The notes beneath the pieces were generated by a model, which was given only the letters and a program-made list of their open reading frames with translations, made no database searches and had not been told where the DNA came from. A DNA stretch of 64,000 nucleotides, from positions 133,683 through 197,682 of IMG/VR virus record IMGVR_UViG_3300007735_000926. One strand, given 5' to 3'. The translations under genes were made by a program, and so were the position numbers. Origin of the DNA: a virus. Its lineage: Duplodnaviria; Heunggongvirae; Uroviricota; Caudoviricetes. The first letter of the stretch is position 1. Each line of letters starts with the position of its first letter. Below, in pieces: positions 1 through 64,000 of this stretch.

Positions 1-101
1 ATCATCGCAGGACCATCTTCACGATGCATGATCTTTTTCTTTTGATCAGAATAATAGATCGTGACATTTTTGCTGGCGTAGATGTATTGCTCTTGTGGCA
101 T
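1..101 (-). CDS. hypothetical protein, N-terminal fragment (gene runs off window start)
   Basis: Open minus-strand frame with ATG at 99-101; conserved upstream motif copy at 112-125. Confidence 0.4.
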   Translation of the reverse strand, partial: MPQEQYIYASKNVTIYYSDQKKKIMHREDGPAM

Positions 102-111
102 GCCAGTATTT

Positions 112-125
112 TGCTGTAGTTTTTA
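112..125 (-). promoter_or_regulatory. copy of conserved gene-upstream motif (plus-strand form TGYTGTAGTTTTTA)
   Basis: One of ~50 near-identical copies placed 8-12 nt upstream of minus-strand ATG codons. Confidence 0.6.
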
Positions 126-127
126 TT

Positions 128-430
128 TCAAATATCGAGGATTTTGCGTGTCTCGAAATCCCAAGGATCGATGCCAAATTTTTCAAGCACTTCATCATGG
201 TAATCCATCAGCGCATCGATTGGATCATTTGCACCAATTACAATGTCAACATATTCATCTATTTGCTCTTCGATGTTTGCTTTGTCTTTCGCACGTTTTG
301 TTTGAATTGTGCGATTGGAAAGACAGTAGGAACACGAACCATGATTTCTACATGTGCAATCCCAGCGAGCAGAACCACGATATTCTTTGCGCTTTTCCTT
401 TCCGTATTTGATTGCTTTATCAAGTGCCAT
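128..430 (-). CDS. hypothetical protein
   Basis: 100 aa ORF, ATG at 428-430, motif at 436-455. Confidence 0.5.
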   Translation of the reverse strand: MALDKAIKYGKEKRKEYRGSARWDCTCRNHGSCSYCLSNRTIQTKRAKDKANIEEQIDEYVDIVIGANDPIDALMDYHDEVLEKFGIDPWDFETRKILDI

Positions 431-512
431 GCGATGATTTTGCTGTAGTTTTTAAAGCAGTAACGGTATCACTGCCATATTCCGGTAGGGCATCTACTTA
501 GTGCGAAGATCT

Positions 513-683
513 TTACTTTTCTTTGGCTTTTTCGCGAGCTTCTTCAATGATCTTGTTTACAATCTCATCGATTTTTGGCGCGTTCTCGTAGCTGATCAAA
601 CCTTGGCGAACCAATTCGTGGGAGATGAATCGGAAAGCACCAGCAAGATGACCAGCTTCACGAGCGTAATTGATTGTTTCCAT
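513..683 (-). CDS. small hypothetical protein (56 aa)
   Basis: Hand-translated ORF METINYAREAGHLAG..., ATG at 681-683 preceded by motif at 690-710; below ORF-track size cutoff. Confidence 0.4.
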   Translation of the reverse strand: METINYAREAGHLAGAFRFISHELVRQGLISYENAPKIDEIVNKIIEEAREKAKEK

Positions 684-740
684 GTCGAAATTCTACTGTA
701 GTTTTTATTTTCAAAAATGTTCCATGTGGAACAAAAGCCA

Positions 741-875
741 TCAATTTTCTTCTTCTAATTTTTCAACAATTCGTTGTGCCAGCTTTTCAATCGTATCAGC
801 ACCATATCTTCCCCATACGATATCTGATTGTTCAAGAATCTTTGAAATTTTCTCGATTTTTTCGTTCTTTTCCAT
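741..875 (-). CDS. small hypothetical protein (44 aa)
   Basis: Hand-translated ORF MEKNEKIEKISKILEQ..., ATG 873-875, motif at 885-900. Confidence 0.35.
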   Translation of the reverse strand: MEKNEKIEKISKILEQSDIVWGRYGADTIEKLAQRIVEKLEEEN

Positions 876-1167
876 GGCATTATTTTATTTTAGTTTTTAC
901 CAATATCCGTCTATCCCTGTGACATTTTGACTCTATTCCTGTGTCATTTTGTCGCACCATTTTTCCTTGATTTATCAAGGTTTTAATCATTCAACCGCTG
1001 ATGATTTCCCATGATGTGGGATGATAGATATTTTTTATGTATTCGATCGTTTCTTGCCAGTTATTTTTGATCGTTTGCGATCCTTTGAACTTGCTGCTCA
1101 CAAATTCAATTCGCTTGTCATGTCGAATGAAAACCATGTGCATACAGTATTTTATTTGGATTTATTT

Positions 1168-1503
1168 TTAATATCCAGACACGGGGCGCATTTGATTCTG
1201 TTCATAAGTTGCGCTTTCCCATTCATCATCTTCATGATTTGTCTGGTCATGAAAATACCTTTTGAGAATATCGGACAGCTTATTGATTTTGTTTTGTTGT
1301 GTCTTAGTGAATGTCTGATCAAACATATTGTGATTGCTTTGGATTGCTCCGAGCAAACCACCTCCCAGATAGTTCTGGTAAGCAGACATTCTTGATCCGC
1401 TTTTGAAGCCGAATTGGCTCAGGTCAATTTCCACTCCACCTCCACGATAACTGATTTGTTCCCGAGTGATTGCGGCGATGACGTTTTCTTTGGTGACTCT
1501 CAT
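1168..1503 (-). CDS. hypothetical protein
   Basis: 111 aa ORF; motif at 1513-1530 directly upstream. Confidence 0.5.
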   Translation of the reverse strand: MRVTKENVIAAITREQISYRGGGVEIDLSQFGFKSGSRMSAYQNYLGGGLLGAIQSNHNMFDQTFTKTQQNKINKLSDILKRYFHDQTNHEDDEWESATYEQNQMRPVSGY

Positions 1504-1740
1504 GATGCCTTGATTGTATCGTAGTTTTTACTCCTCTGCGCTATTGGGATTGGCCCAAGATGTTTTCAGGTTGCCCATTTCATAGACCATGACATGTTCA
1601 ACATCTCCGACATTGTTGACCCAAGATTTAATCCATTTTTGAGGATCACCCTTTGGACAGTATTCAATGAAGAAATTTTTCTTTGGATCAACCATGTAAA
1701 CCAGTGCTATTGTTCGCATACCCTGATTCTACCCTATTTT

Positions 1741-2508
1741 TTATTCTTCGGTAATGTTGGCATACTCATATGTATACACTCTACCACTTGAGACCGTCAG
1801 TTTGATTTGACGATTCAATTCATCGTATTCATACGTATACTTGTAACCATGATTATTAATAGTGCTAATTAGATTACCTCGTTCGTCATATGCATATTCA
1901 TGCCATTCATTGGCACCAAACGTTTGTTTGGTCATACGATTAAATTCATCGTATTCAAAGGTAGCACGATATCCCCCACGTTCTTCACTAGTAATCTTGT
2001 TGCCTCTTTCATCATACGTGAAAGTGTTAAAGTTTCCAGATGGAAATGTTTTACGAACAAGACGATTGTTATCATCATAGTCCATTTTGGTATCATTTTC
2101 GAAAATCATATTGCCTCGATCATCGTATTGATATACCGTTTTATATCCGAACATATCAACTCTGCTTACAATACGATTATTTTGATCGCGTTCAACAACG
2201 TCAAAACGTTTACGCATATCTTTGGGATATTCCTCTGGAGGAACAACACGAAGCACCCTGAGTTTATCGGTGACGCTTTTATCTTCGCTGTCAATCACCT
2301 TGCCAAGAATTTCAATTTCCAGAAGAACAAAGTCATCTTCGGGAAAATAATACTTGATGGTGTCTGCCATGTTTCGACAAAAGTGAAATCCATATTTACA
2401 CAGTTGCAGCTTATCAGAGGTGTAAGTTTTGCCAACACGGTAAGTTTGATTACGACACTTGAAATTATAAGTGGCTTTGTAAGCAATGAATGGCATAGAA
2501 TTTTCCAT
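1741..2508 (-). CDS. YD-repeat (RHS-repeat) protein with conserved Cys/His N-terminal domain; paralog of 32986-33498 and 34284-34859
   Basis: C-terminal tandem YDxRGN / YEYDExNR repeats; N-terminal AYKATYNFKCRNQTYRVGKTYTSDKL..C.YGFHFC shared with two paralogs; track ORF begins at a GTG (2556), ATG candidates at 2508 and 2496. Confidence 0.6.
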   Translation of the reverse strand: MENSMPFIAYKATYNFKCRNQTYRVGKTYTSDKLQLCKYGFHFCRNMADTIKYYFPEDDFVLLEIEILGKVIDSEDKSVTDKLRVLRVVPPEEYPKDMRKRFDVVERDQNNRIVSRVDMFGYKTVYQYDDRGNMIFENDTKMDYDDNNRLVRKTFPSGNFNTFTYDERGNKITSEERGGYRATFEYDEFNRMTKQTFGANEWHEYAYDERGNLISTINNHGYKYTYEYDELNRQIKLTVSSGRVYTYEYANITEE

Positions 2509-2594
2509 AAGTTTTTCAGTTGAAGATTGTATTGATAAAGGTGCCGTTGCTGTCACGAACGAAAGTTACAATGGTGTCGTCCTGAATAGTTAAA

Positions 2595-2996
2595 TTATTC
2601 GATGGAGTCGAGAGCAGCAGCGATGTTTTTGATAACGTTGACAGGGTAAGCGATGTTATTGATAACAACACGATCTTTTGTGACAATTGCAATGATATTG
2701 CTATCGCATTCAACAATCACAGGTTCTTTGTGTCGTTCAACAGGTTCTTCATGTCGTTCAATAAGTTCAAAGCAATTAGGATCAAAAGTGTAAACACCAT
2801 CTTGATCATCATAATCCCAGTCTCCAATCAATTTGCCTTGTGCATCATTGAAACCAATGCCACCTGTTGAATTAACATAAGCGACAGTATGAATACCATG
2901 GATATTTATATCGTGTTTTGCACATTTTTCACTCCAAAAACCATCGATACAGCTGAAACGCCTAACTTTATCGCCAACCTTGAATTTATTAAACAT
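2595..2996 (-). CDS. hypothetical protein (FKxGDKVRR N-terminal family)
   Basis: 133 aa; N-terminus MFNKFKVGDKVRR resembles 5300-5878 product. Confidence 0.45.
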   Translation of the reverse strand: MFNKFKVGDKVRRFSCIDGFWSEKCAKHDINIHGIHTVAYVNSTGGIGFNDAQGKLIGDWDYDDQDGVYTFDPNCFELIERHEEPVERHKEPVIVECDSNIIAIVTKDRVVINNIAYPVNVIKNIAAALDSIE

Positions 2997-3016
2997 ATTT
3001 TTGGACGTTGTTACAA

Positions 3017-3295
3017 TTAACCAACCACTCCGTCATTCCAATGCCCGAGATACAAAGCAGGGCTGTTGCTGCTATCATTGTCCCATGCTGCAATAACATC
3101 AAATTCATTGGCATTGCCTTTAATCACAAGGCGAAGATGATCCCAATCAGTAGCATCGCACCTTGGTGAAATGGCAACTTCTTTAAGCAGCGTGTTGTTA
3201 GAAGTATCAATGAATCGGACAAGCTCGATACACTTCTTAGGCTCAGGCTTAACGGCAGTTTCGATATTGACTGGAGTTGAATAGGTAGTGGTCAT
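3017..3295 (-). CDS. hypothetical protein
   Basis: 92 aa ORF; motif at 3305-3322. Confidence 0.5.
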   Translation of the reverse strand: MTTTYSTPVNIETAVKPEPKKCIELVRFIDTSNNTLLKEVAISPRCDATDWDHLRLVIKGNANEFDVIAAWDNDSSNSPALYLGHWNDGVVG

Positions 3296-3304
3296 GATGC
3301 TTTG

Positions 3305-3322
3305 ATTGTATTGTAGTTTTTA
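3305..3322 (-). promoter_or_regulatory. conserved gene-upstream motif copy (ATTGTATTGTAGTTTTTA)
   Basis: Canonical copy; minus sense TAAAAACTACAATACAAT, ATG 10 nt downstream. Confidence 0.6.
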
Positions 3323-3327
3323 CAGAA

Positions 3328-3744
3328 TCAGATGGACTTGAGTTCGTCTGCAATGTCCTTGTCGGTAAACCCAGCATCGCGAAGATTTTTAACAGCGTCC
3401 GCAAATTCTTCACGCATTTCATCAAAATGCTTTCGAATAAGATAAGAACTGCGAATTTCGATCATTTCAAGGAAATGCTTGGCTTCGGCAACATTTTTGT
3501 CTTTAATAGCACCGTAAAAACCATTATCACCTCCAAGAGTGACGAGAAGTTCATCATCTGGCTTACCCTTCTCATCACGAGGAATAACAGCGCATTGATT
3601 GCCACAAGCACACGTTGTCCAGCTATGAGCTTTTGTGAAGGCATCATCCCATTCCTTTTCAGTAATACGGGCCTTATTGAGGAACTTGTTCCAATCGAAA
3701 GGCTTTTCTCCGACAGTTTCGCTGTAAGTAGTGGTTGGTTTCAT
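3328..3744 (-). CDS. hypothetical protein
   Basis: 138 aa ORF; motif at 3752-3770. Confidence 0.5.
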   Translation of the reverse strand: MKPTTTYSETVGEKPFDWNKFLNKARITEKEWDDAFTKAHSWTTCACGNQCAVIPRDEKGKPDDELLVTLGGDNGFYGAIKDKNVAEAKHFLEMIEIRSSYLIRKHFDEMREEFADAVKNLRDAGFTDKDIADELKSI

Positions 3745-3776
3745 GTCGTTATTGTATCGTAGTTTTTACCGCTCGA

Positions 3777-4283
3777 TCAGTTGGTGGACAACTTGAACGG
3801 AGAAACAATGCAACGTGGTTCAACAAGCACAGGAACAACCTTGGTGCCATTGGGGTCTTTCATCATAACCCAAGTGCCATCAGCACTGGCAGGGCTGAAA
3901 AGACCATTAGGATCAGCTTGTGGAAGAGTCACATAACCGCCACCGCTAGAATAACGCTCAATCTTTTCAGGATTGGTAAATTGGGTGCTGTATGGCAAAC
4001 CATATCCAATACTTTCGCCAAGAAACACCAGCTTGCCAGTAGCTTCGGCAACAATATAGGTGTAAGTGGTAAGACCTTCTTGGTCCCTCAGTTCAAGAAT
4101 ATCCTTGGCAAGCTTACGCTCACGGAAGTTCTTGATAGCGGGCATGCCAACAGAAGAAGTGGCTTCTTGAAGAATAGATTCTTGTTGTTTTTGCTGCTTA
4201 CTATCAGATGATTGTTCAATATCACAGGATGAGAGAGAAAAGGCGGAAAGAATAACGGCGAGACGAATGATGTTCATTTTCAT
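3777..4283 (-). CDS. putative lipoprotein
   Basis: N-terminal signal peptide MKMNIIRLAVILSAFSLSSC with lipobox-like LSSC. Confidence 0.5.
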   Translation of the reverse strand: MKMNIIRLAVILSAFSLSSCDIEQSSDSKQQKQQESILQEATSSVGMPAIKNFRERKLAKDILELRDQEGLTTYTYIVAEATGKLVFLGESIGYGLPYSTQFTNPEKIERYSSGGGYVTLPQADPNGLFSPASADGTWVMMKDPNGTKVVPVLVEPRCIVSPFKLSTN

Positions 4284-4295
4284 ATTATTTTATTA

Positions 4296-4619
4296 TTAGT
4301 AGGAGTTACGAAGTTCACGGATAAAGTTACGAAGATCAACGGGAGCATCATCCATAGGATAATCAGCAGCACGATGAAGAATGATACTCTTGAGAGCAGT
4401 CTTGTGTTCAGGAGATGCCTTGATATATTCAAACTGCATATTCTGAAGTTCTTGAATCATTCCCTGATTGTAAGCCTTGGATTGTTCAAAGGTTTCCCGA
4501 CGAACAGCTTCATACTTGGGATCGAAAAACTTTTTCATGGCAAGGTCGGTGCCTTGAGAAAAGAATCCAGTTGCGACAATGGCGAAAATTCCGCCAATGA
4601 TAATTATTGTTGTTTTCAT
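4296..4619 (-). CDS. small membrane protein
   Basis: N-terminal hydrophobic helix TTIIIIGGIFAIVATGFF. Confidence 0.45.
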   Translation of the reverse strand: MKTTIIIIGGIFAIVATGFFSQGTDLAMKKFFDPKYEAVRRETFEQSKAYNQGMIQELQNMQFEYIKASPEHKTALKSIILHRAADYPMDDAPVDLRNFIRELRNSY

Positions 4620-4667
4620 GAGATGTCAGTATTGTATTATATTTTTAATCGGTTTATTTTTGGAATC

Positions 4668-4979
4668 TTATTGATAAAGTTCAACAATCTTCTTGGCAGA
4701 AGCAAGACTCAAGAGCATATTATCAGAAGTTCCATAATCCCCATACTCAGCAGGATAACAACTTTTGATTGCATCCAGACGATCTTTGTTTCCGAAGGAA
4801 TATTCACGGAGAGCTTTGATGGCAGCAATCTTTTGATTGCTACGAATCAAATGAACAAAGACGCTTTCAATTTGCTGCTTGTTGTCTTGATAACACACAA
4901 GACTGGTAACATACCTGCGAAACTTTTCAGAGTTCTGCATGCAGTCCATAATAACTTCAGATGGGAGATTGATTTTCAT
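4668..4979 (-). CDS. hypothetical protein
   Basis: 103 aa ORF; motif at 4990-5005. Confidence 0.45.
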   Translation of the reverse strand: MKINLPSEVIMDCMQNSEKFRRYVTSLVCYQDNKQQIESVFVHLIRSNQKIAAIKALREYSFGNKDRLDAIKSCYPAEYGDYGTSDNMLLSLASAKKIVELYQ

Positions 4980-5011
4980 TTTGATGGGGTGATTCTACTC
5001 TAGTTTTTATC

Positions 5012-5263
5012 TCACCAATACTTGCCAACGAAGTGAAAGATGACGTAGATAAGCCAAGCTGAAAAACTCAGCGAAAGAATGACGCCAATAAGCCAAACAG
5101 AGAGTAAGATTTTATCAAAACGACGTTTCATATTATTATTTTGAATTGGAAAGTTAGACGGGCGGGTTCTCCGAAGAGAATGACCACTAACGCTACCGTC
5201 ATTGCGAGGATTACCTACAGTGTGTTTGCAACTGTCACCGTTGCTTATCATAGCTTTCGCCAC
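5012..5263 (-). CDS. small membrane protein
   Basis: C-terminal TM helix ILLSVWLIGVILSLSFSAWLIYVIF. Confidence 0.4.
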   Translation of the reverse strand: MAKAMISNGDSCKHTVGNPRNDGSVSGHSLRRTRPSNFPIQNNNMKRRFDKILLSVWLIGVILSLSFSAWLIYVIFHFVGKYW

Positions 5264-5299
5264 CTGCTACTAGCCAGTGACTAACTGGCGAGGATGTTA

Positions 5300-5878
5300 T
5301 TAGAGCTTATTGTGAGCTTCGATGATTTCCTGAATCTTTTCAATTGGGAATGTCTGACATCCAACCTTAACGCTGCCTTTGGAAACAACAGCGGTGTAGC
5401 TGCCGTTAATAAGTTCAACGCTAATATTGGATGGCACTTCGTTCACAAGTTGAACAGGATAGTTCATATTATTGAACCTAACACCAACAACCCAACCATT
5501 GTCTCTGAGAAACTTTTCACAAGTGTGACCAAGCCCAACATTGTCTGTCTTGTCCTGACGAAAGATCACACCTGATACGGTATACTTAGAGGGACCGTCA
5601 TCACATACGATCTTCTTGCCAATCAGACTCTTAGCATGAGTGTATGCCTTTTCGATTTCAGACTCTTTGGCGTCTTTGACGAGTTCGAAAAAATTTTCTG
5701 CATATTTGCTACCTCTCCCAAGTTCTTTCAGAATAACACCGCCATCGTTAAGATGCTCATACACTTCAAAAATAGCATCCGGCTCGACCTTATGAGCATG
5801 GCAAATGTCTGTCCACCAGCCATCTATGTTGCCAGCTTTACGACGAACTTTATCTCCTGTTTTAAATTGAATTTCCAT
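5300..5878 (-). CDS. hypothetical protein (FKxGDKVRR family; shares C-terminal VKVGCQ motif with next gene)
   Basis: N-terminal MEIQFKTGDKVRR; C-terminal SVKVGCQTFPIEKIQEI similar to 5900-6310 product IKVGCQEISYDLLKKI. Confidence 0.5.
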   Translation of the reverse strand: MEIQFKTGDKVRRKAGNIDGWWTDICHAHKVEPDAIFEVYEHLNDGGVILKELGRGSKYAENFFELVKDAKESEIEKAYTHAKSLIGKKIVCDDGPSKYTVSGVIFRQDKTDNVGLGHTCEKFLRDNGWVVGVRFNNMNYPVQLVNEVPSNISVELINGSYTAVVSKGSVKVGCQTFPIEKIQEIIEAHNKL

Positions 5879-5884
5879 GTTGTT

Positions 5885-5902
5885 ATTGTATTGTAGTTTT
5901 TA
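5885..5902 (-). promoter_or_regulatory. conserved gene-upstream motif copy
   Basis: ATTGTATTGTAGTTTTTA; TAA stop of upstream gene (5900-5902) is the first three bases of the motif on the minus strand. Confidence 0.6.
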
Positions 5903-6310
5903 CTTGTTTTTGACCTTGGTAGCAGTTTCGTAGATTTTCTTCAGAAGATCGTAAGAGATTTCCTGACAACCAACCTTGATATCTCCACCCTTCTTGAACT
6001 CTGCTTTGTAGCTGTCAGAAATCTTGATAGGTTCGGGCATTTGAACCTCAACCTTTTGAAGCACATAGAATGGATATGATAGACCAATATATCCATTGGA
6101 ATCTTTAAGAGTAATACCGCTTCCTTCGTTGTCACGATAAACAGTAAGCGTCTTGCCTACTTGACAATTCATTTCAGGAGTCCAACTATTGTGCCAACCA
6201 TGTTCGTGTCTTTTAGCAGTAGAAAGAACCTTAACAGAATCGCCCTCTTTGAGGTCAACCATTTTGATCCATGCTTTTTGAGCTTCGACGTATTGTTCGT
6301 ATTGGTTCAT
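5900..6310 (-). CDS. hypothetical protein
   Basis: 136 aa ORF; motif at 6318-6336. Confidence 0.5.
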   Translation of the reverse strand: MNQYEQYVEAQKAWIKMVDLKEGDSVKVLSTAKRHEHGWHNSWTPEMNCQVGKTLTVYRDNEGSGITLKDSNGYIGLSYPFYVLQKVEVQMPEPIKISDSYKAEFKKGGDIKVGCQEISYDLLKKIYETATKVKNK

Positions 6311-6337
6311 GTCGTAATTGTATTGTAGTTTTTTAAT

Positions 6338-6829
6338 TCAGGCGAAAACGGATGCGTAAATCTCAGTTCCGAAAGTGGTGAGAATATAATTCTTGCCTTC
6401 TTGCGTCAAACCATTTTCATCCCAATGTTCATCAGTGTCATGCAAGTCTTGCATTGCAGACCACACCTTGATGTGAACACCATGATACTTTTCTTGGAAC
6501 ATGCTGTCAAAACATGGATATTCATTTTTAATCTGCGTTGGAATACACTCAATACCAAACGATTGATCTTGTTCCACAGCGTGAAAAACTTTGAGAGCAT
6601 CCTCAGTAAGACAACGACCAACGGCACACATGTTACCGATATCGCTTTTATAGACACAAGCAGTTCCATAACTTGCTCGATTGCCAGAATTGTAGTGAGC
6701 AACGGTTTCTTTAACCAAAGAAACAACGGTATCGTAATTATCTTTGATTGACTGGCGCACTTCAACAAGAGTATCGGGTGTCCAGTAGCCGATAATATTC
6801 TTGGATTGGAAAGGGAGGATAGTTGCCAT
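6338..6829 (-). CDS. hypothetical protein
   Basis: 163 aa ORF; motif at 6838-6856. Confidence 0.5.
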   Translation of the reverse strand: MATILPFQSKNIIGYWTPDTLVEVRQSIKDNYDTVVSLVKETVAHYNSGNRASYGTACVYKSDIGNMCAVGRCLTEDALKVFHAVEQDQSFGIECIPTQIKNEYPCFDSMFQEKYHGVHIKVWSAMQDLHDTDEHWDENGLTQEGKNYILTTFGTEIYASVFA

Positions 6830-6860
6830 GTCGTAATTGTATTGTAGTTTTTAAATTATT

Positions 6861-7199
6861 TTAGAAATCCTGAACAATGATACCACCTTGAAATTCAATT
6901 AGTTGTGTGTGATCATTAAGATAATCTTTGATGCGCTCATCAATTTCATCATCCTCTTCATCTTCATCAACATTGATTTCATCTTTCCACGAATCACCAA
7001 AGTAATCTTGCGCCCAATCTTGAAAAGAATCGAATTCAGAATATTCAGAGCGAATTGCGACAGCATCCAATTCGATCTCCTCACCCAAATCTTCTTCCAA
7101 TTGTTCCAGATATTCAGCCAATTCTTCGGCTCCGCGATAGGAAAATCCAGCGGTGTAGAGTGCCATTTGAATTTCATGGGTGGTGAGCGTCTTTTTCAT
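6861..7199 (-). CDS. acidic hypothetical protein
   Basis: 112 aa, Asp/Glu-rich; motif at 7203-7222. Confidence 0.45.
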   Translation of the reverse strand: MKKTLTTHEIQMALYTAGFSYRGAEELAEYLEQLEEDLGEEIELDAVAIRSEYSEFDSFQDWAQDYFGDSWKDEINVDEDEEDDEIDERIKDYLNDHTQLIEFQGGIIVQDF

Positions 7200-7223
7200 G
7201 TGTTAATTGTATTGTAGTTTTTA

Positions 7224-7598
7224 TCAATCGAAATCGAATCCAAGAATCAGATACCAATCTCCAATCTTGGCTTCTTCGAAATTGCCTGTTCTTGAAAAAT
7301 TGTAACGATCCTTCGAATCATAAAGATGATCCCATTCTGAAGGACGGAAACCCTTGTTGGCACAATAGACAGGATGGGATTCGTAATTATCTAAAAAAGT
7401 GGCACCCATCTTGATATCAATCTCAGCTTGGTCGTAAGGCATCTCCTTTACACCAACACCGCGCCATTTGTTTGAAATTTCTTCTGCCTTGGCCAATAGA
7501 TGATTGGCGTTTTCCTGCCAACCTTCAGGATAACATCCGAATGTTTCATGATAGGTTCTCACCCAAGATGGAAATTCAAAAGTATTGTTGAATTGCAT
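7224..7598 (-). CDS. hypothetical protein
   Basis: 124 aa ORF. Confidence 0.45.
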   Translation of the reverse strand: MQFNNTFEFPSWVRTYHETFGCYPEGWQENANHLLAKAEEISNKWRGVGVKEMPYDQAEIDIKMGATFLDNYESHPVYCANKGFRPSEWDHLYDSKDRYNFSRTGNFEEAKIGDWYLILGFDFD

Positions 7599-7623
7599 TT
7601 TTTATTTTTATTCGATTTGAAGA

Positions 7624-7705
7624 TAGCGTTGACAGGACTCGAACCTGCATGCTGTTAAGCGACTGATTTTGAGTCAGTTGTGAATACCAATTCCACCACA
7701 ACGCC
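7624..7705 (-). tRNA. tRNA-Leu (anticodon CAA), type II with long variable arm
   Basis: Hand fold: acceptor GGCGTTG/CAACGCT, D stem GTGG/TCAC, anticodon loop CTCAAAA, variable arm, T arm GCAGG-TTCGAGT-CCTGT. Confidence 0.7.
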
Positions 7706-7715
7706 GTTTTGAGAG

Positions 7716-7789
7716 TTGTCCAGAGGGGACTCGAACCCCTGACCCGACCCTTATAAAGAATCCGCTCTAACCAACTGAGCTACTGGACG
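7716..7789 (-). tRNA. tRNA, anticodon loop TTTATAA (apparent UAU, Ile reading AUA); C1-A72 mismatch
   Basis: Cloverleaf: D arm GCTC-AGTTGGTTA-GAGC, anticodon stem GATTC/GGGTC, T arm AGGGG-TTCGAGT-CCCCT. Confidence 0.6.
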
Positions 7790-7856
7790 TTTGAATTTTA
7801 CTGTAGTTTTTATCCGATCTTTTCTTCCACCAGAGATTTACAATTAGGGGTAAGGG

Positions 7857-7945
7857 TAAGAGCGGTGGGATTCGAACCCACAACCGTTCTGGACGGATTT
7901 GACCGATTATGAGTCGGCTGGTTTAACCATTCACCTCACACTCTT
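7857..7945 (-). tRNA. type II (long variable arm) tRNA with CAU anticodon loop CTCATAA; unusual combination
   Basis: 89 nt; 3-bp D stem with long D loop, anticodon stem GCCGA/TCGGT, variable arm hairpin CCGT-CCAGAA-ACGG, T arm GTGGG-TTCGAAT-CCCAC. Confidence 0.5.
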
Positions 7946-7960
7946 ATGAAAATTAAAGTG

Positions 7961-8045
7961 TGGCCACATCGGGACTCGAACCCGAACGCCCGAAGGGGCA
8001 GCAGATTTTAAATCTGCGGTGTCTACCAAGTTCCACCACATGGCC
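7961..8045 (-). tRNA. tRNA-Leu (anticodon UAA), type II
   Basis: Anticodon stem GCAGA/TCTGC with loop TTTAAAA, variable arm GCCC-CTTC-GGGC, T arm TCGGG-TTCGAGT-CCCGA. Confidence 0.65.
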
Positions 8046-8074
8046 ATATGAAAATTGTAATCTAGTTTTTTAAA

Positions 8075-8153
8075 TGGAGGGACAGACTGGATTCGAACCA
8101 GCATTGAATCCATTACGGTGCTACTCCTTAGAAGGGAGTTCCGATACAGTCCC
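8075..8153 (-). tRNA. tRNA-like gene with encoded CCA; irregular fold (anticodon-like hairpin loop CTTCTAA, UCU/Arg?)
   Basis: T arm GCTGG-TTCGAAT-CCAGT followed by acceptor CTGTCCC-T-CCA; 5' GGGACTG pairs with one mismatch; standard D arm not resolvable by eye. Confidence 0.4.
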
Positions 8154-8189
8154 ATTTGAAAGCATTGAACAAGACGCTTTTAACGACAT

Positions 8190-8335
8190 TTAAGCTATCA
8201 GCCCTGTTGGATAGGCGGGCCTTCCACGACCAACCCTGCGGGGACTGGATCTCCTTGTCCGAAATGGTCGCTCCCCATGACAGGTCATGATCCCATCGCG
8301 CTTGCAAGCAGGGAGCTATTGAGTATTTACAACAA
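8190..8335 (-). ncRNA. GC-rich noncoding island adjacent to tRNA cluster; candidate structured RNA
   Basis: ~145 bp with GC content well above the AT-rich surroundings, no ORF, lies between tRNA cluster and next gene. Confidence 0.25.
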
Positions 8336-8358
8336 ATTCCTGAAAAGTCAATAGTCTA

Positions 8359-8670
8359 TCACAGACCCATGATTTTCTTGATTTCCCCGTAGGTTATTTT
8401 TCGACTGGAATACCAAATCTCATCGCCCACAGTGGTATCAATACTCTCTTCCAGAGTTGCAACAACTTCCACATCCTTGGAAGGTTCAATTGATATGAAA
8501 TCATAAAAGCCACAACTAACATTTTTAACATTCAAAACATCCTGTGCATAATGAACCATCACGCATCCGCATTCATAGTCGGAATTGGAACCTCGCATAT
8601 AAACTTCGCGAGCATCGTCCTGAGATTTGATGAAATCGACCAACTCCTGTTTACTTACCTTCTTCTCCAT
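8359..8670 (-). CDS. hypothetical protein
   Basis: 103 aa; motif at 8680-8698. Confidence 0.45.
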   Translation of the reverse strand: MEKKVSKQELVDFIKSQDDAREVYMRGSNSDYECGCVMVHYAQDVLNVKNVSCGFYDFISIEPSKDVEVVATLEESIDTTVGDEIWYSSRKITYGEIKKIMGL

Positions 8671-8871
8671 GTGTGTATTGTATTGTAGTTTTTATACCGG
8701 AGAATTTCAATTGCTCATCAATGTTGGAACCTTCGCAGATGATACTGCGCAATACTTCTTCCAGCCATCCAACAACATAACCATATTCAATTTTGTTTTC
8801 CGGTGAATACTTACGAGAGCGTTCTTCAACGTTTGAGACCAGTTTATTTATTTTTTCCTTATCGGTCATTT
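8651..8871 (-). CDS. hypothetical protein (start likely ATG 8869-8871 overlapping upstream stop as ATGA)
   Basis: Track ORF 8651-8908; internal Met MTDKEKINKL coincides with stop of small upstream gene. Confidence 0.35.
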
Positions 8872-9011
8872 CAATAATCCCGTTCGCGGCGTTTGATAAG
8901 TTCTTCATTCACCTGCTTTTCCAGCCAAGATTTTTGGCGGAAGATTTGCCAGCCATAAGTAGGAGCAGGAGGAGGGGAAACGAAGTTCCAGATTTTAAGA
9001 ATGTATTTCAT
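8871..9011 (-). CDS. small hypothetical protein (46 aa, proline-rich)
   Basis: Hand-translated MKYILKIWNFVSPPPAPTYGW...; motif at 9015-9035. Confidence 0.3.
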   Translation of the reverse strand: MKYILKIWNFVSPPPAPTYGWQIFRQKSWLEKQVNEELIKRRERDY

Positions 9012-9025
9012 GTCAGTATTGTATT

Positions 9026-9196
9026 CTAGTTTTTTAGATATTCCTTGTAGCTCTCAATTAATTCAGGAAAGGCATTCACAATTCGCCCAAGATTTTCATT
9101 GTCGGCATAGCACATGGTGTCTGCCAGCGATTTCACAAAGCTTCCACCGTATTGTTTCATCAACACAATGATTGGCAGTAATTCGTCTCTCGTCAT
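9026..9196 (-). CDS. small hypothetical protein (56 aa)
   Basis: Hand-translated MTRDELLPIIVLMKQYGGSF...; motif at 9205-9222; its TAG stop sits inside the downstream motif CTAGTTTTT. Confidence 0.35.
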   Translation of the reverse strand: MTRDELLPIIVLMKQYGGSFVKSLADTMCYADNENLGRIVNAFPELIESYKEYLKN

Positions 9197-9210
9197 GTCC
9201 TGATTGTATT

Positions 9211-9420
9211 TTAGTTTTTATTTGCGAGCTTCAATCCTTGATAGATTGCCGATACCGTCTGAAGATCCCAACCATACATGGCAGCATCATCGAATAGATT
9301 GGCAAGAGCGTTCAGATAGTCACCGCAGTGGTGGGCAGTGCCAAGGAAATTCCACACAGCTTCTTCGTTTGTGGAGTCTTTGGCGAACCCTGCGATCTCT
9401 TCCTTAGTGAGTCGTTGCAT
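9211..9420 (-). CDS. hypothetical protein
   Basis: 69 aa; motif at 9427-9444. Confidence 0.4.
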   Translation of the reverse strand: MQRLTKEEIAGFAKDSTNEEAVWNFLGTAHHCGDYLNALANLFDDAAMYGWDLQTVSAIYQGLKLANKN

Positions 9421-9445
9421 GCCCTGATTGTATCGTAGTTTTTAT

Positions 9446-10207
9446 TTAGTAAACCCTCGCACCTGCTGCGATCTTGACGATCTCGCCACTCTTCAATTTG
9501 ACCACAACAGTGTCCACCGTTTTCGTGAATCCAAAGATGCGCTCAATGTCCTTGGACATGTGATAGGATGGATTGGACGAATAACCACATTGCCATTCCT
9601 CATCCAATTGCTGGCATTCTTCACGATCAAGTTCCTCACCATCACGACGACCCTCGACAATGCCGAATTCAGCCACCAGATCAACAGGAATCGAATAATC
9701 ACCTTGGTGACGAAGGAACAATGGATAAGCATAACCACCTCGCACATCGCAACCAGTGTGGGCATAGACGACCATCAGAGCATCGTCATTGTAAATCCAA
9801 TCACCACTATCCTCTTCAGCATACACTTCCCAGACATACGTTTGCGATAGATCATTCTCCCCATTGTATGTATTGTCTCTTGCAAGTTGCTGCAATCCAA
9901 GGACTTCTGTAGCGAATTTTTCTCCTGCTTCAAACCAACTCAGATCAGAATTCTCTTCTTGTGCCGCCCATGAATCAAAATTGGATTGAATTTCCGAATC
10001 GACCACACATGTTTCATCGAGGAAACGAGCAGTTTCAATCGTCGCATTGATTTCACTATTACCCCAAGTTTCAATTGAAACCATGGGAGTCTGTTCTGTG
10101 ATGGCTGGCTTGTCGTAATGACGACCGTAGTAGTCTCCACTATCAAGAAAATGTCGGCCCGTGTTGTGACGAAATGCTTTGGCGATTGTAGCGAGGTTGT
10201 CTGTCAT
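9446..10207 (-). CDS. hypothetical protein
   Basis: 253 aa acidic protein; motif at 10215-10232. Confidence 0.5.
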   Translation of the reverse strand: MTDNLATIAKAFRHNTGRHFLDSGDYYGRHYDKPAITEQTPMVSIETWGNSEINATIETARFLDETCVVDSEIQSNFDSWAAQEENSDLSWFEAGEKFATEVLGLQQLARDNTYNGENDLSQTYVWEVYAEEDSGDWIYNDDALMVVYAHTGCDVRGGYAYPLFLRHQGDYSIPVDLVAEFGIVEGRRDGEELDREECQQLDEEWQCGYSSNPSYHMSKDIERIFGFTKTVDTVVVKLKSGEIVKIAAGARVY

Positions 10208-10228
10208 GGTATTATTGTGTTCTAGTTT

Positions 10229-10471
10229 TTAATCCCGGTGGGTATACATGGATGCAAAATACACTTCAAATTTATTACCTTTTTTTCCACGAATGGATGA
10301 CCACTTGGAAACAGAGATACATTCTTTTTCATGAGTGGAAACAAAATGGTCCCTTGCTGCTTTTTTAGAGAATTCAAAAGTTTGACCATATGCTGCAACC
10401 AATTCATTATCAATTCGAACATAAGTTCGACACTTAAATGGTTGTGGTTGAATATCGGCCAAAGTTTTCAT
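10229..10471 (-). CDS. hypothetical protein
   Basis: 80 aa; TAA stop is first triplet of downstream motif. Confidence 0.4.
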   Translation of the reverse strand: MKTLADIQPQPFKCRTYVRIDNELVAAYGQTFEFSKKAARDHFVSTHEKECISVSKWSSIRGKKGNKFEVYFASMYTHRD

Positions 10472-10498
10472 GTCCGTATTGTGTTCTAGTTTTTTAAA

Positions 10499-10738
10499 TC
10501 AGTAACCATTGGCAAGTGCCCATTTTTCGATTTGAGAGACGATTTTCTCGGAGATCATTTCCTCATTACCATGAGATGTTTCGATGAAGCCCATGTCTTG
10601 AGCGATAGCTAGAGACCCTGATGCTGACGTGGCAGTGTTTTCAATGTCGCAGTATGCTCGTTGTTCACCATCTTCCTCGAAAAATTCAAGAGTCACGATG
10701 TATTTTCCGAATTGTTTTGTCAGCGTATCGTTTCGCAT
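10499..10738 (-). CDS. hypothetical protein
   Basis: 79 aa; motif at 10745-10762. Confidence 0.4.
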   Translation of the reverse strand: MRNDTLTKQFGKYIVTLEFFEEDGEQRAYCDIENTATSASGSLAIAQDMGFIETSHGNEEMISEKIVSQIEKWALANGY

Positions 10739-10767
10739 GGCATTATTTTGTTCTAGTTTTTATTCGA

Positions 10768-11103
10768 TCAATACAGTTCAAGATTTTCAACAGCATACAT
10801 CAGTTCAGAGCGCATTTCCCTGATGATTTCAGAGCGCATCTTAGCTCGGTCACCCTTGGCAAGAAGCTGTCCAGCGAGAAATGCGTCGTGTAATGCCAAT
10901 TCAGAGAAATATGCACGATCCACATGGTCACCCTTGATGCTCTTCGGAGAGATCCACTTGTGGCCCAATTCTTCCATCAGGCGACCAACATAGTGAGTCA
11001 TGTGAATGTCATCCTGAGTCTTCTTGTAATTGGCAAGAGGATTACCAAATTGCTTCCAAAGACGGTCAGTGAGATTGTTGAGGATAGTGAGAATGTCATT
11101 CAT
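10768..11103 (-). CDS. hypothetical protein (weak MazG/NTP-pyrophosphohydrolase-like features)
   Basis: 111 aa helical protein with EELGH and D/E-rich segments; assignment tentative. Confidence 0.25.
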   Translation of the reverse strand: MNDILTILNNLTDRLWKQFGNPLANYKKTQDDIHMTHYVGRLMEELGHKWISPKSIKGDHVDRAYFSELALHDAFLAGQLLAKGDRAKMRSEIIREMRSELMYAVENLELY

Positions 11104-11256
11104 GGTGGTGTTATAGTGAAAGTGTAAATCCCAAGTTTCTCAATTCCTTACAAACGATTCGAAATCTTTTTCGCTCGGAAAAGTTAAGCCCATTCTTAGA
11201 TTTCAGAATGAGAACACGAAGCTCATCGAGTAAATCATTTATCTTTGATTCATCAT

Positions 11257-11535
11257 TCATATGTTAGCTTGAATTAGAATTTGAGCCTCGGAGTTTGAGA
11301 GTCCGACAATTCGCGACCATTGATCCACTTCGCCAGCCGGACAGTCTGGATTCTGGCACCAGTGGCCATCATACAGCGCCCAATAGCATTTTCCGCAGCG
11401 TGATCCAGAGCGTCTAATGCGTGGACCGCCATCGGCTAACAAGTCAGCGCACGCAACGCCGTTGGCGTTACTGTTTGGATTTGTGCTTTGATCGTCGGCG
11501 TGCATGACTTCAATCGATATCAGTCCCAGTTCCAA
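11257..11535 (-). CDS. Cys-rich hypothetical protein (possible zinc-binding)
   Basis: CxxC-like spacing RCGKCYW...CQNPDCPAGE. Confidence 0.35.
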   Translation of the reverse strand: MELGLISIEVMHADDQSTNPNSNANGVACADLLADGGPRIRRSGSRCGKCYWALYDGHWCQNPDCPAGEVDQWSRIVGLSNSEAQILIQANI

Positions 11536-11843
11536 GGATTTTCTTCAGCGACTTTACCCTGTTGAGGGATTTTTTCAAAGTCATGTGAATTGATAGCATC
11601 CCTTGTGGCAGAGCGATTCTTCTTATGGTCGAAATGTTTGATGTTCTTTTTAATTGCGGTATTCTGCTTACTATCAGAAGTATGCACCTTGGCCCATTTG
11701 ATTAATTGTCGGGCAGTATATTCATCTTCATCGATGATCCATGCAGCATACTTGACCTTGTAAAGATTCTTGCCAATAAGTTCAATCGAATGGATGTAAT
11801 CCAATCTTTTCTTCAGAGTCTGAATAGCTTCAGCAACGTGCAT
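11520..11843 (-). CDS. hypothetical protein
   Basis: 107 aa basic protein; preceded by terminator hairpin plus motif. Confidence 0.4.
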   Translation of the reverse strand: MHVAEAIQTLKKRLDYIHSIELIGKNLYKVKYAAWIIDEDEYTARQLIKWAKVHTSDSKQNTAIKKNIKHFDHKKNRSATRDAINSHDFEKIPQQGKVAEENPWNWD

Positions 11844-11865
11844 GAGAAGATCTTACGCTAGTTTT

Positions 11866-11904
11866 TACCAACAAAATCCCCTCCCCGATTAAAGGGAGGG
11901 GATC
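11866..11904 (-). terminator. rho-independent terminator (GGGGAGGGGAT stem, 7-nt loop, U-tract on minus strand)
   Basis: ATCCCCTCCCC-GATTAAA-GGGGAGGGGAT followed on minus strand by TTTTGTT; immediately followed by gene-upstream motif. Confidence 0.55.
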
Positions 11905-11921
11905 ATATCAAAGGAATCAAA

Positions 11922-12149
11922 TCAACGCTTACCCAATCGGCTCAATTGCCACTGATACAGGTTGTTGTAATTGACAGATACACCCATCCGTTCAAGAACC
12001 TGATGCACTTGTGTCCAAGTAAATCCGCGTTCGCGAAGCTTGACAATGCCATTGAGATTGGCATCCAGAATCTGAGTGGTTCCCCTGTTCACCCATCCAC
12101 GACTAGCAGGACGAGCGATGTTGTAGGCGCAGCAATTCAGTTTATTCAT
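11922..12149 (-). CDS. small DNA-binding (HTH) protein candidate
   Basis: 75 aa, C-terminal WTQVHQVLERMGVSVNYNNLYQW helix-turn-helix-like; upstream leader is a CA-rich tract instead of the usual motif. Confidence 0.3.
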   Translation of the reverse strand: MNKLNCCAYNIARPASRGWVNRGTTQILDANLNGIVKLRERGFTWTQVHQVLERMGVSVNYNNLYQWQLSRLGKR

Positions 12150-12188
12150 GTGTTATGTGTTGTGTGTTGTGTGTGTTTATTGAGATGA

Positions 12189-12680
12189 TCAGCCACCGAA
12201 ATCTTCAGTGGCGAGGATGTTTTCACGCTTGATGGTGAAGCACTCAGGCTTCTCACCAGAGGAAAGCTTGGCTGCTTCCGAGGGAGTGAGATAGCTTGTG
12301 AAGGTGTTCTTGTCAACCTTCTCACCATTCACGAAGTAGATAGTCTCGCAGCGTGAATCTGTTGGATACAAGCGGACATATTCAGTGTCCTTGTGGGTGA
12401 TGATGTATGGAAAGCTCTTCCACTCACCCCAAGGAAGCTCTTGGACTTCACCACGAGTTCCTTCTTCAATGCCCTGCTGGACAGAAGAGAGATTGGCGAA
12501 ATTGATTCCGGCGCGGCACACTGCACTGGTGTGCTTTTCGAGCAGCACTCCTGCCTTCTTGTGGGCAGCAGCAGGGGATGGATTGGACTTCCAGACCGCT
12601 TTAACAAACTGACCCTTGCTATTGAGGATGCGATTCAGGATTTCTTCAGCGGTGAGAGACTGTGTAGTAGTGTTGGGCAC
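12189..12680 (-). CDS. hypothetical protein
   Basis: 163 aa; region noticeably GC-richer than neighbours. Confidence 0.45.
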   Translation of the reverse strand: MPNTTTQSLTAEEILNRILNSKGQFVKAVWKSNPSPAAAHKKAGVLLEKHTSAVCRAGINFANLSSVQQGIEEGTRGEVQELPWGEWKSFPYIITHKDTEYVRLYPTDSRCETIYFVNGEKVDKNTFTSYLTPSEAAKLSSGEKPECFTIKRENILATEDFGG

Positions 12681-12720
12681 GCGTTTATTTTGGTGTAGTT
12701 TTTAAAATATGATTGGATTT

Positions 12721-13116
12721 TCAGTTGCTGGCCAATTTGAAAGATTTGAGATACCGAGCGAATTCGACATTGTTCGTGTGAACATCATCTTCTACTTCCA
12801 ATCCTTTGATATCAAGACCATAGATACTCTCAGGAACAATGAAAGCAATCGCGCTTAGAGAATTATTCAGATCAGGTTCATGGAAACAAGCATAATCGAC
12901 TTCGAAAGATTCCAGTTCCGCCATGCGCTGTTTCATGTCTTCCGAGCCACCACCATCCAACAGGATGAATGTCTTGTGGTGCTGTGCGAAGTTCTTATAT
13001 ACCTTTCTGCCGCCGTATTTCAAGCCATACTCAATAGCGGCATGACCTGCTTGGATTCCCTTTTGAATTCCTGAAAGGTTATACATTACAAAGAAATACA
13101 TTCGTGATTGTCGCAT
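12721..13116 (-). CDS. possible PTH2-like peptidyl-tRNA hydrolase paralog (divergent)
   Basis: MYFFVMYNLSGIQKGIQAGHAAIEY resembles PTH2 core VVRxDLxMGKGKxAAQxSHAA; weaker than 56919-57341. Confidence 0.3.
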   Translation of the reverse strand: MRQSRMYFFVMYNLSGIQKGIQAGHAAIEYGLKYGGRKVYKNFAQHHKTFILLDGGGSEDMKQRMAELESFEVDYACFHEPDLNNSLSAIAFIVPESIYGLDIKGLEVEDDVHTNNVEFARYLKSFKLASN

Positions 13117-13135
13117 GCCGTGATTTTGTCGTAGT

Positions 13136-13171
13136 TTTTAAAAGGGGAGGGAGGTTAGATCCTCCCTCCCC
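13136..13171 (-). terminator. rho-independent terminator (11-bp GGGGAGGGAGG stem)
   Basis: GGGGAGGGAGG-TTAGAT-CCTCCCTCCCC followed on minus strand by TTTTAAAAA which merges into next gene's motif. Confidence 0.55.
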
Positions 13172-13182
13172 AAATTTATTTC

Positions 13183-14217
13183 TTAGTTGCCGCTAAGAAC
13201 CAGATCACCCCGCTTGATGAATTTCTCACGCTGCGATGGATTGCTAAGAGCAGCGAGGAAATTGCACTTGTTGTCCATTCCAAGACCAAACTCAGAGGAG
13301 AACGCTTTGCGTCCAAGATCCTTGTTTGCGCCTCCAGTGCCGTTTCCACGAGTCCAATAGTCAGTGGCACCTTGGGCGAGGTAGAACATGTTGCCACCAC
13401 GATTGCCAGCACCATTCCAAGCGAGTGCCACAATCTCAGTCATCTGATTGAATGAGCGAGTGGAAAGCTTTTCTTCAGCCTTCGTCTTGTCTGCCAAGAA
13501 CCCAGCAACGAACCTTTCAGCCTTCGACAGATCACATTCAATCGAGAACAATTCTGCCATGTTTTCTTCGAAGACACGACGATTATGCAGAGTGCTGTTC
13601 ACAATCTGTGCCATGTTCATGATGCGAACACTGGCGTTCTTGGTATGGGCGATATTGAATCCCTGATTGCCCCTTGAAGCATACGACGAACGAACAGTGT
13701 TCATACAGACAGTGCGATGAGTCGTATCATAATACGATGCATTCTTAGTGCCATCGTGGGAAGTGAACAGAGAGAAGAATGCCTTGCACTCACTTCCATC
13801 AGGAAGCTTGATATTGGATTCGTTGTCGAATTCCACAGAGACAAAGAAGTTCTTCAGTCCCGAGAGAGTTCCAGCGGAAACAATCTTGTAATTGATACCA
13901 TCCAGAGATTCCTGAAGAGCATCAAAAAGCACTTCATTCTGAAGGATTTCATACTTGTCAGATGCCACATGCACAGGGCGGAAATCGCCATTGATATCTT
14001 CGATGTTGCGAAGATCTGCCACAATAGTCTTCCAGCCTTCCAGTGGAACTTCCACTCCTTCGATGTTGACGTTGGCTTGTCCTTCCAGATAGGGAATGAA
14101 CAGAGGCTTGATGATTTCCTTGGTCAATGGAACCTGATGGTTCTCATCGAGCTTGTGCCATGCACGGTCTCCAAAGGTGATGACGCGATCAGTTCCGACT
14201 TCAATTTCGTGTGCCAT
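13183..14217 (-). CDS. DUF932-family (phage/plasmid-related TIGR03299-like) protein
   Basis: 344 aa with conserved SLFTSHDGTKNASY and ALAWNGAGNRGGN segments typical of DUF932. Confidence 0.45.
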   Translation of the reverse strand: MAHEIEVGTDRVITFGDRAWHKLDENHQVPLTKEIIKPLFIPYLEGQANVNIEGVEVPLEGWKTIVADLRNIEDINGDFRPVHVASDKYEILQNEVLFDALQESLDGINYKIVSAGTLSGLKNFFVSVEFDNESNIKLPDGSECKAFFSLFTSHDGTKNASYYDTTHRTVCMNTVRSSYASRGNQGFNIAHTKNASVRIMNMAQIVNSTLHNRRVFEENMAELFSIECDLSKAERFVAGFLADKTKAEEKLSTRSFNQMTEIVALAWNGAGNRGGNMFYLAQGATDYWTRGNGTGGANKDLGRKAFSSEFGLGMDNKCNFLAALSNPSQREKFIKRGDLVLSGN

Positions 14218-14294
14218 ATATTTGTTGGTTTAGTTGGTTTGTTGGGTGTGCCCCGATTATATCCTAGTTTTTAAACGAATTTTTTCCGTGTCGA

Positions 14295-14573
14295 TCAGTA
14301 GACGATGAGACTTTTTCCCAAATTGTCCATGCGGATTCTGCCGACACTTTCCAATAGAATTTTGGCATTTTCCGTATCATAGTCCTCGCCCAGATCCTTG
14401 GCATCAAGAATCATTTCAAAGAATGTTTCTGACACTGCTGCCGAAAACTCTCGAAAGCTATCGCATATGATACCAGTTGTGGTATCACCAAACATTCCAC
14501 GACCACTATAATCTTCATAGATTTCCATGTCGTAACCATGATCAACGATCAATTCTGCGATTTCTCTTTTCAT
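14295..14573 (-). CDS. hypothetical protein
   Basis: 92 aa acidic. Confidence 0.4.
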   Translation of the reverse strand: MKREIAELIVDHGYDMEIYEDYSGRGMFGDTTTGIICDSFREFSAAVSETFFEMILDAKDLGEDYDTENAKILLESVGRIRMDNLGKSLIVY

Positions 14574-14584
14574 GTTTTTTTAAA

Positions 14585-14854
14585 TTAATCGAGATGAAAT
14601 TCTTCAAACTTTTTCTCCACTTCATCCTTATTGATTGGAATGAAAGATGGTTTATGTCCATTCTTCAAATCCGCGATAGGATTACACCAAGTGGAGGATT
14701 CGTGACCAATGTAGTAATAAGCCTTGCGATTTCTCGCCACAACCTTGGCGAAGAAGAGATCCCGTTCAGGAATGCCATCAGTCTCAACAACAAAACGTGA
14801 AGACTTGTCTTTGTCAATATCCAACGGGATGAACATGTAGTAGCGTTTCTGCAT
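14585..14854 (-). CDS. hypothetical protein
   Basis: 89 aa; motif at 14862-14880. Confidence 0.4.
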   Translation of the reverse strand: MQKRYYMFIPLDIDKDKSSRFVVETDGIPERDLFFAKVVARNRKAYYYIGHESSTWCNPIADLKNGHKPSFIPINKDEVEKKFEEFHLD

Positions 14855-14868
14855 GGCACGATTATTCT

Positions 14869-15219
14869 CTAGTTTTTACGAAAGTGAAATGCTGATGAAC
14901 TCAAATCGTCAAAACCATTCATTTCACCAAAAAATTTCCCAGCAATTTTTTTATTGGAAAGAAGATAACGAGTGGCTTGGCGAATGCGATTCTTCTTTCT
15001 TTTGGAAAGAGATTTGTATTTTGAAACTTCGAAGTGGATAGGTGATTGTGAAGTTTTATTGAATACTTCTCCCAAATCTACTGAGACATGATAAGATCCA
15101 TTATCACCATCCACATGAATTACGAATTTGTCATCTCTATAGTGAGCATAGCCACATTCATCCAATTCATGAATCGTCTCAAGTTCACCGAAAAGTTCGA
15201 ATAAAGTTTCTTTGAGCAT
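14869..15219 (-). CDS. hypothetical protein
   Basis: 116 aa; motif at 15225-15243. Confidence 0.4.
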   Translation of the reverse strand: MLKETLFELFGELETIHELDECGYAHYRDDKFVIHVDGDNGSYHVSVDLGEVFNKTSQSPIHFEVSKYKSLSKRKKNRIRQATRYLLSNKKIAGKFFGEMNGFDDLSSSAFHFRKN

Positions 15220-15334
15220 GGCACGATTATTCTCTAGTTTTTAAAATGGCAGCCCGTTGACTTTTAGAGGGTTGGAACCTCATGGATGGTTTTACCGTGT
15301 AAGACGGGCCAAGCTTACACACCAACCACAATTC

Positions 15335-15823
15335 TTACAGAATACCTTCGGCAATCTGATAGATGTTGGATGGCTTTCCTCGACTACCAGCGGGCCTTTC
15401 AGTCTTACCGATCACTTCAGCCTTACCAATCTTGATAAGAGTCTGGATGAATCCGTTGACATAGACAACATCAACACCCAGCTTTTCGCTCAATTCCTTA
15501 ACAGTTGTTTTCATATCGTTTGTTTCGTTTGTTACTTCTTCAGTGTATTCTAGTTTTTTACATTGCAAGTAGATTCTTCGCATATGACCAATATCCGAAA
15601 ACGCCGCTTTGTCACCAATGATTTCATAAGGTTCTTGGGTAGTCCAGATAAATCTTTCATCATCTTCAGTTTCTGGATAATTCTCAAATACGATTTCGAA
15701 AGCCCGCTCGTTATTTATGGATTCAATTTCAATCACCTTAGCAACTTCCCCGAAATCTTCAGGGTGATAGGAGATACGAACTTCTTGGTTTAGTAAATTA
15801 AGAGGGTTGAATGTTTTGTGCAT
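15335..15823 (-). CDS. hypothetical protein
   Basis: 162 aa. Confidence 0.45.
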   Translation of the reverse strand: MHKTFNPLNLLNQEVRISYHPEDFGEVAKVIEIESINNERAFEIVFENYPETEDDERFIWTTQEPYEIIGDKAAFSDIGHMRRIYLQCKKLEYTEEVTNETNDMKTTVKELSEKLGVDVVYVNGFIQTLIKIGKAEVIGKTERPAGSRGKPSNIYQIAEGIL

Positions 15824-15832
15824 ATTTATATT

Positions 15833-16135
15833 TTATTTTGAGACTGATAACCATGTCAAGACACCGGACGCCAGAGTGGTTATCAATCTTGCGATGTTGG
15901 AAGTTCCTCTATCCAAACCAATTTGCTGCATTAATGGTGCTACCATGAAAAAACAAAATCCAAAAATAACAATACCAATGATGAAGAAAGCCGGGACACC
16001 ATAATCCAATGCCATGATTCTCGAAAGAATGAAGCAACCAATGAGAACCAATCCTAAAGAAATGAATCCTGATGGAATTGCCATTCCAATTAAAAACAGA
16101 AAAAGTCCCAAGAAAATGTAAGGTAATTTAAACAT
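15833..16135 (-). CDS. integral membrane protein (3 predicted TM helices)
   Basis: Hydrophobic throughout: IFLGLFLFLIGMAI..LVLIGCFIL..FFIIGIVIFGFCFFMV. Confidence 0.45.
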   Translation of the reverse strand: MFKLPYIFLGLFLFLIGMAIPSGFISLGLVLIGCFILSRIMALDYGVPAFFIIGIVIFGFCFFMVAPLMQQIGLDRGTSNIARLITTLASGVLTWLSVSK

Positions 16136-16346
16136 CTTCGCACAATTCTAAAATGGCTTTTGCAATTGCAACAGCAGTTTGTTTATCAGTGGAAATTCCT
16201 TGGATATTTTGTTTATGTCCTTTGACGAAATCGAAAGACTCAATCGTAATACCTTCTCCTCCTACATCTCTACGGAAATCCTCAACTGAAAACCCGTAAT
16301 GAATATTTGGGAAAATTTTAATTTCTCTATAAATTTCGAGATCCAT
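16128..16346 (-). CDS. hypothetical protein
   Basis: 72 aa. Confidence 0.35.
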   Translation of the reverse strand: MDLEIYREIKIFPNIHYGFSVEDFRRDVGGEGITIESFDFVKGHKQNIQGISTDKQTAVAIAKAILELCEDV

Positions 16347-16348
16347 GA

Positions 16349-16555
16349 TTATTCGATTATCAAATCAATTTCTTCTGGTCGCAATTCTTCACCAATTGAC
16401 AACTGATGCCCCTCAAAAATAAACCTAGCATAGTCACCATATTTTTTCATAACAGAATGAATATCAGGTGCTTCGACCCATGACCGTTTAACCAGACAAT
16501 GATGATGAGAACCCGATTGCCAACGATCTTCCCAAATTACAGTGTATTTTTGCAT
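16349..16555 (-). CDS. hypothetical protein
   Basis: 68 aa; motif at 16563-16580. Confidence 0.4.
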   Translation of the reverse strand: MQKYTVIWEDRWQSGSHHHCLVKRSWVEAPDIHSVMKKYGDYARFIFEGHQLSIGEELRPEEIDLIIE

Positions 16556-16579
16556 GAGACGATTATGTTTTAGTTTTTA

Positions 16580-16793
16580 TAAAACACAAACTGAAAAATA
16601 ATTTCGCTTCGGAACGATTTGCGCATTACCTTTTCAATATCCGAGTTTCAGGATGATGGAATCTATGCCTGTCATTACTGACTTTTTCCGCGCACCCGAA
16701 GGCTCCATGTCTCGATCCCACCAGTCTCCATTCTAAGTTAATAGTAGAGGGAGTTTCTGGTAATAATTTTGATACTGCCGAAGCGAAAAATAT
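16580..16793 (-). ncRNA. ORF-free ~215 bp region closed by 11-12 bp long-range inverted repeat; candidate structured RNA or 3' UTR element
   Basis: ATTTCGCTTCGG (16601-16612) pairs with CCGAAGCGAAA (16778-16788); internal GC-rich segments; no ORF on either strand. Confidence 0.3.
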
Positions 16794-16964
16794 TTATTCA
16801 GGCTTGATGCGCTGATAAACCTTGCGCTTCTTGTGCTTGCTCTCAGGAGCATCCCAATCAGTGTCACAAGTCTTTCCCTTGAAAATACGAGTGCCATTGT
16901 TGTTCTGATCATCCTTGCTTGCGAATCCCGCTTTTCGGGCCTGTCGAGTGTTTTTGTTGGCCAT
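16794..16964 (-). CDS. small basic protein (56 aa)
   Basis: Hand-translated MANKNTRQARKAGFASKDDQNNNGTRIFKGKTCDTDWDAPESKHKKRKVYQRIKPE; lacks the conserved motif and sits 20 nt downstream of a 33-aa TM peptide gene. Confidence 0.35.
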   Translation of the reverse strand: MANKNTRQARKAGFASKDDQNNNGTRIFKGKTCDTDWDAPESKHKKRKVYQRIKPE

Positions 16965-16984
16965 ATGTTTTATTTTGTGTTTGT

Positions 16985-17086
16985 TTTAACCTCTAAAGAG
17001 AATCCAAAGAACTCCGAGCGTCACTGCTCCTCCCACTACATGTTGGAGAACATCCCATCCGTTTGTTGTCACTTCTGCTAATGTCA
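16985..17086 (-). CDS. 33-aa hydrophobic peptide
   Basis: MTLAEVTTNGWDVLQHVVGGAVTLGVLWILFRG; motif at 17095-17112. Confidence 0.3.
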
Positions 17087-17120
17087 TGCTTTGATTATAT
17101 TTTAGTTTTTATGAGGTTGA

Positions 17121-17318
17121 TTACTCCATGTTATCGCGAATGCTCATCAATTTGAATCTTTGATCGAGGCTTTCATCGATCAACTTCATCCATTTGCCTT
17201 TCTTGTCTTCAGCAGCATCCATCCAAGATTCTCGTAGAAGAGAAAGCTTATCATCAATTTTCTGGATTTCTACTACAATGTATTCAGAAGCAGAATCGTC
17301 TTTAATTTGTTTAGCCAT
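17121..17318 (-). CDS. hypothetical protein
   Basis: 65 aa; motif at 17328-17346. Confidence 0.4.
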   Translation of the reverse strand: MAKQIKDDSASEYIVVEIQKIDDKLSLLRESWMDAAEDKKGKWMKLIDESLDQRFKLMSIRDNME

Positions 17319-17346
17319 ATTGATTGCGCTTATTGTATTCTAGTTT

Positions 17347-17934
17347 TTAAAAGTCTCGAATGATCAATTCACAATTTTTAACTTTCTGAATCGTTTCAAA
17401 ATCTTCGACTTCAATATTGTCAATGATCATGAGCATCATTTTAATAAATTCGCCATGCGATACAATGATAACCAGTTGATTGTCTTGTGTCTTCAACCAA
17501 TTCAAAAAGTTCCATGCCCGCTGATAACAATCAGCAAATGATTCGCCGTTTTCAGGACGACGATAGAAATCAAACAAATGATTTCGTTCTTCTCTAGTCT
17601 TGAAAGATTCATATTCTTCCCGAAGTTTACCCCATTCGCGTTCACGAATAAGAGGTGTTTCAATTTTTTTATATTTTTGTTTCGAGAATGTCAAATGCTT
17701 TTCAATCACATTTGAAGTTTCTTTCGTTCTCACATACGGACTATTGACAAATAATACATCATCATGACGATTGAAGTTAGTCAGGTAAAGATGATCAATT
17801 ATGCCACCTGCGACTTTGGCTGCTTGAACTACACCTGTATTGGTCAGAGGAACAGCCCAATCAGGCATTTTAAAATACACTGACTTGTCTATGTTTCCCT
17901 TGGATTGTCCATGTCGAACGATCAATAATTTCAT
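17347..17934 (-). CDS. histidine phosphatase superfamily (phosphoglycerate-mutase-like) protein
   Basis: N-terminal LLIVRHGQSKGN catalytic RHG motif; ends 1 nt before RNA ligase gene. Confidence 0.6.
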   Translation of the reverse strand: MKLLIVRHGQSKGNIDKSVYFKMPDWAVPLTNTGVVQAAKVAGGIIDHLYLTNFNRHDDVLFVNSPYVRTKETSNVIEKHLTFSKQKYKKIETPLIREREWGKLREEYESFKTREERNHLFDFYRRPENGESFADCYQRAWNFLNWLKTQDNQLVIIVSHGEFIKMMLMIIDNIEVEDFETIQKVKNCELIIRDF

Positions 17935-17935
17935 A

Positions 17936-19327
17936 TCAATTCTCCTCCTCCATGTTGGTTTCTCCTTTATCTCTATCGGCAGATTCCCCGATGAGAAACT
18001 TTGGGGATTTATATTTCAATGCAATTTTATTAATATCTGTCTCGTTACGAAGAACGACACCTTCATTGACAACACCAGTGGTGCAGAATTCACATGTCTT
18101 ATCCAGATACTTCGCCTTCAAAGATGTTAGGAATTCTTCTCTCCATACTGTTGGTTCAAGATCTGAAGTGTATGGAATATCAAACATATCTTTCGCCAGT
18201 CCCTTGTAATAGACTGGAACATGCTTCAGTCCTTTATCAAGACAGAATGTTTCAATTTCACTCCAAGAGCATTCACGAACACCATTGGGAGTGTTCTCAG
18301 TCATACGATAGACAAAGAAATCACATTCGCCTTGTTTGACACCATAATCGTAATTCTTTTGAACCATCTTGTTGGCAGAAGAATAACCGACAATCTCACC
18401 ATAAATAGTAAAATTCTTAGGGATCTTACCATCCAAACGAGATGCGACCACGCCCCAAACATCATCAGTGAATTTACCATCACGACGGTTCTTTAAGACC
18501 GACCGTGAAGAATACACCAACTTGTGTTCTGTTTCAACAATATTGAATCCAATTTTCTGTCCGATATATCGAAAGATATTGAATGGCTTTCTGCAAAGAA
18601 TATTGCCATACACAGCAGATGTTCCGTGCCACTTTGAAGATACCACGATAGAGTCATCAGGATTAATTTTAAAAATGTTTCTACCCAATTGCTCAGTAGA
18701 TCCGTGGAAATGCCAATGACCGTCTACGATCAAGCTACCAATACCCTTCTTGTTCTTATCGTAGAAATAATTGATGCCATTGTATAGAGGCTTGCGAATA
18801 GGAAGAGGGAACAGGCGAATAGTCTTTTCAACCCATTTAGGAATGCGCTTCTTGGATTCATTTTGAACACCAACCTTACCCGCTGTTGCCACATATTTCT
18901 TCACCAATAGATCATCCTTGACAGTATCAAAAGATTCTCCTGATTTGAAAAAGGATTCAGAAATATTATAATATTCAGAGAGCTTGGATACCTTGAATAG
19001 AAATCCTTGGCTCGGAATCTCACGTAGCTTCACAGCCTTAACTCTCCCATTTTTCGATGAGAAGAAACCCTTAGTCTTACCATCAGCATTCAATTCTGCT
19101 TTATCCAACAGATTTGCCCATGACAAGAACTTCTCCGAGATACAAGATTCCACTGGAAAGTATACCAATTTTTCACCTTTTTGATAACTGCCTTTGGCGA
19201 CGATTACATCACCACCAAAAACAGTAGCCAATTCAAGGCGATCAGCATTTGGATGTGGTTTCAATTCAGGACATTCGATTACCGTAGCTAGGTAATTCGG
19301 ATCACAATTTTTAGAAATACTAATCAT
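17936..19327 (-). CDS. RNA ligase, Rnl2 type, fused to N-terminal tRNA-binding OB-fold (Myf/Trbp111/CsaA-like) domain
   Basis: N-terminal KPHPNADRLELATVFGGDVIVAKG... (tRNA_bind-like); nucleotidyltransferase motif I SKWHGTS (T4 Rnl2 has KIHGTN), motif IV IYGEIVG, motif V EGVVLR, C-terminal KYKSPKF. Confidence 0.55.
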   Translation of the reverse strand: MISISKNCDPNYLATVIECPELKPHPNADRLELATVFGGDVIVAKGSYQKGEKLVYFPVESCISEKFLSWANLLDKAELNADGKTKGFFSSKNGRVKAVKLREIPSQGFLFKVSKLSEYYNISESFFKSGESFDTVKDDLLVKKYVATAGKVGVQNESKKRIPKWVEKTIRLFPLPIRKPLYNGINYFYDKNKKGIGSLIVDGHWHFHGSTEQLGRNIFKINPDDSIVVSSKWHGTSAVYGNILCRKPFNIFRYIGQKIGFNIVETEHKLVYSSRSVLKNRRDGKFTDDVWGVVASRLDGKIPKNFTIYGEIVGYSSANKMVQKNYDYGVKQGECDFFVYRMTENTPNGVRECSWSEIETFCLDKGLKHVPVYYKGLAKDMFDIPYTSDLEPTVWREEFLTSLKAKYLDKTCEFCTTGVVNEGVVLRNETDINKIALKYKSPKFLIGESADRDKGETNMEEEN

Positions 19328-19496
19328 AATTTAAATATCTTTCCAGATGGTTCCCTTTCGGTATTTTGTTAAAAGTTCTTTAGCTTTTGGATCAAGTTGT
19401 CTCTTCTTGCTTTTGAATGTAGTTATTCTTGTCGGCCTTCTCAAGTCTCTTGAACTTCTGAAAAGACTTGCAGTCATTAGATATCCATGTTGCATT

Positions 19497-20462
19497 TTAT
19501 TGTGCAGTTGTAGTTACTTCTTGATTGATTTTTTCACACTCTTGAACGATCTTCCAAACAGCATTCGCACCACGACCGAATTTCTGGAGCTTACCTTCTC
19601 CGACCATTTCACGGAGGATAATGCCAGCAATCTGTCCCGATACGCCCAACCTATCACAGATGCGATCCAATGTCAAATGAGGAGGTTCATCCATTGCAAG
19701 GATCTCTTCCTTGCGCTTTTCATTGGCAGGAACCTTGCCAGACTTCGACTTGGCATCTTCCGCAGGTGGGACATAAAGACCCTTGAAATCAAATCCATGA
19801 GAAGACATGAGCGCAATATGAGTCTTAGTATCACCAAAACGATTCTTATAAACATCAATCAAGCGCATGGAATTGTCTTCCTTATCGACAGTGATACGCA
19901 TGTTCACATCGACAGCATGGATAACATCAGTTCCACCCTTGGGAAGACCAGTGACAGTGATATGAAGAACGAACACCAAGACACAGCCAGTCTCCTTGGC
20001 AGTGGAAAGAAGTAGATCCTGCGCATACTGATAGAATTCCTTCTTCTTCATGTCCTTGTTGGAACGAAGAGCTTGGAAGCTATCAACAACCATGAAATCG
20101 TAATGATGCATGGCAGCAGCGATTTCCTCCACATCCTTGATATGAGCAACATCAACATCGGTCACACCCAAACGCTTACAAGTGTAAGCAATCTGAATAT
20201 GGGATTCTTCTCCCGAAGCGATTGCGGTGCGCTTGCCTTGAGTAGTGAGCATCTGCGAGACCTGACACAGGAGAGATGACTTGCCAGCACCCGGAGTGCC
20301 AGTAATTGTGATGGCACTACCGGGCATCAGCCCCTTGTAGAATTCGTTACCAAACATCAGGTCAATCTCATCGCAACCAGTTGACATTCGATTGTAGAAT
20401 GCATCTGGAATTTCAATGGATGAGCACTTGGCAAATTTGGTTTCTAGCGTGTTGAGTTGCAT
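19497..20462 (-). CDS. RecA-superfamily ATPase (KaiC/RadA/DnaB-C-terminal-like) with C-terminal winged-helix
   Basis: Walker A GTPGAGKSSLLCQ, Walker B FMVVDSFQ, C-terminal LTLDRICDRLGVSGQIAGIILREMV. Confidence 0.5.
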   Translation of the reverse strand: MQLNTLETKFAKCSSIEIPDAFYNRMSTGCDEIDLMFGNEFYKGLMPGSAITITGTPGAGKSSLLCQVSQMLTTQGKRTAIASGEESHIQIAYTCKRLGVTDVDVAHIKDVEEIAAAMHHYDFMVVDSFQALRSNKDMKKKEFYQYAQDLLLSTAKETGCVLVFVLHITVTGLPKGGTDVIHAVDVNMRITVDKEDNSMRLIDVYKNRFGDTKTHIALMSSHGFDFKGLYVPPAEDAKSKSGKVPANEKRKEEILAMDEPPHLTLDRICDRLGVSGQIAGIILREMVGEGKLQKFGRGANAVWKIVQECEKINQEVTTTAQ

Positions 20463-20476
20463 GAGACGAGTGTATT

Positions 20477-20722
20477 CTAGTTTTTACTGGGTGAATCGAC
20501 AATCGATTTGAGCAATTTCTCGTAGGGTTTCCATTCTTCAAAAGATAAATCGTTTTCAATTGATTCAATCAAACGAACGATCAGCTTTTCAGTGAATGAA
20601 ACTTCAGCAATTTCCATGTCGATTTCACAAATGAAATCTTGGATTTCCTGCCTAGTCATTTCACGAATGACTAGGCGGGGATTAACGTCAATTGTAATTG
20701 GTAGTCTCATCGAGCTTATCAT
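20477..20722 (-). CDS. hypothetical protein
   Basis: 81 aa. Confidence 0.35.
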   Translation of the reverse strand: MISSMRLPITIDVNPRLVIREMTRQEIQDFICEIDMEIAEVSFTEKLIVRLIESIENDLSFEEWKPYEKLLKSIVDSPSKN

Positions 20723-20879
20723 TTTTCAATTGAATTTCCATACCGGAAATAATTGAATCTGCCAAATCGACTGCCCACTTCTTGGTGAGGCACAATTTTC
20801 GATGCGTCATTCGTGACTTGTCATTGAAAATGATGACAGGATAAAAACCATTCTTCACTTTTCGGTAGCTTGCTTTCAT
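20688..20879 (-). CDS. hypothetical protein
   Basis: 63 aa basic; motif at 20885-20905. Confidence 0.35.
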   Translation of the reverse strand: MKASYRKVKNGFYPVIIFNDKSRMTHRKLCLTKKWAVDLADSIISGMEIQLKNDKLDETTNYN

Positions 20880-20893
20880 GGCTGGATTGTATC

Positions 20894-22687
20894 TTAGTTT
20901 TTAAAAAGGTTGAGGATGGTGTCCTTTTGGAGATTGGAAGGTGTCAGATCAACATCACAATCCTCTGGAGAATCGACAATGATGGCACCGCAAAATTCCA
21001 GAAGATCATCCACTCGGAAACAATTCTTCCAGCGTTGAATCAATGCTTTGCGCATGATATCGTTGTTGCCACCAGATTTCGACACCTGAGAAGAACCAGA
21101 CGAAAAGTTAAGAACAATCGCTGCGTTATCTTTTCCGTGTTTGGTAATCATACCAACAACTGTTTGCTTTTGAATAGTCTCAGTTTGAGTTGTGAACCAG
21201 ACTTTATTCGGGTTCATCATGTATGATTTATCAATATTTGATCCCTTTCCAATGATGATATTGAAAACAGATCCTTTGGAATTACCATTGAAAACGTTAT
21301 TCAAAATCAAATAGTCATCGTCGGCTTTCGCCACTCTGATATACTCAGTGGCACCATTTCGAGCATCGGTCATATCACCAGAAAACATGACATTTCCCTC
21401 GTAGGCTGAATATCTTGAATTCCATCCAACCTTACTATCGGCAATAGAGGACAAATCCAAGTCACGCGCACCACCAGAATTTTCCCAATAGACTCCCATA
21501 GCAATAGGATCGGAAGTGAGGAACATACTACCCATTGGAATGTTACCAACAAACATCTTTTCAGATGTTGGGAGAGCGTAATGAACACCCTCGGGAATAT
21601 AAATTTTCTTACCTTTCAGATTTGCTCCGAATTTTTGAGAAATGATATCTTGGAGAATTACGATTTTCCGATGGAACCATTTAGTGTTCAGTTCCTTCTT
21701 CTTGACCCAAGACTTACCATTTCGAATGTTATAAACCTTGCAATCAGAATTGATCGATTGTGTCAAAAATTGAAGACACTTCGCCAATTGGAAGAAGTTC
21801 GCATTTTTAACCAGATTGTCCTTTTGATCGAGCAATTCAGTCACCTCACAATAACCAATGTTATTGAGGATATTGCGTTCCATAGGAACATGGAGTTTCT
21901 TACTGAGACGGGAAATCTTATTGATAGTCTTGGAACAATCACGACCAACAGATTTCTTGAAAGCTAGGAAAATTGGTTTGAAACGATTGAACACTTCTGC
22001 CAAACATTCGACACTGCAATTTGTCAATGCCTTTTCGACATATTTCCGCTGCTGTGAAGTCATCGCTTTAATTTTCTTATAAGTATCAGCATTCTTGATG
22101 ATAAGAGTCTCACCAGTTGCGAGATAAATAAGATATCTGACAAACTCAGATGGATCAGACGGAACGATTCCCATCCGATTACAGATGATCATCAATGCTT
22201 CTTTGTTCTTGATGTTCTCCTTACCAGTGAATTCATAATCCAAATCTGAAAGAACTTCGATGATATCATCGAGGGTATCCTTCTTCAAGGCTACACCAGA
22301 CTTAAGCAGATCAAGTGCCTTTTCGATAATCTCTTCCTTTTTCAGACCACGAATAACCAAAAATCTAGTTTCCACCTGTGGGATATCCAAATCTTCATTC
22401 GGTGTATACACAAAAGAGGATTGGAAATTCGTGCCATAAGTGGTGAGATAATGCAAAATCTGATGCATCCACAGTTCCTCTCTGGAGGAATTCTTGATCA
22501 CACTCCAAGATTTATGAAAAGTCTCGTTCAATTGCTTGCTGTCGAGCCTCTTGGATTTGAGAAACTTTTTGATATCATTCAAAGCATAAGAAGCTGATGG
22601 TTCAATGACAGTGCCATATTCTGGCAGAATCTTATATTCACCTTTTGATTCAGCGACAACGCAGTTAAACAGTTCAAGTGTTTTCAT
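20894..22687 (-). CDS. large hypothetical protein (~598 aa)
   Basis: Track ORF 20894-22786; likely ATG at 22685-22687 (MKTLELFNCVV); no recognisable domain; upstream is a repeat array rather than the standard motif. Confidence 0.45.
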   Translation of the reverse strand: MKTLELFNCVVAESKGEYKILPEYGTVIEPSASYALNDIKKFLKSKRLDSKQLNETFHKSWSVIKNSSREELWMHQILHYLTTYGTNFQSSFVYTPNEDLDIPQVETRFLVIRGLKKEEIIEKALDLLKSGVALKKDTLDDIIEVLSDLDYEFTGKENIKNKEALMIICNRMGIVPSDPSEFVRYLIYLATGETLIIKNADTYKKIKAMTSQQRKYVEKALTNCSVECLAEVFNRFKPIFLAFKKSVGRDCSKTINKISRLSKKLHVPMERNILNNIGYCEVTELLDQKDNLVKNANFFQLAKCLQFLTQSINSDCKVYNIRNGKSWVKKKELNTKWFHRKIVILQDIISQKFGANLKGKKIYIPEGVHYALPTSEKMFVGNIPMGSMFLTSDPIAMGVYWENSGGARDLDLSSIADSKVGWNSRYSAYEGNVMFSGDMTDARNGATEYIRVAKADDDYLILNNVFNGNSKGSVFNIIIGKGSNIDKSYMMNPNKVWFTTQTETIQKQTVVGMITKHGKDNAAIVLNFSSGSSQVSKSGGNNDIMRKALIQRWKNCFRVDDLLEFCGAIIVDSPEDCDVDLTPSNLQKDTILNLFKN

Positions 22688-22742
22688 AATGGGTAATGTG
22701 TATTTTTTAAAAAGTGATGGACGGGAAGTAAAATTTCCAATA

Positions 22743-22902
22743 ATAATTAGGAACTTCCTTTGTCCAAAAGTTGGAAAGTTGTTCAAACGGAAAGTATTTT
22801 CTTAGTATATTAAAACTTGTTAGGAACTTTCTTTGTTTGAGATTTATCTAGCGGAGAGTATTTTCTTATCATATAAAATATTAGGAACTCTCTTTGCTTG
22901 GA
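22743..22902. repeat. three imperfect direct repeats (~65-73 bp period), core TTAGGAACTYYCTTTG plus GAGTATTTTCTTAKYATAT; iteron-like regulatory array
   Basis: TTAGGAACTTCCTTTG (22746), TTAGGAACTTTCTTTG (22818), TTAGGAACTCTCTTTG (22881); GTATTTTCTTAGTATATTAAAA and GTATTTTCTTATCATATAAAAT. Confidence 0.5.
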
Positions 22903-23324
22903 ATCAATTTAACACTGTTTTTGTGTTTGTCAATAGTCTTCTTTTTTCCGTATGGTTCAATCTTGAACTCTTCGGGATTCTGAGAAACTTGTGAAATCAA
23001 TTCGACCAGATTCAGAACCTGATCAATAGTATCTCGATTGAGATTGGAATTGATTAAGATGTTTTCGATTTCATCGATTTTATTCATCGGTGCTTTTTGT
23101 TGTATGTCTATTTCAATTTTATCCTCGTGAAATTGAATGATTCCTTCTTCTATCAATTGTTCAGTCACTCGGTTGCAGGTTTCATCTTCGCTCCAGTATT
23201 CTCTAGTTTTTTCTGAGAAGTGGGGGGAAGCGAAGAGAATTGTCATCGTAGCGATCTCCGATAGAGAATATCTACCGTCGAGAAGTTCCAAAGGAATTGT
23301 GATATTATTTTGCATATTTTTCAC
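22881..23324 (-). CDS. hypothetical protein
   Basis: 147 aa; no standard motif. Confidence 0.4.
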   Translation of the reverse strand: MKNMQNNITIPLELLDGRYSLSEIATMTILFASPHFSEKTREYWSEDETCNRVTEQLIEEGIIQFHEDKIEIDIQQKAPMNKIDEIENILINSNLNRDTIDQVLNLVELISQVSQNPEEFKIEPYGKKKTIDKHKNSVKLIPSKESS

Positions 23325-23547
23325 TGATTATTTTAACACTGTCCCACCAATCTGTCAAGTCTTGATTATCGCTAATCAAATGCATAGAGTATTGACCTAT
23401 ATCCAATGTAGCCACAGAGCATAATACCAAATCTTCTCTACCACAATGCATAATGGCTTCTTCCATCAGTTCATGGAAAGCTGGATCATAATCGAGAACA
23501 CTTGTTCCACCTTCTTCCAATGGAAGCATTTTTAATTTATAGTCCAT
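23305..23547 (-). CDS. hypothetical protein
   Basis: 80 aa. Confidence 0.35.
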   Translation of the reverse strand: MDYKLKMLPLEEGGTSVLDYDPAFHELMEEAIMHCGREDLVLCSVATLDIGQYSMHLISDNQDLTDWWDSVKIISEKYAK

Positions 23548-23848
23548 TTAGAAAAATATTAAGCGTTTCAATTTGAAACAAGTTATTGAAAATGCTAAAT
23601 CTATTACAAGCTTGATAAAATGGTCCGCTTTGAAAGCCTGAATTACCATCATATACAAATGCTACAGCATTTCCAATACGCTGATAGAACTCGGGTAATT
23701 TTTCAGATACTCCAATATTCAATAAAACATTACTCAATCTTTGGATCTCGTCGTCTGAAGAAGGTGTCTGCCCAATAAACACAAAACCAAGATTATCACT
23801 ATGGTAATATTTCAGTTCATGGATTGGCAGTGTTTTTTCGGGGACCAT
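23537..23848 (-). CDS. hypothetical protein (start probably internal Met MVPEKTL at 23846-23848)
   Basis: Track start at 23911 falls inside a perfect palindrome and mirrors a plus-strand shadow ORF. Confidence 0.35.
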   Translation of the reverse strand: MVPEKTLPIHELKYYHSDNLGFVFIGQTPSSDDEIQRLSNVLLNIGVSEKLPEFYQRIGNAVAFVYDGNSGFQSGPFYQACNRFSIFNNLFQIETLNIFLNGL

Positions 23849-23869
23849 TTTATTATTTATTGAAATTTT

Positions 23870-23916
23870 GAGAATTGACGCTGGATAAAATGACAACGTT
23901 TCCAGCGTCAATTCTC
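23870..23916. promoter_or_regulatory. perfect 16-bp inverted repeat with 15-nt spacer (operator or terminator-like hairpin)
   Basis: GAGAATTGACGCTGGA ... TCCAGCGTCAATTCTC; no U-tract on either strand. Confidence 0.45.
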
Positions 23917-23925
23917 CCTATGAAA

Positions 23926-24186
23926 TTACTGCTTGAAGTATTTCGAAGCACGAATCTTCATATGTTCAAGTGCTTCCGATACCGCCTTATTTCGGTCGTC
24001 AACATCGGGAAGCTGAAATTCCTTCGCATTTGCTCTCGCCACTGCGATCTTGATTCCAAGATCACGATCCCACTTGTCCACTGGGTTGTGGAGAGAGAAT
24101 CCGAATTTGATTTGGTTGTCTTCCTTGAAGGAAACAACAATTCCACGCGGCCTACGATCTTCGTTTCTGATATAATTGATTAACAT
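23926..24186 (-). CDS. hypothetical protein; paralog of 42825-43172 (PRGIVV...LGIKIAVARA family)
   Basis: RRPRGIVVSFKEDNQIKFGFSLHNPVDKWDRDLGIKIAVARANAKEF vs NNPRGIVVAVREENGVYYGYSLCNPIDRFDKKLGIKIAVARALSKDY. Confidence 0.45.
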   Translation of the reverse strand: MLINYIRNEDRRPRGIVVSFKEDNQIKFGFSLHNPVDKWDRDLGIKIAVARANAKEFQLPDVDDRNKAVSEALEHMKIRASKYFKQ

Positions 24187-24203
24187 GATGTTTGTATTGT
24201 ATT

Positions 24204-24533
24204 CTAGTTTTTAAAATTCAGGGTCAATTGGTCTGGATGCACGATCTCCATTCGTTTCGGAAAGTAATCGGTCGCATCATAAACTGCATAACCAATAGCT
24301 TCCTTCTCTGACACTTTTGAGAAATTATCAATATCGCAATCGTGCTTATAATCGATATCATCCCAATCGTAATCTTCGATTGTTTCTTCGATTGTTTCAG
24401 GAAGAAAACGATTACAATCACGAATTGTCAATCGCTCTCCCTTGGGAACTTTGATGTAAGCATCGGTGTATGATCTTTTGATCAATTCCAATTTGTAATA
24501 GTCGTATTCTTCTTCCATATTTTTTATTACCAA
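24204..24533 (-). CDS. hypothetical protein
   Basis: 109 aa acidic. Confidence 0.4.
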   Translation of the reverse strand: MVIKNMEEEYDYYKLELIKRSYTDAYIKVPKGERLTIRDCNRFLPETIEETIEDYDWDDIDYKHDCDIDNFSKVSEKEAIGYAVYDATDYFPKRMEIVHPDQLTLNFKN

Positions 24534-24892
24534 GATGATTGATAAATCAATTGATTATTTTCAAAATCAAATGTTTGCAGAACGCCTTCCAAAACAGTGA
24601 TACTATCTGAGACATCAGACCAGTAGTATTCATCATATTCAGTAGATCCAAAGAAAAATCCGCTCTTTGTCGGTAGCAAAGTATGATCTTTCTCATTCTG
24701 AACATTCTTCAGTAGATCAACCAAAACAACAAGCTGATTACGCGATACTGGATATTTCTCACAATCGTCCACACCATGCTGCACATTCTCGACAAGCCAA
24801 GAATGCAAGGCATTGAATTTACGCCAATAGGCAATTTCATTTTCAGTTCCACTCTCTTTATTTCGAGATTCAAGATACATGTCTAGTCCCAT
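24527..24892 (-). CDS. hypothetical protein
   Basis: 121 aa. Confidence 0.4.
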   Translation of the reverse strand: MGLDMYLESRNKESGTENEIAYWRKFNALHSWLVENVQHGVDDCEKYPVSRNQLVVLVDLLKNVQNEKDHTLLPTKSGFFFGSTEYDEYYWSDVSDSITVLEGVLQTFDFENNQLIYQSSW

Positions 24893-24919
24893 ATTTTTAT
24901 TTTTGTTGGTTTATTTTTG

Positions 24920-25360
24920 TTATCGAATTTCAATCATTTTAGGCCAATACAACATATGCGATGAATTAGATTTGCCAGACTGCCCTAAAGTTATGTGAAG
25001 TCCTTTGTATCCATCATTATCAATGATATTAAGATCTTTTTTCATATTGTCAAGTTCTTCTGAATAGACTCTCAGATAAAACATTATGAATCCTTTGGTG
25101 TGACCACCACGAATCAAATGATGATCATATTGAAATTCAACTTTCTTACCATCGTATTGATTCGCCTTTTCCCAATTGATTTTTTTATGAATTTTTTCGT
25201 TACCTATCGTAATGTGCGCCCTGTATTTGGGACTCTGCAAATTGATCCAGTATTCCTTTGAAACGAACCACGAATAATACCTAATGATGTCATCAGACAA
25301 TTCAACGACAATGCGCGATTGCTTCTGATCAACTTTGATTTGTCCGATAGATCCTAGCAC
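24920..25360 (-). CDS. hypothetical protein
   Basis: 146 aa; motif at 25365-25385. Confidence 0.4.
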   Translation of the reverse strand: MLGSIGQIKVDQKQSRIVVELSDDIIRYYSWFVSKEYWINLQSPKYRAHITIGNEKIHKKINWEKANQYDGKKVEFQYDHHLIRGGHTKGFIMFYLRVYSEELDNMKKDLNIIDNDGYKGLHITLGQSGKSNSSHMLYWPKMIEIR

Positions 25361-25384
25361 ACATGAATTGTAACGTAGTTTTTA

Positions 25385-25654
25385 TCACCAAACACAACAC
25401 ACTTCAAAATCGTGGTTGCATTCAGGACAATTGACTTCCAAATTATTACTGTATTCAGTATCATGCTCTGGGATATCCAATTTTCTACCATCCCAAAAGT
25501 CTGCTGCTTCCAAAAGGTTGACGAACTGATTACATTCGGGACAATAACAATTAAGCTCCACTTCCCATTGTGCTTGTATAGATGATTTCTGCATAATTAT
25601 TATTTTAAGGCGAAAAATACCCCGTATTTCAGAGGTATTTTTCGGTATTTTCAA
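25385..25654 (-). CDS. zinc-ribbon protein candidate
   Basis: Two CxxC pairs: CYCPECNQ ... NCPECNHDFEVCC. Confidence 0.4.
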   Translation of the reverse strand: MKIPKNTSEIRGIFRLKIIIMQKSSIQAQWEVELNCYCPECNQFVNLLEAADFWDGRKLDIPEHDTEYSNNLEVNCPECNHDFEVCCVW

Positions 25655-25942
25655 TCAGAATGAACGAATACCATTCATTCTGATTTCTGTCGCAAGATCA
25701 CGAACATCGACATTCTTCCATTGGGCCACATGCTGATTGACATTGACTGCAACTCTCGCACCACCACCCAGCATATGGAACGAACCATCCCGCAATTGCA
25801 CCATCTGAACATTAAAAATCTTCGGATGCTTGCGTTGATCTCGACTTCTGAGCCACTGCTTATTCTTCCTGTTTGTGTTGTTTTTTGTGTTTTCCATAAT
25901 CATTTTTATGTTACTATTGTTTTTTAAAATGTCAATACTCAA
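25655..25942 (-). CDS. hypothetical protein
   Basis: 95 aa basic. Confidence 0.35.
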   Translation of the reverse strand: MSIDILKNNSNIKMIMENTKNNTNRKNKQWLRSRDQRKHPKIFNVQMVQLRDGSFHMLGGGARVAVNVNQHVAQWKNVDVRDLATEIRMNGIRSF

Positions 25943-26589
25943 TGATGATCGTTGATTTCGATTTCTTTGGTTGACATGACTTCTTCAATTTCTGAAAAGG
26001 ACCAAATATCCTTTTTATATTCCCATGAGCAATCCAGACATTTACCCATATGGTATTCAGGATTTCTCGTGTGATCTGTATTGTGGGAATGACCATGTAA
26101 GTGCCAAGAACCTTTGGAATTCCAATTCCAAGTTCTTAGTGGAAAATGCTGTAACACAATTCCTTTCTTACCGATTTGTATTTCCTGATAATTTCCAAGA
26201 AACATCAAATTATCTGTCTGGAGAGGATACACTTCGACATTCTCCAATCCATATTTTTGATATACTTGGTTCTTATAAATTCGATAAACTTGACTTTCGT
26301 GATTCCCAAAGAGAAGACGAATGTTTTGACATTTGATTCTTTTGAACCATTCCAATACCTGTTCATCGGTAGTGTTCAGGAATCCATCTCCAAGATAATA
26401 TAAAATACCATCACGACCCACTCTTGCATTGATCTTGGAGACAACATCATCCAAAGACTCTTGAGGCGAATTATAGCCTCTCATCTTCCAAATAGGAATT
26501 GGCCATTTCGGATCATGGTAATTATGCCAATCACTCGAAACAAAGATGTTGTCGCGTTCTTCCCATTTATGTTTGATGATCTTATTCAT
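25939..26589 (-). CDS. calcineurin-like metallophosphoesterase
   Basis: Motifs ...SDWH, LGDGF, GNHE, HGHSH. Confidence 0.55.
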   Translation of the reverse strand: MNKIIKHKWEERDNIFVSSDWHNYHDPKWPIPIWKMRGYNSPQESLDDVVSKINARVGRDGILYYLGDGFLNTTDEQVLEWFKRIKCQNIRLLFGNHESQVYRIYKNQVYQKYGLENVEVYPLQTDNLMFLGNYQEIQIGKKGIVLQHFPLRTWNWNSKGSWHLHGHSHNTDHTRNPEYHMGKCLDCSWEYKKDIWSFSEIEEVMSTKEIEINDHH

Positions 26590-26852
26590 GTAGCTTTTTT
26601 AATTCTCGCAATGATATCGTCCATTCCTTCAATAATTTCAACCGTGTCACCATCTTCCACTACCAAACGTGGAACATTTCGGATACCATGCTTTTTGAAC
26701 CATTCGATATTCTGGATATCGTCGTAACTTTTATTTTCAACGGTCAATCCCATTTTATCCAATCTTGATTTCAGCATACTACATGGGCCACAACTGTTAC
26801 TTGTAGCCAATGTAATGCTCACAGCCTTATTTTGAGTATTTTCTTCTGACAT
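26586..26852 (-). CDS. thioredoxin/glutaredoxin-like protein
   Basis: Active-site CGPC motif in 88 aa protein. Confidence 0.6.
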   Translation of the reverse strand: MSEENTQNKAVSITLATSNSCGPCSMLKSRLDKMGLTVENKSYDDIQNIEWFKKHGIRNVPRLVVEDGDTVEIIEGMDDIIARIKKAT

Positions 26853-26853
26853 A

Positions 26854-27291
26854 TTAATTTAATTTTTTAGCCACGATTTGTGAAATTCTCTTATTATCAC
26901 ATTGACCATTTGCAGATTCGGAAACTGCTTTAATCACACGACCCATATCCTTTTTACCAGATGCTCCGAGATTGTCAATAGCTGCTTGGACGTTATTTTC
27001 CAATTCTTCATCAGACCATTCCACTGGAAGATATCCTTGAAGGACTGAAATTTCAGCCAATTCTTTATTTGCCAATTCTTCTCGACCACCATTTCGGAAT
27101 TGATCGGCAGAATCCTGTCGCTGTGTGATTTGCTTTCGAATCAATCCAACAATTTCAGCAGGAGAGAGTTCACCTTTCTTGGCAATCTGTGCATTTTCAA
27201 TGGCACTCTTCAACATTCGCAATACACCCAAACTTAATTGAGATTTTTCACGCATTGCCTTGACAGTATCTTCTTTAATTTTGTTCAACAT
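26854..27291 (-). CDS. GatB/YqeY domain protein
   Basis: KEDTVKAMREKSQLSLGVLRMLKSAIENAQIAKKGELS... matches YqeY family pattern. Confidence 0.6.
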   Translation of the reverse strand: MLNKIKEDTVKAMREKSQLSLGVLRMLKSAIENAQIAKKGELSPAEIVGLIRKQITQRQDSADQFRNGGREELANKELAEISVLQGYLPVEWSDEELENNVQAAIDNLGASGKKDMGRVIKAVSESANGQCDNKRISQIVAKKLN

Positions 27292-27392
27292 ATAGTGAAT
27301 TGTTTTTATTTTTTATATTTCAAGGATTTTTTCCATCGCTTTACGAATGACTTTATCATCGATTTGTCGATTATCAAGCAGAATAAATGCAA

Positions 27393-28280
27393 TTAATGTT
27401 TTTTCGGTCTTTTTGAAAACTTAACATATACTCCAGCATCTTTCAAGGTTCTTCTTATCAAATAATGGGATACGTCATATCCATCTTCTAATAAAGCTTC
27501 TCGAACTCTATTTGTGCCGAAATTGTCATAATGTTTTATTATCAACTCTATTACATTCTGATCCAGATTTTTAAATTTTTTATTTTTATTAGCTTTTGAT
27601 ATTTTTTCTCTAGCTTCTTCAGAAAGTGTATATCCTTCCTGTTTTCTCCTCAACCAATCTCTTTTATTACCTTCCGAAATTTTATCTTTCCATGTTATAT
27701 CCCTACCAGTCATTTTTTCCCGCATTTTATTTCTTGTCTCTAATGAGATTTCTCTTTCGGAATTTATTTTTTTAAGCAACTCTTTGTGGTCTTCTGTCAT
27801 TTTTTTACCAAAATTAGGGTGGTTCTCGCCTCGCTGTTTCAGACCCTGCTGTTTTCTTATATCATTCATTTTTGTTTTGAATTCATTATCGGCCCATCGA
27901 TTTTTGGAAATTCTGCTCATATTTTCAATGTAATTATTATATGTATCAGTTCCTTTTGGCGGGGTATTCACTGAACCAAATGGTGAAATATTACAAAGAT
28001 TATCTATGCCTATTTCTTTAATTTTTATCGCTTCTAATTCCAGAGCTTCTTCCTCTAATAAATTTTCTTCTATTTTCTCACCAAAAATTTCACCACCTTC
28101 TCTTATAGTTTTTTGGCATTTATTCAATAAATATGTGTTGACTTTATTAGGATGACTACCTCTTATCAAATAACTTAAATGAGCTTGTAATCTTTTTTTC
28201 TTGCCTTTGCCAACATAAATAATTTCTTTCGGTTCATTTTCAAATTGTTGATATATAAAATATACATAATAATCGTTCAT
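27393..28280 (-). CDS. GIY-YIG homing endonuclease
   Basis: N-terminal YVYFIYQQFENEPKEIIYVGKGKKKR (GIY...YIG-like spacing); very AT-rich codon usage; lacks standard motif; track start at 28295 is a TTG. Confidence 0.5.
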   Translation of the reverse strand: MNDYYVYFIYQQFENEPKEIIYVGKGKKKRLQAHLSYLIRGSHPNKVNTYLLNKCQKTIREGGEIFGEKIEENLLEEEALELEAIKIKEIGIDNLCNISPFGSVNTPPKGTDTYNNYIENMSRISKNRWADNEFKTKMNDIRKQQGLKQRGENHPNFGKKMTEDHKELLKKINSEREISLETRNKMREKMTGRDITWKDKISEGNKRDWLRRKQEGYTLSEEAREKISKANKNKKFKNLDQNVIELIIKHYDNFGTNRVREALLEDGYDVSHYLIRRTLKDAGVYVKFSKRPKKH

Positions 28281-28310
28281 GTATATATTTAACAAATACT
28301 ATACCAAAAT

Positions 28311-29330
28311 CTATTTACTTTTCATTATTTTTTTAATGTTTTCGACTTCAGCCATTTCATTTTTAGCAAAAAGAAAAGCCGAATAATTTTTATAATTGTC
28401 TATAACATGAATTGCGTAATCTTTTCGAGTTGTAAAAATACTCGAAAGATTATTTTTTATTTTATACAATTTTTCTCTAAGAACTTTGTATTCAGAATCT
28501 ATTATCATCATATCTTTCGAAATAATCGATAAAATTTCAAAATCAATATTTTCCAAATTACATTTATTATCGAAATAGAAATCAATTTTTTTATTATATG
28601 TTGATATCTGAGTCAGAAAATAATGAGCGGAACAATACCAACTGCCCTTGATTTTACGCATTTTGTTGGTTTCTGAATAAAGGACAACGCCTTCTTTTCC
28701 AACCCACATTTCAACATCATCGATACATTCCTGAATGGAATTATAATGATATTTTTGTGGGCGAGAAATATCCAGATCCTGCGCCAAATCATCCAAATGA
28801 TATTGAGAGAACATTTCTCCTGTAATCTTATGGATACCACCGATCAACGATAGCTTTGGTTCAGGGAAACCACCAATAACAATAACATTGTTGTTGGTCT
28901 GCCACTCGCAAAGATACGTGATCTCGGGGTCTGCTATCACATAATCAAAGAATTTTTTATATTTCTCCAACAAGAAATCCAATTCGTAACCATTTTGAAG
29001 CTGGCGTAGATCTGTGGTTCCACGAGTTCTAGCTACAAGCTGCCCTTTATACGAATCAAAAATACCCAGAGAACCATCAAGCTTTTCATAAGCATAGAAA
29101 GACTCCTGCATGGGAAATTTATCCAAATCTGGTTGTTCCGACCAATTAAAGAATTTAGGAAATGAACGTGAAACAATGAAATGATCCGACTTGCGGATTA
29201 CCATTGAACGAAACTTCAGAGTTTCTTCCGTCCACTTGACGCCAATTTCTTTGGGAGTGATCAGCCAACAATCGTCGCCAAACACCACACAATCTTTGAA
29301 ATTAAATTCTTCTGAATTTGGAAGTCTCAT
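28311..29330 (-). CDS. rnlA: RNA ligase, T4 RnlA (Rnl1)-like
   Basis: Motif I YEKLDGSLG (T4 Rnl1 KEDGSL), motif IV TYLCEW; size 339 aa. Confidence 0.55.
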   Translation of the reverse strand: MRLPNSEEFNFKDCVVFGDDCWLITPKEIGVKWTEETLKFRSMVIRKSDHFIVSRSFPKFFNWSEQPDLDKFPMQESFYAYEKLDGSLGIFDSYKGQLVARTRGTTDLRQLQNGYELDFLLEKYKKFFDYVIADPEITYLCEWQTNNNVIVIGGFPEPKLSLIGGIHKITGEMFSQYHLDDLAQDLDISRPQKYHYNSIQECIDDVEMWVGKEGVVLYSETNKMRKIKGSWYCSAHYFLTQISTYNKKIDFYFDNKCNLENIDFEILSIISKDMMIIDSEYKVLREKLYKIKNNLSSIFTTRKDYAIHVIDNYKNYSAFLFAKNEMAEVENIKKIMKSK

Positions 29331-29371
29331 GCAATGATGATACTCTAGTTTTTAACCATTTTAGTTAATTT

Positions 29372-29806
29372 TCATTTGATTATTTCCCCTTTTACAATTC
29401 GTCCATCTTCAACTGTGAAGGAATATACTGGAAAACCTTCATATCGAACTTCACCATTTATGATAATTCCGATATTATATTTGTAACGAAGAATTCCTAG
29501 ATCACTTTCGTAGAAACCAATCAATTCTTCAGGTTGAATTTCTGGAGCTTCCCAATCAAAGCTATGCATATTGAAGAATACATCGCCATTTTGTTCTTCA
29601 GGAAATTCCTCCAGCCAAACGTAAGTTGTAGATGAATTAAGTTCAACATCACGAACTGTATAAGTTTTACCCACCTCAAGCAGGTTATTTTCAGCATTTA
29701 CAGTGGATGATAGAAAGGCGAATTTTGCTGGTTGCCTGAATACGATCTTTTGACCAACTTTAGGGAGACCATGTAGAATTTTTCGATTGTCAAATAATGT
29801 GCTCAT
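29372..29806 (-). CDS. hypothetical protein
   Basis: 144 aa. Confidence 0.4.
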   Translation of the reverse strand: MSTLFDNRKILHGLPKVGQKIVFRQPAKFAFLSSTVNAENNLLEVGKTYTVRDVELNSSTTYVWLEEFPEEQNGDVFFNMHSFDWEAPEIQPEELIGFYESDLGILRYKYNIGIIINGEVRYEGFPVYSFTVEDGRIVKGEIIK

Positions 29807-29820
29807 TTATATTTTATATT

Positions 29821-30039
29821 TTATTTTTCTTCGATCAGACGATATTCAAAATACCATTCGTATTCAAATACGACACTTCGATGACCTTTTCGTTCAACAT
29901 ATTCAAGCCACACCCAAACATTTTTACCTTCGTGATTGTCCAAGATTTTACGAGGAATCAGACAGAAGAACTTGTGCCATTCTCTCAGGGCGCGATGTTT
30001 TGCTTCAATGTTTGTTGTTGTCCATTTCATCGTTTTGAA
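29821..30039 (-). CDS. hypothetical protein (start likely internal Met MKWTTTNIEAKH)
   Basis: Track ORF 29821-30087 would overlap next gene by 60 nt. Confidence 0.3.
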   Translation of the reverse strand, partial: FKTMKWTTTNIEAKHRALREWHKFFCLIPRKILDNHEGKNVWVWLEYVERKGHRSVVFEYEWYFEYRLIEEK

Positions 30040-30209
30040 AGTTTGAAAACGGTAGCAATAATGGCAGCAATACAAAGCAGCATACACATTCCGCTAAAGG
30101 TTGCATGCATGCCCCAGCGAGCAGTTCTAACTGCAACGTGTGCAAGTTCAAGAAAGCCATAGATGCCAAGGTATCCAAGACCGAGGATAAGAATTAAATT
30201 GGTTCTCAT
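30027..30209 (-). CDS. small membrane protein
   Basis: 60 aa with two hydrophobic segments. Confidence 0.35.
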   Translation of the reverse strand: MRTNLILILGLGYLGIYGFLELAHVAVRTARWGMHATFSGMCMLLCIAAIIATVFKLSKR

Positions 30210-30377
30210 TGAGAAATGATTTTGAGTAGAAAATAAATGATGCTGGCGGTGACTACTAGAAAGCTGAACACCAACGCAAGCAAAAATGCTTGACAGTTAC
30301 GGACAAATCGTTGTTCTTGAGGAGAGAGATTTTCAAAAGGAATCTCTACATCATCTTTAAGAATTTTTAGTTTCATT
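30206..30377 (-). CDS. small membrane protein (56 aa)
   Basis: Hand-translated MKLKILKDDVEIPFENLSPQEQRFVRNCQAFLLALVFSFLVVTASIIYFLL...; ATGA overlap with downstream gene. Confidence 0.3.
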
Positions 30378-30395
30378 GTGGTTTATTTGTAAAGA

Positions 30396-30881
30396 TCAAT
30401 CTTCCCATTCGATCATCGGGCAATGCTTGTTCTTTTTGGCCTTGACAAATTCAACAAGAACGTTTGGCTGCTTTACTTTAGGAGCTTTGACTTTGGCCAT
30501 ACGGCGGTCATGATATTCCGCAACTTTGCACCAAGTAAACATAATGAGTGCAATACCAGCAACGCCGACAATGCCCATACCATTAGCGATAAGAAAATCT
30601 TGGAAAGTAAGCGGTCCTTTACTTGGAACCAATCCAAACATGAGCGACAAGATCATACCAATGGCAAAAACAACAGTTTCGATGAAAATGGTAATAAAAA
30701 ACCAACTGAACCGATCAGAAAATCTGTAACATTTACCAAAGAAAGAAACGCTAGTGATAGGCAGAGTAATCACAGCCAATACCAGTTTCCAGAAGTAAGG
30801 ACAAAGATTGGTTGGCAAAGTATCTGTAACATAGATAGCTTTGTAAAACTTAGCGTGCCAAGAAGTGCGTTTGATTTTCAT
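30396..30881 (-). CDS. integral membrane protein (4 TM)
   Basis: 161 aa, multiple hydrophobic helices; motif at 30893-30912. Confidence 0.45.
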   Translation of the reverse strand: MKIKRTSWHAKFYKAIYVTDTLPTNLCPYFWKLVLAVITLPITSVSFFGKCYRFSDRFSWFFITIFIETVVFAIGMILSLMFGLVPSKGPLTFQDFLIANGMGIVGVAGIALIMFTWCKVAEYHDRRMAKVKAPKVKQPNVLVEFVKAKKNKHCPMIEWED

Positions 30882-30910
30882 ATTGTTGTGCAGCGATTGT
30901 ATCGTAGTTT

Positions 30911-31369
30911 TTAAAAGTATCGGTTGACAGTGTTCTTAAAGATGCTTGTCAGTTGAGGCGACATATTGAATCGTCCTTGATTGTGCTCAATGGATTTGTG
31001 AACATTACCGTTTTTGTTTCGTTTGGTAGCCGCAATCCAATCAACTAACATTTCAACAAGATCAAGAAGATCCATATCATCAATGCCGTTTGGCCAATGT
31101 TCAGGATGATGAGTGTTCTTGCTGTAATGATGGTCAATAGCAGGTTTCACCTCTTCGAGAAGCTTTGTATATTCTTCCGAACCATATTCAGTATTGGCCA
31201 ACTTGGGAGTGTTTGTTGCAAACACACTACGTTCAGGTTCTTCGAATTTAGAAGCATCGTGAACTTGCGCTCGACGGTCAAGTTCTTTGATCATTGTCCA
31301 AATATTAGCTCTGACTTCATTGACATGCTTCAACGTTTCAGAATCATGTGTAAGTAGTTCTTGATTCAT
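30911..31369 (-). CDS. hypothetical protein
   Basis: 152 aa His-rich segment HHYSKNTHHPEHW. Confidence 0.4.
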   Translation of the reverse strand: MNQELLTHDSETLKHVNEVRANIWTMIKELDRRAQVHDASKFEEPERSVFATNTPKLANTEYGSEEYTKLLEEVKPAIDHHYSKNTHHPEHWPNGIDDMDLLDLVEMLVDWIAATKRNKNGNVHKSIEHNQGRFNMSPQLTSIFKNTVNRYF

Positions 31370-31659
31370 TCCATTATTTTTTCTAGGAAGTTTTCTGTTT
31401 TCTTACGAAGTTTGTTTATCACTTGGTTTTGTCCATTGTCTATTCCAGCAACATAACCAGCGTAATAAATAGCTCCATAAAATTCCTTGTCATTTCGGAT
31501 AATCTTGGTGAACGGAAGTTTCAATGTGATGATAGGAAATCCCGATGATCGCCATGTGCTATCATAGCAATTGTCTTCGCCTTGAATATTCTCGAAACCT
31601 TTCTTCTTCATGAATTCATGAGAAGCATCATCACGCAGCGGTATTTTTTCCATGTGCAT
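31366..31659 (-). CDS. hypothetical protein
   Basis: Track ORF to 31722 overlaps upstream gene; ATG at MHMEKIPL abuts upstream stop. Confidence 0.35.
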   Translation of the reverse strand: MHMEKIPLRDDASHEFMKKKGFENIQGEDNCYDSTWRSSGFPIITLKLPFTKIIRNDKEFYGAIYYAGYVAGIDNGQNQVINKLRKKTENFLEKIME

Positions 31660-31660
31660 C

Positions 31661-32206
31661 TTAGAAAACAACCTCCTCGTTTTTGATTTGACGACCTTGA
31701 TAAAATTCAACCCATCCGCCATATTGATTGGTTGATCCTGTCTCGATTACAAGTAGTTGATAGTCAACAATCTTTGAGGGAGTTTCCCATTCAACGATGC
31801 AGGTATCAGCAAACATTTCATTTTGAAACTTCTTGGTATAAACAATATCCTCATTGTAGATTTCTTGAGGATAACTATCAAAGTCAAACAGCCAGCCTGT
31901 ATCACTTTCCATCAAAACGTTACGACGATCAGGAACAAAGAAGTCAGGACGATTGTAGAGCTTAACATCACAAGCATCCATGTAAACGCTACAAACAAGC
32001 AGACGTTCAATATCGCTTCCAACATGATCAAGTGTGATGATGATGTATTCTGATAGATTCGCTTTGAAAGATCGCTTTTCTTTGACGGTAAAATCAGGCA
32101 GTTTACTCTTGGCAACATCGTCAAGTTCAATCAGAAGATCAACATCGTTGACACGAATTAGATCACCTTGCTTTGCATTACGAAATGAATTGATAAGTTG
32201 GATCAT
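31661..32206 (-). CDS. hypothetical protein
   Basis: ~180 aa. Confidence 0.4.
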   Translation of the reverse strand: MIQLINSFRNAKQGDLIRVNDVDLLIELDDVAKSKLPDFTVKEKRSFKANLSEYIIITLDHVGSDIERLLVCSVYMDACDVKLYNRPDFFVPDRRNVLMESDTGWLFDFDSYPQEIYNEDIVYTKKFQNEMFADTCIVEWETPSKIVDYQLLVIETGSTNQYGGWVEFYQGRQIKNEEVVF

Positions 32207-32210
32207 ATTT

Positions 32211-32960
32211 TTATCGGTTGACGAAATAAACAATCACACCACCAATAATGATGACGATGACAGGAAATGCAATACACCAAAAAAGAATATCACCATCGTC
32301 CCATTCATCATCGTAGTCATTATCAACGCTAGGAGCATTGCCAACATAGTAATTGTCACGATCCATAAGCGTATTCAGCATGACTGCATCGGAAAGTGCA
32401 TCATAAAGTAAAAAGGTGCCAATTCCCGGCCCGCCACCGCTCCAATAACCATAACCACCCACACTTTGATTGTAGGTAATGTTATAGCTGGTGCCATTGC
32501 TCTTGTAAGTTTGAGGAATATACGACGGGCGAGTGGTTGGTTCAGAAGCGAACTTGCTTGTGTAAGTATCGGCCTTCTTGGTCTTGAAATCAGCAATAGC
32601 GGATTCACGGGTCTTGAACACAGTGCCGCTCTTGGACGCTGCCTCATACTTGGAACGCTCAACATTGGATTGAACTCGGGTAGAAGTTTGAGGCTTAGAG
32701 AACCAACTGCTTCCAGAACTCTTACTGGTCGAACTTCCCGAATACTTGGCGCTGTTATTGCTACTAGACCCAAGACTATTGTAGCTTTTTGAACTGCTAC
32801 CAAAACCACTTCCAGAACTCTTAAAGCTGCTTCCAGAACTCTTAAAGCTGCTACTGGAACTCTTGAAGCCACTAGAACTACTTGGTTTGGCATCAATAAC
32901 TCCGATGCCCATGATTAGTGCTACAACAGCAACTCCGATTTGTTTAATGAGTGTTTTCAT
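32211..32960 (-). CDS. secreted/membrane-anchored Ser-rich low-complexity protein
   Basis: Signal peptide, long SSGFKSSSSSFKSSGSSFKSSGSGFGSSS tract, Gly/Tyr-rich segment, C-terminal TM helix. Confidence 0.5.
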   Translation of the reverse strand: MKTLIKQIGVAVVALIMGIGVIDAKPSSSSGFKSSSSSFKSSGSSFKSSGSGFGSSSKSYNSLGSSSNNSAKYSGSSTSKSSGSSWFSKPQTSTRVQSNVERSKYEAASKSGTVFKTRESAIADFKTKKADTYTSKFASEPTTRPSYIPQTYKSNGTSYNITYNQSVGGYGYWSGGGPGIGTFLLYDALSDAVMLNTLMDRDNYYVGNAPSVDNDYDDEWDDGDILFWCIAFPVIVIIIGGVIVYFVNR

Positions 32961-32985
32961 TTCGATATTAGATTATGTCAGTGTT

Positions 32986-33498
32986 TTATTCTTCGGTTAC
33001 GTTGGTGATTTCAAAAGTATGCTTGTAACCACTTGGATATGTAATGGAAATCAGATTGTTTCGTTCATCATATTCATAGGTAAACTTGTCACCATCTGGA
33101 TATGTCTCAGAAATACGATTGTTCCGTTCATCGTATTCAAAAGTATACTTTTCACCACTTGGAAATGTCTTGGAAATAAGATTGTTCCGTTCATCATATT
33201 CCAACTTGGGAAATTGTGATTTCATTTCATCAGTATATTCCTCAAAGGGAACAACACGGAGAACCTTGATCTTGTCGGTGACACTCTTATCATTTTCATC
33301 AATAACAGTTCCGAGAATCTCAATTTCAAGAAGAATGAAATTTTCAGTTGCATCGTAGTAATTCAGAGTGTTTTCCATCTTCTTACAAAAATGGAATCCG
33401 TGTTGACACATTTTTAGCTTATCAGAAGTATATGTCTTACCGACACGGTAAACTTGATCCCGGCACTTGAAATTGTGAGTTGCTTTGTAAGCGATCAT
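32986..33498 (-). CDS. YD-repeat protein paralog (Cys/His N-domain + 4 YD repeats)
   Basis: MIAYKATHNFKCRDQVYRVGKTYTSDKLKMCQHGFHFC... then YDERNNLIS repeats. Confidence 0.6.
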   Translation of the reverse strand: MIAYKATHNFKCRDQVYRVGKTYTSDKLKMCQHGFHFCKKMENTLNYYDATENFILLEIEILGTVIDENDKSVTDKIKVLRVVPFEEYTDEMKSQFPKLEYDERNNLISKTFPSGEKYTFEYDERNNRISETYPDGDKFTYEYDERNNLISITYPSGYKHTFEITNVTEE

Positions 33499-33519
33499 GT
33501 TTGTAGTTTAGATCAGTGT

Positions 33520-34260
33520 TTAACGAACGACGGTGACGGTAGTATCAATCACAGAACCGACAGCATTGATCGGATTGAATGGAAGATTACCACCATTGCT
33601 CTTGCTTTCAAATTGAGCAAGAGCAAGTTCAGCCATGCTCTGATTGACAGCATCCAGTTCATCAATCTCTGACAAAGACACGCTATCTTTTGCCACACGA
33701 AGACGACCAGCAGCCTTGTTACGTTCATCCTCAACAAGAGTGGTGATTCGATCAAGACTATCACCGCTGGAACCAAGAGAGGTAATCATACCATTGGCCA
33801 TTTCAGTAAGTTCAGCGGTAGCTTTACGAACCTTCAAATCATTGATACCACGTCCAAGAGCTTCCATCTTATCTTTAGCTGCCTTGACAGAAACATCACG
33901 GGCACGGGTCAAATCTTTGTAAGACTTTTCTGCTTCTTCCAATTGAGCAACAACATCATCATGTTCCTTGTCAACAGTTTGAAGACGAAGAGCAAGTTGT
34001 GCAGCAAGATCACGCTTGCCAGCTTGGAGCAGCACAGGAATCTTGGCATTCAGATCATTTTCATCGACGCTGAGTTTCTTGGCTTGAGCAGCGAGCTTTT
34101 CAACAAGGGCAGCTTGAATAGCAAGACCAGCATTGAAGTTGGCGATTTGCTTACGAAGGTTTTCCTTCTCGTTTTCAAGAAGAGCTTCAGGGTTGTTCTT
34201 TTCAATGCCTCCGATAAAGAGAGCGAAAAATCCACGAATAAGGTTGAGTAGGCGTTTCAT
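33520..34260 (-). CDS. pspA: PspA/IM30/Vipp1-family protein (phage shock protein A-like)
   Basis: N-terminal MKRLLNLIRGFFALFIGGIEKNNPEALLENEKENLRKQI and extended coiled-coil pattern matching PspA family. Confidence 0.6.
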   Translation of the reverse strand: MKRLLNLIRGFFALFIGGIEKNNPEALLENEKENLRKQIANFNAGLAIQAALVEKLAAQAKKLSVDENDLNAKIPVLLQAGKRDLAAQLALRLQTVDKEHDDVVAQLEEAEKSYKDLTRARDVSVKAAKDKMEALGRGINDLKVRKATAELTEMANGMITSLGSSGDSLDRITTLVEDERNKAAGRLRVAKDSVSLSEIDELDAVNQSMAELALAQFESKSNGGNLPFNPINAVGSVIDTTVTVVR

Positions 34261-34283
34261 ATGTCAGTATTGTATGTTAGTTT

Positions 34284-34859
34284 TTATTCTTCGGTTACGA
34301 TGGTGCGTTCAAAACTGGTCACAGCGCCAGTTGAATTAGTTTCCGAAATACGATTGTTATTTGAATCGTATTGATAGGTATACTTGCTACCATCTGGATA
34401 TGTCGCAGAAATCAGATTATTCCTTTCATCGTATTCATAGATAATCTTGTAACCACTTGAATCTCTCTTGGAAATAAGATTGTTACGTTCATCGTATTCA
34501 TAAGTATACTTGTTATCATCTGGAAATGTCTTGGAAATCAGATTATTCCTTTCATCATATTCCAACTTAGGAAATTGTGATTTCATTTCATCAGTATATT
34601 CCTCAAAGGGAACAACACGAAGCACCTTGATCTTGTCGGTAACACTTTTATTATCTTTATCAATAACAGTTCCGAGAATCTCAATTTCCAGAAGAATGAA
34701 ATTTTCAGTTGCACCGTAGTAATTCAGAGTGTCTTCCATCTTTTTACAGAAGTGGAATCCGTGGTTACACATTTCCAATTTGTTAGAGGTATAAGTTTTA
34801 CCAACACGATAAATTTGATTCCGACACTTGAAATTGTAGGTGGCTTTGTAAGCGATCAT
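34284..34859 (-). CDS. YD-repeat protein paralog
   Basis: MIAYKATYNFKCRNQIYRVGKTYTSNKLEMCNHGFHFC... then 5 YD repeats. Confidence 0.6.
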   Translation of the reverse strand: MIAYKATYNFKCRNQIYRVGKTYTSNKLEMCNHGFHFCKKMEDTLNYYGATENFILLEIEILGTVIDKDNKSVTDKIKVLRVVPFEEYTDEMKSQFPKLEYDERNNLISKTFPDDNKYTYEYDERNNLISKRDSSGYKIIYEYDERNNLISATYPDGSKYTYQYDSNNNRISETNSTGAVTSFERTIVTEE

Positions 34860-34868
34860 GTTTGTAGT

Positions 34869-35069
34869 TTAGAGCAGTGTTTTATTCTTCAAAAATTCCA
34901 TGCGTTCAATGTATGATTCAATACCATCGTTATGATCCTCAAGGCACACCAACGCATTGTTGAGCATAGCTTTGATTTCATTTATTGTCAAATTGGTGGT
35001 ATCAGTAGATGATGAAAGCCATCCTTCTACATAATCTCTAACTTGAGTAATGTTGAATCGAGTTTCCAT
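34869..35069 (-). CDS. hypothetical protein
   Basis: Track ORF 34869-35102 trimmed to internal Met to avoid overlap. Confidence 0.3.
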   Translation of the reverse strand: METRFNITQVRDYVEGWLSSSTDTTNLTINEIKAMLNNALVCLEDHNDGIESYIERMEFLKNKTLL

Positions 35070-35070
35070 A

Positions 35071-35550
35071 TTAGTGTATAAATGAGCGTAGTCGAAAATC
35101 AATATCTTTCAACCATTCTTCTTTGGTATAAAAGAGAGGGATATTATAACGCTCACACACAATACGAACATTACCCTGTCGCCAAAATCCATCAGGACAG
35201 CAAACAATTAACCTACCCGAATTAGCATACAATCCAAGTTCAAGAAGGCTAATAGGACTCTTTGTATTAGGGTCGAAATACATAACAATGTAGTCCGACT
35301 GATCCAACATATCAAGCTCCCAATTGACCTGTTCATCAAACTGCGGGCTATTATGGTCCCATGAACTATCCCAATCATATCGACGAGGATTGAAAAACAT
35401 CATATTGTTAGGATACCTTGCCATGAATTCATCTTGCCAATTTTCAGCCGCACCCATCTCAATACTTCCAGCAAGGAAAATAGAGGCATCTGGAAGTCGT
35501 TCATCATCAATTGTAAGCCTAATGGGAGGTTGAATTTGGAATGATTTCAT
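35071..35550 (-). CDS. nucleoside 2-deoxyribosyltransferase-like fold protein (tentative)
   Basis: SIFLAGSIEMG... flavodoxin-like start similar to NDT/Rcl family. Confidence 0.3.
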   Translation of the reverse strand: MKSFQIQPPIRLTIDDERLPDASIFLAGSIEMGAAENWQDEFMARYPNNMMFFNPRRYDWDSSWDHNSPQFDEQVNWELDMLDQSDYIVMYFDPNTKSPISLLELGLYANSGRLIVCCPDGFWRQGNVRIVCERYNIPLFYTKEEWLKDIDFRLRSFIH

Positions 35551-35562
35551 ACAATTATCAAT

Positions 35563-35916
35563 TTAGATTGGGAAATGTCCAAATCCAGAGCAAGACGTTT
35601 CAGGGAAAAGTGAATCAATCACGTTTGCTTGTTCCTTTGAAAGTTCAATCACTTCAAACAAGCTAAGAAACTCAGACATGGATCGATATTCATTTTGCTC
35701 GTTTGAGCCAAAGTAAACAGAAAAACAACAATCTTCATCATCTTCGATTTCTCTTTCTTCTTTGAATTCTTTGATAGCATTTTCCCACTCTTCAATATCT
35801 TCGAAAATCTTAAACCCGCTGACATCCATTTCATCAGCCCAATTTTCGTCAAATTTTACCAGTAGCATATTTTTTATTTTATTTTTTGTTGTAAAGGGAA
35901 AAGACCCGGATTTCAC
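35563..35916 (-). CDS. acidic hypothetical protein
   Basis: 117 aa. Confidence 0.4.
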   Translation of the reverse strand: MKSGSFPFTTKNKIKNMLLVKFDENWADEMDVSGFKIFEDIEEWENAIKEFKEEREIEDDEDCCFSVYFGSNEQNEYRSMSEFLSLFEVIELSKEQANVIDSLFPETSCSGFGHFPI

Positions 35917-36042
35917 GTTCGTTCGTTAAACATACAACCGTCCACGGTTTCAGGAATCGAACCTGTATGTTTAGTCTCTATCGGATCGTTAGACACCTAC
36001 GTATGTGTCCCTATTCTGCAATGTTATATACCATTCAGAAAA

Positions 36043-36903
36043 TTAGAAGTTCTGAGCGACCTTAGCACGAATGCCAGCGAGCGTCTGTTCCTTGGTAATC
36101 ACACCATCCTTGAACACCTGCTCAAAGGCACAATTCTTAACGTCGTCCCAAGTGGCTTGATCCTTCATAACAAAGTTACCATCCTTTTCATAGACAGCAA
36201 TCAGTCCCTTGGCACTCTTCTTGAGTCCGTCATCAGTCTTCGGGTCTTTGAAGATTTCAACACCCTGAGTCTTACCATCAACCGTCACTTCGCCATAAGT
36301 GGACTTGACAGCGAATCCGTGAGTGTCACGGGTAACGATGGCGTCCATCGTGATAGCACCCTGATAAGTGAAGCTTCCGATACCATACACAAGGTTGGTC
36401 GAAGCAAACCCCTTGGCAGCGAGACGTTCACAGATAGCGGTAGCACGATCAATGGTGATACTGTCTCCATAGATGGCTCCAATATGACTATCAAGCTGAT
36501 GGTAGCCTGTGCTAGTAGCGGTGCCGCCAAAGATTTCCCAGAGACACTGAATCATGCCCTTAACTTCAAGCTCGGTAAGTTCTTTGCCCTTCAGTTCGCC
36601 AGTTTTTTCATTGGGATCAAGTTCGTAAATTTTACCTTGATGGACGATAATTTCATCATTGGTATAACCAGTCACAATCTTAACTGGATCACCCGAGTCA
36701 GGACGAATGACAACCTTACCATCACGGGCCATGATCTTGTCCTTGAGAATAGCAGCGATACCACCATCAGGATTCACAACGTTCCAGAAGTCCCACGTAT
36801 CCGAAACGATACTCGCGATACCATCAGGGTAGGTTTCAGTAATGAGGCGTTCGAAAAGAAGGAGTTCGCCAAGGCTTTGCTTTTGAGTTGCGTTTAGTTT
36901 CAT
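36043..36903 (-). CDS. nadV: nicotinamide phosphoribosyltransferase NadV/NAMPT, C-terminal half of split gene
   Basis: VSDTWDFW, VIRPDSGDP, IYGDSI, YGIGSF, IFKDPKTDDGLKKSAKG align with NAMPT residues ~300-490; has own ATG and motif copy at 36940-36960. Confidence 0.65.
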   Translation of the reverse strand: MKLNATQKQSLGELLLFERLITETYPDGIASIVSDTWDFWNVVNPDGGIAAILKDKIMARDGKVVIRPDSGDPVKIVTGYTNDEIIVHQGKIYELDPNEKTGELKGKELTELEVKGMIQCLWEIFGGTATSTGYHQLDSHIGAIYGDSITIDRATAICERLAAKGFASTNLVYGIGSFTYQGAITMDAIVTRDTHGFAVKSTYGEVTVDGKTQGVEIFKDPKTDDGLKKSAKGLIAVYEKDGNFVMKDQATWDDVKNCAFEQVFKDGVITKEQTLAGIRAKVAQNF

Positions 36904-36989
36904 AGTGTTTGTAGTATGGGGCAGTGTTTTATATTTGAATTTATTATAACGTAGTTTTTATTGATTAAATTACAGCTTTAAGTGTAAAT

Positions 36990-37700
36990 ATGTATATGAC
37001 TGAATGTTCAGAACGACCACAAGATACCAAATCATGCACCAAATGTCAAGAAGAAAAACCATTGAACGAGTTTCCTAAGAGTTCTCGATTTAAATCTGGT
37101 TTTAATTCCCAATGCAAATATTGTTTAAATACCGCATCTAAAAAATGGAGGGATGAGAATTCCGAAGACTTCAAAAACCGACGCAAGGAGCATTATTGGA
37201 AAAATGTTGATAAAATGCGAGAAGAAAAACGTCAATATGTTGAAAGATCAAAGCCTCAAAAAATTGCTTATGATGCTGAGTATCGAAAGGCCAACAAAGA
37301 TAAGATAGCAGCTTACAAAAAGAATTGGGAATCTAAAAAGAAAGACGATCCAATTTTTAAAATCAAAAGAAATTTAAGAAGACGAGTTCACCATGCTTTG
37401 ATGGGAAGAACCAAATCGGATAATACGTTTAATCTTATTGGCTGTTCAGCAGAAGAATTTAAAGCTCACATTGAAAGTCTTTGGTTGGAAGGTATGTCTT
37501 GGGATAACTATGGACCCTCTGGATGGCACGTTGACCATATCAAAGAATGCCATACGTTTGATTTATCTGATCCAAAACAACAGAAAGAATGTTTCCATTA
37601 TTCCAACCAAAGACCTCTGTGGGCTAAAGATAATCTTAGCCGTTCACGGCCATCACATAATCGTAATATTCGTAAGACTCATCAATCTCGTCAGGGATAG
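36990..37700 (+). CDS. HNH homing endonuclease inserted between the two nadV halves
   Basis: Plus-strand ORF with N-terminal zinc-finger Cys cluster and GWHVDHIKECH HNH motif; Lys-rich. Confidence 0.6.
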   Translation: MYMTECSERPQDTKSCTKCQEEKPLNEFPKSSRFKSGFNSQCKYCLNTASKKWRDENSEDFKNRRKEHYWKNVDKMREEKRQYVERSKPQKIAYDAEYRKANKDKIAAYKKNWESKKKDDPIFKIKRNLRRRVHHALMGRTKSDNTFNLIGCSAEEFKAHIESLWLEGMSWDNYGPSGWHVDHIKECHTFDLSDPKQQKECFHYSNQRPLWAKDNLSRSRPSHNRNIRKTHQSRQG

Positions 37701-38466
37701 ATTCAATCATAACGGCAGTTCCAAGGCACATGCAACTGTGTTCGGACGCTGCAACAGACACACCAACCATTTCCTTGTCACTATCAGCATTGTAATACTC
37801 CTCAAGGAAGTCGATGGCAGGAAGCGTATCAGTTCCGACAAAGCTAAGAAGGTGAGCAGCACCACTCATGGTAGCAGCTTCAAGACCCATCATACCACGG
37901 AAAGAGAAATCGTGTCCTTGGAATTGGACGAAATCAATCATTTCAGGATTGGTCTTCTTAGCCCACTCATTAAGAATCCTACGATAAATAAGAGCGGTCG
38001 TTGCACTGGTGCTACAAGCCCAAGTCGAGCAAGACAGAATGGTTTCAATGGCATTGGTAAGCCAGAAGAAACGAGCATCAGTGTTGAACACGACGAACAT
38101 TGGGACACGAAGATCAACGTTAGAACCTTCAGGCAGCGCCCAAATTTCAAGCGGAAGATAACCAAGAGCGTGAAGATCACGAATATGCTGGTCGCCAATG
38201 TTGTTGACGCCAAGGTAATTCAGAAGACGACGACCATACTTCTTGGTAACTTCATCCAAAGGACGAGAGAAGAAAGTGCGTTCCCATTCATCAAGCAGAT
38301 ACTTCTTCATGAAGTATTGCAGACCAAAACTGATCACCTTATTGATTCCCTTGACGCGAGTGCCGCGTGCAGTGAGATTCGAAAAGACCAGTTCGCTATT
38401 GCTAGGATACTGGCGGCGATGGTCAACTTTGTAACCGTCTACTAAGAGTGGAGCGAGTGTATTCAT
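37636..38466 (-). CDS. nadV: nicotinamide phosphoribosyltransferase NadV/NAMPT, N-terminal half of split gene
   Basis: VDGYKVDHRRQY, FQGHDFSFRGMMGLEAA, SFVGTDT, AASEHS align with NAMPT residues ~1-285. Confidence 0.65.
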   Translation of the reverse strand: MNTLAPLLVDGYKVDHRRQYPSNSELVFSNLTARGTRVKGINKVISFGLQYFMKKYLLDEWERTFFSRPLDEVTKKYGRRLLNYLGVNNIGDQHIRDLHALGYLPLEIWALPEGSNVDLRVPMFVVFNTDARFFWLTNAIETILSCSTWACSTSATTALIYRRILNEWAKKTNPEMIDFVQFQGHDFSFRGMMGLEAATMSGAAHLLSFVGTDTLPAIDFLEEYYNADSDKEMVGVSVAASEHSCMCLGTAVMIESIPDEIDESYEYYDYVMAVNG

Positions 38467-38496
38467 AATGTTTGTTGTATTTATTGAGGTTGTTGA

Positions 38497-38531
38497 GATT
38501 ATATTGTAGTTTTTATTGAAAAAATATCAGT
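38497..38531. repeat. 35-bp direct repeat copy A (includes gene-upstream motif) flanking LAGLIDADG gene
   Basis: GATTATATTGTAGTTTTTATTGAAAAAATATCAGT, repeated at 39531-39565 with one mismatch. Confidence 0.6.
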
Positions 38532-38549
38532 CTGATACTAAATAAGATC

Positions 38550-39458
38550 ATGACCAAGCATATCAAAAAAGAGTATTCCGATGTATTGAATGAGCTTTAT
38601 CCAACTTCAATCTCAATCGATGAGATAGCCGAGAGAATGAAACTGAGTAAACATACGGTTGAAGTATATGCTAGGAAGTTGGGTTTGTCAAGACCAAAAC
38701 CTGAGCCATGGAATTCATTATCAGAAAAAGATGAGAGATTGATATTGGATATGTATGAGTATGGTGATTTTGATGAATTGTCTCAGTTGGTTGGAAGAAG
38801 TAAACACGCTATTTCAGAATGGGCTAGGAAGAGAGGTATTAAACGTCAAATCAATATCAATCGAAATGGTGATATATCTATACTTCTTAATGGTTCTTTG
38901 CAATCGTTCTATTGGTTAGGTTTATTGGCATCTGATGGATATGTCAGCAAAGATGGGCATCTCATGTTCTCACAAGGGGAAAAAGATAAAGATATCGTAG
39001 AATCATTTGCATTGTATGTCAATTCTGCTGTTTATCAATTTGAAGTTGAATCTGGTTACAATACTCAACCTAGAACACTTTATAGAGTCAATGTAAAAGA
39101 TATTAACGCTGGAAAGGAAATTAGGAATTTATGGGGGTTGGATGATGAAGATCAAAAAACATACTCAAGTATATCGTCGGAATTTTTAAAAACAAAAGAA
39201 CAAGCAATGGCATTCTTGATTGGATTCTTTGATGGGGATGGATATCTCAGACCAAATTTTGCTGGTAAAATTGAAGTTCATTCTAATTGGTTGCAATTCC
39301 TAAATGAAATCTGTAAATTAGTCGGATTGGATTACGAAGGTAAAATCAATAATCGTGGATATGCCCGAATCACAATCAAAAAATCATTTATGCTTCAATT
39401 GAAAGCTTTTATCGAATCTAACAATTTGGTCCACAATCAAAGAAAATGGAACTTATGA
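38550..39458 (+). CDS. LAGLIDADG homing endonuclease with N-terminal HTH
   Basis: Two LAGLIDADG motifs: LLASDGYV and FFDGDGYL. Confidence 0.6.
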   Translation: MTKHIKKEYSDVLNELYPTSISIDEIAERMKLSKHTVEVYARKLGLSRPKPEPWNSLSEKDERLILDMYEYGDFDELSQLVGRSKHAISEWARKRGIKRQININRNGDISILLNGSLQSFYWLGLLASDGYVSKDGHLMFSQGEKDKDIVESFALYVNSAVYQFEVESGYNTQPRTLYRVNVKDINAGKEIRNLWGLDDEDQKTYSSISSEFLKTKEQAMAFLIGFFDGDGYLRPNFAGKIEVHSNWLQFLNEICKLVGLDYEGKINNRGYARITIKKSFMLQLKAFIESNNLVHNQRKWNL

Positions 39459-39530
39459 ACGTCCACGAGTAGAGGAGCTAATGTATTCATATTTTTATTG
39501 TATTTTTGTTGTATTTACAGGAGTTGCAGT

Positions 39531-39565
39531 GATTATATCGTAGTTTTTATTGAAAAAATATCAGT
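39531..39565. repeat. 35-bp direct repeat copy B (orphan motif copy)
   Basis: GATTATATCGTAGTTTTTATTGAAAAAATATCAGT. Confidence 0.6.
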
Positions 39566-39567
39566 GT

Positions 39568-40485
39568 TTAATTGGTTGCGTAGTCGTTGTTAAGAACTTT
39601 GACGATAGCTTTGTCTTTACCTTTGAGTTCGAATTCCCACACACAATCACTATTCAGTTTAACAACGTCGGGCATGTGAGTGGCGTATTCAGCATGACTG
39701 CGGGGACTTGCTACAACGCCTTCACTCCAATGCATAACAGGTGTATAAGAACGCCATGTGCTTTTGAAAAGATCAAAGTGACAAACTGGAGAAGGATTAA
39801 CAGCATCGTGTAGATTGTCAAACACCAAAGGAAGATAACTACCAAAGTTGTTGTAAAGATTTTCAGCATTCCAAAAACCTTTGTCTTCGTTCTCAAGAAC
39901 CAAACGATTGCGAACACCAATATCGCAACGATTGAAAGCATTTCGGAAACGAATCAAATAATCCATCATGCTATCTTTAGCGGGATCAATCGAAAGATTA
40001 AGATGCAAACACATTGGTGATGAATAATTTCGAGCGCAGCCAAACATATCAAGAACATACGATTGATGATTCAGTTCTTTGATAGTCTTGGTGACAGTAT
40101 CAGGATTGAGTGATGGAAGAACATTGAATTGATCAGGATGTGACGAAATACTAACACCCAGCTTAACAGCAAGATCACCTGCATATTGCAAACGTGATTT
40201 GATTTCCTCAAAATCTGGCAGATCAAAATAAGAAAGATTGAGAGTGCTGTCAGTAATAAGGGGAAACAGATTGCTACTGATGCGATAATGCTTGATACCC
40301 ACAACAGCACAATGATGAATGATCACACCACACAAACGACTGTTGTGTAGAATCTTCTTAGAAAGATCAGCGATGGCAATATCGCGCTTCAACGAATTGA
40401 AACGAGAACGAGTCATCGTTTGAAACGCATTTGTTTTATTTTTTTCCTTGAGGATTTCGCTGATACAGACTAGGCCGATATTCAT
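39568..40485 (-). CDS. uvdE: UV DNA damage endonuclease UvdE
   Basis: RISSNLFPL, SSHPDQFNVL, RLVLENEDK, FDNLHD, HWSEGVVASPRSHAEYA align with Bacillus UvdE. Confidence 0.6.
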   Translation of the reverse strand: MNIGLVCISEILKEKNKTNAFQTMTRSRFNSLKRDIAIADLSKKILHNSRLCGVIIHHCAVVGIKHYRISSNLFPLITDSTLNLSYFDLPDFEEIKSRLQYAGDLAVKLGVSISSHPDQFNVLPSLNPDTVTKTIKELNHQSYVLDMFGCARNYSSPMCLHLNLSIDPAKDSMMDYLIRFRNAFNRCDIGVRNRLVLENEDKGFWNAENLYNNFGSYLPLVFDNLHDAVNPSPVCHFDLFKSTWRSYTPVMHWSEGVVASPRSHAEYATHMPDVVKLNSDCVWEFELKGKDKAIVKVLNNDYATN

Positions 40486-40545
40486 ATTGATTTGTTTTGG
40501 GATCGAGGATATTATAGCGTAGTTTTTATTAGTTTTCCTTTGTGC

Positions 40546-40776
40546 TCAAGCATCTTCCCAAATGATTTCCTGCAAATAACCTGTTTTGCGGAAACCGTAA
40601 CCATGCTCTTTAAGCATTTTTTCGACTGAATATGGAATAGCTGTATCAATATACGCGTAGGTTTTCCCTGCTAAAATCGCATTGTCAATTTTCCGCTCAA
40701 TGTCTTCAATTAGAATCTTATGCTTATTAAGCTGATTCTCGATTGTTTGAGCACGAGCCATAGATGCGCGTTTCAT
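40546..40776 (-). CDS. hypothetical protein
   Basis: 76 aa. Confidence 0.35.
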   Translation of the reverse strand: MKRASMARAQTIENQLNKHKILIEDIERKIDNAILAGKTYAYIDTAIPYSVEKMLKEHGYGFRKTGYLQEIIWEDA

Positions 40777-40788
40777 ATTAGTTATTTG

Positions 40789-41043
40789 TTAATACCATGA
40801 AATAATCCAAACATTAAATATATTATGCTTTAAGCAGAAGCCATTTTGTTTCAGTTTATCGATAACAAAAGTGGTGAAAACTGTGTCACATTCAACAGAA
40901 TACCGTCCACTCATTGCAGCATTCTTGATAGCAACCTCAAGAGCTAAAAGCATATTTTCATCAGCTTGTCCTTTTAGTTGTTGTGCAACTGGATTGGTTA
41001 TCTCATTAGCTTCTTTTGCAGAAATCATATTAGTTTGTTCCAT
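40789..41043 (-). CDS. hypothetical protein
   Basis: 84 aa. Confidence 0.35.
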   Translation of the reverse strand: MEQTNMISAKEANEITNPVAQQLKGQADENMLLALEVAIKNAAMSGRYSVECDTVFTTFVIDKLKQNGFCLKHNIFNVWIISWY

Positions 41044-41825
41044 TTTCTTTCCATTACTGGAATATTCATATCTAGTGTTAGATTTTTAAACTTTCGAAAA
41101 TTTTCATTTTTGTAAATCATAAGCTTAGAATACCCTCTTGATGTCATTGAAATTATCGATTCTATCTTGAAGTGTTTCTCTAAAGCTATTTTTATAGATT
41201 CTAACACTTCCATCCAAGATGAATGTAATTCAAATTTCATGGCCACTACTTTAGATTTTTGCATACAAAAACAACCATCACCATCAAACAGTCCAAAGAA
41301 AAATGATACAAACTTATCCGAATCATTTAATATTTTTAATAGGTTTGGAGGATTTATGGTTTTTGTATGACCGACTTTATACAAATTTCTCAACTGTTCA
41401 CATGTATTAACATCTGATATGGAAATCGTGACCGATTCAGTATTGTTTGCGTAAGTGGTATTCTGAATGTTGTGTTTTATTGGCTGCTCGACTTCTAAAA
41501 AGTTTCTAAATTTTATTAAGTGTCCTTCGTCTTTGGGAGAAACTGTAATTTTTATGTTATTGCGTTTCCCTATATGACCATCGGCTATTATGAAACCATG
41601 CCAATAATAGGATTCAAGACTGTCATTTAATAATTTAGATGCTTTATATTTTCGTTTGTCTATCAAACTTTTGATTTTGAATCGTCTAGCAGCCTCTTTT
41701 AGTGTAGATCGTTTAATTCCTAGTTTTTTCGCTAATTGATTTTTATCACCTAACGGATATTCATCTTTTAAAAGTTGGATTTTTTCTGGTGTCCATTGGA
41801 TTTGAGGTTTTATAAGTTGGCTCAT
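41025..41825 (-). CDS. LAGLIDADG homing endonuclease with N-terminal HTH
   Basis: FIIADGHIG and LFDGDGCF motifs; similar architecture to 38550-39458 product; AT-rich, no standard motif. Confidence 0.55.
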   Translation of the reverse strand: MSQLIKPQIQWTPEKIQLLKDEYPLGDKNQLAKKLGIKRSTLKEAARRFKIKSLIDKRKYKASKLLNDSLESYYWHGFIIADGHIGKRNNIKITVSPKDEGHLIKFRNFLEVEQPIKHNIQNTTYANNTESVTISISDVNTCEQLRNLYKVGHTKTINPPNLLKILNDSDKFVSFFFGLFDGDGCFCMQKSKVVAMKFELHSSWMEVLESIKIALEKHFKIESIISMTSRGYSKLMIYKNENFRKFKNLTLDMNIPVMERKWNKLI

Positions 41826-41855
41826 ACGTATATATTTAACGTATGAGTGGAACTT

Positions 41856-42797
41856 TTACACCGAAAACTTAAAACATGTGAAATTTCCACAATCTACCGA
41901 TTCGTCCCAATTATGTTTTGTGTTGACAGTATAAACATGGTCAAAATGCTGACACACATTCTGAACACCTTCAACCGTATCTGAATGCGCTGTAAACAGA
42001 TAAATTGGTCCCGGATTTTTTTCTTTCAATTTTTTAGCCAAACCTATAAAAGTCCCCCCTTTACAATTTACGTCATCAAAGATGATCGAAGGATTACCGC
42101 CAAGATCGTCAGCTTGAACAAAGAATCCCTTGAGCGACCCATCCTTAACGTCACGAATCTTCTCACAACGAATCATTTCAAATTCGATGAGGGGGAATTC
42201 ATTGGCCAAGTAAGTAGCGATCTTACCAACACGCTTGCCAGCGCCAGCGTCAGGACACACGATGTTGATCTTCTTGATAGAAGAATCAGATTTAATCAAA
42301 TCTGCAACGATCAGCTTTGCATAATCATGATCGTCAACGACAACAACATTGTTGAGAAGAGCAGGAGTCACTTCACTATGAGGAGTAAAGATGAACACCT
42401 TGGAGAAGTTGCAGTCATTGATAAGCTTGGCAAAGACAGCGACCGTAAGCGGTTCACCAGCATTGCAAACACGGTCTTGACGAGCAGCGGGGAAGTATGG
42501 AAGCACAAGCTGGATATTGGTAAAACCAGCCCGACGAGCAGCATCAACAGCAAGGATGATATCCATGAAATCTCCTGCACTGTTCACACGATGCGTAATG
42601 ATCAAATCACCGGGATTATCCAGTGCGATGGTGCTGGTAATTTGGAAGTGAGATTCACCACCCGGAAAAGTCAGCTTTTTGAAAGTGAGAAAGAACAAAT
42701 TGGTTTTATCAACAAAAGGACTGAACGCTTCATCAAGGTTGAGGACGAACGTTTCGTCATTTTTCTGAATCCAGTGAGTGTGTAAGTGCTGTTTCAT
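41856..42797 (-). CDS. prs: ribose-phosphate pyrophosphokinase (PRPP synthetase)
   Basis: GESHFQITSTI...DLIITHRV...ILAVDAARRAGFTNIQLVLPYFPAARQDR pattern of Prs. Confidence 0.55.
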   Translation of the reverse strand: MKQHLHTHWIQKNDETFVLNLDEAFSPFVDKTNLFFLTFKKLTFPGGESHFQITSTIALDNPGDLIITHRVNSAGDFMDIILAVDAARRAGFTNIQLVLPYFPAARQDRVCNAGEPLTVAVFAKLINDCNFSKVFIFTPHSEVTPALLNNVVVVDDHDYAKLIVADLIKSDSSIKKINIVCPDAGAGKRVGKIATYLANEFPLIEFEMIRCEKIRDVKDGSLKGFFVQADDLGGNPSIIFDDVNCKGGTFIGLAKKLKEKNPGPIYLFTAHSDTVEGVQNVCQHFDHVYTVNTKHNWDESVDCGNFTCFKFSV

Positions 42798-42824
42798 AAT
42801 GTTGCGTCATTTGTATCGTAGTTT

Positions 42825-43172
42825 TTATTCGCTAACTTGAAGCTCAAGAAAACGAACATTTTCTTCAGGCAAATCTTTAAAATATTTCAATGCTCTCTTT
42901 TCGAGATTTTTGAAAAGATTTTCAATTTCATTTTGAGTATTGGGGCAGATCGGTAAAAAATAATCTTTGCTCAAAGCTCTGGCAACTGCAATCTTGATGC
43001 CTAATTTTTTATCGAAACGATCAATCGGATTACAGAGTGAATACCCGTAGTAAACCCCATTTTCTTCTCTAACAGCAACTACAATTCCTCGTGGATTATT
43101 CTTTCGATCTCTGATGAATTGCTTAATTATATTTTTATTATCAGTGTTCATATTTTTAAAAATTACTTTCAA
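42825..43172 (-). CDS. hypothetical protein; paralog of 23926-24186
   Basis: Shared PRGIVV...LGIKIAVARA core. Confidence 0.45.
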   Translation of the reverse strand: MKVIFKNMNTDNKNIIKQFIRDRKNNPRGIVVAVREENGVYYGYSLCNPIDRFDKKLGIKIAVARALSKDYFLPICPNTQNEIENLFKNLEKRALKYFKDLPEENVRFLELQVSE

Positions 43173-43863
43173 TTAGTCTATGCTCTTTGACCTGCTCAAT
43201 GGCAAGAATCGTGGAATAACATCCGTTCATTTCAACCCAATGATAGGAATGGAAGTGACCACAGTAATGCATTTTAGCTTTTGAAAGCTTGATCAATTCA
43301 TCGTGATCAATGCGCTCTTTGTAGCAATCATTCCATAGCTCAGGATCTTTTCCACACCATCCAGCTAGTCCTTCTTTATCAAAAGGACCATTCCAAGTTG
43401 GGGCGCTATGGGTTACGAGAACATCACATTCTGTAATCAATTCAGGTTTGAGAACAAATGTCTCATCGTGCCAATAACTCTTACCGGGAACACGATACAA
43501 ACGATCAATGCTGATGGCACCACCAACAAAAAGGAATTTCTCTCCATTGAGTTCTTTGGTGGTATAATCTGGAAGCAATTCAAAATTACTCATTTTGATA
43601 CGAGAGTCGCCATTGAAATACGCGGGATCATCGTGGTTCCCCCGGATCGACATGAAGTGAATATTCTTTTTGGTAAAGTAATCATTCAAATCACCACAAG
43701 CAATCATTTCTCCATTCTGAGTATTTTTAAAACCGATACCGAGATCACCAACGCAAATCAGGTAGCAATTCTCAATACCCTGATGATGGATGAGATTCTT
43801 CAACCGACCAAATGCGCCGTGTATGTCTCCTATCAAAAGGACTGGTTTAATATAGTTGCTCAT
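43156..43863 (-). CDS. calcineurin-like metallophosphoesterase
   Basis: GDIHG, GDLGIG, RGNHD, THSAP, GHFH motifs. Confidence 0.55.
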   Translation of the reverse strand: MSNYIKPVLLIGDIHGAFGRLKNLIHHQGIENCYLICVGDLGIGFKNTQNGEMIACGDLNDYFTKKNIHFMSIRGNHDDPAYFNGDSRIKMSNFELLPDYTTKELNGEKFLFVGGAISIDRLYRVPGKSYWHDETFVLKPELITECDVLVTHSAPTWNGPFDKEGLAGWCGKDPELWNDCYKERIDHDELIKLSKAKMHYCGHFHSYHWVEMNGCYSTILAIEQVKEHRLIESNF

Positions 43864-43878
43864 TGTGTTATTTCAAAT

Positions 43879-44376
43879 TTATAGATCAATCTCGAATGGT
43901 GTTTCGAATATGTTACCAACGACTTCTGCTTTTGTCAAGTCGAAATGATCATTGTCTTCCATTTTCGCTCTGCCGACAGGGTTGAGCTTGGTTTCTCCAA
44001 TTTTAACAAATTTGCTGCCGTTGATAGAATGGTAAATATACGGTCTTAAGAAAGAACCATTGTAGAAGTCAAAGACATAAAGGGTTGACATGTAGCAATC
44101 TTCTGCCAATTTGATTGGTTCAGAAAAACGAACAATGTCACCTTCATAAATCTCTACACCATCCTTGCCTTTTAGACCTGTGTATTGCTGAAGAATGAAT
44201 CTATTGCCCAAGTCTTCTAATATAATATCCCCACCATAACTACCATCGTCGTTTCGAGTTCTCTCCCAAAAGAAAAGCTGTTTATGGGAGGTAGAAAAGA
44301 ATGGATCTCTATTTGTCCATTCAGAAAATTCTTCGTATTCAGTATCCCAAGTTCTAAATTTAATTTCTCTACTCAT
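43879..44376 (-). CDS. YopX-family protein (1 of 4 tandem paralogs)
   Basis: MSREIKFRTWD ... QQYTGLKGKDGVEIYEGDIV. Confidence 0.55.
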   Translation of the reverse strand: MSREIKFRTWDTEYEEFSEWTNRDPFFSTSHKQLFFWERTRNDDGSYGGDIILEDLGNRFILQQYTGLKGKDGVEIYEGDIVRFSEPIKLAEDCYMSTLYVFDFYNGSFLRPYIYHSINGSKFVKIGETKLNPVGRAKMEDNDHFDLTKAEVVGNIFETPFEIDL

Positions 44377-44381
44377 GATTC

Positions 44382-44585
44382 TTAAATTTCTTTAAATCCT
44401 AGCTCTTTAGCGATCCACGAAAGCTCTTCATCTTCTTCTAATGAAGAAATTAGAGCATTTATCAGTTTGATCGAAAAATCAGCATCTTGAACCTTTTTGT
44501 CTATATCGACAATGAATTCGATCAATTCTTGCTTTGAATTGCCTCTCACTAAATTATCTGTATTTAAATCAATAGTTATGTTCAT
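44382..44585 (-). CDS. hypothetical protein
   Basis: 67 aa. Confidence 0.35.
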   Translation of the reverse strand: MNITIDLNTDNLVRGNSKQELIEFIVDIDKKVQDADFSIKLINALISSLEEDEELSWIAKELGFKEI

Positions 44586-45019
44586 GTTAATTTACTTTGA
44601 TTGTTTGTTTCCCATTTCAACTCTAATAGTTCTGGATTTTCAAAGATATTACCAATTACTTTATAACCACTTGAGTCTGTATAATCGCCCAATGTTTCAA
44701 AAGAACCATCAGTTCGTTCGATCGAATCATGTTTAAAGAATCCAAATGCTGTGCTGCCATCTGCCACATAGGAAACTTCTTCAGGCTGGTTATGTTGATA
44801 AATCTCCAAAATATCTCCTTCGTAAATCTCTTTACCATTCTTGTCTTTTAGACCAGTGTATTGTTGATAAGTCAATCCATGTGGATGTTGCTTCCAGTAG
44901 AATGTATGTGGATGAATTTCACCAATACCATTTACATCGGTTTTCATTCTCCAGATGTATTTGTTAGTCACCCATTCTTTCTTTAGATTGTCCCAAATTC
45001 TAAATTTTATCTCTCTCAT
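44582..45019 (-). CDS. YopX-family protein
   Basis: MREIKFRIWD ... QQYTGLKDKNGKEIYEGDIL. Confidence 0.55.
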   Translation of the reverse strand: MREIKFRIWDNLKKEWVTNKYIWRMKTDVNGIGEIHPHTFYWKQHPHGLTYQQYTGLKDKNGKEIYEGDILEIYQHNQPEEVSYVADGSTAFGFFKHDSIERTDGSFETLGDYTDSSGYKVIGNIFENPELLELKWETNNQSKLT

Positions 45020-45037
45020 TAGTTTAATTTTTCTGGA

Positions 45038-45262
45038 TTAAGGTGTGCCCGCTCTTAGCCTTTTTGAACGTTTATTGTGGAAAGAATTACTCACAGCAAT
45101 AAACGTCTCATCGTCTTTATAAATTGGAATCTTACCAAAGCTAAACATCCACCATAAAAAGTGAATATCGATTCTTTTATCCATACAAATATGAATACCA
45201 AAAGAAATATCAGGTAATCCAAAATTAGTTACCCAAATATTTTTAATAGAATCGAATTTCAT
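45038..45262 (-). CDS. hypothetical protein
   Basis: 74 aa. Confidence 0.3.
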   Translation of the reverse strand: MKFDSIKNIWVTNFGLPDISFGIHICMDKRIDIHFLWWMFSFGKIPIYKDDETFIAVSNSFHNKRSKRLRAGTP

Positions 45263-45477
45263 CAGTTTACTTTAATTGTTTGTTTGCCCATTTCAGCAAT
45301 CACTTGGCCATCACACAATAATCGGTGTTCACATCTATGGTTATAGTGAGCTTTTAACATGGACCATGCTCCTTCAGCAAAAGACTTTCTCATATAAGAG
45401 AATCCTACCATTTTACTCCATTTGTCAATAGGAGGTGCCATGTAAAATTCAATATCGTAATACTTTTGAGCTTTCAT
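45262..45477 (-). CDS. hypothetical protein
   Basis: 71 aa. Confidence 0.3.
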   Translation of the reverse strand: MKAQKYYDIEFYMAPPIDKWSKMVGFSYMRKSFAEGAWSMLKAHYNHRCEHRLLCDGQVIAEMGKQTIKVN

Positions 45478-45860
45478 TGATTTAGCAGTTCAGGATTTTC
45501 GAAGATGTTACCGTATACTATAGTCCGTGTTTTTACGATTCCCGAGGGGATCATATACATGCCCTCTTGGTTAGTAATTGTTTTAAAGATGAATGTGGCA
45601 TGCGGATCAGACCACTCAACTACATACATGATACCCATATCCATATGCAAGATATCACCTTCATATACGTCATTGCCTTCTTTATCTTTAAGCCCGGTGT
45701 ATTGTTGGATCACGAATCTACCATCTCCACAAATCTTTTGAGTGTCTAAATTCAAAACAATAGACAAAACATCATCATTTTTTTCTAAATGATGCACATT
45801 AGGGCTGTTGTATTGATACAGTTCTTTATCCCACACTCTGAATTTTATTTCTCTACCCAT
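45474..45860 (-). CDS. YopX-family protein
   Basis: MGREIKFRVWD ... QQYTGLKDKEGNDVYEGDIL. Confidence 0.55.
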   Translation of the reverse strand: MGREIKFRVWDKELYQYNSPNVHHLEKNDDVLSIVLNLDTQKICGDGRFVIQQYTGLKDKEGNDVYEGDILHMDMGIMYVVEWSDPHATFIFKTITNQEGMYMIPSGIVKTRTIVYGNIFENPELLNQ

Positions 45861-46207
45861 GATTCCATCAGTTCTGGATTTTCAAAGATGTTGCCGATTA
45901 CCTCTCCGTATAAACATGATCTATAAGTATCCATGAAATTTCCACCATATTTGCTGGTTAACATAAAAGAGCCGTATTGAAAATTAGCCTTTCCTAATGC
46001 CCCTTCATGTTCACCGTAGCCAACTTTCACAATATCTCCTTCGTAAATCTCCACACCGTTCTTGTCTTTTAGACCTGTGTATTGTAGCACCGTAAAATTT
46101 TCAGGAAATAGAAACTGTGGTAATTTATTCCAATTAAAAGGTCCAATGATACAATTAGTATCATTTTTATCATAAATTTTGAATTTAATTTCTCTCATAA
46201 TCGTCAC
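45845..46207 (-). CDS. YopX-family protein
   Basis: MREIKFKIYD ... LQYTGLKDKNGVEIYEGDIV. Confidence 0.55.
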   Translation of the reverse strand: MTIMREIKFKIYDKNDTNCIIGPFNWNKLPQFLFPENFTVLQYTGLKDKNGVEIYEGDIVKVGYGEHEGALGKANFQYGSFMLTSKYGGNFMDTYRSCLYGEVIGNIFENPELMESWVEK

Positions 46208-46550
46208 GGTATTCTTTCACGCCACATTCTTTACACTGATCCCAAAGAAGACCGATTCCTTTGTCTTGCCAGTCACCTTTCTTCATGAAATGACAATAGC
46301 CGTTGTCCTGCTTTGGGAACTGTTTGAACCTATCCCAAAAAGGACAAAGTTTAAACTTACCATCAACTCTCGTGTAGCAATAGTTTCCTTCAGGAATCAG
46401 ACGTTTACATTGATCATCAGTGAGATATGCAAGTGTCAATTCACAACCTTCATCCTTCAGATCAAGAATGTCTTGTGAGGTTACACCGATGTCCGACAAC
46501 ACTTGCGGATCAGCATGAGTGAAGTATCTTGATGTGTTGGGCGTGTGCAT
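46185..46550 (-). CDS. Cys-rich hypothetical protein
   Basis: 121 aa with 8 Cys. Confidence 0.4.
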   Translation of the reverse strand: MHTPNTSRYFTHADPQVLSDIGVTSQDILDLKDEGCELTLAYLTDDQCKRLIPEGNYCYTRVDGKFKLCPFWDRFKQFPKQDNGYCHFMKKGDWQDKGIGLLWDQCKECGVKEYRDDYERN

Positions 46551-46551
46551 T

Positions 46552-46752
46552 TTAACAAGTAACCTTTCGATTCAGATTTAAAGTAAATGGACTACAGCTT
46601 GGACACGGACAACTCAATGCATGAATACAATAGCTGCCGTCTGCTTTACGTCCAGTTCCATGACAGGCTGAACATGTTTTATGCAAGCATATCGGTCCTT
46701 GCTCATCAATTTTGCTTAGATCTATTGTGATTGTGTATGTCATGATTATCAA
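46552..46752 (-). CDS. Cys-rich small protein (zinc-ribbon-like)
   Basis: CLHKTCSACHGTGRKADGSYCIHALSCPCPSC. Confidence 0.35.
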   Translation of the reverse strand: MIIMTYTITIDLSKIDEQGPICLHKTCSACHGTGRKADGSYCIHALSCPCPSCSPFTLNLNRKVTC

Positions 46753-46955
46753 AATTCTGGATTTTCAAATGTAATTGAATGTGGACCGTCGATACACTTC
46801 AACCAATCAGGGTAACTCCCATACATGGGATCATCATAATCGTCTCCGTATTGAATGTCAATCCATTTCTGGAACTCGTCTCTCATTTCAAGAGGGAAAT
46901 AATACCAGTGAGCATCATCGTCACAATCAATGATATATTTTTGTCTGTTGGTCAT
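46749..46955 (-). CDS. hypothetical protein
   Basis: 68 aa. Confidence 0.35.
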   Translation of the reverse strand: MTNRQKYIIDCDDDAHWYYFPLEMRDEFQKWIDIQYGDDYDDPMYGSYPDWLKCIDGPHSITFENPEF

Positions 46956-47200
46956 TTAATCAATCCAATTACGGTGCATTGCACCAATCGTTTTTGAAAT
47001 TCTTTGTAAGAAATTGGCGTATCCATAGTCACGCCATCATCGTAACGCCATCCATCAGGATCAAGAATGGTAACATTTTCATCTTTTAGCCATTCATGCG
47101 CCGACTTTTTAGCAAAAATCCGATCATAATTTTCACGACCAGCAGCAGTTAGGGCTTTTGATTTGATTTCATCTCCTGTGATATTGTTTGTAGTTGCCAT
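46952..47200 (-). CDS. hypothetical protein
   Basis: 82 aa. Confidence 0.35.
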   Translation of the reverse strand: MATTNNITGDEIKSKALTAAGRENYDRIFAKKSAHEWLKDENVTILDPDGWRYDDGVTMDTPISYKEFQKRLVQCTVIGLIK

Positions 47201-47212
47201 GGAAATGATGGA

Positions 47213-47731
47213 TCAGATTCTCCTGAAATCGGTGATAGTTCTCTCGTAAGGCTCGACCTGATGAATATCGTCCAACTCCAATTCTCTACCATTGTAGGAC
47301 TCGTAATAACCCGGAATCAACCAAAAAGTTTCATTGATATCATTCTGAGTAACAGACAATACCACGTAATGATCTGATCCATCTCCTTCACCTCCACCAT
47401 GTTTATAAAAACATTTAATAACCCAACCATCACCGAATTCAAGAGGAGTGTAATCAATTCCATACACACCCACTGTATATTTCAAATTCTTAAAATAATG
47501 CAAATTAGCAGAATTATCAGACATTTTAATGACTTCGATCAGGTTATAAGCAGAAGGATGCCAATCTTTGAACTTATCTTTTGCTTCAAGTTCAGCTTTG
47601 ATTTTTTTCTGCCTTTCGATTTCATCATTGATAGCCTTTTGTTGCTTCTTTTTAGCAATTTCAAGTTCTTTCAGTTGATTCTGAAGTGTTTCGATGGCAT
47701 CATCGATATTGATAGTAGCTTTAAGTTTCAT
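47213..47731 (-). CDS. coiled-coil + globular domain protein; paralog of 49202-49723
   Basis: Shared C-terminal YFKNL.Y...Y.ID....LEFGD.WVIKC.Y.HGGGEG.GS..YVVLSV.QN...ETFW..PG.YESYNG.E.ELD...QVEPY. Confidence 0.5.
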   Translation of the reverse strand: MKLKATINIDDAIETLQNQLKELEIAKKKQQKAINDEIERQKKIKAELEAKDKFKDWHPSAYNLIEVIKMSDNSANLHYFKNLKYTVGVYGIDYTPLEFGDGWVIKCFYKHGGGEGDGSDHYVVLSVTQNDINETFWLIPGYYESYNGRELELDDIHQVEPYERTITDFRRI

Positions 47732-47756
47732 ATTTTTAATTTATTTATTGGATTGA

Positions 47757-48512
47757 TTACGCGAAATACTTGCGACCATCAAGAATGATTTGTGCCGCCA
47801 GTTCTTCATCAAATTTATACTCTACTTCCGTATTGTCAATAGTCTTTTCTAGTTTTTGGAACTCTTCGTTCACAAAAGCTTCAAGCTGCTCTCTTGTATA
47901 TTTCTCAGGAACAGTTTTGATATCCATTAGAAAATTGTGATACTCTGGATCAAATTCTTTGACATTGACCATGTATCGACCATCTGTGAAAAATTCGATA
48001 CCCACTTTGCAAAGACGCAAAATTTGAACGAAATTCTTAGGGCTGAATCCATATTCAGTAACTGCCTTTTTACGCTTACCGCCAAGCTGTCCACTTCGTT
48101 CTCCAGTAGCCAGTTTAAGTTCGCTAAACACATAACCTTTGAGACTTTGCTTGAGAACAGAAGTTTCAATCAAATTGTATTTGTTATCACGAATAACATC
48201 AAAGTGTGGATGTTTGAAAACAAATGAACTTTCAGGAGCGAACAAAATTTCAAGAACTTGGGTATTGCTCTTTCGAAGCAGCTTGAGATACCTAGTCAAT
48301 TCGTAATAGGTAGCGTCAACATCTCCCGTTTGAACAATACTGTCAATCGTGTTTAGATTGGCAAGATACTTTGGATCGGTGGCCACGAAAAGTCCACGAT
48401 AATCAATATCGCTTGTAGGTGTATTAAGACCGTAGAGATTTGATCCGCCGACGATCTGAACGATAAGTTCACCCCCGCATTTTTTAAAAGTTTCGTGTTC
48501 AGTGATGTTCAT
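47757..48512 (-). CDS. predicted nucleotidyltransferase (pol-beta superfamily GS...DxD)
   Basis: IVGGSNLYGLNTPTSDIDYRGLFV. Confidence 0.5.
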   Translation of the reverse strand: MNITEHETFKKCGGELIVQIVGGSNLYGLNTPTSDIDYRGLFVATDPKYLANLNTIDSIVQTGDVDATYYELTRYLKLLRKSNTQVLEILFAPESSFVFKHPHFDVIRDNKYNLIETSVLKQSLKGYVFSELKLATGERSGQLGGKRKKAVTEYGFSPKNFVQILRLCKVGIEFFTDGRYMVNVKEFDPEYHNFLMDIKTVPEKYTREQLEAFVNEEFQKLEKTIDNTEVEYKFDEELAAQIILDGRKYFA

Positions 48513-48532
48513 TGTGGTGCTTGTATTGTATG

Positions 48533-49198
48533 CTAGTTTTTATAAATGACACTGGTGAATCCATTTTTTGCAGCTTCTTCTGGACTGAGAGTGGCATACC
48601 ACGATCTTTTTTTACAAAGAGTTGCTCGGGTTCCCGTATTTTGACAAATGGTTGATGATAAATATTCAGCAAAGCTGACCATTCCAGCAACTTTAGCATC
48701 ACCACCTTCGTAGTAAAAGCGAAGTTGTCCAAACTTTTCTTTGATTTGATGAATGGTTACAGGAGCGACAGGTACAGTATCCCATTTGTAGTATGGATAA
48801 AATATTTTTTGAATCTTTCGTAATTTTTCAACGATTGCAAATTCCCGTTTGTATTTTTCGTTCAGAGCAGCACGAGCAGACACAGAGAGTAGGAGTGTCT
48901 TATATTCAGGCTTGTTGTAGGGATTGTATTTCCTATACAAAGGGTCGTATATTTTACTAAAAATATTTTTGTAAAACCATTGTTTTACAAGACGCAATGG
49001 TTTACGCTTTTCAATATAGACCAATTGCAAGCAACAATATGTGCTTATTGCTTTGCAAAGGTCTTTTACCAAATTCTCCCAACCAACAGGACACCAAATA
49101 CCACAAGACGGTGCAGTTGGGTTACCATCGCTATCTTTTGGGAACAGCGTTGGATACGTTTTGATCAGATATTGATCAAATGGAATTTGTGAGTTCAT
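48533..49198 (-). CDS. hypothetical protein
   Basis: 221 aa; motif-variant upstream. Confidence 0.4.
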   Translation of the reverse strand: MNSQIPFDQYLIKTYPTLFPKDSDGNPTAPSCGIWCPVGWENLVKDLCKAISTYCCLQLVYIEKRKPLRLVKQWFYKNIFSKIYDPLYRKYNPYNKPEYKTLLLSVSARAALNEKYKREFAIVEKLRKIQKIFYPYYKWDTVPVAPVTIHQIKEKFGQLRFYYEGGDAKVAGMVSFAEYLSSTICQNTGTRATLCKKRSWYATLSPEEAAKNGFTSVIYKN

Positions 49199-49201
49199 TG
49201 C

Positions 49202-49723
49202 TTAAATCTTGCGGTAAGCAGTCACCATCTTCTGGTAAGGTTCAACCTGATACAGCGAATCCAATTCAAACTCTGAGCCATTGTAGGATTCATACCAACC
49301 CGGCACCATCCAAAATGTTTCGTTGGCTCCGTTTTGAGAAACAGACAACACAACATAACGTTCTGATCCAGAACCTTCGCCTCCACCATGAGAATAATGG
49401 CATTTAATGACCCAATTATCTCCGAATTCAAGAGAAGTGCCATCATCAATATCATAAATACTTGTTTCATATGGCAAATTCTTGAAATACTTCAAGTTTT
49501 CAGTTTCGTTAGCCATTTGAATAACATCGATGATGTTTGACTTGGTAGGAATCCATCCGTTAAACTTGGTCTGTAATTCTAGTTCTGCCTTGAGCTTTTC
49601 CTGACGAGCAATTTCATCATTAATAGTGTCTACTAATTCCTTCTTAGCAACCTCAATTTCAGCAAGTTGCTTCTTGAGATTTGTGATGTTGTTGTCGATG
49701 ATTTGTGGAGTATCAATTTTCAT
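49202..49723 (-). CDS. paralog of 47213-47731
   Basis: See 47213-47731. Confidence 0.5.
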   Translation of the reverse strand: MKIDTPQIIDNNITNLKKQLAEIEVAKKELVDTINDEIARQEKLKAELELQTKFNGWIPTKSNIIDVIQMANETENLKYFKNLPYETSIYDIDDGTSLEFGDNWVIKCHYSHGGGEGSGSERYVVLSVSQNGANETFWMVPGWYESYNGSEFELDSLYQVEPYQKMVTAYRKI

Positions 49724-50495
49724 ATTTTCTTAGTTTGTTTTGAGATTCAGCTTGTTTGAATTTTTGGATATATTCTTTATCTTTGCAACCTGTCAGATGT
49801 TGGAAATTATCCAAAATGAAGAATTTAAACCATCCAGATGACATCGTAGTTGCAAGCTTTTTTAGACTCTGACCATAAGCGGCAGCGTGTCCACATGTAA
49901 AGTCCGATGGAATATGATAACGCTCAAGAGCAGTTACCCACACTTCTTCTTTTACTAAGAGTATTTTATCATCGAATCGCAATTTGTCAAATCCTGATTG
50001 AGAGCAATTGACACCTTCAACGATCAGCTTTTCATAAAGCGGTTTGTCGTAAACTGCAACAGCTTCGTGAATGTCATCGTGAACATATTTGCGAGTTACT
50101 GCATCTTCAAAGAATGTAGTGCTGGTTTTGTTCTTGAGACTTGCCCACTTTTTACCATGCACGCCAATCCAGTCTTTGACAAGACTGTAATACAATGGCT
50201 TGTCAACTACACAACCTTTATTTTTAAGGAACAAAATATCAGACATTGTTTTCTGCCAATGAATGTCCCAGCCTGCATGACTCATTTTGAGCGTCAACAG
50301 AAAGTTAGGATCAATGTAGATGTTGCTCTTGTTGTTATCAAGAATGTATTGAAAGCTATCAACCCAATAATGCTGAACTTCCTTTGTCATATGAGAAGTT
50401 TTTGAAATAACATCAAGGTCTTTCGGCGTTCTCTTGAAATCCGGGAACCATGCTGACATTGCATGCGATCCGATGATTAGTGTTTCTCTAGGCAT
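49713..50495 (-). CDS. predicted minimal nucleotidyltransferase (GS...DLD motif)
   Basis: IIGSHAMSAWFPDFKRTPKDLDVISK. Confidence 0.4.
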   Translation of the reverse strand: MPRETLIIGSHAMSAWFPDFKRTPKDLDVISKTSHMTKEVQHYWVDSFQYILDNNKSNIYIDPNFLLTLKMSHAGWDIHWQKTMSDILFLKNKGCVVDKPLYYSLVKDWIGVHGKKWASLKNKTSTTFFEDAVTRKYVHDDIHEAVAVYDKPLYEKLIVEGVNCSQSGFDKLRFDDKILLVKEEVWVTALERYHIPSDFTCGHAAAYGQSLKKLATTMSSGWFKFFILDNFQHLTGCKDKEYIQKFKQAESQNKLRKYEN

Positions 50496-50521
50496 GTTGG
50501 TATTCTAGTGCAGTGTTTAAT

Positions 50522-50908
50522 TCATGTCCAGAGATAACCGGAATACTTAACGATTGTAGCCATGGCATCCATATCTTTTTTATCCATATCTTCATACACT
50601 TTCCAATTGTAGTTTTCTTCAAGAGCTTTACGTTCGTTTTTGATATAGTTGTAAACCCTACGAAGCTCTCCGTCAACAGCTTTGACATTATCGATGTATT
50701 GTTGATCAATATGCCCTGCTGCGAGTTCAGCAGAAAAATCAATCTGGTCCTGTAGACCCTCTTCATTCTCAACGTAGTCGATGAGAATTTCAAATAGAAC
50801 AAGCTGAATCAGTTCAGGTTTGTCCATCCAATGATTGGGAATCTTGTTGGTCAACCAGCGTTGCTTAGGAAAGAAAAAATCTTTAATTGATGACCAAATG
50901 CTTTTCAT
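50522..50908 (-). CDS. hypothetical protein
   Basis: 128 aa. Confidence 0.4.
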   Translation of the reverse strand: MKSIWSSIKDFFFPKQRWLTNKIPNHWMDKPELIQLVLFEILIDYVENEEGLQDQIDFSAELAAGHIDQQYIDNVKAVDGELRRVYNYIKNERKALEENYNWKVYEDMDKKDMDAMATIVKYSGYLWT

Positions 50909-51086
50909 TTTTGTATTTGAATGATATTTCGATATTGTTGTTGCTCATTTCTTTGATCCATTCAATGTGTGGTTCAAGCACACTAAATGGTTCACCACCT
51001 GCTTCAAGTATGGCAACTGCCATATTTTTGAAGTTTTCAAAAAACAATTGATCTGATGCAGTGTCTAGTAAATTATTGTCGCACAT
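50883..51086 (-). CDS. hypothetical protein
   Basis: 67 aa. Confidence 0.3.
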   Translation of the reverse strand: MCDNNLLDTASDQLFFENFKNMAVAILEAGGEPFSVLEPHIEWIKEMSNNNIEISFKYKNEKHLVIN

Positions 51087-51143
51087 AAAAAAGGGGTTGC
51101 GAATATAATACTCACAACCCCTTAATTTGTCAAGCTTTATTGT

Positions 51144-52433
51144 TTACTTGGTCTGCACAGTCGGAACCTTCATTGCATCAAGGTATCCGTTCTGCTTGAG
51201 AAGCAGAAGATTGATAAGCTCGCTCTGAGTAGCGGAACCACCCTTACCATCAGCACCGTTAGAACCGCTGATGACGATCTGTGGAACATTCACCTTAGCA
51301 AGAGCAGAGGCAACACCAATGGCGGTTTCACGTTGGGTTTCAAGAGTTACCTTGTCCTTTTCGGTGATGGCACCAGCCTGTGCAATACGATCCTTTTCAG
51401 CTTCTGCCAGAATTCGAATCTTTTCAGCGTTTTCAGTCGCAGCTTCCTTGTCAAGCTTTGCAACAGACAGCTTCATCGCAGCTTCAGTTTCAGCAGTTTC
51501 CTTTTGCTTCAATGCAACCGCAAGAATCTTGGCAGCTTCAGTTTCAGCAACTTCCTTTTCCTTCATCGCAGTGATGACAGCCTGTGCCTTTTCAAGGTTA
51601 GACTTGGCTTCGGTTTCAGCCTTCTCACGAAGACCCTTCTCGATAACCATCAGCTTTTGCTGAACTTCGCCTTCACGTTGCGCCTTTGCACTTTCAGCCT
51701 GAAGGAATGCATCCTTCTTGGTATTGAACTGCTTGCGAGTCTGTTCATCATACTCAGTTTCAGTAATCGAGAACTGAGTAACAGTTACACCATATTGAGC
51801 AAGTGGACTCTTCTGTGAAATGACAGGTTTGCCAGTCTTAGCGTCTCGAACAATTTCAGTTGCAGTTACACGAACCTTATTGCCCTTTTCGTCAAGCTGA
51901 TCCAACTCTCGTTCAACACGACGCATTTCATACAGACCATCGTTAAGCTGATCAAGAACAACAGTATTGAACTCACTCTTACGAGACGATTGGTTTTCTG
52001 ATGCACTCATAAGAGGTCCAGAAGCCTTGATCACGTTTGAAAGGTGTGCCCAAACAGCAGTCTTGATGTTGGCGATGTTGCCACTAAACTGACGATGGAA
52101 TTCACGCTTCTGATCAACAGTGGTTGGAAGAGCAATACGAAGCGTAGCATCGATATCAGCGGTTCCACCATCATTGAACGTCACACGGGTAGACTCATCA
52201 GTTGGCGATTCCTTAGTGGCCTTCTTGTAAAAGCCGAGAGGAAGATTTCGTGGATATTCAGTCACCTTGGGGAAGAATGCGAAATAGACACCAGCGGAAT
52301 CTTTAATTTCAACTTCACCGTTGATGTATTGAACAGCTTGCCATTCAGTATCATCAACCTTGTGAATAAGGTTGGAAGATAGGGTGGCGAGGATAGCAAC
52401 GCCAATTACAGTTAGAATTAGTTTCAGTTTCAT
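51144..52433 (-). CDS. SPFH/band-7 (stomatin/prohibitin/flotillin-like) membrane protein with long C-terminal coiled coil
   Basis: N-terminal TM helix, SPFH-like core, then EA-rich heptad segment KEKEVAETEAAKILAVALKQKETAETEAAMKL. Confidence 0.5.
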   Translation of the reverse strand: MKLKLILTVIGVAILATLSSNLIHKVDDTEWQAVQYINGEVEIKDSAGVYFAFFPKVTEYPRNLPLGFYKKATKESPTDESTRVTFNDGGTADIDATLRIALPTTVDQKREFHRQFSGNIANIKTAVWAHLSNVIKASGPLMSASENQSSRKSEFNTVVLDQLNDGLYEMRRVERELDQLDEKGNKVRVTATEIVRDAKTGKPVISQKSPLAQYGVTVTQFSITETEYDEQTRKQFNTKKDAFLQAESAKAQREGEVQQKLMVIEKGLREKAETEAKSNLEKAQAVITAMKEKEVAETEAAKILAVALKQKETAETEAAMKLSVAKLDKEAATENAEKIRILAEAEKDRIAQAGAITEKDKVTLETQRETAIGVASALAKVNVPQIVISGSNGADGKGGSATQSELINLLLLKQNGYLDAMKVPTVQTK

Positions 52434-52717
52434 TCGTTTGTTTTATTTTGTTTTGGTTTTTTTGAGTTGGACTTTGCAATCCGTTCCTTGATTTTGGTAA
52501 CGGTTACAATGTTTTCCTCAAGAAATTGTTTCTCTTTGGCTAGATGTTGAATTCGTTCAGATGCAATCTGCTCGATATGATCGACATTCTTCTCGATAAT
52601 CTTGTCTTGCTTTTTTCGAAAAGCGGCAACAATCATATCAAGAAAATTGGTAAACCAAATGACGTAAATCAACCCAGCGGTCAATCCAATTGAGAATAGG
52701 AAGCGTATAATGTTCAT
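52430..52717 (-). CDS. small membrane protein translationally coupled to SPFH gene (ATGA overlap)
   Basis: N-terminal TM LFSIGLTAGLIYVIWFTNF, charged C-terminus. Confidence 0.4.
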   Translation of the reverse strand: MNIIRFLFSIGLTAGLIYVIWFTNFLDMIVAAFRKKQDKIIEKNVDHIEQIASERIQHLAKEKQFLEENIVTVTKIKERIAKSNSKKPKQNKTNE

Positions 52718-52750
52718 AGTGTTTGAGATGTTTGCAGTTTAGGTCAGTGT

Positions 52751-53290
52751 TTAATTAGCGGTTCTTTCAATGAGAAACTCTTTAACATCTTCCTCAAAAG
52801 GATCTTCGGGAAAATTAACACCGTAATAATCATCAATTTTCAGATAATTTGTGTCCTGAGTTTTTTGAATTCCGATGAATTGAATCTTACCTTCATTTTG
52901 GCGTCGTGGCAGATTGTCGATCAGCACATTGTTTGGATTGGCATATTCATGGGGAATAATGGAACCATATCTACCACCATACGCTGTTGAAACCCAAACC
53001 ATACTAGCTTCTTGATCTTCTCTAGCGAAGATGTCATTAGGATCAAATCCCCAGCCAGCAAGCTCATTAACCTTTTCAGCATAATCTCTTGTTGCTGTGG
53101 TCAGAATATGGACATTTTCCTCTCCAACCAGTTCACGGCTGAATCTGATCAGTTCATGACTGCATGGACGAATGATGGTGTAGTATGTATAACTATCACC
53201 AAGAGAAAATGCTACATGATCTTGCTTTGGATCATCTAAAAGCGTGTGGATAAGAGTTTCGTCAATATCCCAAAAAATTTTATTTATCAT
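52751..53290 (-). CDS. HAD-superfamily phosphatase, FCP1/NIF-like
   Basis: IFWDIDETLIHT (DxDxT) motif; start taken at internal ATG (MINKIFWD). Confidence 0.5.
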   Translation of the reverse strand: MINKIFWDIDETLIHTLLDDPKQDHVAFSLGDSYTYYTIIRPCSHELIRFSRELVGEENVHILTTATRDYAEKVNELAGWGFDPNDIFAREDQEASMVWVSTAYGGRYGSIIPHEYANPNNVLIDNLPRRQNEGKIQFIGIQKTQDTNYLKIDDYYGVNFPEDPFEEDVKEFLIERTAN

Positions 53291-53300
53291 GTTTTTATTT

Positions 53301-53741
53301 TTACGATTTTGTGTGCCAGAGTTGCTCAAGAACTTCTTTGATGTTCTTTGCTCCCCATTGGTTTGCGCTATGGACGTAGCAGATTGGAGTCTTGATCCTA
53401 CCACCCTCGTTCCATTTGTCAATCAAATATTCAGCACAGTGTTTACCAGTTGGAATTTTTAAATTACCATATTCAACCACACCAGTCAAACTTGTAACTG
53501 AAAAATAATGATCCATATGTTCCGTATGTAAATCATGATCAAAGCTGATCACATCAGGAATTCCATTCTTTTCAATATACGCTACAAACTCTGCATAAGA
53601 GCGAACAATATCCCAATTGCCATTTGGAATGCCTGAAATATTCTCAAGTGATTTACCAGAAATAATTTGCTTCTTATCGTCTCGTCTTGGGTAAATCCAA
53701 GCGTCTTTCGGTTTTCTTATATCATCGAGGAATACGTTCAT
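53301..53741 (-). CDS. hypothetical protein
   Basis: 146 aa. Confidence 0.4.
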   Translation of the reverse strand: MNVFLDDIRKPKDAWIYPRRDDKKQIISGKSLENISGIPNGNWDIVRSYAEFVAYIEKNGIPDVISFDHDLHTEHMDHYFSVTSLTGVVEYGNLKIPTGKHCAEYLIDKWNEGGRIKTPICYVHSANQWGAKNIKEVLEQLWHTKS

Positions 53742-54214
53742 AGTAATAAATGGTTGAATGATTTTTTAACAATGTGTGGAGCTAATATATTTGCCTGTTG
53801 CTCCCATGGCTGTGTTCTGTATCTTTTATAAACAGTATGTGAACTTCCGTAGTATTTTTTACCTTTCCACAATTTTTCTTCTGTAAATGGGATGAGTTGT
53901 AATTGTTTTGTATGCAGCTGTTGAATATGAATAATTTCATGGGCTAACGTTTTAAACATTTTATTAACATCTTCATTAGATCTTAATAAATTCATATGAT
54001 ACGCATTAATACAAATTAGTTCTTTTTTAGCATATGCGATCACATTAAATGGATTGAATCGGAATATTTGAACCTCTACCTCATTTGGCAACTTTAATTT
54101 TATATCAATTGGGCAATTTAATGAATTTATAAAATATTCGATATAAGGAATTGCTGTGCAATATCCTGTGATATTATCTTTTCTAGTTACATTAAAATTT
54201 ACTAACATTACCAA
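53738..54214 (-). CDS. putative zinc metallopeptidase (HExxH)
   Basis: LAHEIIHIQQ motif. Confidence 0.35.
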   Translation of the reverse strand: MVMLVNFNVTRKDNITGYCTAIPYIEYFINSLNCPIDIKLKLPNEVEVQIFRFNPFNVIAYAKKELICINAYHMNLLRSNEDVNKMFKTLAHEIIHIQQLHTKQLQLIPFTEEKLWKGKKYYGSSHTVYKRYRTQPWEQQANILAPHIVKKSFNHLLL

Positions 54215-54530
54215 AATTTATTAAAAAATTCTAAGTGTTTTAATTATCAGGATGTAAATTGCTACGTAAGTGAGTGCCGCTAATAGTATCGAAGTTCCAA
54301 TGATGGTCAGCACCCAACCCCACAACGGAAGTGATAGTGTAAATGTTTGTGTTAAAAAGTCAATCATACATCATTCAAAGGGTTGAATCCTTTAATTTCT
54401 CCACAAGTTACACATTGGCATTCATAAATGAAAAAACGTCCCTCTTCATCGGTATTAACTGTTCTTTCTTTTATAATTACCCATTTATGTTCATGCCAAG
54501 AACCAGTAAATAAAAATTTTAGCAATCTGA

Positions 54531-54797
54531 TCATAATCCATCCCGTCCTTCGAACTGTTCACAATCCTTTTTATTTTGTGCTAGAATTTCAGCAGCCTTT
54601 TTGAATTTAGCATGCTGTTCTTCGTTCATAGCATTCATAAAGTTTTTCAGGTCTTGAGAAAATTCTTCTACCGTAACATGAGGAGATACAGACGAAGGAA
54701 TTTCGCCTTTGAGTTTTACGATTGGTGAGTGTTTTGCATTCATATTATTCTTCAAATTTAATAACGTCCAACTTAAGCTCTTCTTTAAGCTGTTCAA
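54531..54797 (-). CDS. hypothetical protein
   Basis: 88 aa. Confidence 0.35.
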   Translation of the reverse strand: MNSLKKSLSWTLLNLKNNMNAKHSPIVKLKGEIPSSVSPHVTVEEFSQDLKNFMNAMNEEQHAKFKKAAEILAQNKKDCEQFEGRDGL

Positions 54798-55185
54798 ACA
54801 ACTTAAGCTTTTGCTCTTTGGTCTTAGCCAGCCGCTTAAGCTTGGCTTCTGCCTTTTTCTTTTCTTCCAACTCTTTACGCTTACGTTCTGCTTCCTTTGC
54901 CTTTTTTAAGGCAGCTTCGCGTTTTTCAACGATTTGTTTGATCGCACTTTGAGCGGAAATCTGCTTTTCCTTTTCAATCAAAAAAGCAAATCCGTTGTTA
55001 GCTTTAAGATTTCTATTGAAATCGCGAACAAATTCTTCCAAATCGCCAAATTGAGTTTCATCTACTTCTTCCCATGGAGAGTGATCTTCAACCATGATTC
55101 GGGTAATGTCTAAGTAATCATCACCGTAATTGAACCATATAGTGTCTGCAAATGCTGTCGCAATTATAAGTTTAACTTGTTTCAT
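54745..55185 (-). CDS. coiled-coil Lys/Glu-rich protein
   Basis: C-terminal KEAERKRKELEEKKKAEAKLKRLAK. Confidence 0.4.
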   Translation of the reverse strand: MKQVKLIIATAFADTIWFNYGDDYLDITRIMVEDHSPWEEVDETQFGDLEEFVRDFNRNLKANNGFAFLIEKEKQISAQSAIKQIVEKREAALKKAKEAERKRKELEEKKKAEAKLKRLAKTKEQKLKLFEQLKEELKLDVIKFEE

Positions 55186-55186
55186 A

Positions 55187-55609
55187 TTATTCTTTCCACA
55201 TGTTTAAAGTTTTTAGGAATGCTTCTGCTCTTTGCGATGCAGTTGCTCTAAGCAATACAGCCGAAGTCTCGACATAATCGAGAACCTCAAGACCGACGAT
55301 TTTATACAGAGCTAATGCATAGTCGGTCATCCGCCCAGCGCGTTCTGGAGTCCATTCTAAAATTTTTTCCGCTTCGTGCATCGCGTTCAAATCGTTTAGA
55401 TAGTTGGGAGGCTGCGGGTTCCATGATTCACGGTCGCGTGTAAATGCAAGTCCTTCTTTACTTTGATACCATATTGCAGGAGGTATCCATACTTCCCAAC
55501 TATGTCCTTTTGGTTTGGAATCGAAAAGGTCGCCGCCTCCAACGTTTTGCCATTTAAGTTTCCATCCGCAAACTTTTGCTATGGCTATGTTTTGGTCTTC
55601 GGGTTTCAT
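55187..55609 (-). CDS. hypothetical protein
   Basis: 140 aa. Confidence 0.4.
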   Translation of the reverse strand: MKPEDQNIAIAKVCGWKLKWQNVGGGDLFDSKPKGHSWEVWIPPAIWYQSKEGLAFTRDRESWNPQPPNYLNDLNAMHEAEKILEWTPERAGRMTDYALALYKIVGLEVLDYVETSAVLLRATASQRAEAFLKTLNMWKE

Positions 55610-55610
55610 A

Positions 55611-56087
55611 TTATCCTAACACTTTGAAAAATTCAATGTTCACCGATTGGACTCGTTCAAAGTATCCGTCCCAAGGTGCATATCCGCAACTGTTAGGATG
55701 ATCTCTCCACTCATCGGTCCAACCTTTATCAATCGCCTCTTTAGCATCAACAGCATCATCAGGATTTTCGGTGACAAAAGCAACTGTTACATTTCCATAT
55801 GAACGACCAAAGGTATTCCCGCTTTCATACGTTACCACTACAACATACACGTATTCTGCATCATATGTTGATTGAGGAACGCTAAAAGATTCAAAGTTCC
55901 ACTTATTCAGCAGATCCTTGTTTCGTGAAACTTTTGTTACGCTGGAATCATAGTGGGTTTCCCAACTGCCCCATTCCACATCTTCACGTTCATCACGGGT
56001 GCAGGTTTGATCAATTTCAATGTATAGAGACAATCGCTCATCCACCTTTGGCGGCTCGATCTTCTTTGGCGTTTTAATCTTTTTCAT
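55611..56087 (-). CDS. hypothetical protein
   Basis: 158 aa. Confidence 0.4.
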   Translation of the reverse strand: MKKIKTPKKIEPPKVDERLSLYIEIDQTCTRDEREDVEWGSWETHYDSSVTKVSRNKDLLNKWNFESFSVPQSTYDAEYVYVVVVTYESGNTFGRSYGNVTVAFVTENPDDAVDAKEAIDKGWTDEWRDHPNSCGYAPWDGYFERVQSVNIEFFKVLG

Positions 56088-56584
56088 AGTTCTACAAATT
56101 CTTCTCTGTTTTCATTACAATATTTTGCTTCGTTTTGCTTTTTCTCTAACTCATTAATTTTTGCTTTAACCGCGTCTCCAATCGAATAGTAATGTTTGGT
56201 TTGATCATTGATGAATTTGTCATTTTCATCATAGCATTCTTCATACTTTTCGATTAGGCTCAAAACCTCAAGCATTTCAGACTCTTTGATTCCAATGTAA
56301 TCATCACTTCCATAAACAAAACGTGTGACTTTGCCATAATTGCTTTTTGAAGTTTTAATGATCATTGTGGCATCATCAAGAAAACAATTCGTGAACAATC
56401 TGAAAAGATATTCAACGTTGTCAAGCGTGGTGTTTGTTACACCGAAAAGTTCATAGCAACTCTGAGCGCGTAGGTTCAAAGTGCGATGTAGAACTTCCCA
56501 ATCTTTATGTCTTTCAAGACCGTGTTGCAAAAGCTCAATACGCTCTTGGAAATTTTCAGTAATTCGATCAAGGATGTTTTTCAT
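56084..56584 (-). CDS. hypothetical protein
   Basis: 166 aa. Confidence 0.4.
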   Translation of the reverse strand: MKNILDRITENFQERIELLQHGLERHKDWEVLHRTLNLRAQSCYELFGVTNTTLDNVEYLFRLFTNCFLDDATMIIKTSKSNYGKVTRFVYGSDDYIGIKESEMLEVLSLIEKYEECYDENDKFINDQTKHYYSIGDAVKAKINELEKKQNEAKYCNENREEFVEL

Positions 56585-56601
56585 AGTAGTGGCAAGTAAT
56601 T

Positions 56602-56922
56602 TTATCGTTCAATCAATCCTTCTTCAGTTACTTCTAAAATTGTATATGCTTTTGACCAATCATCAGACATCGTTTTGTGGCGATTTTGAGCTTCCTCTAA
56701 TGTGTCGTAATATTGTATTTTATCTGCTGTCCTGATTTTCTCTACGCCATTTCGAACCACCTTTGACTCTAGCATAGGGAAGCCAGATGTTAAATATCCT
56801 TCGCCATGCTTCTTTTCAAGAAGATATTCATGTGGATTTAAAAATGTCAAACAAAACTTGCCAACTGGATGTTCAATAGTTGGTCGATATTTTCGGTTGG
56901 TATGTTCAATATAGATTTTCAT
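56602..56922 (-). CDS. hypothetical protein
   Basis: 106 aa. Confidence 0.4.
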   Translation of the reverse strand: MKIYIEHTNRKYRPTIEHPVGKFCLTFLNPHEYLLEKKHGEGYLTSGFPMLESKVVRNGVEKIRTADKIQYYDTLEEAQNRHKTMSDDWSKAYTILEVTEEGLIER

Positions 56923-57341
56923 AGTAATGGCAAGTGATCAGTAAGTCCGATAAACTTTTCGTCCCAATTTGGGCCGATTGATAGCGCAGTGAATGTTTTC
57001 ACTCCATTGAATTCGGTCGCTCCATTGTCCTCAACAATATACGAGATCAATCCATTGTCAAGAGCTTTTTGATGAAGTTCATGAAGTTCTTCTTCGCTGT
57101 TGACATAGACACAAATCTTACGAAATGAGTTTTCGAGCCAATGAGTAATTTCCTCAGCTTGTTCGGTGTTGTAGTGTCGAGTCTCAAAAACACCCAATGT
57201 GGTTGAATAGTCATGCGTGTAGCTGGCCCGCATACCTTTGGTAAGAAACGCCATACTTGCATGGGCAACTTGACTACAATATTTTCCAGTTCTAAGATTT
57301 GGAAATTTTCTGACTACAATAACTTGTTTAGTGTTTTTCAT
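56919..57341 (-). CDS. peptidyl-tRNA hydrolase, PTH2 family
   Basis: QVIVVRKFPNLRTGKYCSQVAHASMAF and TFTALSIGP align with PTH2 VVRxDLxMGKGKxAAQCSHAA / TVLGIGP. Confidence 0.6.
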   Translation of the reverse strand: MKNTKQVIVVRKFPNLRTGKYCSQVAHASMAFLTKGMRASYTHDYSTTLGVFETRHYNTEQAEEITHWLENSFRKICVYVNSEEELHELHQKALDNGLISYIVEDNGATEFNGVKTFTALSIGPNWDEKFIGLTDHLPLL

Positions 57342-57559
57342 AACAAAAATTTACCAGTGATGAATTGTATTTGCAATAATAAAGAAGCAGGTTATTACAT
57401 TGATCACCCAAAACACTGTTCGAATAATCGCTGCAAAATCTGCTTCTTTATCGTTTAGGGTCGCCTTTGGACCCATTGCATTAGCCCAAATCCTCCACCA
57501 CCTTCTTACAGAATTTATTACCATTGGTATTCATATTTCGTGCGTTCGTGGTTTAATTA

Positions 57560-57967
57560 TTAACGCAATTTCAAAGTATTTTTGATATTTTGTTCCTGTC
57601 TTGAAAGAACTTCCTCTGGGACATTATGCACATTTTGCCCGCCATGACGATTTTCAAGCACCAGTGAAAAAATCATCATATTCCGTTTTTCACCTTCTCT
57701 GAGATAAAAATTGAAATCAGATTCTTTTGTATTGGTGTTTGCGACCACAATGGTATGAGTCGAAGGATCATCACACAATTTCAAAAATTTTTCTTGACAA
57801 GATTTATGTGCGGCACCCAATTTCGAAGGATCAAAATTATAATTACCATTTTCATCGGTAAAAAAATCATCTGCGCAACAAATTGCTGAACCGGGAGCGA
57901 TAATGTTTGCGAAGGTTGACTTTCCAGCCCCGCTGACTGCTCTCAAAAGGATTAATCGTGTTTGCAT
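57560..57967 (-). CDS. P-loop kinase (AAA_33-like; possible polynucleotide 5'-kinase)
   Basis: Walker A AVSGAGKST; small 135 aa kinase fold similar to Pnk kinase domains. Confidence 0.35.
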   Translation of the reverse strand: MQTRLILLRAVSGAGKSTFANIIAPGSAICCADDFFTDENGNYNFDPSKLGAAHKSCQEKFLKLCDDPSTHTIVVANTNTKESDFNFYLREGEKRNMMIFSLVLENRHGGQNVHNVPEEVLSRQEQNIKNTLKLR

Positions 57968-57981
57968 GGGTGCATTGTATT

Positions 57982-58185
57982 CTAGTTTTTAAAACCATCT
58001 GACAACACTTTGCTGTAGTAATCGGCAATTTCAAAATGGAAATCTTTTTCATTTCTAATCTCACCTTCTTTAAGATGGATGTAAGCATCTGGAAAATCTT
58101 CACCCATGTCTGACCACACTTCGATCACGTTTTCACCTTCCTTCATAATAAAGGAGTAACTACTAATATTACCTGTATATTTCAT
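57982..58185 (-). CDS. hypothetical protein
   Basis: 67 aa. Confidence 0.3.
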   Translation of the reverse strand: MKYTGNISSYSFIMKEGENVIEVWSDMGEDFPDAYIHLKEGEIRNEKDFHFEIADYYSKVLSDGFKN

Positions 58186-58351
58186 TATTTAAATTTTTTG
58201 ATTAAAACATCGTGATAGCCCAAATCTTGCAATTTTCTATGTTCTTCTAAAGCACTATCTAACGTATCAATTTTTTTCTTCAAGAAATGCAGTAATCCAT
58301 CTCTTTCTTTTCGGAACGAAACAATATATTCCCCATAATCGAATTTGTCAT

Positions 58352-59218
58352 TCATAATCTTGTAATCACTTTTTTTAATATTTGTTTGAATCTATAAGAT
58401 ATTCTATCTTTGGGTAGATTTTTCCAATGAGCGATCAGTTCTGCAAACCACTCATCAAAATTAGTAGCAGCATAATCCGATGGTAGACCCATTTTTTCGG
58501 CTAATTGTGAACGCAATTTTTTATTTCTTTTACCTTCTAAATTTTTACGCCTCGTTCTTCTTTCGAAGAATTCGTCTAACATTTTTTTATACTCATTTCT
58601 TAAAAATGGCTCCACTTGCTTCGACATTCTATCGGAAAGAAAGTGTGCATATTCATGAACGAGTATTTCAAGGTTGTCAACATAAAATTGGTCCAGATAA
58701 ATAATCCGGTCTTTGTAAGCTCCCGCTGGCGAATTATTACTCCCAATAATATCGATATTTTTCAACGATGGATTCGTTTTTGTATTGGTCACCACTATTT
58801 TAGGCTTTCTATTAGGAATAAAATCTCGATAGCTGTTAACCAACATTCCAATTATTCTCTTCAATGTTCTACGATTTAATGATTTTTCACTAAAATCTTG
58901 ATCCACGTATTGATCGACAAAGACTTTGATACCGTTTAAATTAAATAAGAAATCACCTTCAGCTTTACTTCTAAAATAATCAGATTTGAGACTCTTTTCA
59001 TATTCTTCTTTTTTCGCATTTCGGAATTTATTGATCAATTCTGAAGGAACTTTTAATTCCTCCATTTTTTTGATTTTATCCGCTTCTTCAGGAGGTAAGT
59101 TTTCCTTTTCCTGCTCGACCCAATCTTTATAATTAGGCACACCAGAATCTTTCAACTCCTGTTTACGAAGTCGATTTCTTTCGCGTCTCTCGAAGAATAT
59201 TTTAAAAGAATCCATCAT
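58352..59218 (-). CDS. HExxH-motif protein (possible metallopeptidase)
   Basis: ILVHEYAHFL. Confidence 0.3.
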   Translation of the reverse strand: MMDSFKIFFERRERNRLRKQELKDSGVPNYKDWVEQEKENLPPEEADKIKKMEELKVPSELINKFRNAKKEEYEKSLKSDYFRSKAEGDFLFNLNGIKVFVDQYVDQDFSEKSLNRRTLKRIIGMLVNSYRDFIPNRKPKIVVTNTKTNPSLKNIDIIGSNNSPAGAYKDRIIYLDQFYVDNLEILVHEYAHFLSDRMSKQVEPFLRNEYKKMLDEFFERRTRRKNLEGKRNKKLRSQLAEKMGLPSDYAATNFDEWFAELIAHWKNLPKDRISYRFKQILKKVITRL

Positions 59219-60303
59219 CCTTGTATGCTTTGTCCCAATGTTGAGACGTTAGCTACTCCATTATTTATCATAACTTGCTCAACGCCAAAAGTCTCTTGGC
59301 CAAGAGCAACAATATTGAAACCTTGCTGCCAGTTAAAAGTTGAACCATATGCAGAATTCAAAGAGCAGAGACAACCACCTTCAAATCCATAGATTTGTTT
59401 CTCTGGTCTGCTACCAACAGCGGGAATGCGTTGGCAAGTGCTACCGATGCGATGAGTGTGGCCATGTAAAATAGAAGCACCCCATTTATCGATTTCACCA
59501 CGAGCAGAATATCCACCATGCTTACGAACAGTAGTTCCGTGTGTTACGATCAATCCATTCAAATCAACATAATCAACATGTTCGACTTGATGTTGATAAT
59601 CACCCATGAATACATTTTGATAGCTCAATTTGTCAGTTATCTCTGGAAGACAACCAAGTTCACCTAAACGATCAGACAAGTAACGTCTCCATCTACCACC
59701 AATCGATTGACCACTATGATTGGAAACGGTTTCGTAAATTTTTGCACCATTGGAAACAGAAATCAGATCATCTAAAAATTGATGATATGCCTTTCTCTCA
59801 TCAAGAAGACTCCAATGCTTTTTAATATCCTTTGGATACTTTGAAATGGCAAGCATGTCCATCGTGTCACCATTTAAAACAATCGTTTTTGGTTGAAGTT
59901 CAACAATCGTTTGAAGAAAAATATTAATCGAAGCTTCATCATGACAACCAAAATGGAAATCCGATCCGACCACTGCATAATCAGTCAACCCATAAGAAAC
60001 GGAATTATTATTCAAACCATTGACATTGATTGGTGCCAATTGTTCCAAAAATGCAAAGACTTCATCTTCCGTCTTCTTGAATTTTTGCGGCTTCTGCCTC
60101 TGCATTGTTTCGATTACGTAGCCTTCCTTATACTCATCGTAAGGTGTGAGGGGACTCTGTGTTTCTTCTTCTACATTTTCATCGAAATGCTTTTTCAACC
60201 ATCCTTGAGCGGTCGATTTAGGAACACCGTATGTATCGTAAATTGCTGAAAATGTCCAACCTTTATTGATACGCGCATCAATCACTTCTTGTTTGATATC
60301 CAT
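59215..60303 (-). CDS. calcineurin-like metallophosphoesterase with N-terminal HTH
   Basis: GSDFHFG, NGDTMD, THGT, GHTHR motifs. Confidence 0.5.
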   Translation of the reverse strand: MDIKQEVIDARINKGWTFSAIYDTYGVPKSTAQGWLKKHFDENVEEETQSPLTPYDEYKEGYVIETMQRQKPQKFKKTEDEVFAFLEQLAPINVNGLNNNSVSYGLTDYAVVGSDFHFGCHDEASINIFLQTIVELQPKTIVLNGDTMDMLAISKYPKDIKKHWSLLDERKAYHQFLDDLISVSNGAKIYETVSNHSGQSIGGRWRRYLSDRLGELGCLPEITDKLSYQNVFMGDYQHQVEHVDYVDLNGLIVTHGTTVRKHGGYSARGEIDKWGASILHGHTHRIGSTCQRIPAVGSRPEKQIYGFEGGCLCSLNSAYGSTFNWQQGFNIVALGQETFGVEQVMINNGVANVSTLGQSIQG

Positions 60304-60331
60304 TTTTTTATTTGTTGTTTTCTTATTTTAT

Positions 60332-61306
60332 TTAAGCCTTCGTGTATTTATTTCTATAGAATTCTACAGTCTCTTCCAAAGCTTCATTGTGATCCCTCAA
60401 TTCAAATGGTATAAAAGATTCTATGGCATAACGGAAATCATGTCCCTTCCTATCTTCAACAAATTTAATTTCAGGTTCGACTCCCAATATATTACCAATA
60501 TCTTTGATCATGTCAAGGTTCGTCTTTTCAATTCCTGTTCCAATATTTTCAGATTTACCAAAAAGCGAGAAACCGGAATCTGCGATATCTAAAATCCATC
60601 TATTATGGTCATTCACATGAATCCATTCTCGAATGTTCAGCCCTGTGCCATACACTGGAATTGGTTCATTCCTGACGATGGATCGAATCACAGTAGGGAT
60701 GAATTTTTCATCTGCTTGATGCTTTCCAAAATTATTACAACAATGAGTAGTGATGATATCCAACCCATACGTTGATACATAAGAATTGGCAATCAGGTCA
60801 GCAGATGCCTTGGAGGCTGAATACGGACTTCTGGGATTGAATGGTGAAGAAGCATCAAATGCTGGTTCATCTTTATTCAAGAGATGTCCAAACACTTCGT
60901 CTGTTGAAATGTTGATAACTTTTGCCTGTGGTTGATAATTTCTAACCCATTCCAATAATGAGACCATACCCATCACATTATTCTCAATAAATTGAGATGG
61001 ACCCGAAATACTACGATCAACGTGTGATTCAGCGGCGAAATGAAAGATGTAATCGAAATATATATGTCCATGTGTATTGACCAAATAATTCATATTCCTA
61101 ATATCACATTTCAGATGTGTATATTTATTTTTATCACTATTGGGAATTTCTGAAATAAATCTACTTCCGATACCCATTTTATCCATATTGATTATCGTGA
61201 CATTTTCATATTCCTTTGAAATCAATTCAATAAAATTACTACCAATGAATCCACATCCACCAGTAACTAATACATTGCAGTTTGTTAAATCAACCATAAT
61301 TTCCAT
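60332..61306 (-). CDS. rfbB: dTDP-glucose 4,6-dehydratase / NAD-dependent sugar epimerase-dehydratase (SDR family)
   Basis: VLVTGGCGFIGSNF Rossmann motif, catalytic YSASKASAD (YxxxK), overall RmlB-like. Confidence 0.55.
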   Translation of the reverse strand: MEIMVDLTNCNVLVTGGCGFIGSNFIELISKEYENVTIINMDKMGIGSRFISEIPNSDKNKYTHLKCDIRNMNYLVNTHGHIYFDYIFHFAAESHVDRSISGPSQFIENNVMGMVSLLEWVRNYQPQAKVINISTDEVFGHLLNKDEPAFDASSPFNPRSPYSASKASADLIANSYVSTYGLDIITTHCCNNFGKHQADEKFIPTVIRSIVRNEPIPVYGTGLNIREWIHVNDHNRWILDIADSGFSLFGKSENIGTGIEKTNLDMIKDIGNILGVEPEIKFVEDRKGHDFRYAIESFIPFELRDHNEALEETVEFYRNKYTKA

Positions 61307-61349
61307 TATTTTAACGTTGAATTGCAGAATGTCAATATTAAATATCAAT

Positions 61350-61811
61350 ATGGATTACGACGAAGATGACGATTTTTTAGATGCTGAAGTGGATGATATT
61401 ATTTCGCAAATAAAAAATCAATCAAAAATCACTAGACAAAATACAAACGAACAGCCAAATCTTAAAAAAGAAGATCTGGAAGAATTCGTTATTACTAATG
61501 CTGGCAAAGTCGTGAATCATTCTTTGGAAATGGTCGAGAATATTAAAACGGAAGTTCTAGCAGGTGCAGATTCCAAATTGATTGAATCAGTTTCCGAATT
61601 GGTGAAAGCTACAACAGCAGCGATTGATGCTCTATCCAAATTAAAAATATCTGAAGATAAAATCAAAGCTCAGAAAGAAATTGCTCAGATGAATATTCAA
61701 GCTAAGATAATCAAAAATGAAGAGGATGATAAACCAAAGTTGACATTCACTCGTAACGATATTATTAAATTATTGTCACAGAAAGACGAACAACCAGTGG
61801 TGGATGTTTAA
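61350..61811 (+). CDS. acidic hypothetical protein (plus strand)
   Basis: MDYDEDDDFLDAEVDD...; divergent from rfbB across ~45 bp. Confidence 0.4.
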   Translation: MDYDEDDDFLDAEVDDIISQIKNQSKITRQNTNEQPNLKKEDLEEFVITNAGKVVNHSLEMVENIKTEVLAGADSKLIESVSELVKATTAAIDALSKLKISEDKIKAQKEIAQMNIQAKIIKNEEDDKPKLTFTRNDIIKLLSQKDEQPVVDV

Positions 61812-62719
61812 TTGCCCAATTGACCATCTACAGTGTGTAATTGATATTCCTCGTTCTTATCGGGTTTTTGAATTTTAAGAACACTTTCTCTGTTATCAAA
61901 TATATCTCCGAAAATATCCTCTTCAAAGATTTCTGATTTGTCACCTTCTATCAATTCCTTTTTAAAGATATAATTTGACGACGTTGCATTGTTCTTTTCC
62001 GAATCAAATGGAGAGAAATCTTTTTTATCTCGGAAAATTCGGAAATGCTCATCACCAATCAATTCTTTAACTTTATCAAAAATCTGTGATCTGATATCGC
62101 TCATTTTTACACGATAATAAGAATCCTTCACGTTAATCGTTCCGTGGGATTTTTGTTGCCATTCTCCTGTTTTTTCCAATGAATATCTTTTCTGTGGTGC
62201 TTTATCAATAATCGGTAAAGTGTTATCATTGGAAATACTAGCATTCAATGATGAACGGAACATTTTCTCCACTTCTTTGTTGGATGATACTATCATATTT
62301 TGTATGAACAATGGAGATTTATTGTATATGTCTACTGGTATATCCAAAGGATATGTATCATCTTGATAAAATGTCGTATTGTGTCTCGTTACTTCATTAT
62401 TTCCGTTATTTCCAAAAATATCAGGAATAGCAGTAAAATATTTTTTATTTTCTGCTAATTTTTTGGCATACGTTGCCAATGGCCCATTTGATAGCTGTTT
62501 GACATAATAGGTGATATCCCAAGGTTCCAAATCCTTGCCATCCACATCCAACTTATTGATAAATTTTTCTAATTGATTGAGTCCCAATTCATAGATTTTT
62601 TTAAATTCTATCATGAACTCAATTTCCGCTTTGGAAAATTGGTCATCAATATTTTTATAATTTACCAAATCTTCTTTGGTAAAACATATGGATCGGAGGA
62701 TTTCGATTTTATTTCTCAT
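61808..62719 (-). CDS. hypothetical protein
   Basis: 303 aa. Confidence 0.45.
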   Translation of the reverse strand: MRNKIEILRSICFTKEDLVNYKNIDDQFSKAEIEFMIEFKKIYELGLNQLEKFINKLDVDGKDLEPWDITYYVKQLSNGPLATYAKKLAENKKYFTAIPDIFGNNGNNEVTRHNTTFYQDDTYPLDIPVDIYNKSPLFIQNMIVSSNKEVEKMFRSSLNASISNDNTLPIIDKAPQKRYSLEKTGEWQQKSHGTINVKDSYYRVKMSDIRSQIFDKVKELIGDEHFRIFRDKKDFSPFDSEKNNATSSNYIFKKELIEGDKSEIFEEDIFGDIFDNRESVLKIQKPDKNEEYQLHTVDGQLGN

Positions 62720-63915
62720 TCTACGTCATTTTTTATCTTGCTACTGTTGCCAACATAAGTTTTACAGCATTTGAATTCGTTGGTGTAAGTGTCTCGGGAG
62801 AAGATGTGTCGCACTTCTGTTATGAACCATCTACCATACATTTTTGTATCACCTTTTTGCTTCACTTCACCAATTTTAACAATATCTAAAAATTTACCAG
62901 ATTCTCTTCCTGTGAAACCTAAATTACTGAAAACGCAATTTAAATTATAAAATGTCAATAAATTACACATTTCCGCTTCCACTATTTTCACAGTATCTTC
63001 AATATTATATGGACTTTTATAATGTCTAAATTTTTGTTTTGTGTTTATATTTTTCACGACAAATGATTTTGGATTCCCGGCTAGAGTAGTAAAAACATCG
63101 ACAAATTTTGTTTTCCATTTTTTCTCTATATCATCTAATTTTAGAACTTTCATTTTATGAACTCCTAAAAATTTATCATATCCATGAACAATCGAATTAA
63201 CAAAGAAATCATTATTCCATTCATACAATGGAGTGCTATAAGCGAAATTTTTCAGGCTGCTCGAAAATCTACTGACTTTCGCATCAGGTGGTGGGTTATT
63301 TTCATTTTCTGCTACACTTTTATCTGATAAATCAGCGGTTGTGAAAGCATCTATAACGTTTTTCTTATTTTCAGAGAAAATTTTAGATATATAGGTCATT
63401 TGATATTTTCCTATTTTTTTATCTTTCATTATAAGTGCTTTCACGTATAATTCCCCATCTTTACCATAGAAAAATTTCAATAAATGATACAATAAATCAA
63501 TATACCTATATGAAATCGGTGGATTGTATGTGAAATCGAAATCGCCGCTTTCCCAATTTTTAGTATCGACTTTTTCTTCCCCTAATAATTCAATAAATAT
63601 ATCTTTCAAGATATCTCCTATTTTACCACTAAATGTTTTGTTGTATGGAATGGTGTCCATAAATGGCAACATATCTTTATGAACTATCTTGAATTTTTTA
63701 ATATTTTCAGAACGGACTTCAGCATCACCTGTATTATTTTCCTGAATAAGAATAAATTCTTCTTCTATTTTTTCATCCAAGTCTTTTGGTTTGAGAAATA
63801 TTTTAACTTCATCTCTACCATCGCCCCTTAATAAGTATTTTTCCTCAAACAGATCATATGGGTTTGCAATCGCAATAGTTCCGCTTAAAAAAGGATTATA
63901 AATACTGTCAACCAA
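62716..63915 (-). CDS. hypothetical protein (TTG start per track)
   Basis: 399 aa. Confidence 0.4.
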   Translation of the reverse strand: MVDSIYNPFLSGTIAIANPYDLFEEKYLLRGDGRDEVKIFLKPKDLDEKIEEEFILIQENNTGDAEVRSENIKKFKIVHKDMLPFMDTIPYNKTFSGKIGDILKDIFIELLGEEKVDTKNWESGDFDFTYNPPISYRYIDLLYHLLKFFYGKDGELYVKALIMKDKKIGKYQMTYISKIFSENKKNVIDAFTTADLSDKSVAENENNPPPDAKVSRFSSSLKNFAYSTPLYEWNNDFFVNSIVHGYDKFLGVHKMKVLKLDDIEKKWKTKFVDVFTTLAGNPKSFVVKNINTKQKFRHYKSPYNIEDTVKIVEAEMCNLLTFYNLNCVFSNLGFTGRESGKFLDIVKIGEVKQKGDTKMYGRWFITEVRHIFSRDTYTNEFKCCKTYVGNSSKIKNDVE

Positions 63916-63927
63916 AGTGAAACCTCT

Positions 63928-64000
63928 TACGGCTGAACTAGCATATTTTTGTTCATCGCCATCAGAATTTTTGAATATGTAATCATATTCAAATTCAACA
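63928..64000 (-). CDS. C-terminal end of a gene continuing beyond window
   Basis: Open minus-strand frame ending TAA at 63928-63930. Confidence 0.25.

Follow-up and report, generated by a model that had tools for sequence, protein, structure and literature searches.

A rare phage-borne PspA/IM30 homolog with two conserved partner genes in a large uncultured tailed phage

Genes at the locus

The window, by which we mean the whole 64,000-nucleotide stretch that was analyzed (positions 133,683 to 197,682 of IMG/VR record IMGVR_UViG_3300007735_000926), comes from a large uncultured tailed phage, and the region of interest is in the accessory-gene part of that genome. The features referred to below are these, those around PspA being given in the order of the coding strand:

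34875..34884, minus strand: junction motif (one copy, TAAAACACTG), where the gene preceding YD-A ends
34284..34859, minus strand: YD-A, a DUF7666 N-terminal domain with conserved Cys/His followed by about four YD units, 191 aa (Pfam, NCBIfam)
33520..34260, minus strand: PspA/IM30 protein (ESCRT-III superfamily), 246 aa, the proposed effector of the module (PF04012, AF2, Foldseek)
32986..33498, minus strand: YD-B, a paralog of YD-A with about three YD units, 170 aa, located between PspA and the Ser-rich gene
32211..32960, minus strand: Ser-rich secreted protein, 249 aa, with a periplasmic domain of ~110 aa and a C-terminal transmembrane (TM) segment, the proposed anchor/sensor
31661..32206, minus strand: beta-rich cytoplasmic protein of 181 aa, the proposed adaptor
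1741..2556, minus strand: third DUF7666 and YD paralog (start codon uncertain; the homology spans 1744-2490)
51144..52433, minus strand: SPFH/Band-7 protein, 429 aa, unlinked to the PspA module

The four ORFs of the first-pass annotation, those of YD-A, PspA, YD-B and the Ser-rich protein, were found on the minus strand with unchanged coordinates. On the coding strand PspA comes first, followed by the Ser-rich gene (32211-32960) and the 181-aa gene (31661-32206), so that PspA precedes the Ser-rich gene and does not follow it as had been described. The 181-aa gene begins with the ATG at 32206, the program-listed ORF having its start at a TTG (32233). Spacers of 21-25 nt separate the genes of the block, and a scan of the block for promoters and terminators gave nothing convincing, terminator-like matches being found only within coding sequence. 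The PspA, Ser-rich and 181-aa genes, hereafter the triad, are probably co-transcribed.

The GC content of the PspA region (0.37-0.41) is the same as that of the remaining window, and the neighbors of the block are genes for RNA ligases, NAMPT, PRPP synthase and homing endonucleases, together with four tRNAs. Genes for small TM proteins follow just downstream (30027-30881). PADLOC defense models gave no match to seven proteins examined except for a chance coiled-coil one; phmmer searches of the window found no AAA+ protein, no DUF350 protein and no counterpart of the ~150-aa operon protein described below; and no gene from 30396 to 35916 matched the PspB, PspC or PspF families.

A divergent PspA/IM30 protein

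The naming of the product of 33520-34260 as PspA/IM30 is borne out: based on its Pfam match and predicted structure, we consider it a real but divergent member of this family. The protein matched PF04012 (PspA_IM30) with an E-value of 5.4e-8 over positions 4-213 of the 220 in the profile, its score of 33.1 bits falling 0.8 bits short of the curated gathering cut-off of 33.9. The same profile was matched at E<=1e-3 by 18 of 20 members of the clade, with a best E-value of 1.8e-11, and PspA/IM30 is also the database name of the bacterial relatives. A profile of the clade searched against PDB sequences returned no solved PspA or Vipp1 and only chance coiled-coil matches, and hhalign with single sequences of E. 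coli PspA and of a PspA from one bacterial locus (L017) was uninformative; the assignment was instead settled by a search at the level of the fold. The AF2 model has helices at residues 2-22, 24-79, 83-162, 169-193 and 197-221, with pLDDT values of 85-93 in the hairpin, and shows the long alpha1-alpha2/3 hairpin followed by alpha4 and alpha5 by which the ESCRT-III fold is recognized. When this model was compared to the PDB with Foldseek, the top 19 matches were Vipp1, PspA, Snf7, CHMP1B and Asgard ESCRT-IIIB (best E-value 3e-4; 204-224 columns aligned).

The predicted alpha0 (residues 2-22), the membrane-binding helix of this family, is amphipathic, with a muH of ~0.5 compared to a mean of 0.27 for other 18-mers. 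Residues R3, N6, G10, F11, F15 and G18 are invariant across the phage and bacterial members, as are residues of the hairpin, and the dN/dS of PspA relative to its relatives is 0.08-0.09.

Virus-encoded PspA of this kind is rare, as the first-pass annotation had supposed. We found no tblastn match to the window PspA among 50,697 cultured phage records, nor any nucleotide match to the block among cultured phages, and only five loci of this PspA clade among 2.9 million IMG/VR contigs. Its sole PHROG match was phrog_14720 (E 0.033). The closest relative is on a 202-kb contig (L035), with a PspA that is 95% identical. The nearest named relatives are bacterial: the PspAs of Verrucomicrobiaceae (Rubritalea, Luteolibacter, Oceaniferula), which are 55-62% identical over ~88% of the length of the phage protein and have the same arrangement of helices, with the N-terminal helix invariant. 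In a neighbor-joining tree without bootstrap the phage PspAs formed one clade, sister to those of the Verrucomicrobiaceae. From the similarity of PspA alone, the host may be a member of the Verrucomicrobiota.

The conserved triad

The unit that is conserved around PspA consists of PspA, the Ser-rich protein and the 181-aa protein, as determined from synteny and purifying selection. Their order is kept in seven other loci (L001, L002, L005, L006, L032, L033 and L035), the contigs being of 25-166 kb in IMG/VR and of 202 kb for L035, with PspA identities of 51-95%. The gene after PspA is of the Ser-rich family in all seven, while the genes upstream and downstream of the triad differ from one locus to another. 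All three genes have dN/dS values of about 0.1 (0.08-0.21). The expectation that relatives would keep a three-gene block around PspA was thus correct as to the block, but not as to its members: the YD genes are absent from it, and the third member is the 181-aa gene (31661-32206), outside the range originally noted.

The first-pass description of the Ser-rich protein as secreted and C-terminally anchored agrees with our analysis. The protein has an N-terminal hydrophobic, signal-like segment (residues 1-27), a C-terminal TM segment (221-249), a linker in which 34 of 65 residues are Ser, and a conserved domain of ~110 aa with GGYGY and EPxxRPxYIP motifs. No match to it was found in Pfam or NCBIfam. 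The family has 552 cluster representatives at E<=1e-3 in a 50%-identity library. For the 181-aa protein, comparison of the fold gave no informative structural relative.

Partner families in bacteria

We read seven bacterial loci carrying the Ser-rich and 181-aa families. In four (L009, L013, L014 and L015) a gene of the Ser-rich family is followed by a separate gene of the 181-aa family; in the other three (L016, L017 and L018) the two families are fused around one TM segment into a single-pass membrane protein. A DUF350 gene precedes the partner genes in L009, L013, L014, L016 and L017. In three of the seven loci (L014, L017 and L018) the partner genes are followed by a gene for a ~150-aa protein and a PF04012 PspA (E-values of 2e-13 to 6e-26), giving the order DUF350 or permease, Ser/181-aa (split or fused), ~150-aa protein, PspA; in the other four, no PspA was detected within the flanks read. 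The function of the triad proteins as one system is suggested by their synteny and by this bacterial fusion.

In the bacterial operons with the partners, PspA is of another clade than that of the phage. Their PspAs gave no BLAST match to the phage PspA, and the PspA of L017 is only 25% identical to that of Rubritalea (E 0.003). Conversely, no Ser-rich or 181-aa gene was found beside the cellular relatives of the phage PspA (L003/L004, L019 and L020). Based on the differing PspA clades and on the absence of the partners beside these cellular relatives, the pairing in the phage is a new combination, and the compatibility of its components is assumed.

The genes near the Verrucomicrobiaceae PspAs are different ones. 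An AAA+ ATPase gene lies near PspA in L003/L004 and L019 but not in L020, where other genes are found; PspA is immediately upstream of it in Rubritalea and one gene away in L019. The two AAA+ proteins are two-domain ATPases of 548-561 aa, 53% identical to each other, and the phage window has no homolog of them. Many phage PspAs end in a C-terminal 'VMG', like the bacterial 'TMGP' end, although the window copy is without it.

We also considered whether the partners belong to DUF4178, DUF4247, DUF2491 or DUF1190; neither the window proteins nor 11 bacterial homologs gave a Pfam match at E-values up to 1-5. Similarly, hhalign found nothing to relate the 181-aa protein to E. coli YjfK (DUF2491) or the Ser-rich protein to E. 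coli YjfM (DUF1190).

A putative anchor-adaptor-effector system

On balance we think it probable that the triad works as an anchor-adaptor-effector system in the protection or remodeling of the inner membrane of the host, with the YD genes as separate insertions; the function is drawn from synteny and the bacterial fusion. The triad would be a phage-adapted PspA system of three genes, in which PspA retains the amphipathic N-terminal helix and the ESCRT-III-type hairpin. The Ser-rich protein would place its conserved domain in the periplasm, held in the inner membrane by its C-terminal helix, and the 181-aa protein would be a soluble, cytoplasmic, beta-rich adaptor. Based on the fact that these two proteins are neighbors or fused in bacteria, and are in PspA operons at three of the seven loci, we propose that they form a trans-membrane anchor/sensor with its adaptor and recruit polymers of PspA to the inner membrane of the host, on its cytoplasmic side. 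What the phage would probably gain is a membrane that stays tight and energized during a long infection, and the candidate threats that could be countered are membrane-depolarizing abortive-infection effectors, superinfection and premature holin action. A more far-reaching version, which we put forward only tentatively, is that the phage clade assembled a self-contained ESCRT-III-like system, taking PspA from one bacterial lineage and the split anchor and adaptor from another type of PspA operon, as a counter-defense that seals the inner membrane against depolarizing abortive infection or premature lysis.

The closest parallel in gene content is with the yjfJ-type operons, which encode a CesT/Tir-like protein, PspA and DUF350 (YjfL) along with a cytoplasmic protein rich in beta-strands and a further protein that is secreted or a lipoprotein (groups 2 and 3 of Ravi et al., 2024, PMC11237479). 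Homologs of both phage partners are found in bacterial DUF350-PspA operons (L014, L017 and L018), and both follow the same logic, in which PspA is combined with one protein that faces the envelope and with a beta-rich one that is cytoplasmic. However, the phage unit is without DUF350, the ~150-aa protein and polyamine genes, its PspA is first rather than last and of another clade, and its partners are not detectably DUF4178, DUF2491 or DUF1190. The proposed principle of recruitment would also be shared, by analogy, with PspB/PspC-PspA of E. coli and LiaI-LiaH of Bacillus subtilis, in which the PspA-family polymer is drawn to the membrane under stress by a small integral protein of that membrane (PMC7619361). 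PspB, PspC and LiaI are not related in sequence to the phage proteins, and the phage anchor differs in that its periplasmic domain is large and its cytoplasmic adaptor is a protein by itself; unlike the canonical PspF-ABC system, the phage block (genes 30396 to 35916) has no regulator PspF. Among phages, Gp_125 of Kuttervirus SeF3a (phrog_1203) has been reported as a PspA homolog by HHpred and proposed as an anti-abortive-infection factor (PMC9409062). Both are phage-encoded PspA-like genes for which upkeep of the proton-motive force is proposed; however, the window PspA did not match phrog_1203, and no partner genes have been described for Gp_125.

A different role for the triad would be active membrane remodeling, either the shaping or scission of a phage compartment or vesicles, or lysis timing in which holins are opposed or assisted. 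PspA and Vipp1 are relatives of ESCRT-III that are able to tubulate, fuse and repair membranes, and the clear fold match of the phage PspA to Vipp1/PspA/ESCRT-III polymers is compatible with such a role, as are the jumbo-sized genome of the relative (202 kb) and the small TM proteins encoded at 30027-30881. We nevertheless regard it as unlikely: no lysis genes were identified beside the block, whose neighbors are accessory genes of nucleotide and NAD metabolism and RNA repair, no AAA+ ATPase for disassembly was found in the window, and there is no sign of internal membranes in the phage.

It also seems rather improbable that the phage PspA acts on a PspA-AAA+ system of the host, co-polymerizing with host PspA or titrating the AAA+ ATPase while the partners merely localize it. 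The phage protein is ~62% identical to Verrucomicrobiaceae PspAs that lie near the conserved 548-561-aa AAA+ gene, residues of the N-terminus and the hairpin do not vary between the two clades, and the resemblance of 'VMG' to 'TMGP' could be read in the same way, except that the window copy lacks this end. However, any role of the C-terminal motif is speculative, the host is itself deduced from PspA similarity, and the strict conservation of the partners argues for a self-contained unit.

YD-repeat genes as insertions

The genes on either side of PspA encode, as first described, two YD-repeat paralogs with a common N-terminal domain. This domain (residues 1-89) is DUF7666 (PF24703; E 4e-17 in YD-A and 4e-18 in YD-B, scores of 62.8 and 66.3 bits relative to a cut-off of 27), and the repeats are bona fide RHS/YD repeats based on PF05593 (E 1.5e-27 and 1.2e-18, respectively) and TIGR01643 (E 1.6e-15 and 9e-12). 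There are about three to four units per protein, not the four to five originally counted, with a 63-nt tandem period in 3.0 and 3.1 copies. Both proteins end straight after the repeats, and PHROGs 14105, 4433 and 9215, which are related to DUF7666 proteins, have no functional annotation. In having true YD repeats the proteins resemble Rhs/YD polymorphic toxins and teneurin YD shells, but proteins of this type are only 170-271 aa with three to four units, or about eight in the third paralog, and have a DUF7666 N-terminus, with no RHS core, cocoon-sized shell, toxin domain or signal peptide. The earlier judgment that the two flanking proteins, at 170-191 aa, are too short for classical Rhs toxins is in keeping with their RHS_core scores of 28 and 20 bits relative to a cut-off of 2000.

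YD-A and YD-B are 82% identical as proteins and 86.5% identical as DNA over 505 nt, an identity that takes in 23 nt of leader. The third paralog, 31 kb away and with 8 or so YD units, is 44% identical over the whole of YD-A by tblastn (E 2e-60). The motif TAA(A)ACACTG occurs eight times in the window, each time on the coding strand (~0.8 copies expected), and is repeated at the junctions of both YD copies: YD-B is bracketed by TAAACACTG (33514-33522) and TAAAACACTG (32979-32988). In L035 and L001 the leader TAAAACACTG..CTAAACTACAAAC runs directly into PspA without YD-A, and the PspA-Ser junction is uninterrupted. Comparison to these junctions shows insertion into a PspA-Ser operon that already existed, and both YD genes are recent, lineage-specific insertions at a short repeated motif, unrelated to the triad and not part of the PspA unit.

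The first-pass annotation had instead proposed that the YD proteins are carbohydrate or membrane binders working with PspA, in a functional YD-PspA-YD block. This idea is consistent with the adjacency of the genes, both in the window and on a contig of this phage that is 1.1 kb long, and with YD-A and YD-B being intact genes that evolve under moderate constraint (dN/dS between the copies 0.23). Synteny, however, largely refutes it and leaves it very improbable: there is no YD gene at either PspA junction in L035, despite its 95% identical PspA, the single copy in L001 is three genes from PspA, and the other triad phages (L002, L005, L006, L032 and L033) have none beside it. Moreover, the family is multicopy and often tandem, is present without PspA in L023, L025 and L026, at the same genomic position in L026, and has its third window copy far from the triad, while the junctions themselves indicate insertion into an existing operon.

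The SPFH gene

The SPFH gene at 51144-52433 had been grouped with PspA in a joint membrane-remodeling or envelope-stress set. The gene itself is real, with matches to Band_7 (PF01145; E 1.9e-9, 38.2 bits relative to a cut-off of 23.6) and to phrog_11908 (E 1e-55), but, unlike Band-7 genes in the PspA-Band-7 operons of bacteria, it is 17 kb from the PspA module. In the one relative found (L021), SPFH is situated between homologs of DUF5662 and NAMPT, with no PspA within 4 kb and no match to the Ser-rich or 181-aa families in that neighborhood. Based on this distance and on the L021 neighborhood, a joint SPFH-PspA set is possible for this genome but has no support from linkage.

Phage origin and significance

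PspA is a typical cellular gene whose nearest named relatives are bacterial. It is scarcely credible, however, that the region is a piece of bacterial genome, whether through contamination, a chimeric assembly or the flank of a prophage, or that PspA is carried as a neutral passenger without a role for the phage. Phage genes lie on both sides of the triad in the window and in seven other loci from different samples; the PspAs of the phages form a single clade whose members range down to ~51% identity with the order kept; dN/dS is ~0.09; and in GC content (0.37-0.41) the region is like its surroundings in the window. That PspA is phage-borne follows from the company of its relatives on IMG/VR contigs, where they adjoin tRNA genes and genes for RNA ligase, homing endonuclease and NAMPT.

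The locus also shows that adjacency in a single genome can mislead, since the YD-PspA-YD arrangement is one in which flanking mobile paralogs landed at a junction motif. If the more far-reaching version of our proposal is true, this would be the first case of a virus that encodes PspA machinery together with partners dedicated to it, and it would give a function, the recruitment of PspA, to two uncharacterized bacterial families. The minimal and strongly conserved module of three genes nominates an anchor and an adaptor for PspA and makes the question of recruitment testable with three small proteins. It would add the maintenance of membrane integrity to the host functions that large phages bring with them, and would offer a definite candidate for the means by which phages resist abortive-infection systems that target the membrane.

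A divergent PspA in a large phage

The four ORFs delimited by the first-pass annotation were all found on the minus strand, and the block of interest extends one gene further:

34284-34859, minus, YD-A, 191 aa, DUF7666 (residues 1-89) followed by RHS/YD repeats
33520-34260, minus, PspA/IM30, matching Pfam PspA_IM30 nearly end to end
32986-33498, minus, YD-B, 170 aa, DUF7666 (residues 1-89) followed by RHS/YD repeats
32211-32960, minus, Ser-rich anchored protein, with a signal-like N-terminus and a C-terminal TM helix
31661-32206, minus, 181-aa protein, just beyond the range of the first-pass annotation

As a single sequence the window PspA matched PspA_IM30 (PF04012) with an E-value of 5.4e-8 and 33.1 bits, 0.8 bits under the curated Pfam cut-off of 33.9, and further tests were therefore made. 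PF04012 was matched by 18 of the 20 clade members at E<=1e-3 (best 1.8e-11). The clade profile retrieved no solved PspA/Vipp1 chain by sequence. An AlphaFold2 model with the clade alignment as input has helices at residues 2-22, 24-79, 83-162, 169-193, and 197-221, the predicted layout (alpha0, alpha1, alpha2/3, alpha4, alpha5) being that of PspA/Vipp1/ESCRT-III. The overall pLDDT of the model is 68.8, with values of 85-93 in the hairpin. When this model was compared to the PDB with Foldseek, the top 19 matches were all Vipp1, PspA, Snf7, CHMP1B, or Asgard ESCRT-IIIB (best E 3e-4, >200 aligned columns). Helix alpha0, at the N-terminus, is amphipathic, and its key residues do not vary within the clade. 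Based on the profile matches and the predicted fold, which agree with the original assignment, we accept the product as a probable divergent member of the PspA/IM30 family.

The proposal that a virus-encoded PspA is uncommon also held. Only five loci of the window PspA clade came out of a pattern scan covering 2.9 million IMG/VR contigs, neither the block DNA nor the PspA protein had a match among 50,697 cultured phage records, PHROGs held no detectable relative of the protein, and the sole mention of a phage PspA that we found in the literature is a Kuttervirus gene assigned by HHpred (PMC9409062). On these grounds we consider virus-borne PspA to be rare. Relatives of the block are on IMG/VR contigs of 25-166 kb and one metagenome contig of 202 kb (L035).

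The window is an array of small genes on one strand, and includes genes for PRPP synthase, a nucleoside deoxyribosyltransferase-like protein, and the following:

17936-19327, RNA ligase
28311-29330, RNA ligase
39568-40485, UvdE-like endonuclease
27393-28295 (minus), 38550-39458 (plus), 41025-41825 (minus), three homing-endonuclease-type genes, one GIY-YIG/NUMOD3 and two LAGLIDADG
7624-8045, minus, cluster of four tRNAs (Leu-CAA, Ile-TAT, Met-CAT, Leu-TAA)
36043-36903, minus, NAPRTase C-terminal part of a split NAMPT
37636-38466, minus, NAMPT_N N-terminal part of the split NAMPT
36990-37700, plus, 236-aa ORF between the NAMPT parts, overlapping them in opposite orientation, with an H-x-D-H-like motif and no Pfam match

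The endonucleases, RNA ligases, and UvdE-like gene are typical of the mosaic accessory region of a large phage. NAMPT is similarly split in L035 and is intact (501 aa) in L001, another relative.

The YD-repeat genes are not part of the conserved block

YD-A and YD-B had been described as paralogs with a Cys/His-containing N-domain and four to five YD repeats. The shared domain is DUF7666, with conserved Cys and His residues, and YD repeats do follow; however, the tandem unit of 63 nt (21 aa) is present in about three copies in each gene, rather than four to five. The two proteins are 82% identical (DNA, 86.5% over 505 nt), and neither has a signal peptide, RHS core, or toxin domain. The N-domain occurs in nine cultured phage records, where its annotation is hypothetical or absent.

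That these proteins act with PspA is contradicted by the relatives. L035, the closest, has no YD gene within 7 kb, the sole YD gene of L001 is three genes away from an unbroken PspA-Ser-rich junction, and the related contig L026, which has no triad, carries a YD gene in the equivalent position behind the small upstream gene. In L035 the upstream gene leads into PspA via '...GAATAAAACACTGACCTAAACTACAAACACTATG' and PspA into the Ser-rich gene via '...CGTTAAACACTGCCCTAACCTAATATCGAAATG'. In the window, the 'CTAAACTACAAAC' leader, the same as in L035, immediately precedes the YD-A start; YD-B carries a copy of this leader and is bounded by TAAACACTG (the PspA stop) and TAAAACACTG (the YD-B stop), after which the original '...CTAATATCGAAATG' of the Ser-rich gene resumes. 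The YD family is multicopy, with tandem pairs or triplets on the related contigs L023 and L025. A third DUF7666 and YD paralog (1741-2556, minus; 44% identical to YD-A, ~8 YD units) lies 31 kb from YD-A and YD-B.

Eight copies of the motif TAA(A)ACACTG are present in the window, as compared to ~0.8 expected, all on the coding strand and at or just after a stop codon:

32979-32988, 33514-33522, 34875-34884, 36922-36931, minus, copies 1-4
39562-39570, 50511-50519, 52745-52753, 53437-53445, minus, copies 5-8

Copies flank both the YD-B insertion and the SPFH unit. The motif may act in regulation or processing, or mark a hotspot at which gene cassettes recombine. Based on the uninterrupted junctions of L035 and L001, the multicopy nature of the YD family, and the repeated motif at the junctions, we conclude that the YD-PspA-YD "sandwich" is not a functional set, and that it arose when a mobile or duplicating gene inserted twice in this lineage at a short repeated junction.

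The SPFH/Band-7 gene (51144-52433) had likewise been placed in a membrane set with PspA. The gene was confirmed and belongs to a PHROG without assigned function, but it is 17 kb away from the triad, and its single IMG/VR relative (L021, 76% identical), situated between DUF5662 and NAMPT homologs, has no triad gene within 4 kb. As bacterial PspA-Band-7 associations are already known, co-operation of the two proteins is conceivable, although no linkage was seen here.

A conserved triad

In every relative read, PspA is directly followed by a homolog of the Ser-rich protein and then by one of the 181-aa protein. The PspAs of these phages are 95% (L035), 91% (L001), 70% (L002), 63% (L006), 61% (L005), 54% (L032), and 51% (L033) identical to that of the window. 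Relatives therefore do keep a syntenic block, the absence of which would have refuted the original proposal, but its genes are those of the triad rather than YD-PspA-YD. The genes flanking the triad vary on both sides: upstream is an RNA ligase in L002, L005, and L006, and a small gene with a deoxyribosyltransferase-like gene in L001, L035, and the window. Comparison with L035 and L001 gave dN/dS values of 0.08-0.09 (PspA), 0.086 (181-aa gene), and 0.10-0.21 (Ser-rich gene). Spacers within the block are 21-25 nt, and a terminator scan found no convincing terminator inside it. Three small predicted membrane proteins (60, 56, and 161 aa) are encoded at 30027-30881 (minus), just downstream of the DUF5662 gene located after the triad region; the largest of them is also conserved in L035, at another place.

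The partner proteins and their bacterial homologs

The Ser-rich protein was correctly described as secreted with a C-terminal anchor, having a predicted signal-like N-terminus and TM helix; 34 of the 65 residues of its linker are Ser. Searches of Pfam and PADLOC returned nothing for it or for the 181-aa protein, nor did NCBIfam for the Ser-rich protein. The model of the 181-aa protein is confident and mainly beta (pLDDT 84.6, pTM 0.84); comparison with solved and viral structures gave no informative relative. A library of 1.84 billion proteins yielded 552 cluster representatives of the Ser-rich family at E<=1e-3, mostly of 210-320 aa with a few of 480-523 aa. The family has a conserved core of ~110 aa with invariant GGYGY and EPxxRPxYIP motifs.

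A bacterial genome scan located the Ser-rich family in MAGs of Rectinemataceae, Pirellulaceae, Sumerlaeota, Planctomycetota, Verrucomicrobiae, and Chthoniobacteraceae. At all of these loci (gene calls from our own crude ORF finder) and on a 269-kb bacterial contig (L009), a 181-aa family homolog follows the Ser-rich gene or is fused to it. These homologs had E-values of 3.5e-12 to 1e-4 with a phage-only profile, and down to 1e-34 between bacterial copies (phmmer). The fusions are single-pass proteins of 479-597 aa, found in Planctomycetota, Verrucomicrobiae, and Chthoniobacteraceae MAGs:

L016 6473-8266, fusion locus
L017 6731-8251, fusion locus
L018 6647-8086, fusion locus

Each is ordered as signal peptide, Ser-rich linker, conserved domain, one TM helix, and beta-rich domain, which fixes the topology by placing the conserved Ser-family domain on the outer side of the membrane and the beta-rich domain on the inner side. 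The fusions also argue that the two phage partner proteins act together.

A DUF350 protein precedes the pair at L009, L013, L014, L016, and L017, and a ~150-aa protein (no Pfam match at L017/L018, possibly CesT/Tir-like) and a PF04012 PspA come after it at L014, L017, and L018. This operon context ties both partner families to PspA. No PspA was detected in the flanks read at L009, L013, L015, and L016. The layout resembles the operons of Ravi et al. (PMC11237479), composed of DUF350, a secreted protein or lipoprotein, a beta-rich cytoplasmic protein, and CesT/Tir-PspA, although the two partner families could not be assigned by sequence to the Pfam families of that study. A 188-kb Tara Oceans contig from a giant phage or cell (L007, 5001-6412) pairs a gene of the Ser-rich family with one for a 228-aa homolog of the 181-aa protein, without an adjoining PspA; a NAMPT gene and a glutamate-receptor-like ion channel are their neighbors.

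Origin of the phage PspA

By BLAST, the PspAs of the bacterial partner operons show no similarity to the window PspA, and that of L017 has just 25% identity (E 0.003) to a Rubritalea relative. The window PspA is 55-62% identical to those of Verrucomicrobiaceae (Rubritalea, Luteolibacter, Oceaniferula), and in a neighbor-joining tree, without bootstrap, the phage PspAs group together as the sister clade of the Verrucomicrobiaceae sequences. Since the phage clade differs from the PspAs of the partner-family operons, the triad appears to be a mosaic, with the PspA of one lineage and the anchor and adaptor genes of another lineage's operons in a new order. From PspA sequence similarity, a verrucomicrobial host is a reasonable guess.

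The Rubritalea PspA gene is directly followed by a gene for a 548-aa AAA+ ATPase, and a second cellular locus has a 561-aa AAA+ ATPase one gene beyond PspA; the two ATPases are 53% identical:

L003/L004 6001-8486, PspA-AAA+ region
L019 5001-8297, PspA-AAA+ region

A third cellular PspA (L020) has other neighbors. The 64-kb window has no homolog of the AAA+, DUF350, or ~150-aa proteins. The bacterial PspAs of L003/L004 and L019 end in a conserved "TMGP" and many phage copies in "VMG", an end that the window copy lacks; this C-terminal motif may serve ATPase interaction.

Possible role of the triad

The triad has three parts: the PspA, which has a membrane-binding helix; the single-pass anchor, with its domain in the periplasm; and the beta-rich protein of the cytoplasm, which the bacterial fusions tether to the anchor. 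In phages its genes strictly co-occur and are under purifying selection, and in bacteria its partners have a PspA operon context. We infer that the anchor and adaptor would bring PspA polymers to the inner face of the host membrane or seed them there, and that the anchor may sense the envelope via its periplasmic domain. Such recruitment would keep membrane integrity and the proton-motive force during infection, and may thereby resist depolarizing abortive-infection effectors, superinfection damage, or premature holin action. Alternatively, the triad may serve active membrane remodeling or lysis timing, or it may interfere with the host PspA-AAA+ system.

Of the original interpretation, a real, rare, virus-borne PspA stands, but its partnership with the YD and SPFH genes does not. 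The feature that emerges instead is the conserved phage PspA triad, both partner families of which are uncharacterized, and as a putative recruitment module the triad offers a minimal and testable system.

Follow-up and report, generated by a model that had tools for sequence, protein, structure and literature searches.

Studies of enzyme genes that are split by freestanding homing endonucleases cover only a few cases, namely Aeh1 nrdA, T4 gene 39/60 and gene 43. Among them, the 'genes-in-pieces' ribonucleotide reductase of Aeh1 is arranged as nrdA-a/mobE/nrdA-b (Friedrich et al. 2007, cited in PMC2988022; Crona et al. 2011, PMC3045599), and the tails created by the insertion are essential there for assembling the active enzyme. 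The review PMC2988022 also covers T4 gene 39/mobA/gene 60 and Aeromonas phage 25 gene 43, which is split by seg43(25). The locus reported here resembles Aeh1 nrdA in having a freestanding endonuclease gene, HNH-like in the present case, in a functionally critical region of a nucleotide-metabolism gene, and in yielding two separately translated polypeptides with new C-terminal and N-terminal tails, which are here predicted from sequence. It differs from Aeh1 in several respects. The host gene is a member of the Nampt/Namat family, and the nuclease is of another family without a Pfam HNH match; its gene runs antisense to the host gene and extends into the tail. A promoter-like motif of its own precedes the C-half. 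Instead of occurring in a single phage, the arrangement recurs across dozens of alleles that have diverged, with the cassette in either orientation, and the tails here have a presumed function only. With T4 gene 39/60 and gene 43 of phage 25 it shares a phage enzyme gene in two coding regions with a freestanding endonuclease gene, although those host genes encode a topoisomerase and a DNA polymerase, and the translational bypassing used by T4 gene 60 has no visible counterpart element in our locus. We consider it probable that a freestanding homing-endonuclease cassette has split a Nampt-family gene, whose halves are made from two promoters as two polypeptides and reassemble, while the nuclease sustains homing. 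The case is new, while the underlying 'genes-in-pieces' phenomenon is already known and the mechanism is not of a new kind.

The window, i.e. the whole stretch of 64,000 nucleotides analysed (positions 133,683 to 197,682 of IMG/VR record IMGVR_UViG_3300007735_000926), carries the host gene as two minus-strand ORFs, the N-half (37636..38466, 276 aa) and the C-half (36043..36903, 286 aa). A sequence-only reading had reported these two and an opposite-strand ORF between them, and all three are present at the coordinates it gave. The native part of the N-half, codons 1-249 (37720..38466, minus strand), includes the ARGTR loop (Arg37), GHDFSFRG and the catalytic EHS motif at residues 242-244, and homology stops at residue 249 (..AASEHSCMCLG). 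The same reading took the N-half for about 285 residues of the NAMPT N-terminus; the NAMPT N-terminal match stands, while the length does not, the ORF having 276 aa with homology to 249. The native part of the C-half (36043..36870, minus strand) includes VSDTWD, RPDSGD and GSFTYQ...VTRD, and VSDTWD occupies residues 33-38. On the whole, EHS, GHDFSFRG, VSDTWD and RPDSGD are all kept across the two halves. In Pfam, the N-half matches NAMPT_N and positions 1-56 of the NAPRTase profile, and the C-half matches NAPRTase 72-223. Against NCBIfam NF006629 (465 positions), the N-half spans 9-236 with 248.8 bits and the C-half 236-462 with 246.5 bits; neither alone reaches the cut-off of 405 bits, and a full-length match to the Nampt/NadV family (PF18127 + PF04095; NF006629) is reached by both halves jointly, not singly. 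In the structure 9w5x, residues 5-248 of the N-half align with chain positions 8-250 and the C-half from residue 13 on with the chain from 255 on, so that about four reference residues have no counterpart. When the halves are concatenated, AlphaFold models them as a single chain with pTM 0.86 and a target-normalised TM of 0.91-0.92 to the solved Namat 9w5x. Pfam, NF006629 and 9w5x all place the halves end to end, which bears out the expected contiguity, and as judged by these alignments the two ORFs are abutting halves of one Nampt-family enzyme.

The relatives of the gene show where it was opened. In ten related phage contigs (L001, L003-L008, L010-L012) the host gene is uninterrupted, as one ORF of 511-546 aa, and in L001 and L003-L008 the native N-half sequence runs directly into that of the C-half; residue 249 of the N-half and residue 13 of the C-half are 4 codons apart in uninterrupted genes. 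Away from the junction, identity to unsplit L001 is 88-89% for the window gene, while L002, which has the same split, is 91-94% identical to unsplit L003/L004 in the 5' segment and 86% in the 3' segment. The cassette thus occurs on two distinct backbones of the gene, and both have close relatives that are not split. In the 130 columns round the insertion, however, the split window and L002 genes are mutually closest (78%), against 60% for the window and L001. The cassette flanks look co-converted in this comparison, which would be a homing footprint, and the mosaic flanks could also come from precise cassette loss through recombination with an intact allele. Among 80 viral loci, eight, which are all those with at least 45% identity, lie inside or directly beside the host gene, as do seven of seven nuclease homologues sampled from databases. 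The cassette is found at one same site in both orientations, and some nuclease homologues stand beside an intact host gene. By this gene-neighbourhood evidence, the nuclease clade is linked to the Nampt-family gene and widespread, and is not a one-off. PHROGs includes an N-only family (phrog_16547) and a C-only family (phrog_15800), so gene callers have already met such halves. The split halves are intact and conserved in many uncultured phages. Searched by megablast, the region has no match in 50,697 phage records. Two candidates were set aside: Bacillus phage Tsamsa, which gave a two-piece tblastn match like that of a split gene, has one 572-aa ORF with an in-frame insertion, and L009 has about 100 aa inserted in frame at the loop used by the cassette, a segment considered as a scar of tail-head fusion that resembles neither tail nor head in sequence.

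The gene between the halves (36990..37700, 236 aa) is on the plus strand, opposite to nearly all other genes in the window, and encodes a putative HNH-like (His-Me finger) endonuclease. Nucleases of this group have a beta-beta-alpha-metal core with a catalytic His and an Asn or His further downstream. It matches PHROG profiles for endonuclease VII (9e-16) and HNH endonuclease, and W179-H180-x-D182-H183, N206 and N215 are invariant in 50 homologues. Its AlphaFold model (pLDDT 87) combines a zinc ribbon at the N-terminus with a beta-beta-alpha unit at the C-terminus, and Foldseek gives weak matches of this model to the beta-beta-alpha-Me fold of Hpy99I (probability 0.75-0.89, E about 1.3). Pfam HNH models match neither this protein nor any of the 50 aligned homologues, and a PDB search for a solved relative, with the single sequence and with the 50-sequence profile, gives only chance or zinc-finger-level matches. 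The earlier assignment to HNH endonucleases therefore holds in part: the PHROG matches and the invariant WH-DH...N...N motif speak for it, but Pfam HNH is silent and the fold matches are weak. Since tblastn against the 50,697 phage records finds nothing above 33% identity, the nuclease clade is not in any cultured phage of those records. We infer that the protein is an active nuclease and that its target corresponds to the uninterrupted site of the L001 type, ..GCGGCTACGGAACACAGCGTTATGTCTTTGGGTGGTATGAAGGATGAAGTT... Homologues that adjoin intact host genes wholly lack the C-terminal extension, the part that overlaps the tail of the N-half.

Between the window and L002, dN/dS is 0.12 for the N-half, 0.20 for the C-half and 0.15 for the nuclease, with dS of 0.87-1.25; by this measure purifying selection acts on the nuclease as well as on the two halves. 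Selection on the nuclease raises the question whether it is a mobile homing endonuclease at all; it might instead be a nuclease or regulator that has been domesticated, in a gene whose split is passed on by vertical descent. Selfish elements that persist do not always show selection such as its 0.15, its dS of 0.87 is close to that of the host gene and fits co-inheritance, and the lack of a Pfam HNH match points the same way. However, vertical inheritance is at odds with split alleles that are not monophyletic in the host-gene comparison and with mosaic flanks, and also with the gene module of L102, which is 95.7% identical to that of the window while the neighbouring gene is only 67% identical. 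The homologues, in the gene in either orientation or beside an intact copy, show the pattern of a freestanding homing endonuclease, and we regard domestication as unlikely.

The same values bear on whether the gene is still in use. An insertion few codons past the catalytic histidine is expected to do damage, and the endonuclease may have inactivated the gene, leaving two decaying ORFs as remnants. Decay is hard to reconcile with the dN/dS of 0.12 and 0.20 that two phages sharing the split show at a dS of about 1, with both ORFs open in dozens of diverged split alleles, and with the conservation of promoter, start codon and extension peptides; in addition, all columns invariant in the 28-sequence alignment are retained in the split gene. 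A dead gene is thus very unlikely, as are the pseudogenised halves that the sequence-only reading had named as grounds against a split gene. The function of the split enzyme is predicted from this conservation.

The cassette spans roughly 36871-37719, about 850 nt, of which 711 nt are the nuclease ORF and 86 nt are non-coding; the cassette also extends both broken ends of the host gene. The N-half gains an acidic tail of 27 codons, TAVMIESIPDEIDESYEYYDYVMAVNG, plus a stop (37636..37719, minus strand). This tail starts with TAVM, is not present in uninterrupted genes, and shares 65 nt, in antisense, with the 3' end of the nuclease gene. Its motif [IL]PDEIDESYEYYxYV comes back repeatedly in the set of 36 split-type N-halves. 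Among pairwise differences in the overlap, 58 are silent in the tail frame and change the nuclease frame, against 6 of the reverse kind, so the tail frame is constrained and the overlapping nuclease frame is not. The dN/dS of the whole 27-codon tail between the window and L002 is 0.82, a measure confounded by the overlapping frames, and the constraint is therefore concentrated in the PDEIDES..YY core. The C-half gains a basic head, which is a new start codon plus about 11 added codons (MKLNATQKQSL; 36871..36903, minus strand), and its motif MKL[NT]xxQK[QL]RLGELL is repeated within the set of 59 split-type C-halves, again not in uninterrupted genes. The acidic tail and the basic head probably help the enzyme to assemble.

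The divergent starts of the nuclease and the C-half are separated by an AT-rich spacer of 86 nt (36904..36989, GC 0.24), which carries on the minus strand the promoter-like motif AATAAAAACTACgTTATAAT, made up of 36951-36962 and the -10-like hexamer. The motif type AATAAAAACTAC, allowing at most one mismatch and defined by recurrence alone, has 17 copies in the 64-kb window where 0.74 are expected; all are on the minus strand, and many minus-strand genes of the window are preceded by one. One copy precedes the ATG of the N-half by 51 nt and another that of the C-half by 59 nt, which agrees, at the level of sequence, with the earlier claim that each half has its own ATG and upstream motif. The C-half of L002 is preceded by L002's own promoter type. 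The motif is a putative phage promoter from which each half would be transcribed. Scans for sigma-70 and terminator consensus were left unused, being at shuffle level (11 against 9.7 expected and 3 against 2.3 expected, respectively).

Phage nucleotide-metabolism enzymes frequently host group I introns with HNH genes, and intron sites frequently adjoin catalytic motifs. The insertion here adjoins a catalytic motif, so a group I or group II intron with an antisense endonuclease gene has to be weighed, from which splicing would give one mRNA and one protein; the sequence-only reading had also kept an intron as its alternative. A scan of 35800-38700 with Rfam 15 finds no intron family at E<=10, nor does any appear at E<=0.1 in six related loci (L002, L009, L018, L020, L021 and L023); the same scans return only tRNAs and chance snoRNA-level matches. 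The non-coding part of the insert is only 86 nt, and in the same-strand variants L021 and L023 the three ORFs overlap, so that there is no space for an intron core. Directly past both homology breaks, conserved peptides under selection continue in the frame of the host gene, the C-half has its promoter motif, and the cassette occurs in both orientations at one site, which a strand-specific ribozyme could not tolerate. We hold an intron to be highly improbable. The preference of the sequence-only reading for a gene split by a freestanding endonuclease over a group I intron is upheld by the uninterrupted relatives, the missing intron match, the conserved extensions and the C-half's own promoter motif. 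Still more improbable is a split intein joining the halves by protein trans-splicing, for although the 'fractured genes' of Dassa et al. 2009 (PMC2677866) likewise have a freestanding endonuclease gene between gene halves with a split intein, the extensions here measure 27 and about 11 residues where roughly 100 and 35 are needed, the tail begins with Thr-Ala and so lacks an initial Cys, Ser or Ala-1, no His-Asn followed by Cys, Ser or Thr closes the head, and the Pfam scan finds no Hint or intein domain.

We now turn to the identity of the split enzyme. NARP1 is a phage pathway of NAD+ reconstitution, encoded as a two-gene operon of Adps, which is PRPS-like and truncated at its C-terminus, and Namat, a nicotinamide ADP-ribose transferase (bioRxiv 10.1101/2024.02.11.579819; PMC12774641; PMC13586617). 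Among solved structures, the joined halves match the SpbetaL1 Namat 9w5x best (E 1e-140, 44-45% identity), and by this similarity the enzyme is closest to the Namat of this anti-defence pathway and not to canonical NadV. The identification as nadV (NAMPT) made beforehand needs qualifying accordingly: the profiles confirm the Nampt family, but the nearest member is Namat. The selectivity-clamp helix of Namat has the signature GS-X-phi-X-phi-X-phi-TRD with X aromatic (PMC12774641). The clamp region of the window protein, GSFTYQ-GAITMDAI-VTRD, fits at positions 3 (F) and 5 (Y), while at position 7 it has Gly, after which 7 residues are inserted (GSFTYQGAITMDAIVTRD), a variant common to most close relatives. 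The stacking residue of the clamp loop has a counterpart too, since Arg40 of 9w5x (SpbetaL1) pairs with Arg37 of the N-half in a column nearly invariant in alignment A2. A candidate Adps partner is the PRPS-like gene at 41856..42797 (minus strand), which matches Pfam Pribosyltran_N; it is below all curated PRPS cut-offs in NCBIfam, with the last ~38 profile positions unmatched. In L102 and L103, which are without the LAGLIDADG gene described below, it lies directly upstream of the N-half, and its placement also rests on the gene order in L097 and L106-L108. The locus thus resembles NARP1 in the upstream PRPS-like gene (directly adjacent in L102), the clamp-loop arginine and the first two signature aromatics, and differs from NARP1 Namat in the third aromatic position, with its Gly and 7-residue insertion, and in the split itself. 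The host gene is probably the Namat of the NARP1 NAD+-reconstitution pathway. A term look-up in the three NARP1 papers (10.1101/2024.02.11.579819, PMC12774641, PMC13586617) finds no split gene or endonuclease mentioned, and a literature search, with most subscription journals outside its coverage, finds no published split nadV, Nampt or Namat.

The same host gene has met a second invader. A LAGLIDADG endonuclease gene of 302 aa (38550..39458, plus strand) is inserted after nucleotide 31 of the host gene, at codon 11. It matches Pfam LAGLIDADG_3 (4.8e-08, 33.6 bits against a cut-off of 22.5) and a PHROG endonuclease profile (2e-22), two motifs are visible (LLASDGY and FFDGDGY), and its dN/dS against L002 is 0.09; L102 and L103 lack the gene. 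The cassette (38467-39458) brings a replacement promoter, 5' UTR and codons 1-10, and therefore the host gene stays whole and a stub is left. The promoter and 5' UTR that would now drive the N-half (38467..38549, minus strand, motif at 38506-38517) are the cassette-borne copy of a direct repeat of about 110 nt. The stub (39437..39490, minus strand) has the original first 10 codons (MNTLAPLLVD), 7 junk codons and a stop, and the original promoter copy (39491..39565, minus strand, motif at 39540-39551) is stranded upstream of it, antisense into the LAGLIDADG gene. The evidence for the direct repeat comes from repeat families D1-D3 and alignment A3. In L002, the stub matches the native 5' end of the L004 type and the working copy is changed at codons 7-9. 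The target region reads CTACTCGTGGACGGTTA at the native site, and TTAGTAGAC and CAAATCGAC in the cassette versions. Terminal-duplication insertions of freestanding endonuclease genes are known from organelle genes. The LAGLIDADG cassette likewise supplies a copy of the displaced part of the host gene; unlike in the organelle cases, it is the 5' end with a promoter that is duplicated, the host is a phage, and the endonuclease is on the opposite strand.

Taken as a gene split by a freestanding endonuclease, the locus suggests the following course. The cassette would have inserted in a surface loop just past the catalytic EHS motif, bringing the antisense HNH-like nuclease gene, a phage-type promoter, a new start codon and extensions for both broken ends. 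The enzyme would then be expressed as polypeptides of 276 and 286 aa, with one promoter each, and we infer that the halves reassemble non-covalently into the normal dimeric enzyme, probably aided by the conserved acidic tail and basic head. In a mixed infection the nuclease would cut uninterrupted alleles, and repair would copy the cassette together with a short flanking stretch of the gene into the recipient. Tentatively, and with somewhat less than even confidence, we further propose that the cassette may be a portable 'repair kit' of promoter, start codon and charge-complementary assembly peptides, which makes invasion of a counter-defence enzyme low in cost, that the LAGLIDADG cassette may be a second solution with a spare promoter and 5' end, and that the NARP1 operon may be a hot spot of selfish nucleases.

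The dozens of diverged alleles, the unsplit kin, both orientations and the variants with the nuclease beside an intact gene make an unusually complete series, which suits asking how a protein survives a cut beside its catalytic histidine. The conserved tail and head peptides are candidate natural split-protein assembly tags. The Nampt/Namat family is used by phages to rebuild NAD+ against NAD+-depleting bacterial immunity, and because each half alone fails the curated family cut-off, annotation pipelines will under-count this counter-defence gene. If true, the 'repair kit' would explain how the split form came to be spread, with the cassette in either orientation, over phages so unlike each other that their host genes share only 45-50% identity, and in the NARP1 operon selfish nucleases would be carried along by a gene indispensable to the phages.

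The Nampt-family gene of the window is divided between two minus-strand ORFs, the N-half (37636..38466, 276 aa) and the C-half (36043..36903, 286 aa), with a nuclease ORF (36990..37700, 236 aa) on the plus strand between them, all three just as the sequence-only reading had placed them. Its proposal that one enzyme is encoded in two consecutive ORFs is borne out by HMM alignment, since the Pfam and NCBIfam matches are contiguous across the halves: the N-half matches NAMPT_N and then NAPRTase positions 1-56, the C-half matches NAPRTase positions 72-223, and on NCBIfam NF006629 (465 positions) the N-half covers 9-236 (248.8 bits) and the C-half 236-462 (246.5 bits), the 405-bit cut-off being missed by each half alone and reached by both together. 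Aligned to the solved Namat 9w5x, N-half residues 5-248 correspond to chain 8-250 and the C-half from residue 13 onward to the chain from 255 onward, therefore about 4 reference residues are without a counterpart in the window. No 9w5x counterpart exists for the final 27 residues of the N-half (the tail) or the initial ~11 of the C-half (the head). The EHS, GHDFSFRG, VSDTWD and RPDSGD motifs are all retained, and when AlphaFold models the concatenated halves as one chain, the result (pTM 0.86) superposes on solved Namat and Nampt structures with TM 0.87-0.92 (target-normalised). PHROGs has N-only and C-only families, so gene callers have already met such halves.

Scanning IMG/VR with the N-half returned 16 loci. 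The gene is a single ORF of 511-546 aa in L001, L003-L008 and L010-L012, and intact genes read ...EHSVMC[ML]GGMEDEVETF[KR]RLI... over the break point of the window, while L002 has the same split arrangement as the window, with 78% nucleotide identity along 3.5 kb of collinear sequence. The loop after EHS differs in length between intact genes, and in L009 (6700-7080) it holds an in-frame insertion of ~100 aa in an otherwise intact gene (620-aa ORF); therefore this loop is a permissive site beside a highly conserved coding stretch. The L009 insertion shows no relationship to the tail and head peptides.

The cassette (~36871-37719) comprises the antisense nuclease gene, a promoter-like motif, a new start codon and the two peptide extensions. 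Away from the junction, the window gene and unsplit L001 share 88-89% identity, and L002 shares 91-94% (5' segment) and 86% (3' segment) with unsplit L003/L004. Within the 130 columns that surround the insertion in the alignment, L002 is closest to the window (78%; L001, 60%), and informative sites favouring L001 run, for:against, 120:35 upstream, 5:19 at the junction and 75:17 downstream. In L102, on a 108-kb contig, the entire N-half/nuclease/C-half module is 95.7% identical to that of the window, as against just 67% for the neighbouring PRPS-like gene. The cassette is therefore present in at least two backbones, each with unsplit close kin. Judged from these alignments, the mosaic flanks are those that co-conversion during homing is expected to leave, a trace that precise loss of the cassette by recombination would equally produce. 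The G+C content is 0.465-0.469 in the gene halves versus 0.382 in the whole window and 0.30-0.36 in the endonuclease genes, and because the halves are GC-richer and the L102 module lies between flanks only ~67% identical to those of the window, exchange of the whole module between phages is suggested.

The scans speak against an intron. As the sequence-only reading proposed in discounting a group I intron, no Rfam intron family is found in 35800-38700 (Rfam 15, permissive E<=10) or in the related loci L002, L009, L018, L020, L021 and L023 (Rfam 15, E<=0.1); moreover, the nuclease ORF takes 711 of the inserted ~850 nt and only 86 are non-coding, and in the same-strand variants L021/L023 the N-half, nuclease and C-half mutually overlap by a few codons. 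Joining of the halves by an intein or split intein is dismissed, since the extensions are much too short for a split intein and are without its terminal residues, and Pfam finds no Hint domain in the window ORFs.

Both halves of the split gene appear to be alive. A Nei-Gojobori comparison of the window with L002, which both have the split, gives dN/dS of 0.12 (N-half core), 0.20 (C-half), 0.15 (nuclease) and 0.09 (LAGLIDADG gene), at dS of 0.87-1.25. In a collection of 5.8 billion proteins, split-type forms account for 36 of the best 120 N-half matches and 59 of the best 120 C-half matches, with all frames open. The window has 17 copies (<=1 mismatch) of the promoter-like motif, AATAAAAACTAC plus a TAnAAT hexamer, versus 0.74 expected; all are on the minus strand, and many minus-strand ORFs have one upstream. 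As had been claimed, each half has its own ATG and upstream motif, with copies 51 nt before the N-half ATG and 59 nt before that of the C-half, the latter within the insert. Ahead of its C-half, L002 has a motif variant of its own, AATAAAACGTTAAACTA, which argues that independent C-half expression is maintained. Generic sigma-70 and terminator consensus scans stayed at shuffle level. The fuller form of the motif is AATAAAAACTAC-N-(A/T)TA(C/T)AAT (for example at minus-strand sites 709, 5904, 7225, 8696, 9222, 9446 and 10764). At 7 of the 17 copies the distance from the motif start to an ATG is exactly 26 nt (~7 nt past the hexamer), and no Shine-Dalgarno is seen at these ATGs; the fixed spacing and this lack suggest leaderless or near-leaderless mRNAs there.

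The tails of split N-halves form a conserved acidic peptide (Asp/Glu 3-11, mostly 5-8; Lys/Arg 0-4), with a main class [IL]PDEIDESYEYYxYV and a second class ..EE.FNE.TGEWEV.., and the C-half heads a conserved basic peptide, with a main class MKL[NT]xxQK[QL]RLGELL and a second one rich in Arg and Lys; head class pairs with tail class in the loci compared. In the window the tail is coded antisense to the final 21 codons of the nuclease. Across 39 nt of the tail motif in six loci, pairwise differences silent in the tail and changing the nuclease number 58 versus 6 of the reverse kind, and nuclease homologues beside intact genes are without the C-terminal extension overlapping the tail; the tail is therefore under selection as a segment of the host enzyme. 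The constraint is local, since window-L002 dN/dS across all 27 tail codons is 0.82. In the concatenated model the head prolongs a native helix and the tail has pLDDT 61-82, a placement that is suggestive only. In Aeh1 NrdA, the tails derived from the insertion are essential for activity (PMC3045599), and by this analogy we infer that tail and head may serve in assembly.

Homologues of the nuclease number 911 at E<=1e-10, all of them unnamed and lacking any Pfam domain. By genomic context, its clade is tied to the Nampt-family gene: among 80 viral nuclease loci, all 8 with >=45% identity lie in or beside such a gene, and the other 72 elsewhere. The nuclease splits the gene in antisense in L017-L020 and on the sense strand in L021, L023 and L024, and stands beside an intact gene in L022. 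All seven context-sampled database homologues are likewise linked, P0001, P0007, P0009, P0029 and P0047 splitting the gene in antisense and P0046 and P0088 lying directly beyond the 3' end of an intact one. Among cultured phages (INPHARED) no homologue exceeds 33% identity. The nuclease is likely an HNH enzyme: it matches the PHROG profiles of endonuclease VII (9e-16) and HNH endonuclease, and W179-H180-x-D182-H183, N206 and N215 are unvarying across 50 homologues, but Pfam HNH models match 0 of 50 family members. Its AlphaFold model (pLDDT 87) combines a zinc ribbon at the N-terminus with long helices and a beta-beta-alpha unit at the C-terminus, and the few Foldseek matches include Hpy99I and a Septu HNH subunit, though at E ~1. 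In L021 (4998-5636), L023 and L024, from IMG/VR sample 3300045988, the sense-strand nuclease has two in-frame TAG codons at Gln positions of its homologues, and none of 31 long ORFs ends in TAG, so these loci may read TAG as Gln, or the endonuclease gene may instead be decaying; no suppressor tRNA was found inside these loci. In one split allele, L105, the nuclease gene and the C-half are separated by a further ORF (2273-2992) of 239 aa, whose N-terminus resembles a signal peptide.

The family-level label of NAMPT/nadV was correct. The best solved match of the joined halves is SpbetaL1 Namat, of the NARP1 NAD+-reconstitution pathway (E 1e-140, 44-45% identity), ahead of Haemophilus NadV (3.5e-105, 36%) and human NAMPT (27%), and the top cultured-phage matches include the validated NARP1 phages SPbetaL1 and FADO. 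The Namat clamp-loop arginine is present, and the published signature GSXxXxXxTRD is partly matched (window GSFTYQ-GAITMDAI-VTRD). We lean towards Namat rather than classical NadV. Upstream lies a PRPS-like gene (41856-42797, minus strand), a candidate for Adps (ADP-ribose pyrophosphorylase) of NARP1; its product falls under all curated PRPS cut-offs, with the C-terminal part of the profile unmatched. Its equivalent in L102 directly adjoins the N-half, as in the NARP1 operon. Neighbouring minus-strand cargo includes an RHS-repeat/DUF7666 protein (34284-34859), a PspA/IM30-like protein (33520-34260), a nucleoside 2-deoxyribosyltransferase-like protein (35071-35550), a UvdE UV endonuclease (39568-40485) and four tRNA genes (Leu, Ile, Met, Leu; 7624-8045); RNA ligase is encoded twice, at 17936-19327 and 28311-29330.

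The split Nampt-family gene is also invaded by a plus-strand LAGLIDADG ORF (38550-39458), inserted after its nt 31. A direct repeat of ~110 nt flanks this ORF (38467-39565 region), each copy spanning the promoter motif, the 5' UTR and gene nt 1-31 (codons 1-10). The upstream copy is a dead stub of 17 codons (39437-39490; MNTLAPLLVD plus 7 junk codons), and it is the downstream copy from which the working N-half is apparently expressed. L002 keeps its native type, shared with L004, in the stub and the stub's promoter; its cassette copy has the window-type promoter. Codons 7-9, natively CTCGTGGAC, are altered in both cassette copies (TTAGTAGAC in the window, CAAATCGAC in L002), and target-site immunisation would look like this. 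L102 is without the LAGLIDADG cassette. Immediately downstream of the PRPS-like gene comes a second LAGLIDADG-domain ORF (41025-41825, minus strand; Pfam 4e-13) that shares 27% identity with the first; thus two endonuclease genes and the UvdE gene lie between the members of the putative two-gene NARP1 operon, which a third endonuclease gene splits.

Among described systems, the nearest are the nrdA/mobE genes-in-pieces of Aeh1, T4 gene 39/mobA/gene 60 and, in Aeromonas phage 25, the split gene 43 (PMC2988022). Like these, the window locus shows all the testable defining features of genes split by freestanding endonucleases, in keeping with the T4-type style first assigned to it. The literature searched yielded no account of nadV, Nampt or Namat as a split gene. 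What makes the locus more useful than most is that it is abundant, has natural controls, carries conserved extension peptides and lies in a host gene with a probable role in counter-defence.

Follow-up and report, generated by a model that had tools for sequence, protein, structure and literature searches.

A free-standing LAGLIDADG gene at the 5′ end of a phage nadV gene, with a probable homing target in nadV and a relic promoter and gene head

A LAGLIDADG gene (LAG1) is found between the phage NAD-salvage gene nadV (NAMPT) and a second copy of the nadV promoter and first codons. It lies in a 64,000 nt stretch of a Caudoviricetes genome (IMG/VR record IMGVR_UViG_3300007735_000926, positions 133,683 to 197,682; the whole stretch is termed the window). 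LAG1 is probably a free-standing homing endonuclease that targets the 5′ end of nadV and has spread as a cassette that joins LAG1 to a promoter and a resistant nadV head; the second copy (copy B) would be a leftover of the recipient. Besides introns and inteins, this would be a third way for a homing endonuclease gene to reside inside a phage protein gene without destroying it. Literature searches gave no phage report of such a spare-end endonuclease arrangement; it is known for gene ends in fungal mitochondria.

LAG1, its neighbours and the flanking repeat

Features of the region are as follows (window coordinates).

36043–36903, minus strand: nadV C-terminal piece, 286 aa; residues 13–286 match intact NAMPT from residue 254
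36945–36962, minus strand: promoter motif for the nadV C-terminal piece, back-to-back with the HNH gene
36990–37700, plus strand: HNH-type endonuclease gene splitting nadV (PHROG 1035/2340/2255 endonuclease families)
37636–38466, minus strand: nadV N-terminal piece, 276 aa; Pfam NAMPT_N and NAPRTase; residues 1–249 match intact NAMPT
38436–38531, minus strand: copy A (putative working copy): upstream element 38518–38531, promoter motif 38500–38517, leader 38467–38499, nadV nt 1–31 at 38466–38436
38525–38549, plus strand: LAG1 5′ region, with palindrome TATCAGTCTGATA (38525–38537) and TAAATA (38539–38544)
38550–39458, plus strand: LAG1, free-standing LAGLIDADG homing endonuclease gene, 302 aa
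39437–39490, minus strand: relic open reading frame MNTLAPLLVDVHKFHFL, then stop (17 codons), heading from copy B
39460–39565, minus strand: copy B (relic): upstream element 39552–39565, promoter motif 39534–39551, leader 39491–39533, relic nadV head nt 1–31 at 39490–39460
39568–40485, minus strand: uvdE (UV damage endonuclease); PF03851, E = 1.5e-30, residues 3–268 of 305
40513–40530, minus strand: promoter motif match upstream of uvdE
41025–41825, minus strand: LAG2, second LAGLIDADG endonuclease gene, 266 aa; LAGLIDADG_3 49.8 bits (cut-off 22.5)
41821–41847, minus strand: RNA hairpin at the LAG2 start codon, 9-bp stem and 9-nt loop, CTCATACGT-ATATATTTA-ACGTATGAG

The LAG1 sequence consists of two N-terminal helix-turn-helix (HTH) units followed by a double-motif LAGLIDADG core, which scores 33.6 bits against Pfam LAGLIDADG_3 (PF14528; cut-off 22.5). 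The motifs YWLGLLASDGY (D129) and FLIGFFDGDGY (D230) each carry the terminal acidic residue, and D129, G130, G229, D230 and G231 are invariant among the 29 homologues compared. The LAG1 protein is intact, with both LAGLIDADG motifs, and evolves under strong purifying selection (dN/dS = 0.07–0.11). A Foldseek search with the AF2 model (pLDDT 88.4) gave I-Tsp061I, bI3 maturase and I-SceI as top matches, and also I-WcaI and PI-PfuI. All 32 PDB matches at E ≤ 1e-3 are of the LAGLIDADG fold; they are mostly homing endonucleases, plus bI3 maturase, inteins and WhiA. A tblastn search of 50,697 GenBank phage records showed no homologue. LAG1 is antisense to every adjacent phage gene and hence to the whole transcription unit. 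It is a separate open reading frame on the strand opposite nadV, and no Rfam family was found at E ≤ 1 in positions 35500–43000. LAG1 is thus free-standing, with no self-splicing intron or intein around it.

Between LAG1 and the nadV promoter, the palindrome TATCAGTCTGATA falls where the LAG1 5′ region meets copy A, and TAAATA lies 5 nt 5′ of the LAG1 ATG. This 5′ region is also kept in L019, L021, L023 and L025 (relatives are given by L numbers). The conserved palindrome, the two HTH units and the strong purifying selection would also suit a domesticated LAGLIDADG/HTH DNA-binding regulator of nadV that has lost cleavage in a WhiA-like or maturase-like manner, the duplication being an unrelated leftover. 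Some LAG1 homologues are labelled WhiA by JGI, WhiA is among the fold matches, and the divergent regulator-target geometry is kept down to 41% identity. T4 intron endonucleases also act as autorepressors (PMC2988022). However, the invariant acidic residues ending both motifs are what an active nuclease would be expected to show, and active endonucleases lead the fold matches, WhiA coming far below them. LAG1 is also patchy among near-identical nadV genes, a relic head is placed exactly at its end, and an empty site exists. A regulator is therefore an unlikely explanation of LAG1.

The first-pass annotation placed uvdE between two LAGLIDADG genes. The order holds, and the coordinates of LAG1, uvdE, LAG2 and the 35-nt repeats all check, but the bracketing is incidental, as LAG1 is linked to nadV and LAG2 follows prs. 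In all 11 contexts, LAG1 homologues (41–100% identity) divergently adjoin nadV. The genes on the far side are different each time, and include uvdE, a MORN-like gene, genes of 103, 82, 133 and 114 aa, prs and others. uvdE (dN/dS = 0.17 vs L002) is a bystander, the upstream neighbour of LAG1 in the window genome only.

The nadV gene is itself in two pieces. The split maps between residues 249 and 254 of intact NAMPT, and L019 is arranged alike. Both pieces have separate starts, a short extra tail or head each, and are under purifying selection.

The direct repeat around LAG1, first described as 35 nt, is real and larger, about 105 nt (38436–38531 and 39460–39565). The 35-nt core (38497–38531 vs 39531–39565; 34/35 identical) extends to 64 nt at 86% identity (38468–38531 vs 39502–39565), and past a 10-nt indel another 44 nt show 73% (38429–38472 vs 39453–39496). 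The gapped alignment spans position −64 relative to the nadV ATG to nadV nt +31 with a score of 88, against an average of 18.6 and at most 28 in 100 shuffles. In each copy, a phage promoter and leader precede nadV nt 1–31, ATG included. The promoter motif TATANYGTAGTTTTTATT occurs 16 times in the window (expected 0.03). None of the other 14 copies shows the flanking ACTGATATTTTTTC, the leader piece AATACAACAAA or the coding segment ATGAATACA...GACG, thus the repeat exceeds a mere pair of promoter consensus copies. The first reading of copy B as an orphan promoter is correct for the motif, but leaves out the 31 nt of nadV coding sequence. As these are part of the repeat, the insertion is inside nadV and not intergenic.

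The copy A nadV head has variant codons 7–9 (CTC TTA GTA). The copy B upstream element begins 2 nt past the uvdE stop, and its relic head ends 1 nt from the LAG1 stop codon. Copy B was said to have no gene to drive. No full gene follows it, but it is not strictly idle, as it heads the 17-codon relic open reading frame, in which codons 1–10 are the nadV head and the remainder runs antisense into the LAG1 3′ end. A terminator-like site was looked for between copies A and B and not found. If active, the copy B promoter would transcribe the relic, then antisense through LAG1 into nadV.

Relatives with and without LAG1

LAG1 has a patchy distribution. It is missing from L003, whose nadV N-half is 94% identical to that of the window, and from L005–L011 and L016. 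All ten LAG1-less relatives compared show a single nadV head, the best second match having 12–16 mismatches of 31, which is background. All LAG1 carriers of the clade with at least 75% identity have another head, with 4–11 mismatches, some 32 nt beyond the LAG1 stop. The ATG and 31–41 nt of nadV abut the LAG1 stop in the window, L019, L021, L023, L024 and L025, and the distance from relic to stop is 1–10 nt in six loci. The duplication is thus tied to the endonuclease insertion, as first proposed. Relatives with two heads but no endonuclease, which would place the repeat before the insertion, are absent from the ten, so the refuting condition named in the first-pass annotation does not refute the insertion origin. 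Among homologues of 61% identity or less, no relic head was found in L026, L027 and L030, and L028 and L029 are ambiguous.

These data also bear on whether the nadV promoter and head were first duplicated in tandem, the endonuclease landing between the copies later, or whether two copies of a common promoter motif merely resemble each other. The motif is indeed frequent in the window. But the similarity reaches well outside it into coding sequence, two heads occur in no LAG1-less relative, the relic ends within a few nucleotides of the LAG1 stop in all six loci, and the same geometry is found with other endonucleases and genes. Such an origin is the least probable of those considered here.

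A comparison with relatives lacking the insert, as had been proposed, shows that L006 is a near-exact uninvaded version (empty site) for a LAG1-bearing relative, L004/L019. The L006 upstream gene, promoter and nadV nt 1–33 align to the copy B side of L004/L019, and L006 nt −18 to 731 align to the copy A side; the duplication thus measures 51 nt and the insert about 980 bp. L019 copy B matches naive L006 almost exactly and copy A does not, which points to separate origins of the two copies.

LAGLIDADG enzymes leave 4-nt overhangs at the cut and have a long target of about 20 bp. Direct repeats that directly flank an inserted gene might suggest a classical target-site duplication produced by the insertion itself, from staggered cuts or a transposition-like event. 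But overhangs of 4 nt do not give a repeat of about 105 nt. The window copies are only 73–86% alike and differ by 10 nt in length, so neither is freshly copied from the other. The repeat length is not fixed (51 nt in L019, about 100 nt in L021), and the match of L006 to only one of the two L019 copies also argues against this origin, which is very improbable. The first-pass annotation took the repeat as a duplication created at insertion, but cleavage does not generate a target-site duplication of this length. The repeat agrees with one-sided or illegitimate repair of a double-strand break or, equivalently, with a cassette that supplies a substitute promoter and head.

Blocks shared between genomes stop at the relic ATG or just past it. 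L023 and L024 have only nadV, LAG1 and the relic in common (2621 bp at 92%), and this block stops 5 nt past the relic ATG. The window and L021 are 73–98% identical (mostly 84–98%) from nadV through LAG1 and the relic, and identity drops to 55–62% beyond 39482. Vertical descent with reshuffling of neighbours could give the same block boundaries without recent homing. The LAG1/relic/nadV block is old in places (92% for L023 vs L024; dS about 1 for the window vs L019).

Proposed origin, candidate target site and recurrence

The home and target of LAG1 would be the 5′ end of nadV. The ancestral element may have been merely intergenic, with the order upstream gene, LAG1 (reverse), nadV promoter and nadV, which is that of the most distant relatives. 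One invasion would have entered a genome without far-side homology. Repair may then have been homologous on the nadV side and by a microhomology join on the other, i.e. one-sided double-strand-break repair; the relic/LAG1 junction displays a short similarity between GGTTACAAAGTTGACCAT and the LAG1 end. The recipient's promoter and decapitated head (copy B) would have been left beside the incoming LAG1, promoter and head (copy A). Copy A would restore nadV expression and reading frame. Because the element would have brought its own promoter and a re-coded nadV start, the old promoter and gene start may persist as a dead duplicate. The unit would afterwards spread as a cassette, with copy B as left homology arm.

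The relics of the window, L019 and L021 end in the same 16 nt, CCTCTACTCGTGGACG, which naive L006 also carries, although LAG1 dS among these genomes is 0.5–1.2. The working nadV heads of three genomes differ from the relic/naive sequence at 4–5 of 9 nt in codons 7–9. The naive L006-type head carries …CCTCTACTCGTGGACGGTTATAAAGTTG…. From these sequences, LAG1 is predicted to cut LAG1-less nadV near codons 8–13, within a candidate 25-bp site CCTCTACTCGTGGACGGTTAYAAAG, and the changed codons 7–9 of copy A may protect the carrier from self-cleavage. The relics of the MKLKPHL-type nadV lineage (L023, L025) are much less alike, and the half-site argument therefore rests on three cassettes and one naive allele. 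A search for more naive alleles with the exact site gave only the L006 contig among viral contigs, and none in JGI metagenomes. Some LAG1-less heads (L005) look like the 'resistant' heads.

The same design is met with other genes. A different LAGLIDADG gene in L021 has a phosphoesterase gene on one side and, on the other, a 60-nt relic of the phosphoesterase head. This relic is close to the window's intact gene (52/62 nt, all 20 encoded residues identical), and the head in use is divergent from it. In L005/L006 a GIY-YIG gene follows nadV, and the native nadV 3′ end is a relic beyond the GIY-YIG gene. The gene-hybrid architecture is thus found at the nadV 5′ end (window, L019, L021, L023–L025), the nadV 3′ end (L005/L006) and a phosphoesterase head (L021). 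In L019 copy B and the L021 phosphoesterase, uninvaded relatives are matched better by the relic end than by the end in use.

It is possible, though tentative, that 'terminus-replacement' homing cassettes form a general and so far undescribed class in these phages. Such a cassette would consist of an endonuclease gene, an outward-facing promoter and re-coded first codons of the target gene; a mirror form would carry its last codons. It could enter coding sequence without an intron or intein. The native promoter and decapitated head would persist as a homology arm for further spread, and the retained promoter may be an antisense promoter that silences the endonuclease until late.

LAG2 (motifs GFIIADGH and GLFDGDGC) shows 26% identity to LAG1 in a multiple alignment and 29% in the best local tblastn match. 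It is on the strand of its neighbours, between prs and an 84-aa gene and two small genes from uvdE. A 95% identical copy is at the same position in L001/L031, and dN/dS is 0.17. The palindrome said to precede LAG2 overlaps its start codon instead (41823–41825), and the loop bears TAAATA. The RNA folding z is −3.5, none of 200 shuffles folds as well, and L031 shows one compensatory change, U-A to C-G. As the palindrome contains the start codon, it looks like a translational control hairpin.

If the terminus-replacement class is real, relic heads would be natural half-site read-outs, and recognition sequences would be predictable from metagenomes alone; reading endonuclease sites from relics is the suggested rule. 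CCTCTACTCGTGGACGGTTAYAAAG would be the candidate recognition site of an uncharacterised LAGLIDADG family and possibly a new meganuclease scaffold. nadV is a hotspot in one phage group, where endonuclease genes of the LAGLIDADG class occupy its 5′ end, HNH its middle and GIY-YIG its 3′ end. The presence of three endonuclease classes at one gene helps to account for the mosaic inheritance of auxiliary metabolic genes. An annotation should list both the duplicated promoter and the 17-codon open reading frame as relics and not as genes.

Comparison with known systems

LAG1 is similar to the free-standing seg/mob endonucleases of T4-like phages (SegF, SegG, MobE; 'intronless homing') in being outside an intron or intein. 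It also adjoins its presumed target gene, is patchy among relatives, appears co-inherited with flanking DNA, and has the promoter of the downstream gene tied to the element. The T4 free-standing set consists of GIY-YIG and HNH enzymes only, and LAGLIDADG is unmentioned in the review of these (PMC2988022). LAG1 differs in being a LAGLIDADG protein with two N-terminal HTH units, in an insertion inside coding sequence that a duplicate promoter and gene head render harmless, and in being antisense to the whole transcription unit. In T4, RNA hairpins occlude translation starts (PMC2988022), and the LAG2 start is likewise inside an RNA hairpin.

The predicted fold of LAG1 residues ~105–302 and both catalytic motifs are like those of I-SceI, I-Tsp061I and I-WcaI (TM 0.63, target-length normalised, and rmsd 3.4 Å to I-SceI 5a0m_A; E = 2e-7 for I-Tsp061I). 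Identity is however only 13–16%, LAG1 has an extra ~100-residue N-terminal HTH pair, and these enzymes are intron- or intein-encoded whereas LAG1 is free-standing.

In 1999, Parker, Belisle and Belfort reportedly described one-sided, illegitimate repair of double-strand breaks in T4 td intron homing. In this T4 precedent, homology on one side and a microhomology join on the other give ectopic insertion with sequence duplication (PMC2988022). The relic/LAG1 junction with its short similarity resembles such products. The td case is a laboratory outcome with an intron; the LAG1 case would be natural, fixed and since propagated, the event being inferred.

In the Aeromonas phage Aeh1, nrdA is split by mobE ('genes in pieces'; PMC3045599). 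The window HNH gene likewise splits nadV into two separately started pieces, but the gene is NAMPT, the strand of the HNH gene is opposite to that of nadV, and any assembly of the two pieces is hypothetical. This likeness concerns the neighbouring HNH element and not LAG1.

Fungal mitochondrial mORFs form 'gene hybrids' in Allomyces atp6 and in Glomus atp6, atp9, cox2 and nad3 (PMC3630166). An mORF enters a protein gene, the foreign gene end that it carries fuses to the resident gene, and the native end becomes a relic beyond the open reading frame that is closer to uninvaded relatives than the imported end (PMC3630166). L019 copy B vs L006, and the GIY-YIG/nadV 3′ case in L005/L006, show precisely this pattern. 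Fungal mORFs duplicate the C-terminal end with the open reading frame usually in phase; in the window it is the 5′ end and promoter that are duplicated, with the endonuclease on the opposite strand and in a phage.

Gene order and the repeat around LAG1

Genes of the window lie nearly all on the minus strand. The region of interest contains the following features, by descending coordinates.

Features of the region around nadV (NAD-salvage gene, NAMPT)
42797-41856, minus: prs
41825-41025, minus: LAG2, a LAGLIDADG gene
41043-40789 and 40776-40546, minus: two small genes
40513-40530, minus: promoter motif upstream of uvdE
40485-39568, minus: uvdE
39565-39460, minus: repeat copy B
38550-39458, plus: LAG1, a LAGLIDADG gene (302 aa), antisense to all other genes of the region's transcription order
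38531-38436, minus: repeat copy A
38466-37636, minus: N-terminal piece of nadV
36990-37700, plus: HNH endonuclease gene
36945-36962, minus: promoter motif for the C-terminal piece of nadV
36903-36043, minus: C-terminal piece of nadV

The coordinates of the first-pass annotation, its 35-nt repeat (34/35 identical) and its 27-nt palindrome are all reproduced. The repeat is a real duplication but is longer than had been proposed and includes coding sequence. Without gaps it consists of 64 nt at 86% and 44 nt at 73% identity, separated by a 10-nt indel; the gapped alignment extends from −64 nt relative to the nadV ATG to nadV nt +31, with a score of 88 (maximum of 100 shuffles, 28). Ten nadV codons from an ATG onwards (MNTLAPLLVD) are present in copy B and are followed by antisense of the LAG1 3′ end, which together give a relic open reading frame of 17 codons; one base separates this second nadV 5′ end, or relic head, from the LAG1 stop codon. 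The promoter motif, sense AATAAAAACTACRNTAYAAT, is found 16 times in the window in a single orientation, compared with 0.03 expected. That the repeat represents two matches to one promoter consensus was rejected. The flanks ACTGATATTTTTTC and AATACAACAAA and the coding head are common to copies A and B only, among the 16 motif copies, and the repeat is therefore a genuine duplication. Promoter and leader of the window's copy B resemble the region upstream of nadV in L001, a relative with the prs-LAG2-uvdE context.

Motif sites in the window include 110, 692, 5887, 7208, 8679, 9205, 9429 and 17096. The distance from AATAAAAACTACRNTAYAAT to the ATG is exactly 8 nt in 9 of the 16 cases, and the motif at 7797 precedes the 5′ end of tRNA-Ile (7715-7789) with the same spacing within 1 nt; this suggests many leaderless mRNAs. 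The five motifs in the endonuclease-rich 36.9-42.8 kb segment differ, with 14-43 nt from motif to ATG. A cluster of four tRNA genes is present on the minus strand at 7624-8045 (Leu-CAA, Ile-TAT, Met-CAT, Leu-TAA). A perfect 13-nt palindrome, TATCAGTCTGATA, is situated at 38525-38537, exactly where the LAG1 leader meets copy A, and only its right half (sense ACTGATA) is found in copy B and in naive (LAG1-less) relatives. This palindrome may represent a scar of the junction, or else an operator.

Linkage to nadV, relic heads and the empty site

A megablast search of 36000-43000 showed no match in 50,697 GenBank phages, and tblastn gave no LAG1 homologue in these records; no cultured relative came to light, and the closest match to the RNA ligase gene is 37% identical. 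The related loci compared here (handles L001-L031) are metagenomic contigs, every one. A search of 5.8 billion proteins yielded 30 LAG1 homologues with 39-100% identity, nearly all about 250-310 aa in length. In every readable context (the window, L019, L021, L023, L024, L025, L026, L027, L028, L029 and L030) the family is divergent against the NAMPT gene, with 45 nt between the start codons in L028 and 81-112 nt in the other ten contexts. The far-side neighbour varies almost every time. It is uvdE in the window only, and L001 and L002, close relatives with uvdE, have other genes after it. The reading in which uvdE is the focus of the two endonucleases was rejected, as neither LAG1 nor LAG2 is linked to uvdE in relatives. 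Ten relatives carry a recognisable nadV without LAG1; one of them, L003, matches the window at 94% identity in the nadV N-half. L023 and L024 encode identical LAG1-family proteins.

Repeat-rich genes, with MORN-like YTFEYDxxNN repeats or, in a second family, GPA.E..DG..W repeats, were noted at window 34284-34859 and in four relatives (L002, L004, L005, L010). They form several diverged tandem copies in relatives and are often the variable neighbour of the nadV cassette.

In the clade with at least 75% identity to LAG1 (window, L019, L021, L023, L024, L025), an ATG and 31-41 nt of nadV abut the LAG1 stop. This second head shows 4-11 mismatches in 31 to the working head. No second nadV head is found in the ten LAG1-less loci, where the best match has 12-16 mismatches in 31, which is background, and so the duplication is tied to the endonuclease as had been suggested. 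Among homologues of 61% identity or less, L026, L027 and L030 show no relic head at the DNA or protein level, and L028 and L029 are ambiguous. In L026 the LAG1 3′ end overlaps the prs end; a plain intergenic order of this type is plausibly the ancestral arrangement.

L006 lacks LAG1 and has an intact nadV of 531 aa. The copy-B side of L004/L019 aligns to an L006 segment that comprises the upstream MORN-like gene, the promoter and nadV nt 1-33; the copy-A side aligns to L006 nt −18 to 731 with 91% identity. Thus, relative to L006, L019 displays 51 nt doubled, with about 980 bp (LAG1 and leader) between. In L019 the L006 sequence recurs almost unchanged as copy B, and copy A is unlike it; therefore, by this comparison, copy B is the resident sequence and copy A the incoming one.

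L023 and L024 have in common a block of nadV, LAG1-family gene and relic, 2621 bp at 92% identity, that ends 5 nt past the relic ATG; their other similarity is 238 bp at 70%. The window and L021 share 73-98% identity (mostly 84-98%) across nadV, LAG1 and relic, and 55-62% beyond 39482. Thus, as judged from these block ends, the relic is the edge of a unit common to different genomic backgrounds. Ancient vertical descent, with neighbouring genes reshuffled, could account for part of the pattern.

The relic ends in 16 nt (CCTCTACTCGTGGACG) that the window, L019, L021 and the naive L006 head share without a mismatch, at a synonymous divergence of LAG1 between those genomes of 0.5-1.2 substitutions per site. 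At 4-5 positions the working heads, on which coding constraint acts, depart from CCTCTACTCGTGGACG (codons CTC TTA GTA in the window, CTA CAA ATC in L019 and CTG TTA ATC in L021). The L006-type naive head contains GCACCTCTACTCGTGGACGGTTATAAAGTTGGG. A non-coding relic better conserved than its coding twin would be expected if relics record cleavable alleles or are retained as homology arms, and we infer that the working-head differences fit putative immunity changes. Three cassettes and a single naive allele form the basis of this argument for a candidate recognition site, and the relics of L023 and L025, from a second nadV lineage with MKLKPHL heads, resemble one another far less. Searches for more naive alleles with the exact candidate site gave matches of two 18-nt patterns in viral contigs only to the L019 contig, or to the L019 and L006 contigs, and no match of a 22-nt pattern in JGI metagenomes.

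The LAG1 product, possible start signals and LAG2

Both LAGLIDADG motifs with their acidic residues are invariant in 29 LAG1 homologues, and LAG1 dN/dS is 0.07-0.11. An AF2 model (pLDDT 88) displays two N-terminal helix-turn-helix units followed by the core, for which Foldseek matches are I-Tsp061I, bI3 maturase, I-WcaI, I-SceI and intein endonucleases, with WhiA far lower. LAG1 looks like a working endonuclease. Invariant catalytic residues, the patchy presence of LAG1, the relic heads and the empty site make the main rival explanation, in which LAG1 would be a domesticated nadV regulator, less likely; a dual role as endonuclease and nadV regulator is possible. An intron-borne origin of LAG1 and the HNH gene was dropped, as no group I intron or other RNA family is found in 35500-43000 at E<=1.

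A consensus scan showed no sigma-70-type promoter upstream of LAG1 on the plus strand, with overall counts equal to those of shuffles, and ACTAAATA is not enriched in the window. All three endonuclease genes (the HNH gene at its second ATG, LAG1 and LAG2) have TAAATA 5-7 nt ahead of the start codon, at 36985 (plus), at 38539 (plus) and in the loop of the 41821-41847 hairpin (minus). There are four plus-strand matches to TAAATA-N5-7-ATG in the 64 kb; two of these belong to the HNH gene and LAG1, which are the sole plus-strand open reading frames judged real genes. TAAATA is also kept before the LAG1 homologues in L019, L021, L023 and L025, and may be a common, perhaps late, leaderless start signal of the three endonuclease genes.

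Identity between LAG2 and LAG1 is 26% in the multiple alignment, and the best local tblastn match gives 29%. LAG2 follows prs immediately on the sense strand and has a 19-nt overlap with the next gene; a 95% identical copy is in the same position in L001/L031. Nothing convincing by way of a flanking duplication or altered prs tail was found at LAG2. The palindrome forms a 9-bp stem (arms 41821-41829 and 41839-41847; z = −3.5) with the LAG2 AUG within the 3′ arm. In L031 a U-A pair is replaced by C-G, so that both stem positions change and pairing is kept; codon 2 thereby becomes Gly instead of Ser. This single covariation in two sequences is no more than suggestive of a translational hairpin, like those of T4 I-TevI and segB and of Aeh1 mobE (PMC2988022).

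Other endonuclease insertions, a proposed mechanism and known systems

L021 contains a further LAGLIDADG gene at 9987-10694 (plus; 235 aa, Pfam 26.4 bits). It is divergent before a metallophosphoesterase gene, and a 60-nt relic of the metallophosphoesterase head comes after it, all within the segment 9226-10755. This relic matches the intact window homologue (43156-43863) at 52/62 nt with 20 encoded residues identical, and the head in use in L021 is quite unlike it. Since the first 20 codons of the window gene encode the relic peptide, this uninterrupted allele is a likely target of the L021 enzyme. In L005/L006 a GIY-YIG/NUMOD3 gene lies just after nadV on the opposite strand (L006 2050-2995; L005 about 5930-6890), and the native nadV 3′ end is present beyond it as a relic of 32 codons, 88% identical to the real end in L004. 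In its sequence layout this is the mirror image of LAG1.

The HNH gene, on the opposite strand, splits nadV in the window and L019 between residues 249 and 254 of intact homologues, with no flanking duplication at the insert. The result is two separately started open reading frames, an N piece with a 27-aa tail and a C piece with a 12-aa head, preceded by a promoter motif of its own (36945-36962). Purifying selection acts on both (dN/dS 0.15-0.20). A split intein at the break was rejected; the tail and head are too short. The split nadV resembles the 'genes in pieces' of Aeh1 nrdA/mobE. On these comparisons, nadV in this phage group is hit by endonucleases of three classes, each at its own site. 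In L025 (3726-5269) a NADAR-domain gene is apparently split into 47-aa and 162-aa open reading frames by an opposite-strand 325-aa DUF723 open reading frame, probably another endonuclease insertion.

The anatomy, linkage, patchy distribution, empty site and block edges are evident at the sequence level, and a mechanism can be proposed in which LAG1, as a free-standing homing endonuclease, would cut naive nadV near codons 8-13. The first invasion would have been of a recipient genome with a different upstream gene, with homologous repair towards nadV and joining by microhomology at the opposite end; such one-sided repair occurs in laboratory T4 (PMC2988022). The junction displays a short similarity between nadV GGTTACAAAGTTGACCAT and the LAG1 end. 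The resulting order would be upstream gene, promoter B, head B, LAG1 (reverse), promoter A, head A and nadV, and in later transfers copy B and nadV could be used as two homology arms. If promoter B fires, it would produce an RNA antisense to LAG1; no terminator-like site was found between copies B and A on the minus strand, and therefore this RNA would continue into nadV.

Intronless homing by T4 seg/mob genes is the functional equivalent of the LAG1 system. However, LAG1 is a LAGLIDADG enzyme, a family without mention in the T4 review (PMC2988022), it is antisense to its neighbours, and its insertion is within a coding sequence, made harmless through a substitute promoter and head. In architecture, the LAG1 cassette comes closest to the 'gene hybrids' known from fungal mitochondria, where an endonuclease open reading frame brings a foreign C-terminal gene end and the native end is left as a relic (PMC3630166). 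The phage counterparts are the window, as a 5′-end-plus-promoter version, and L005/L006, as a 3′-end version.
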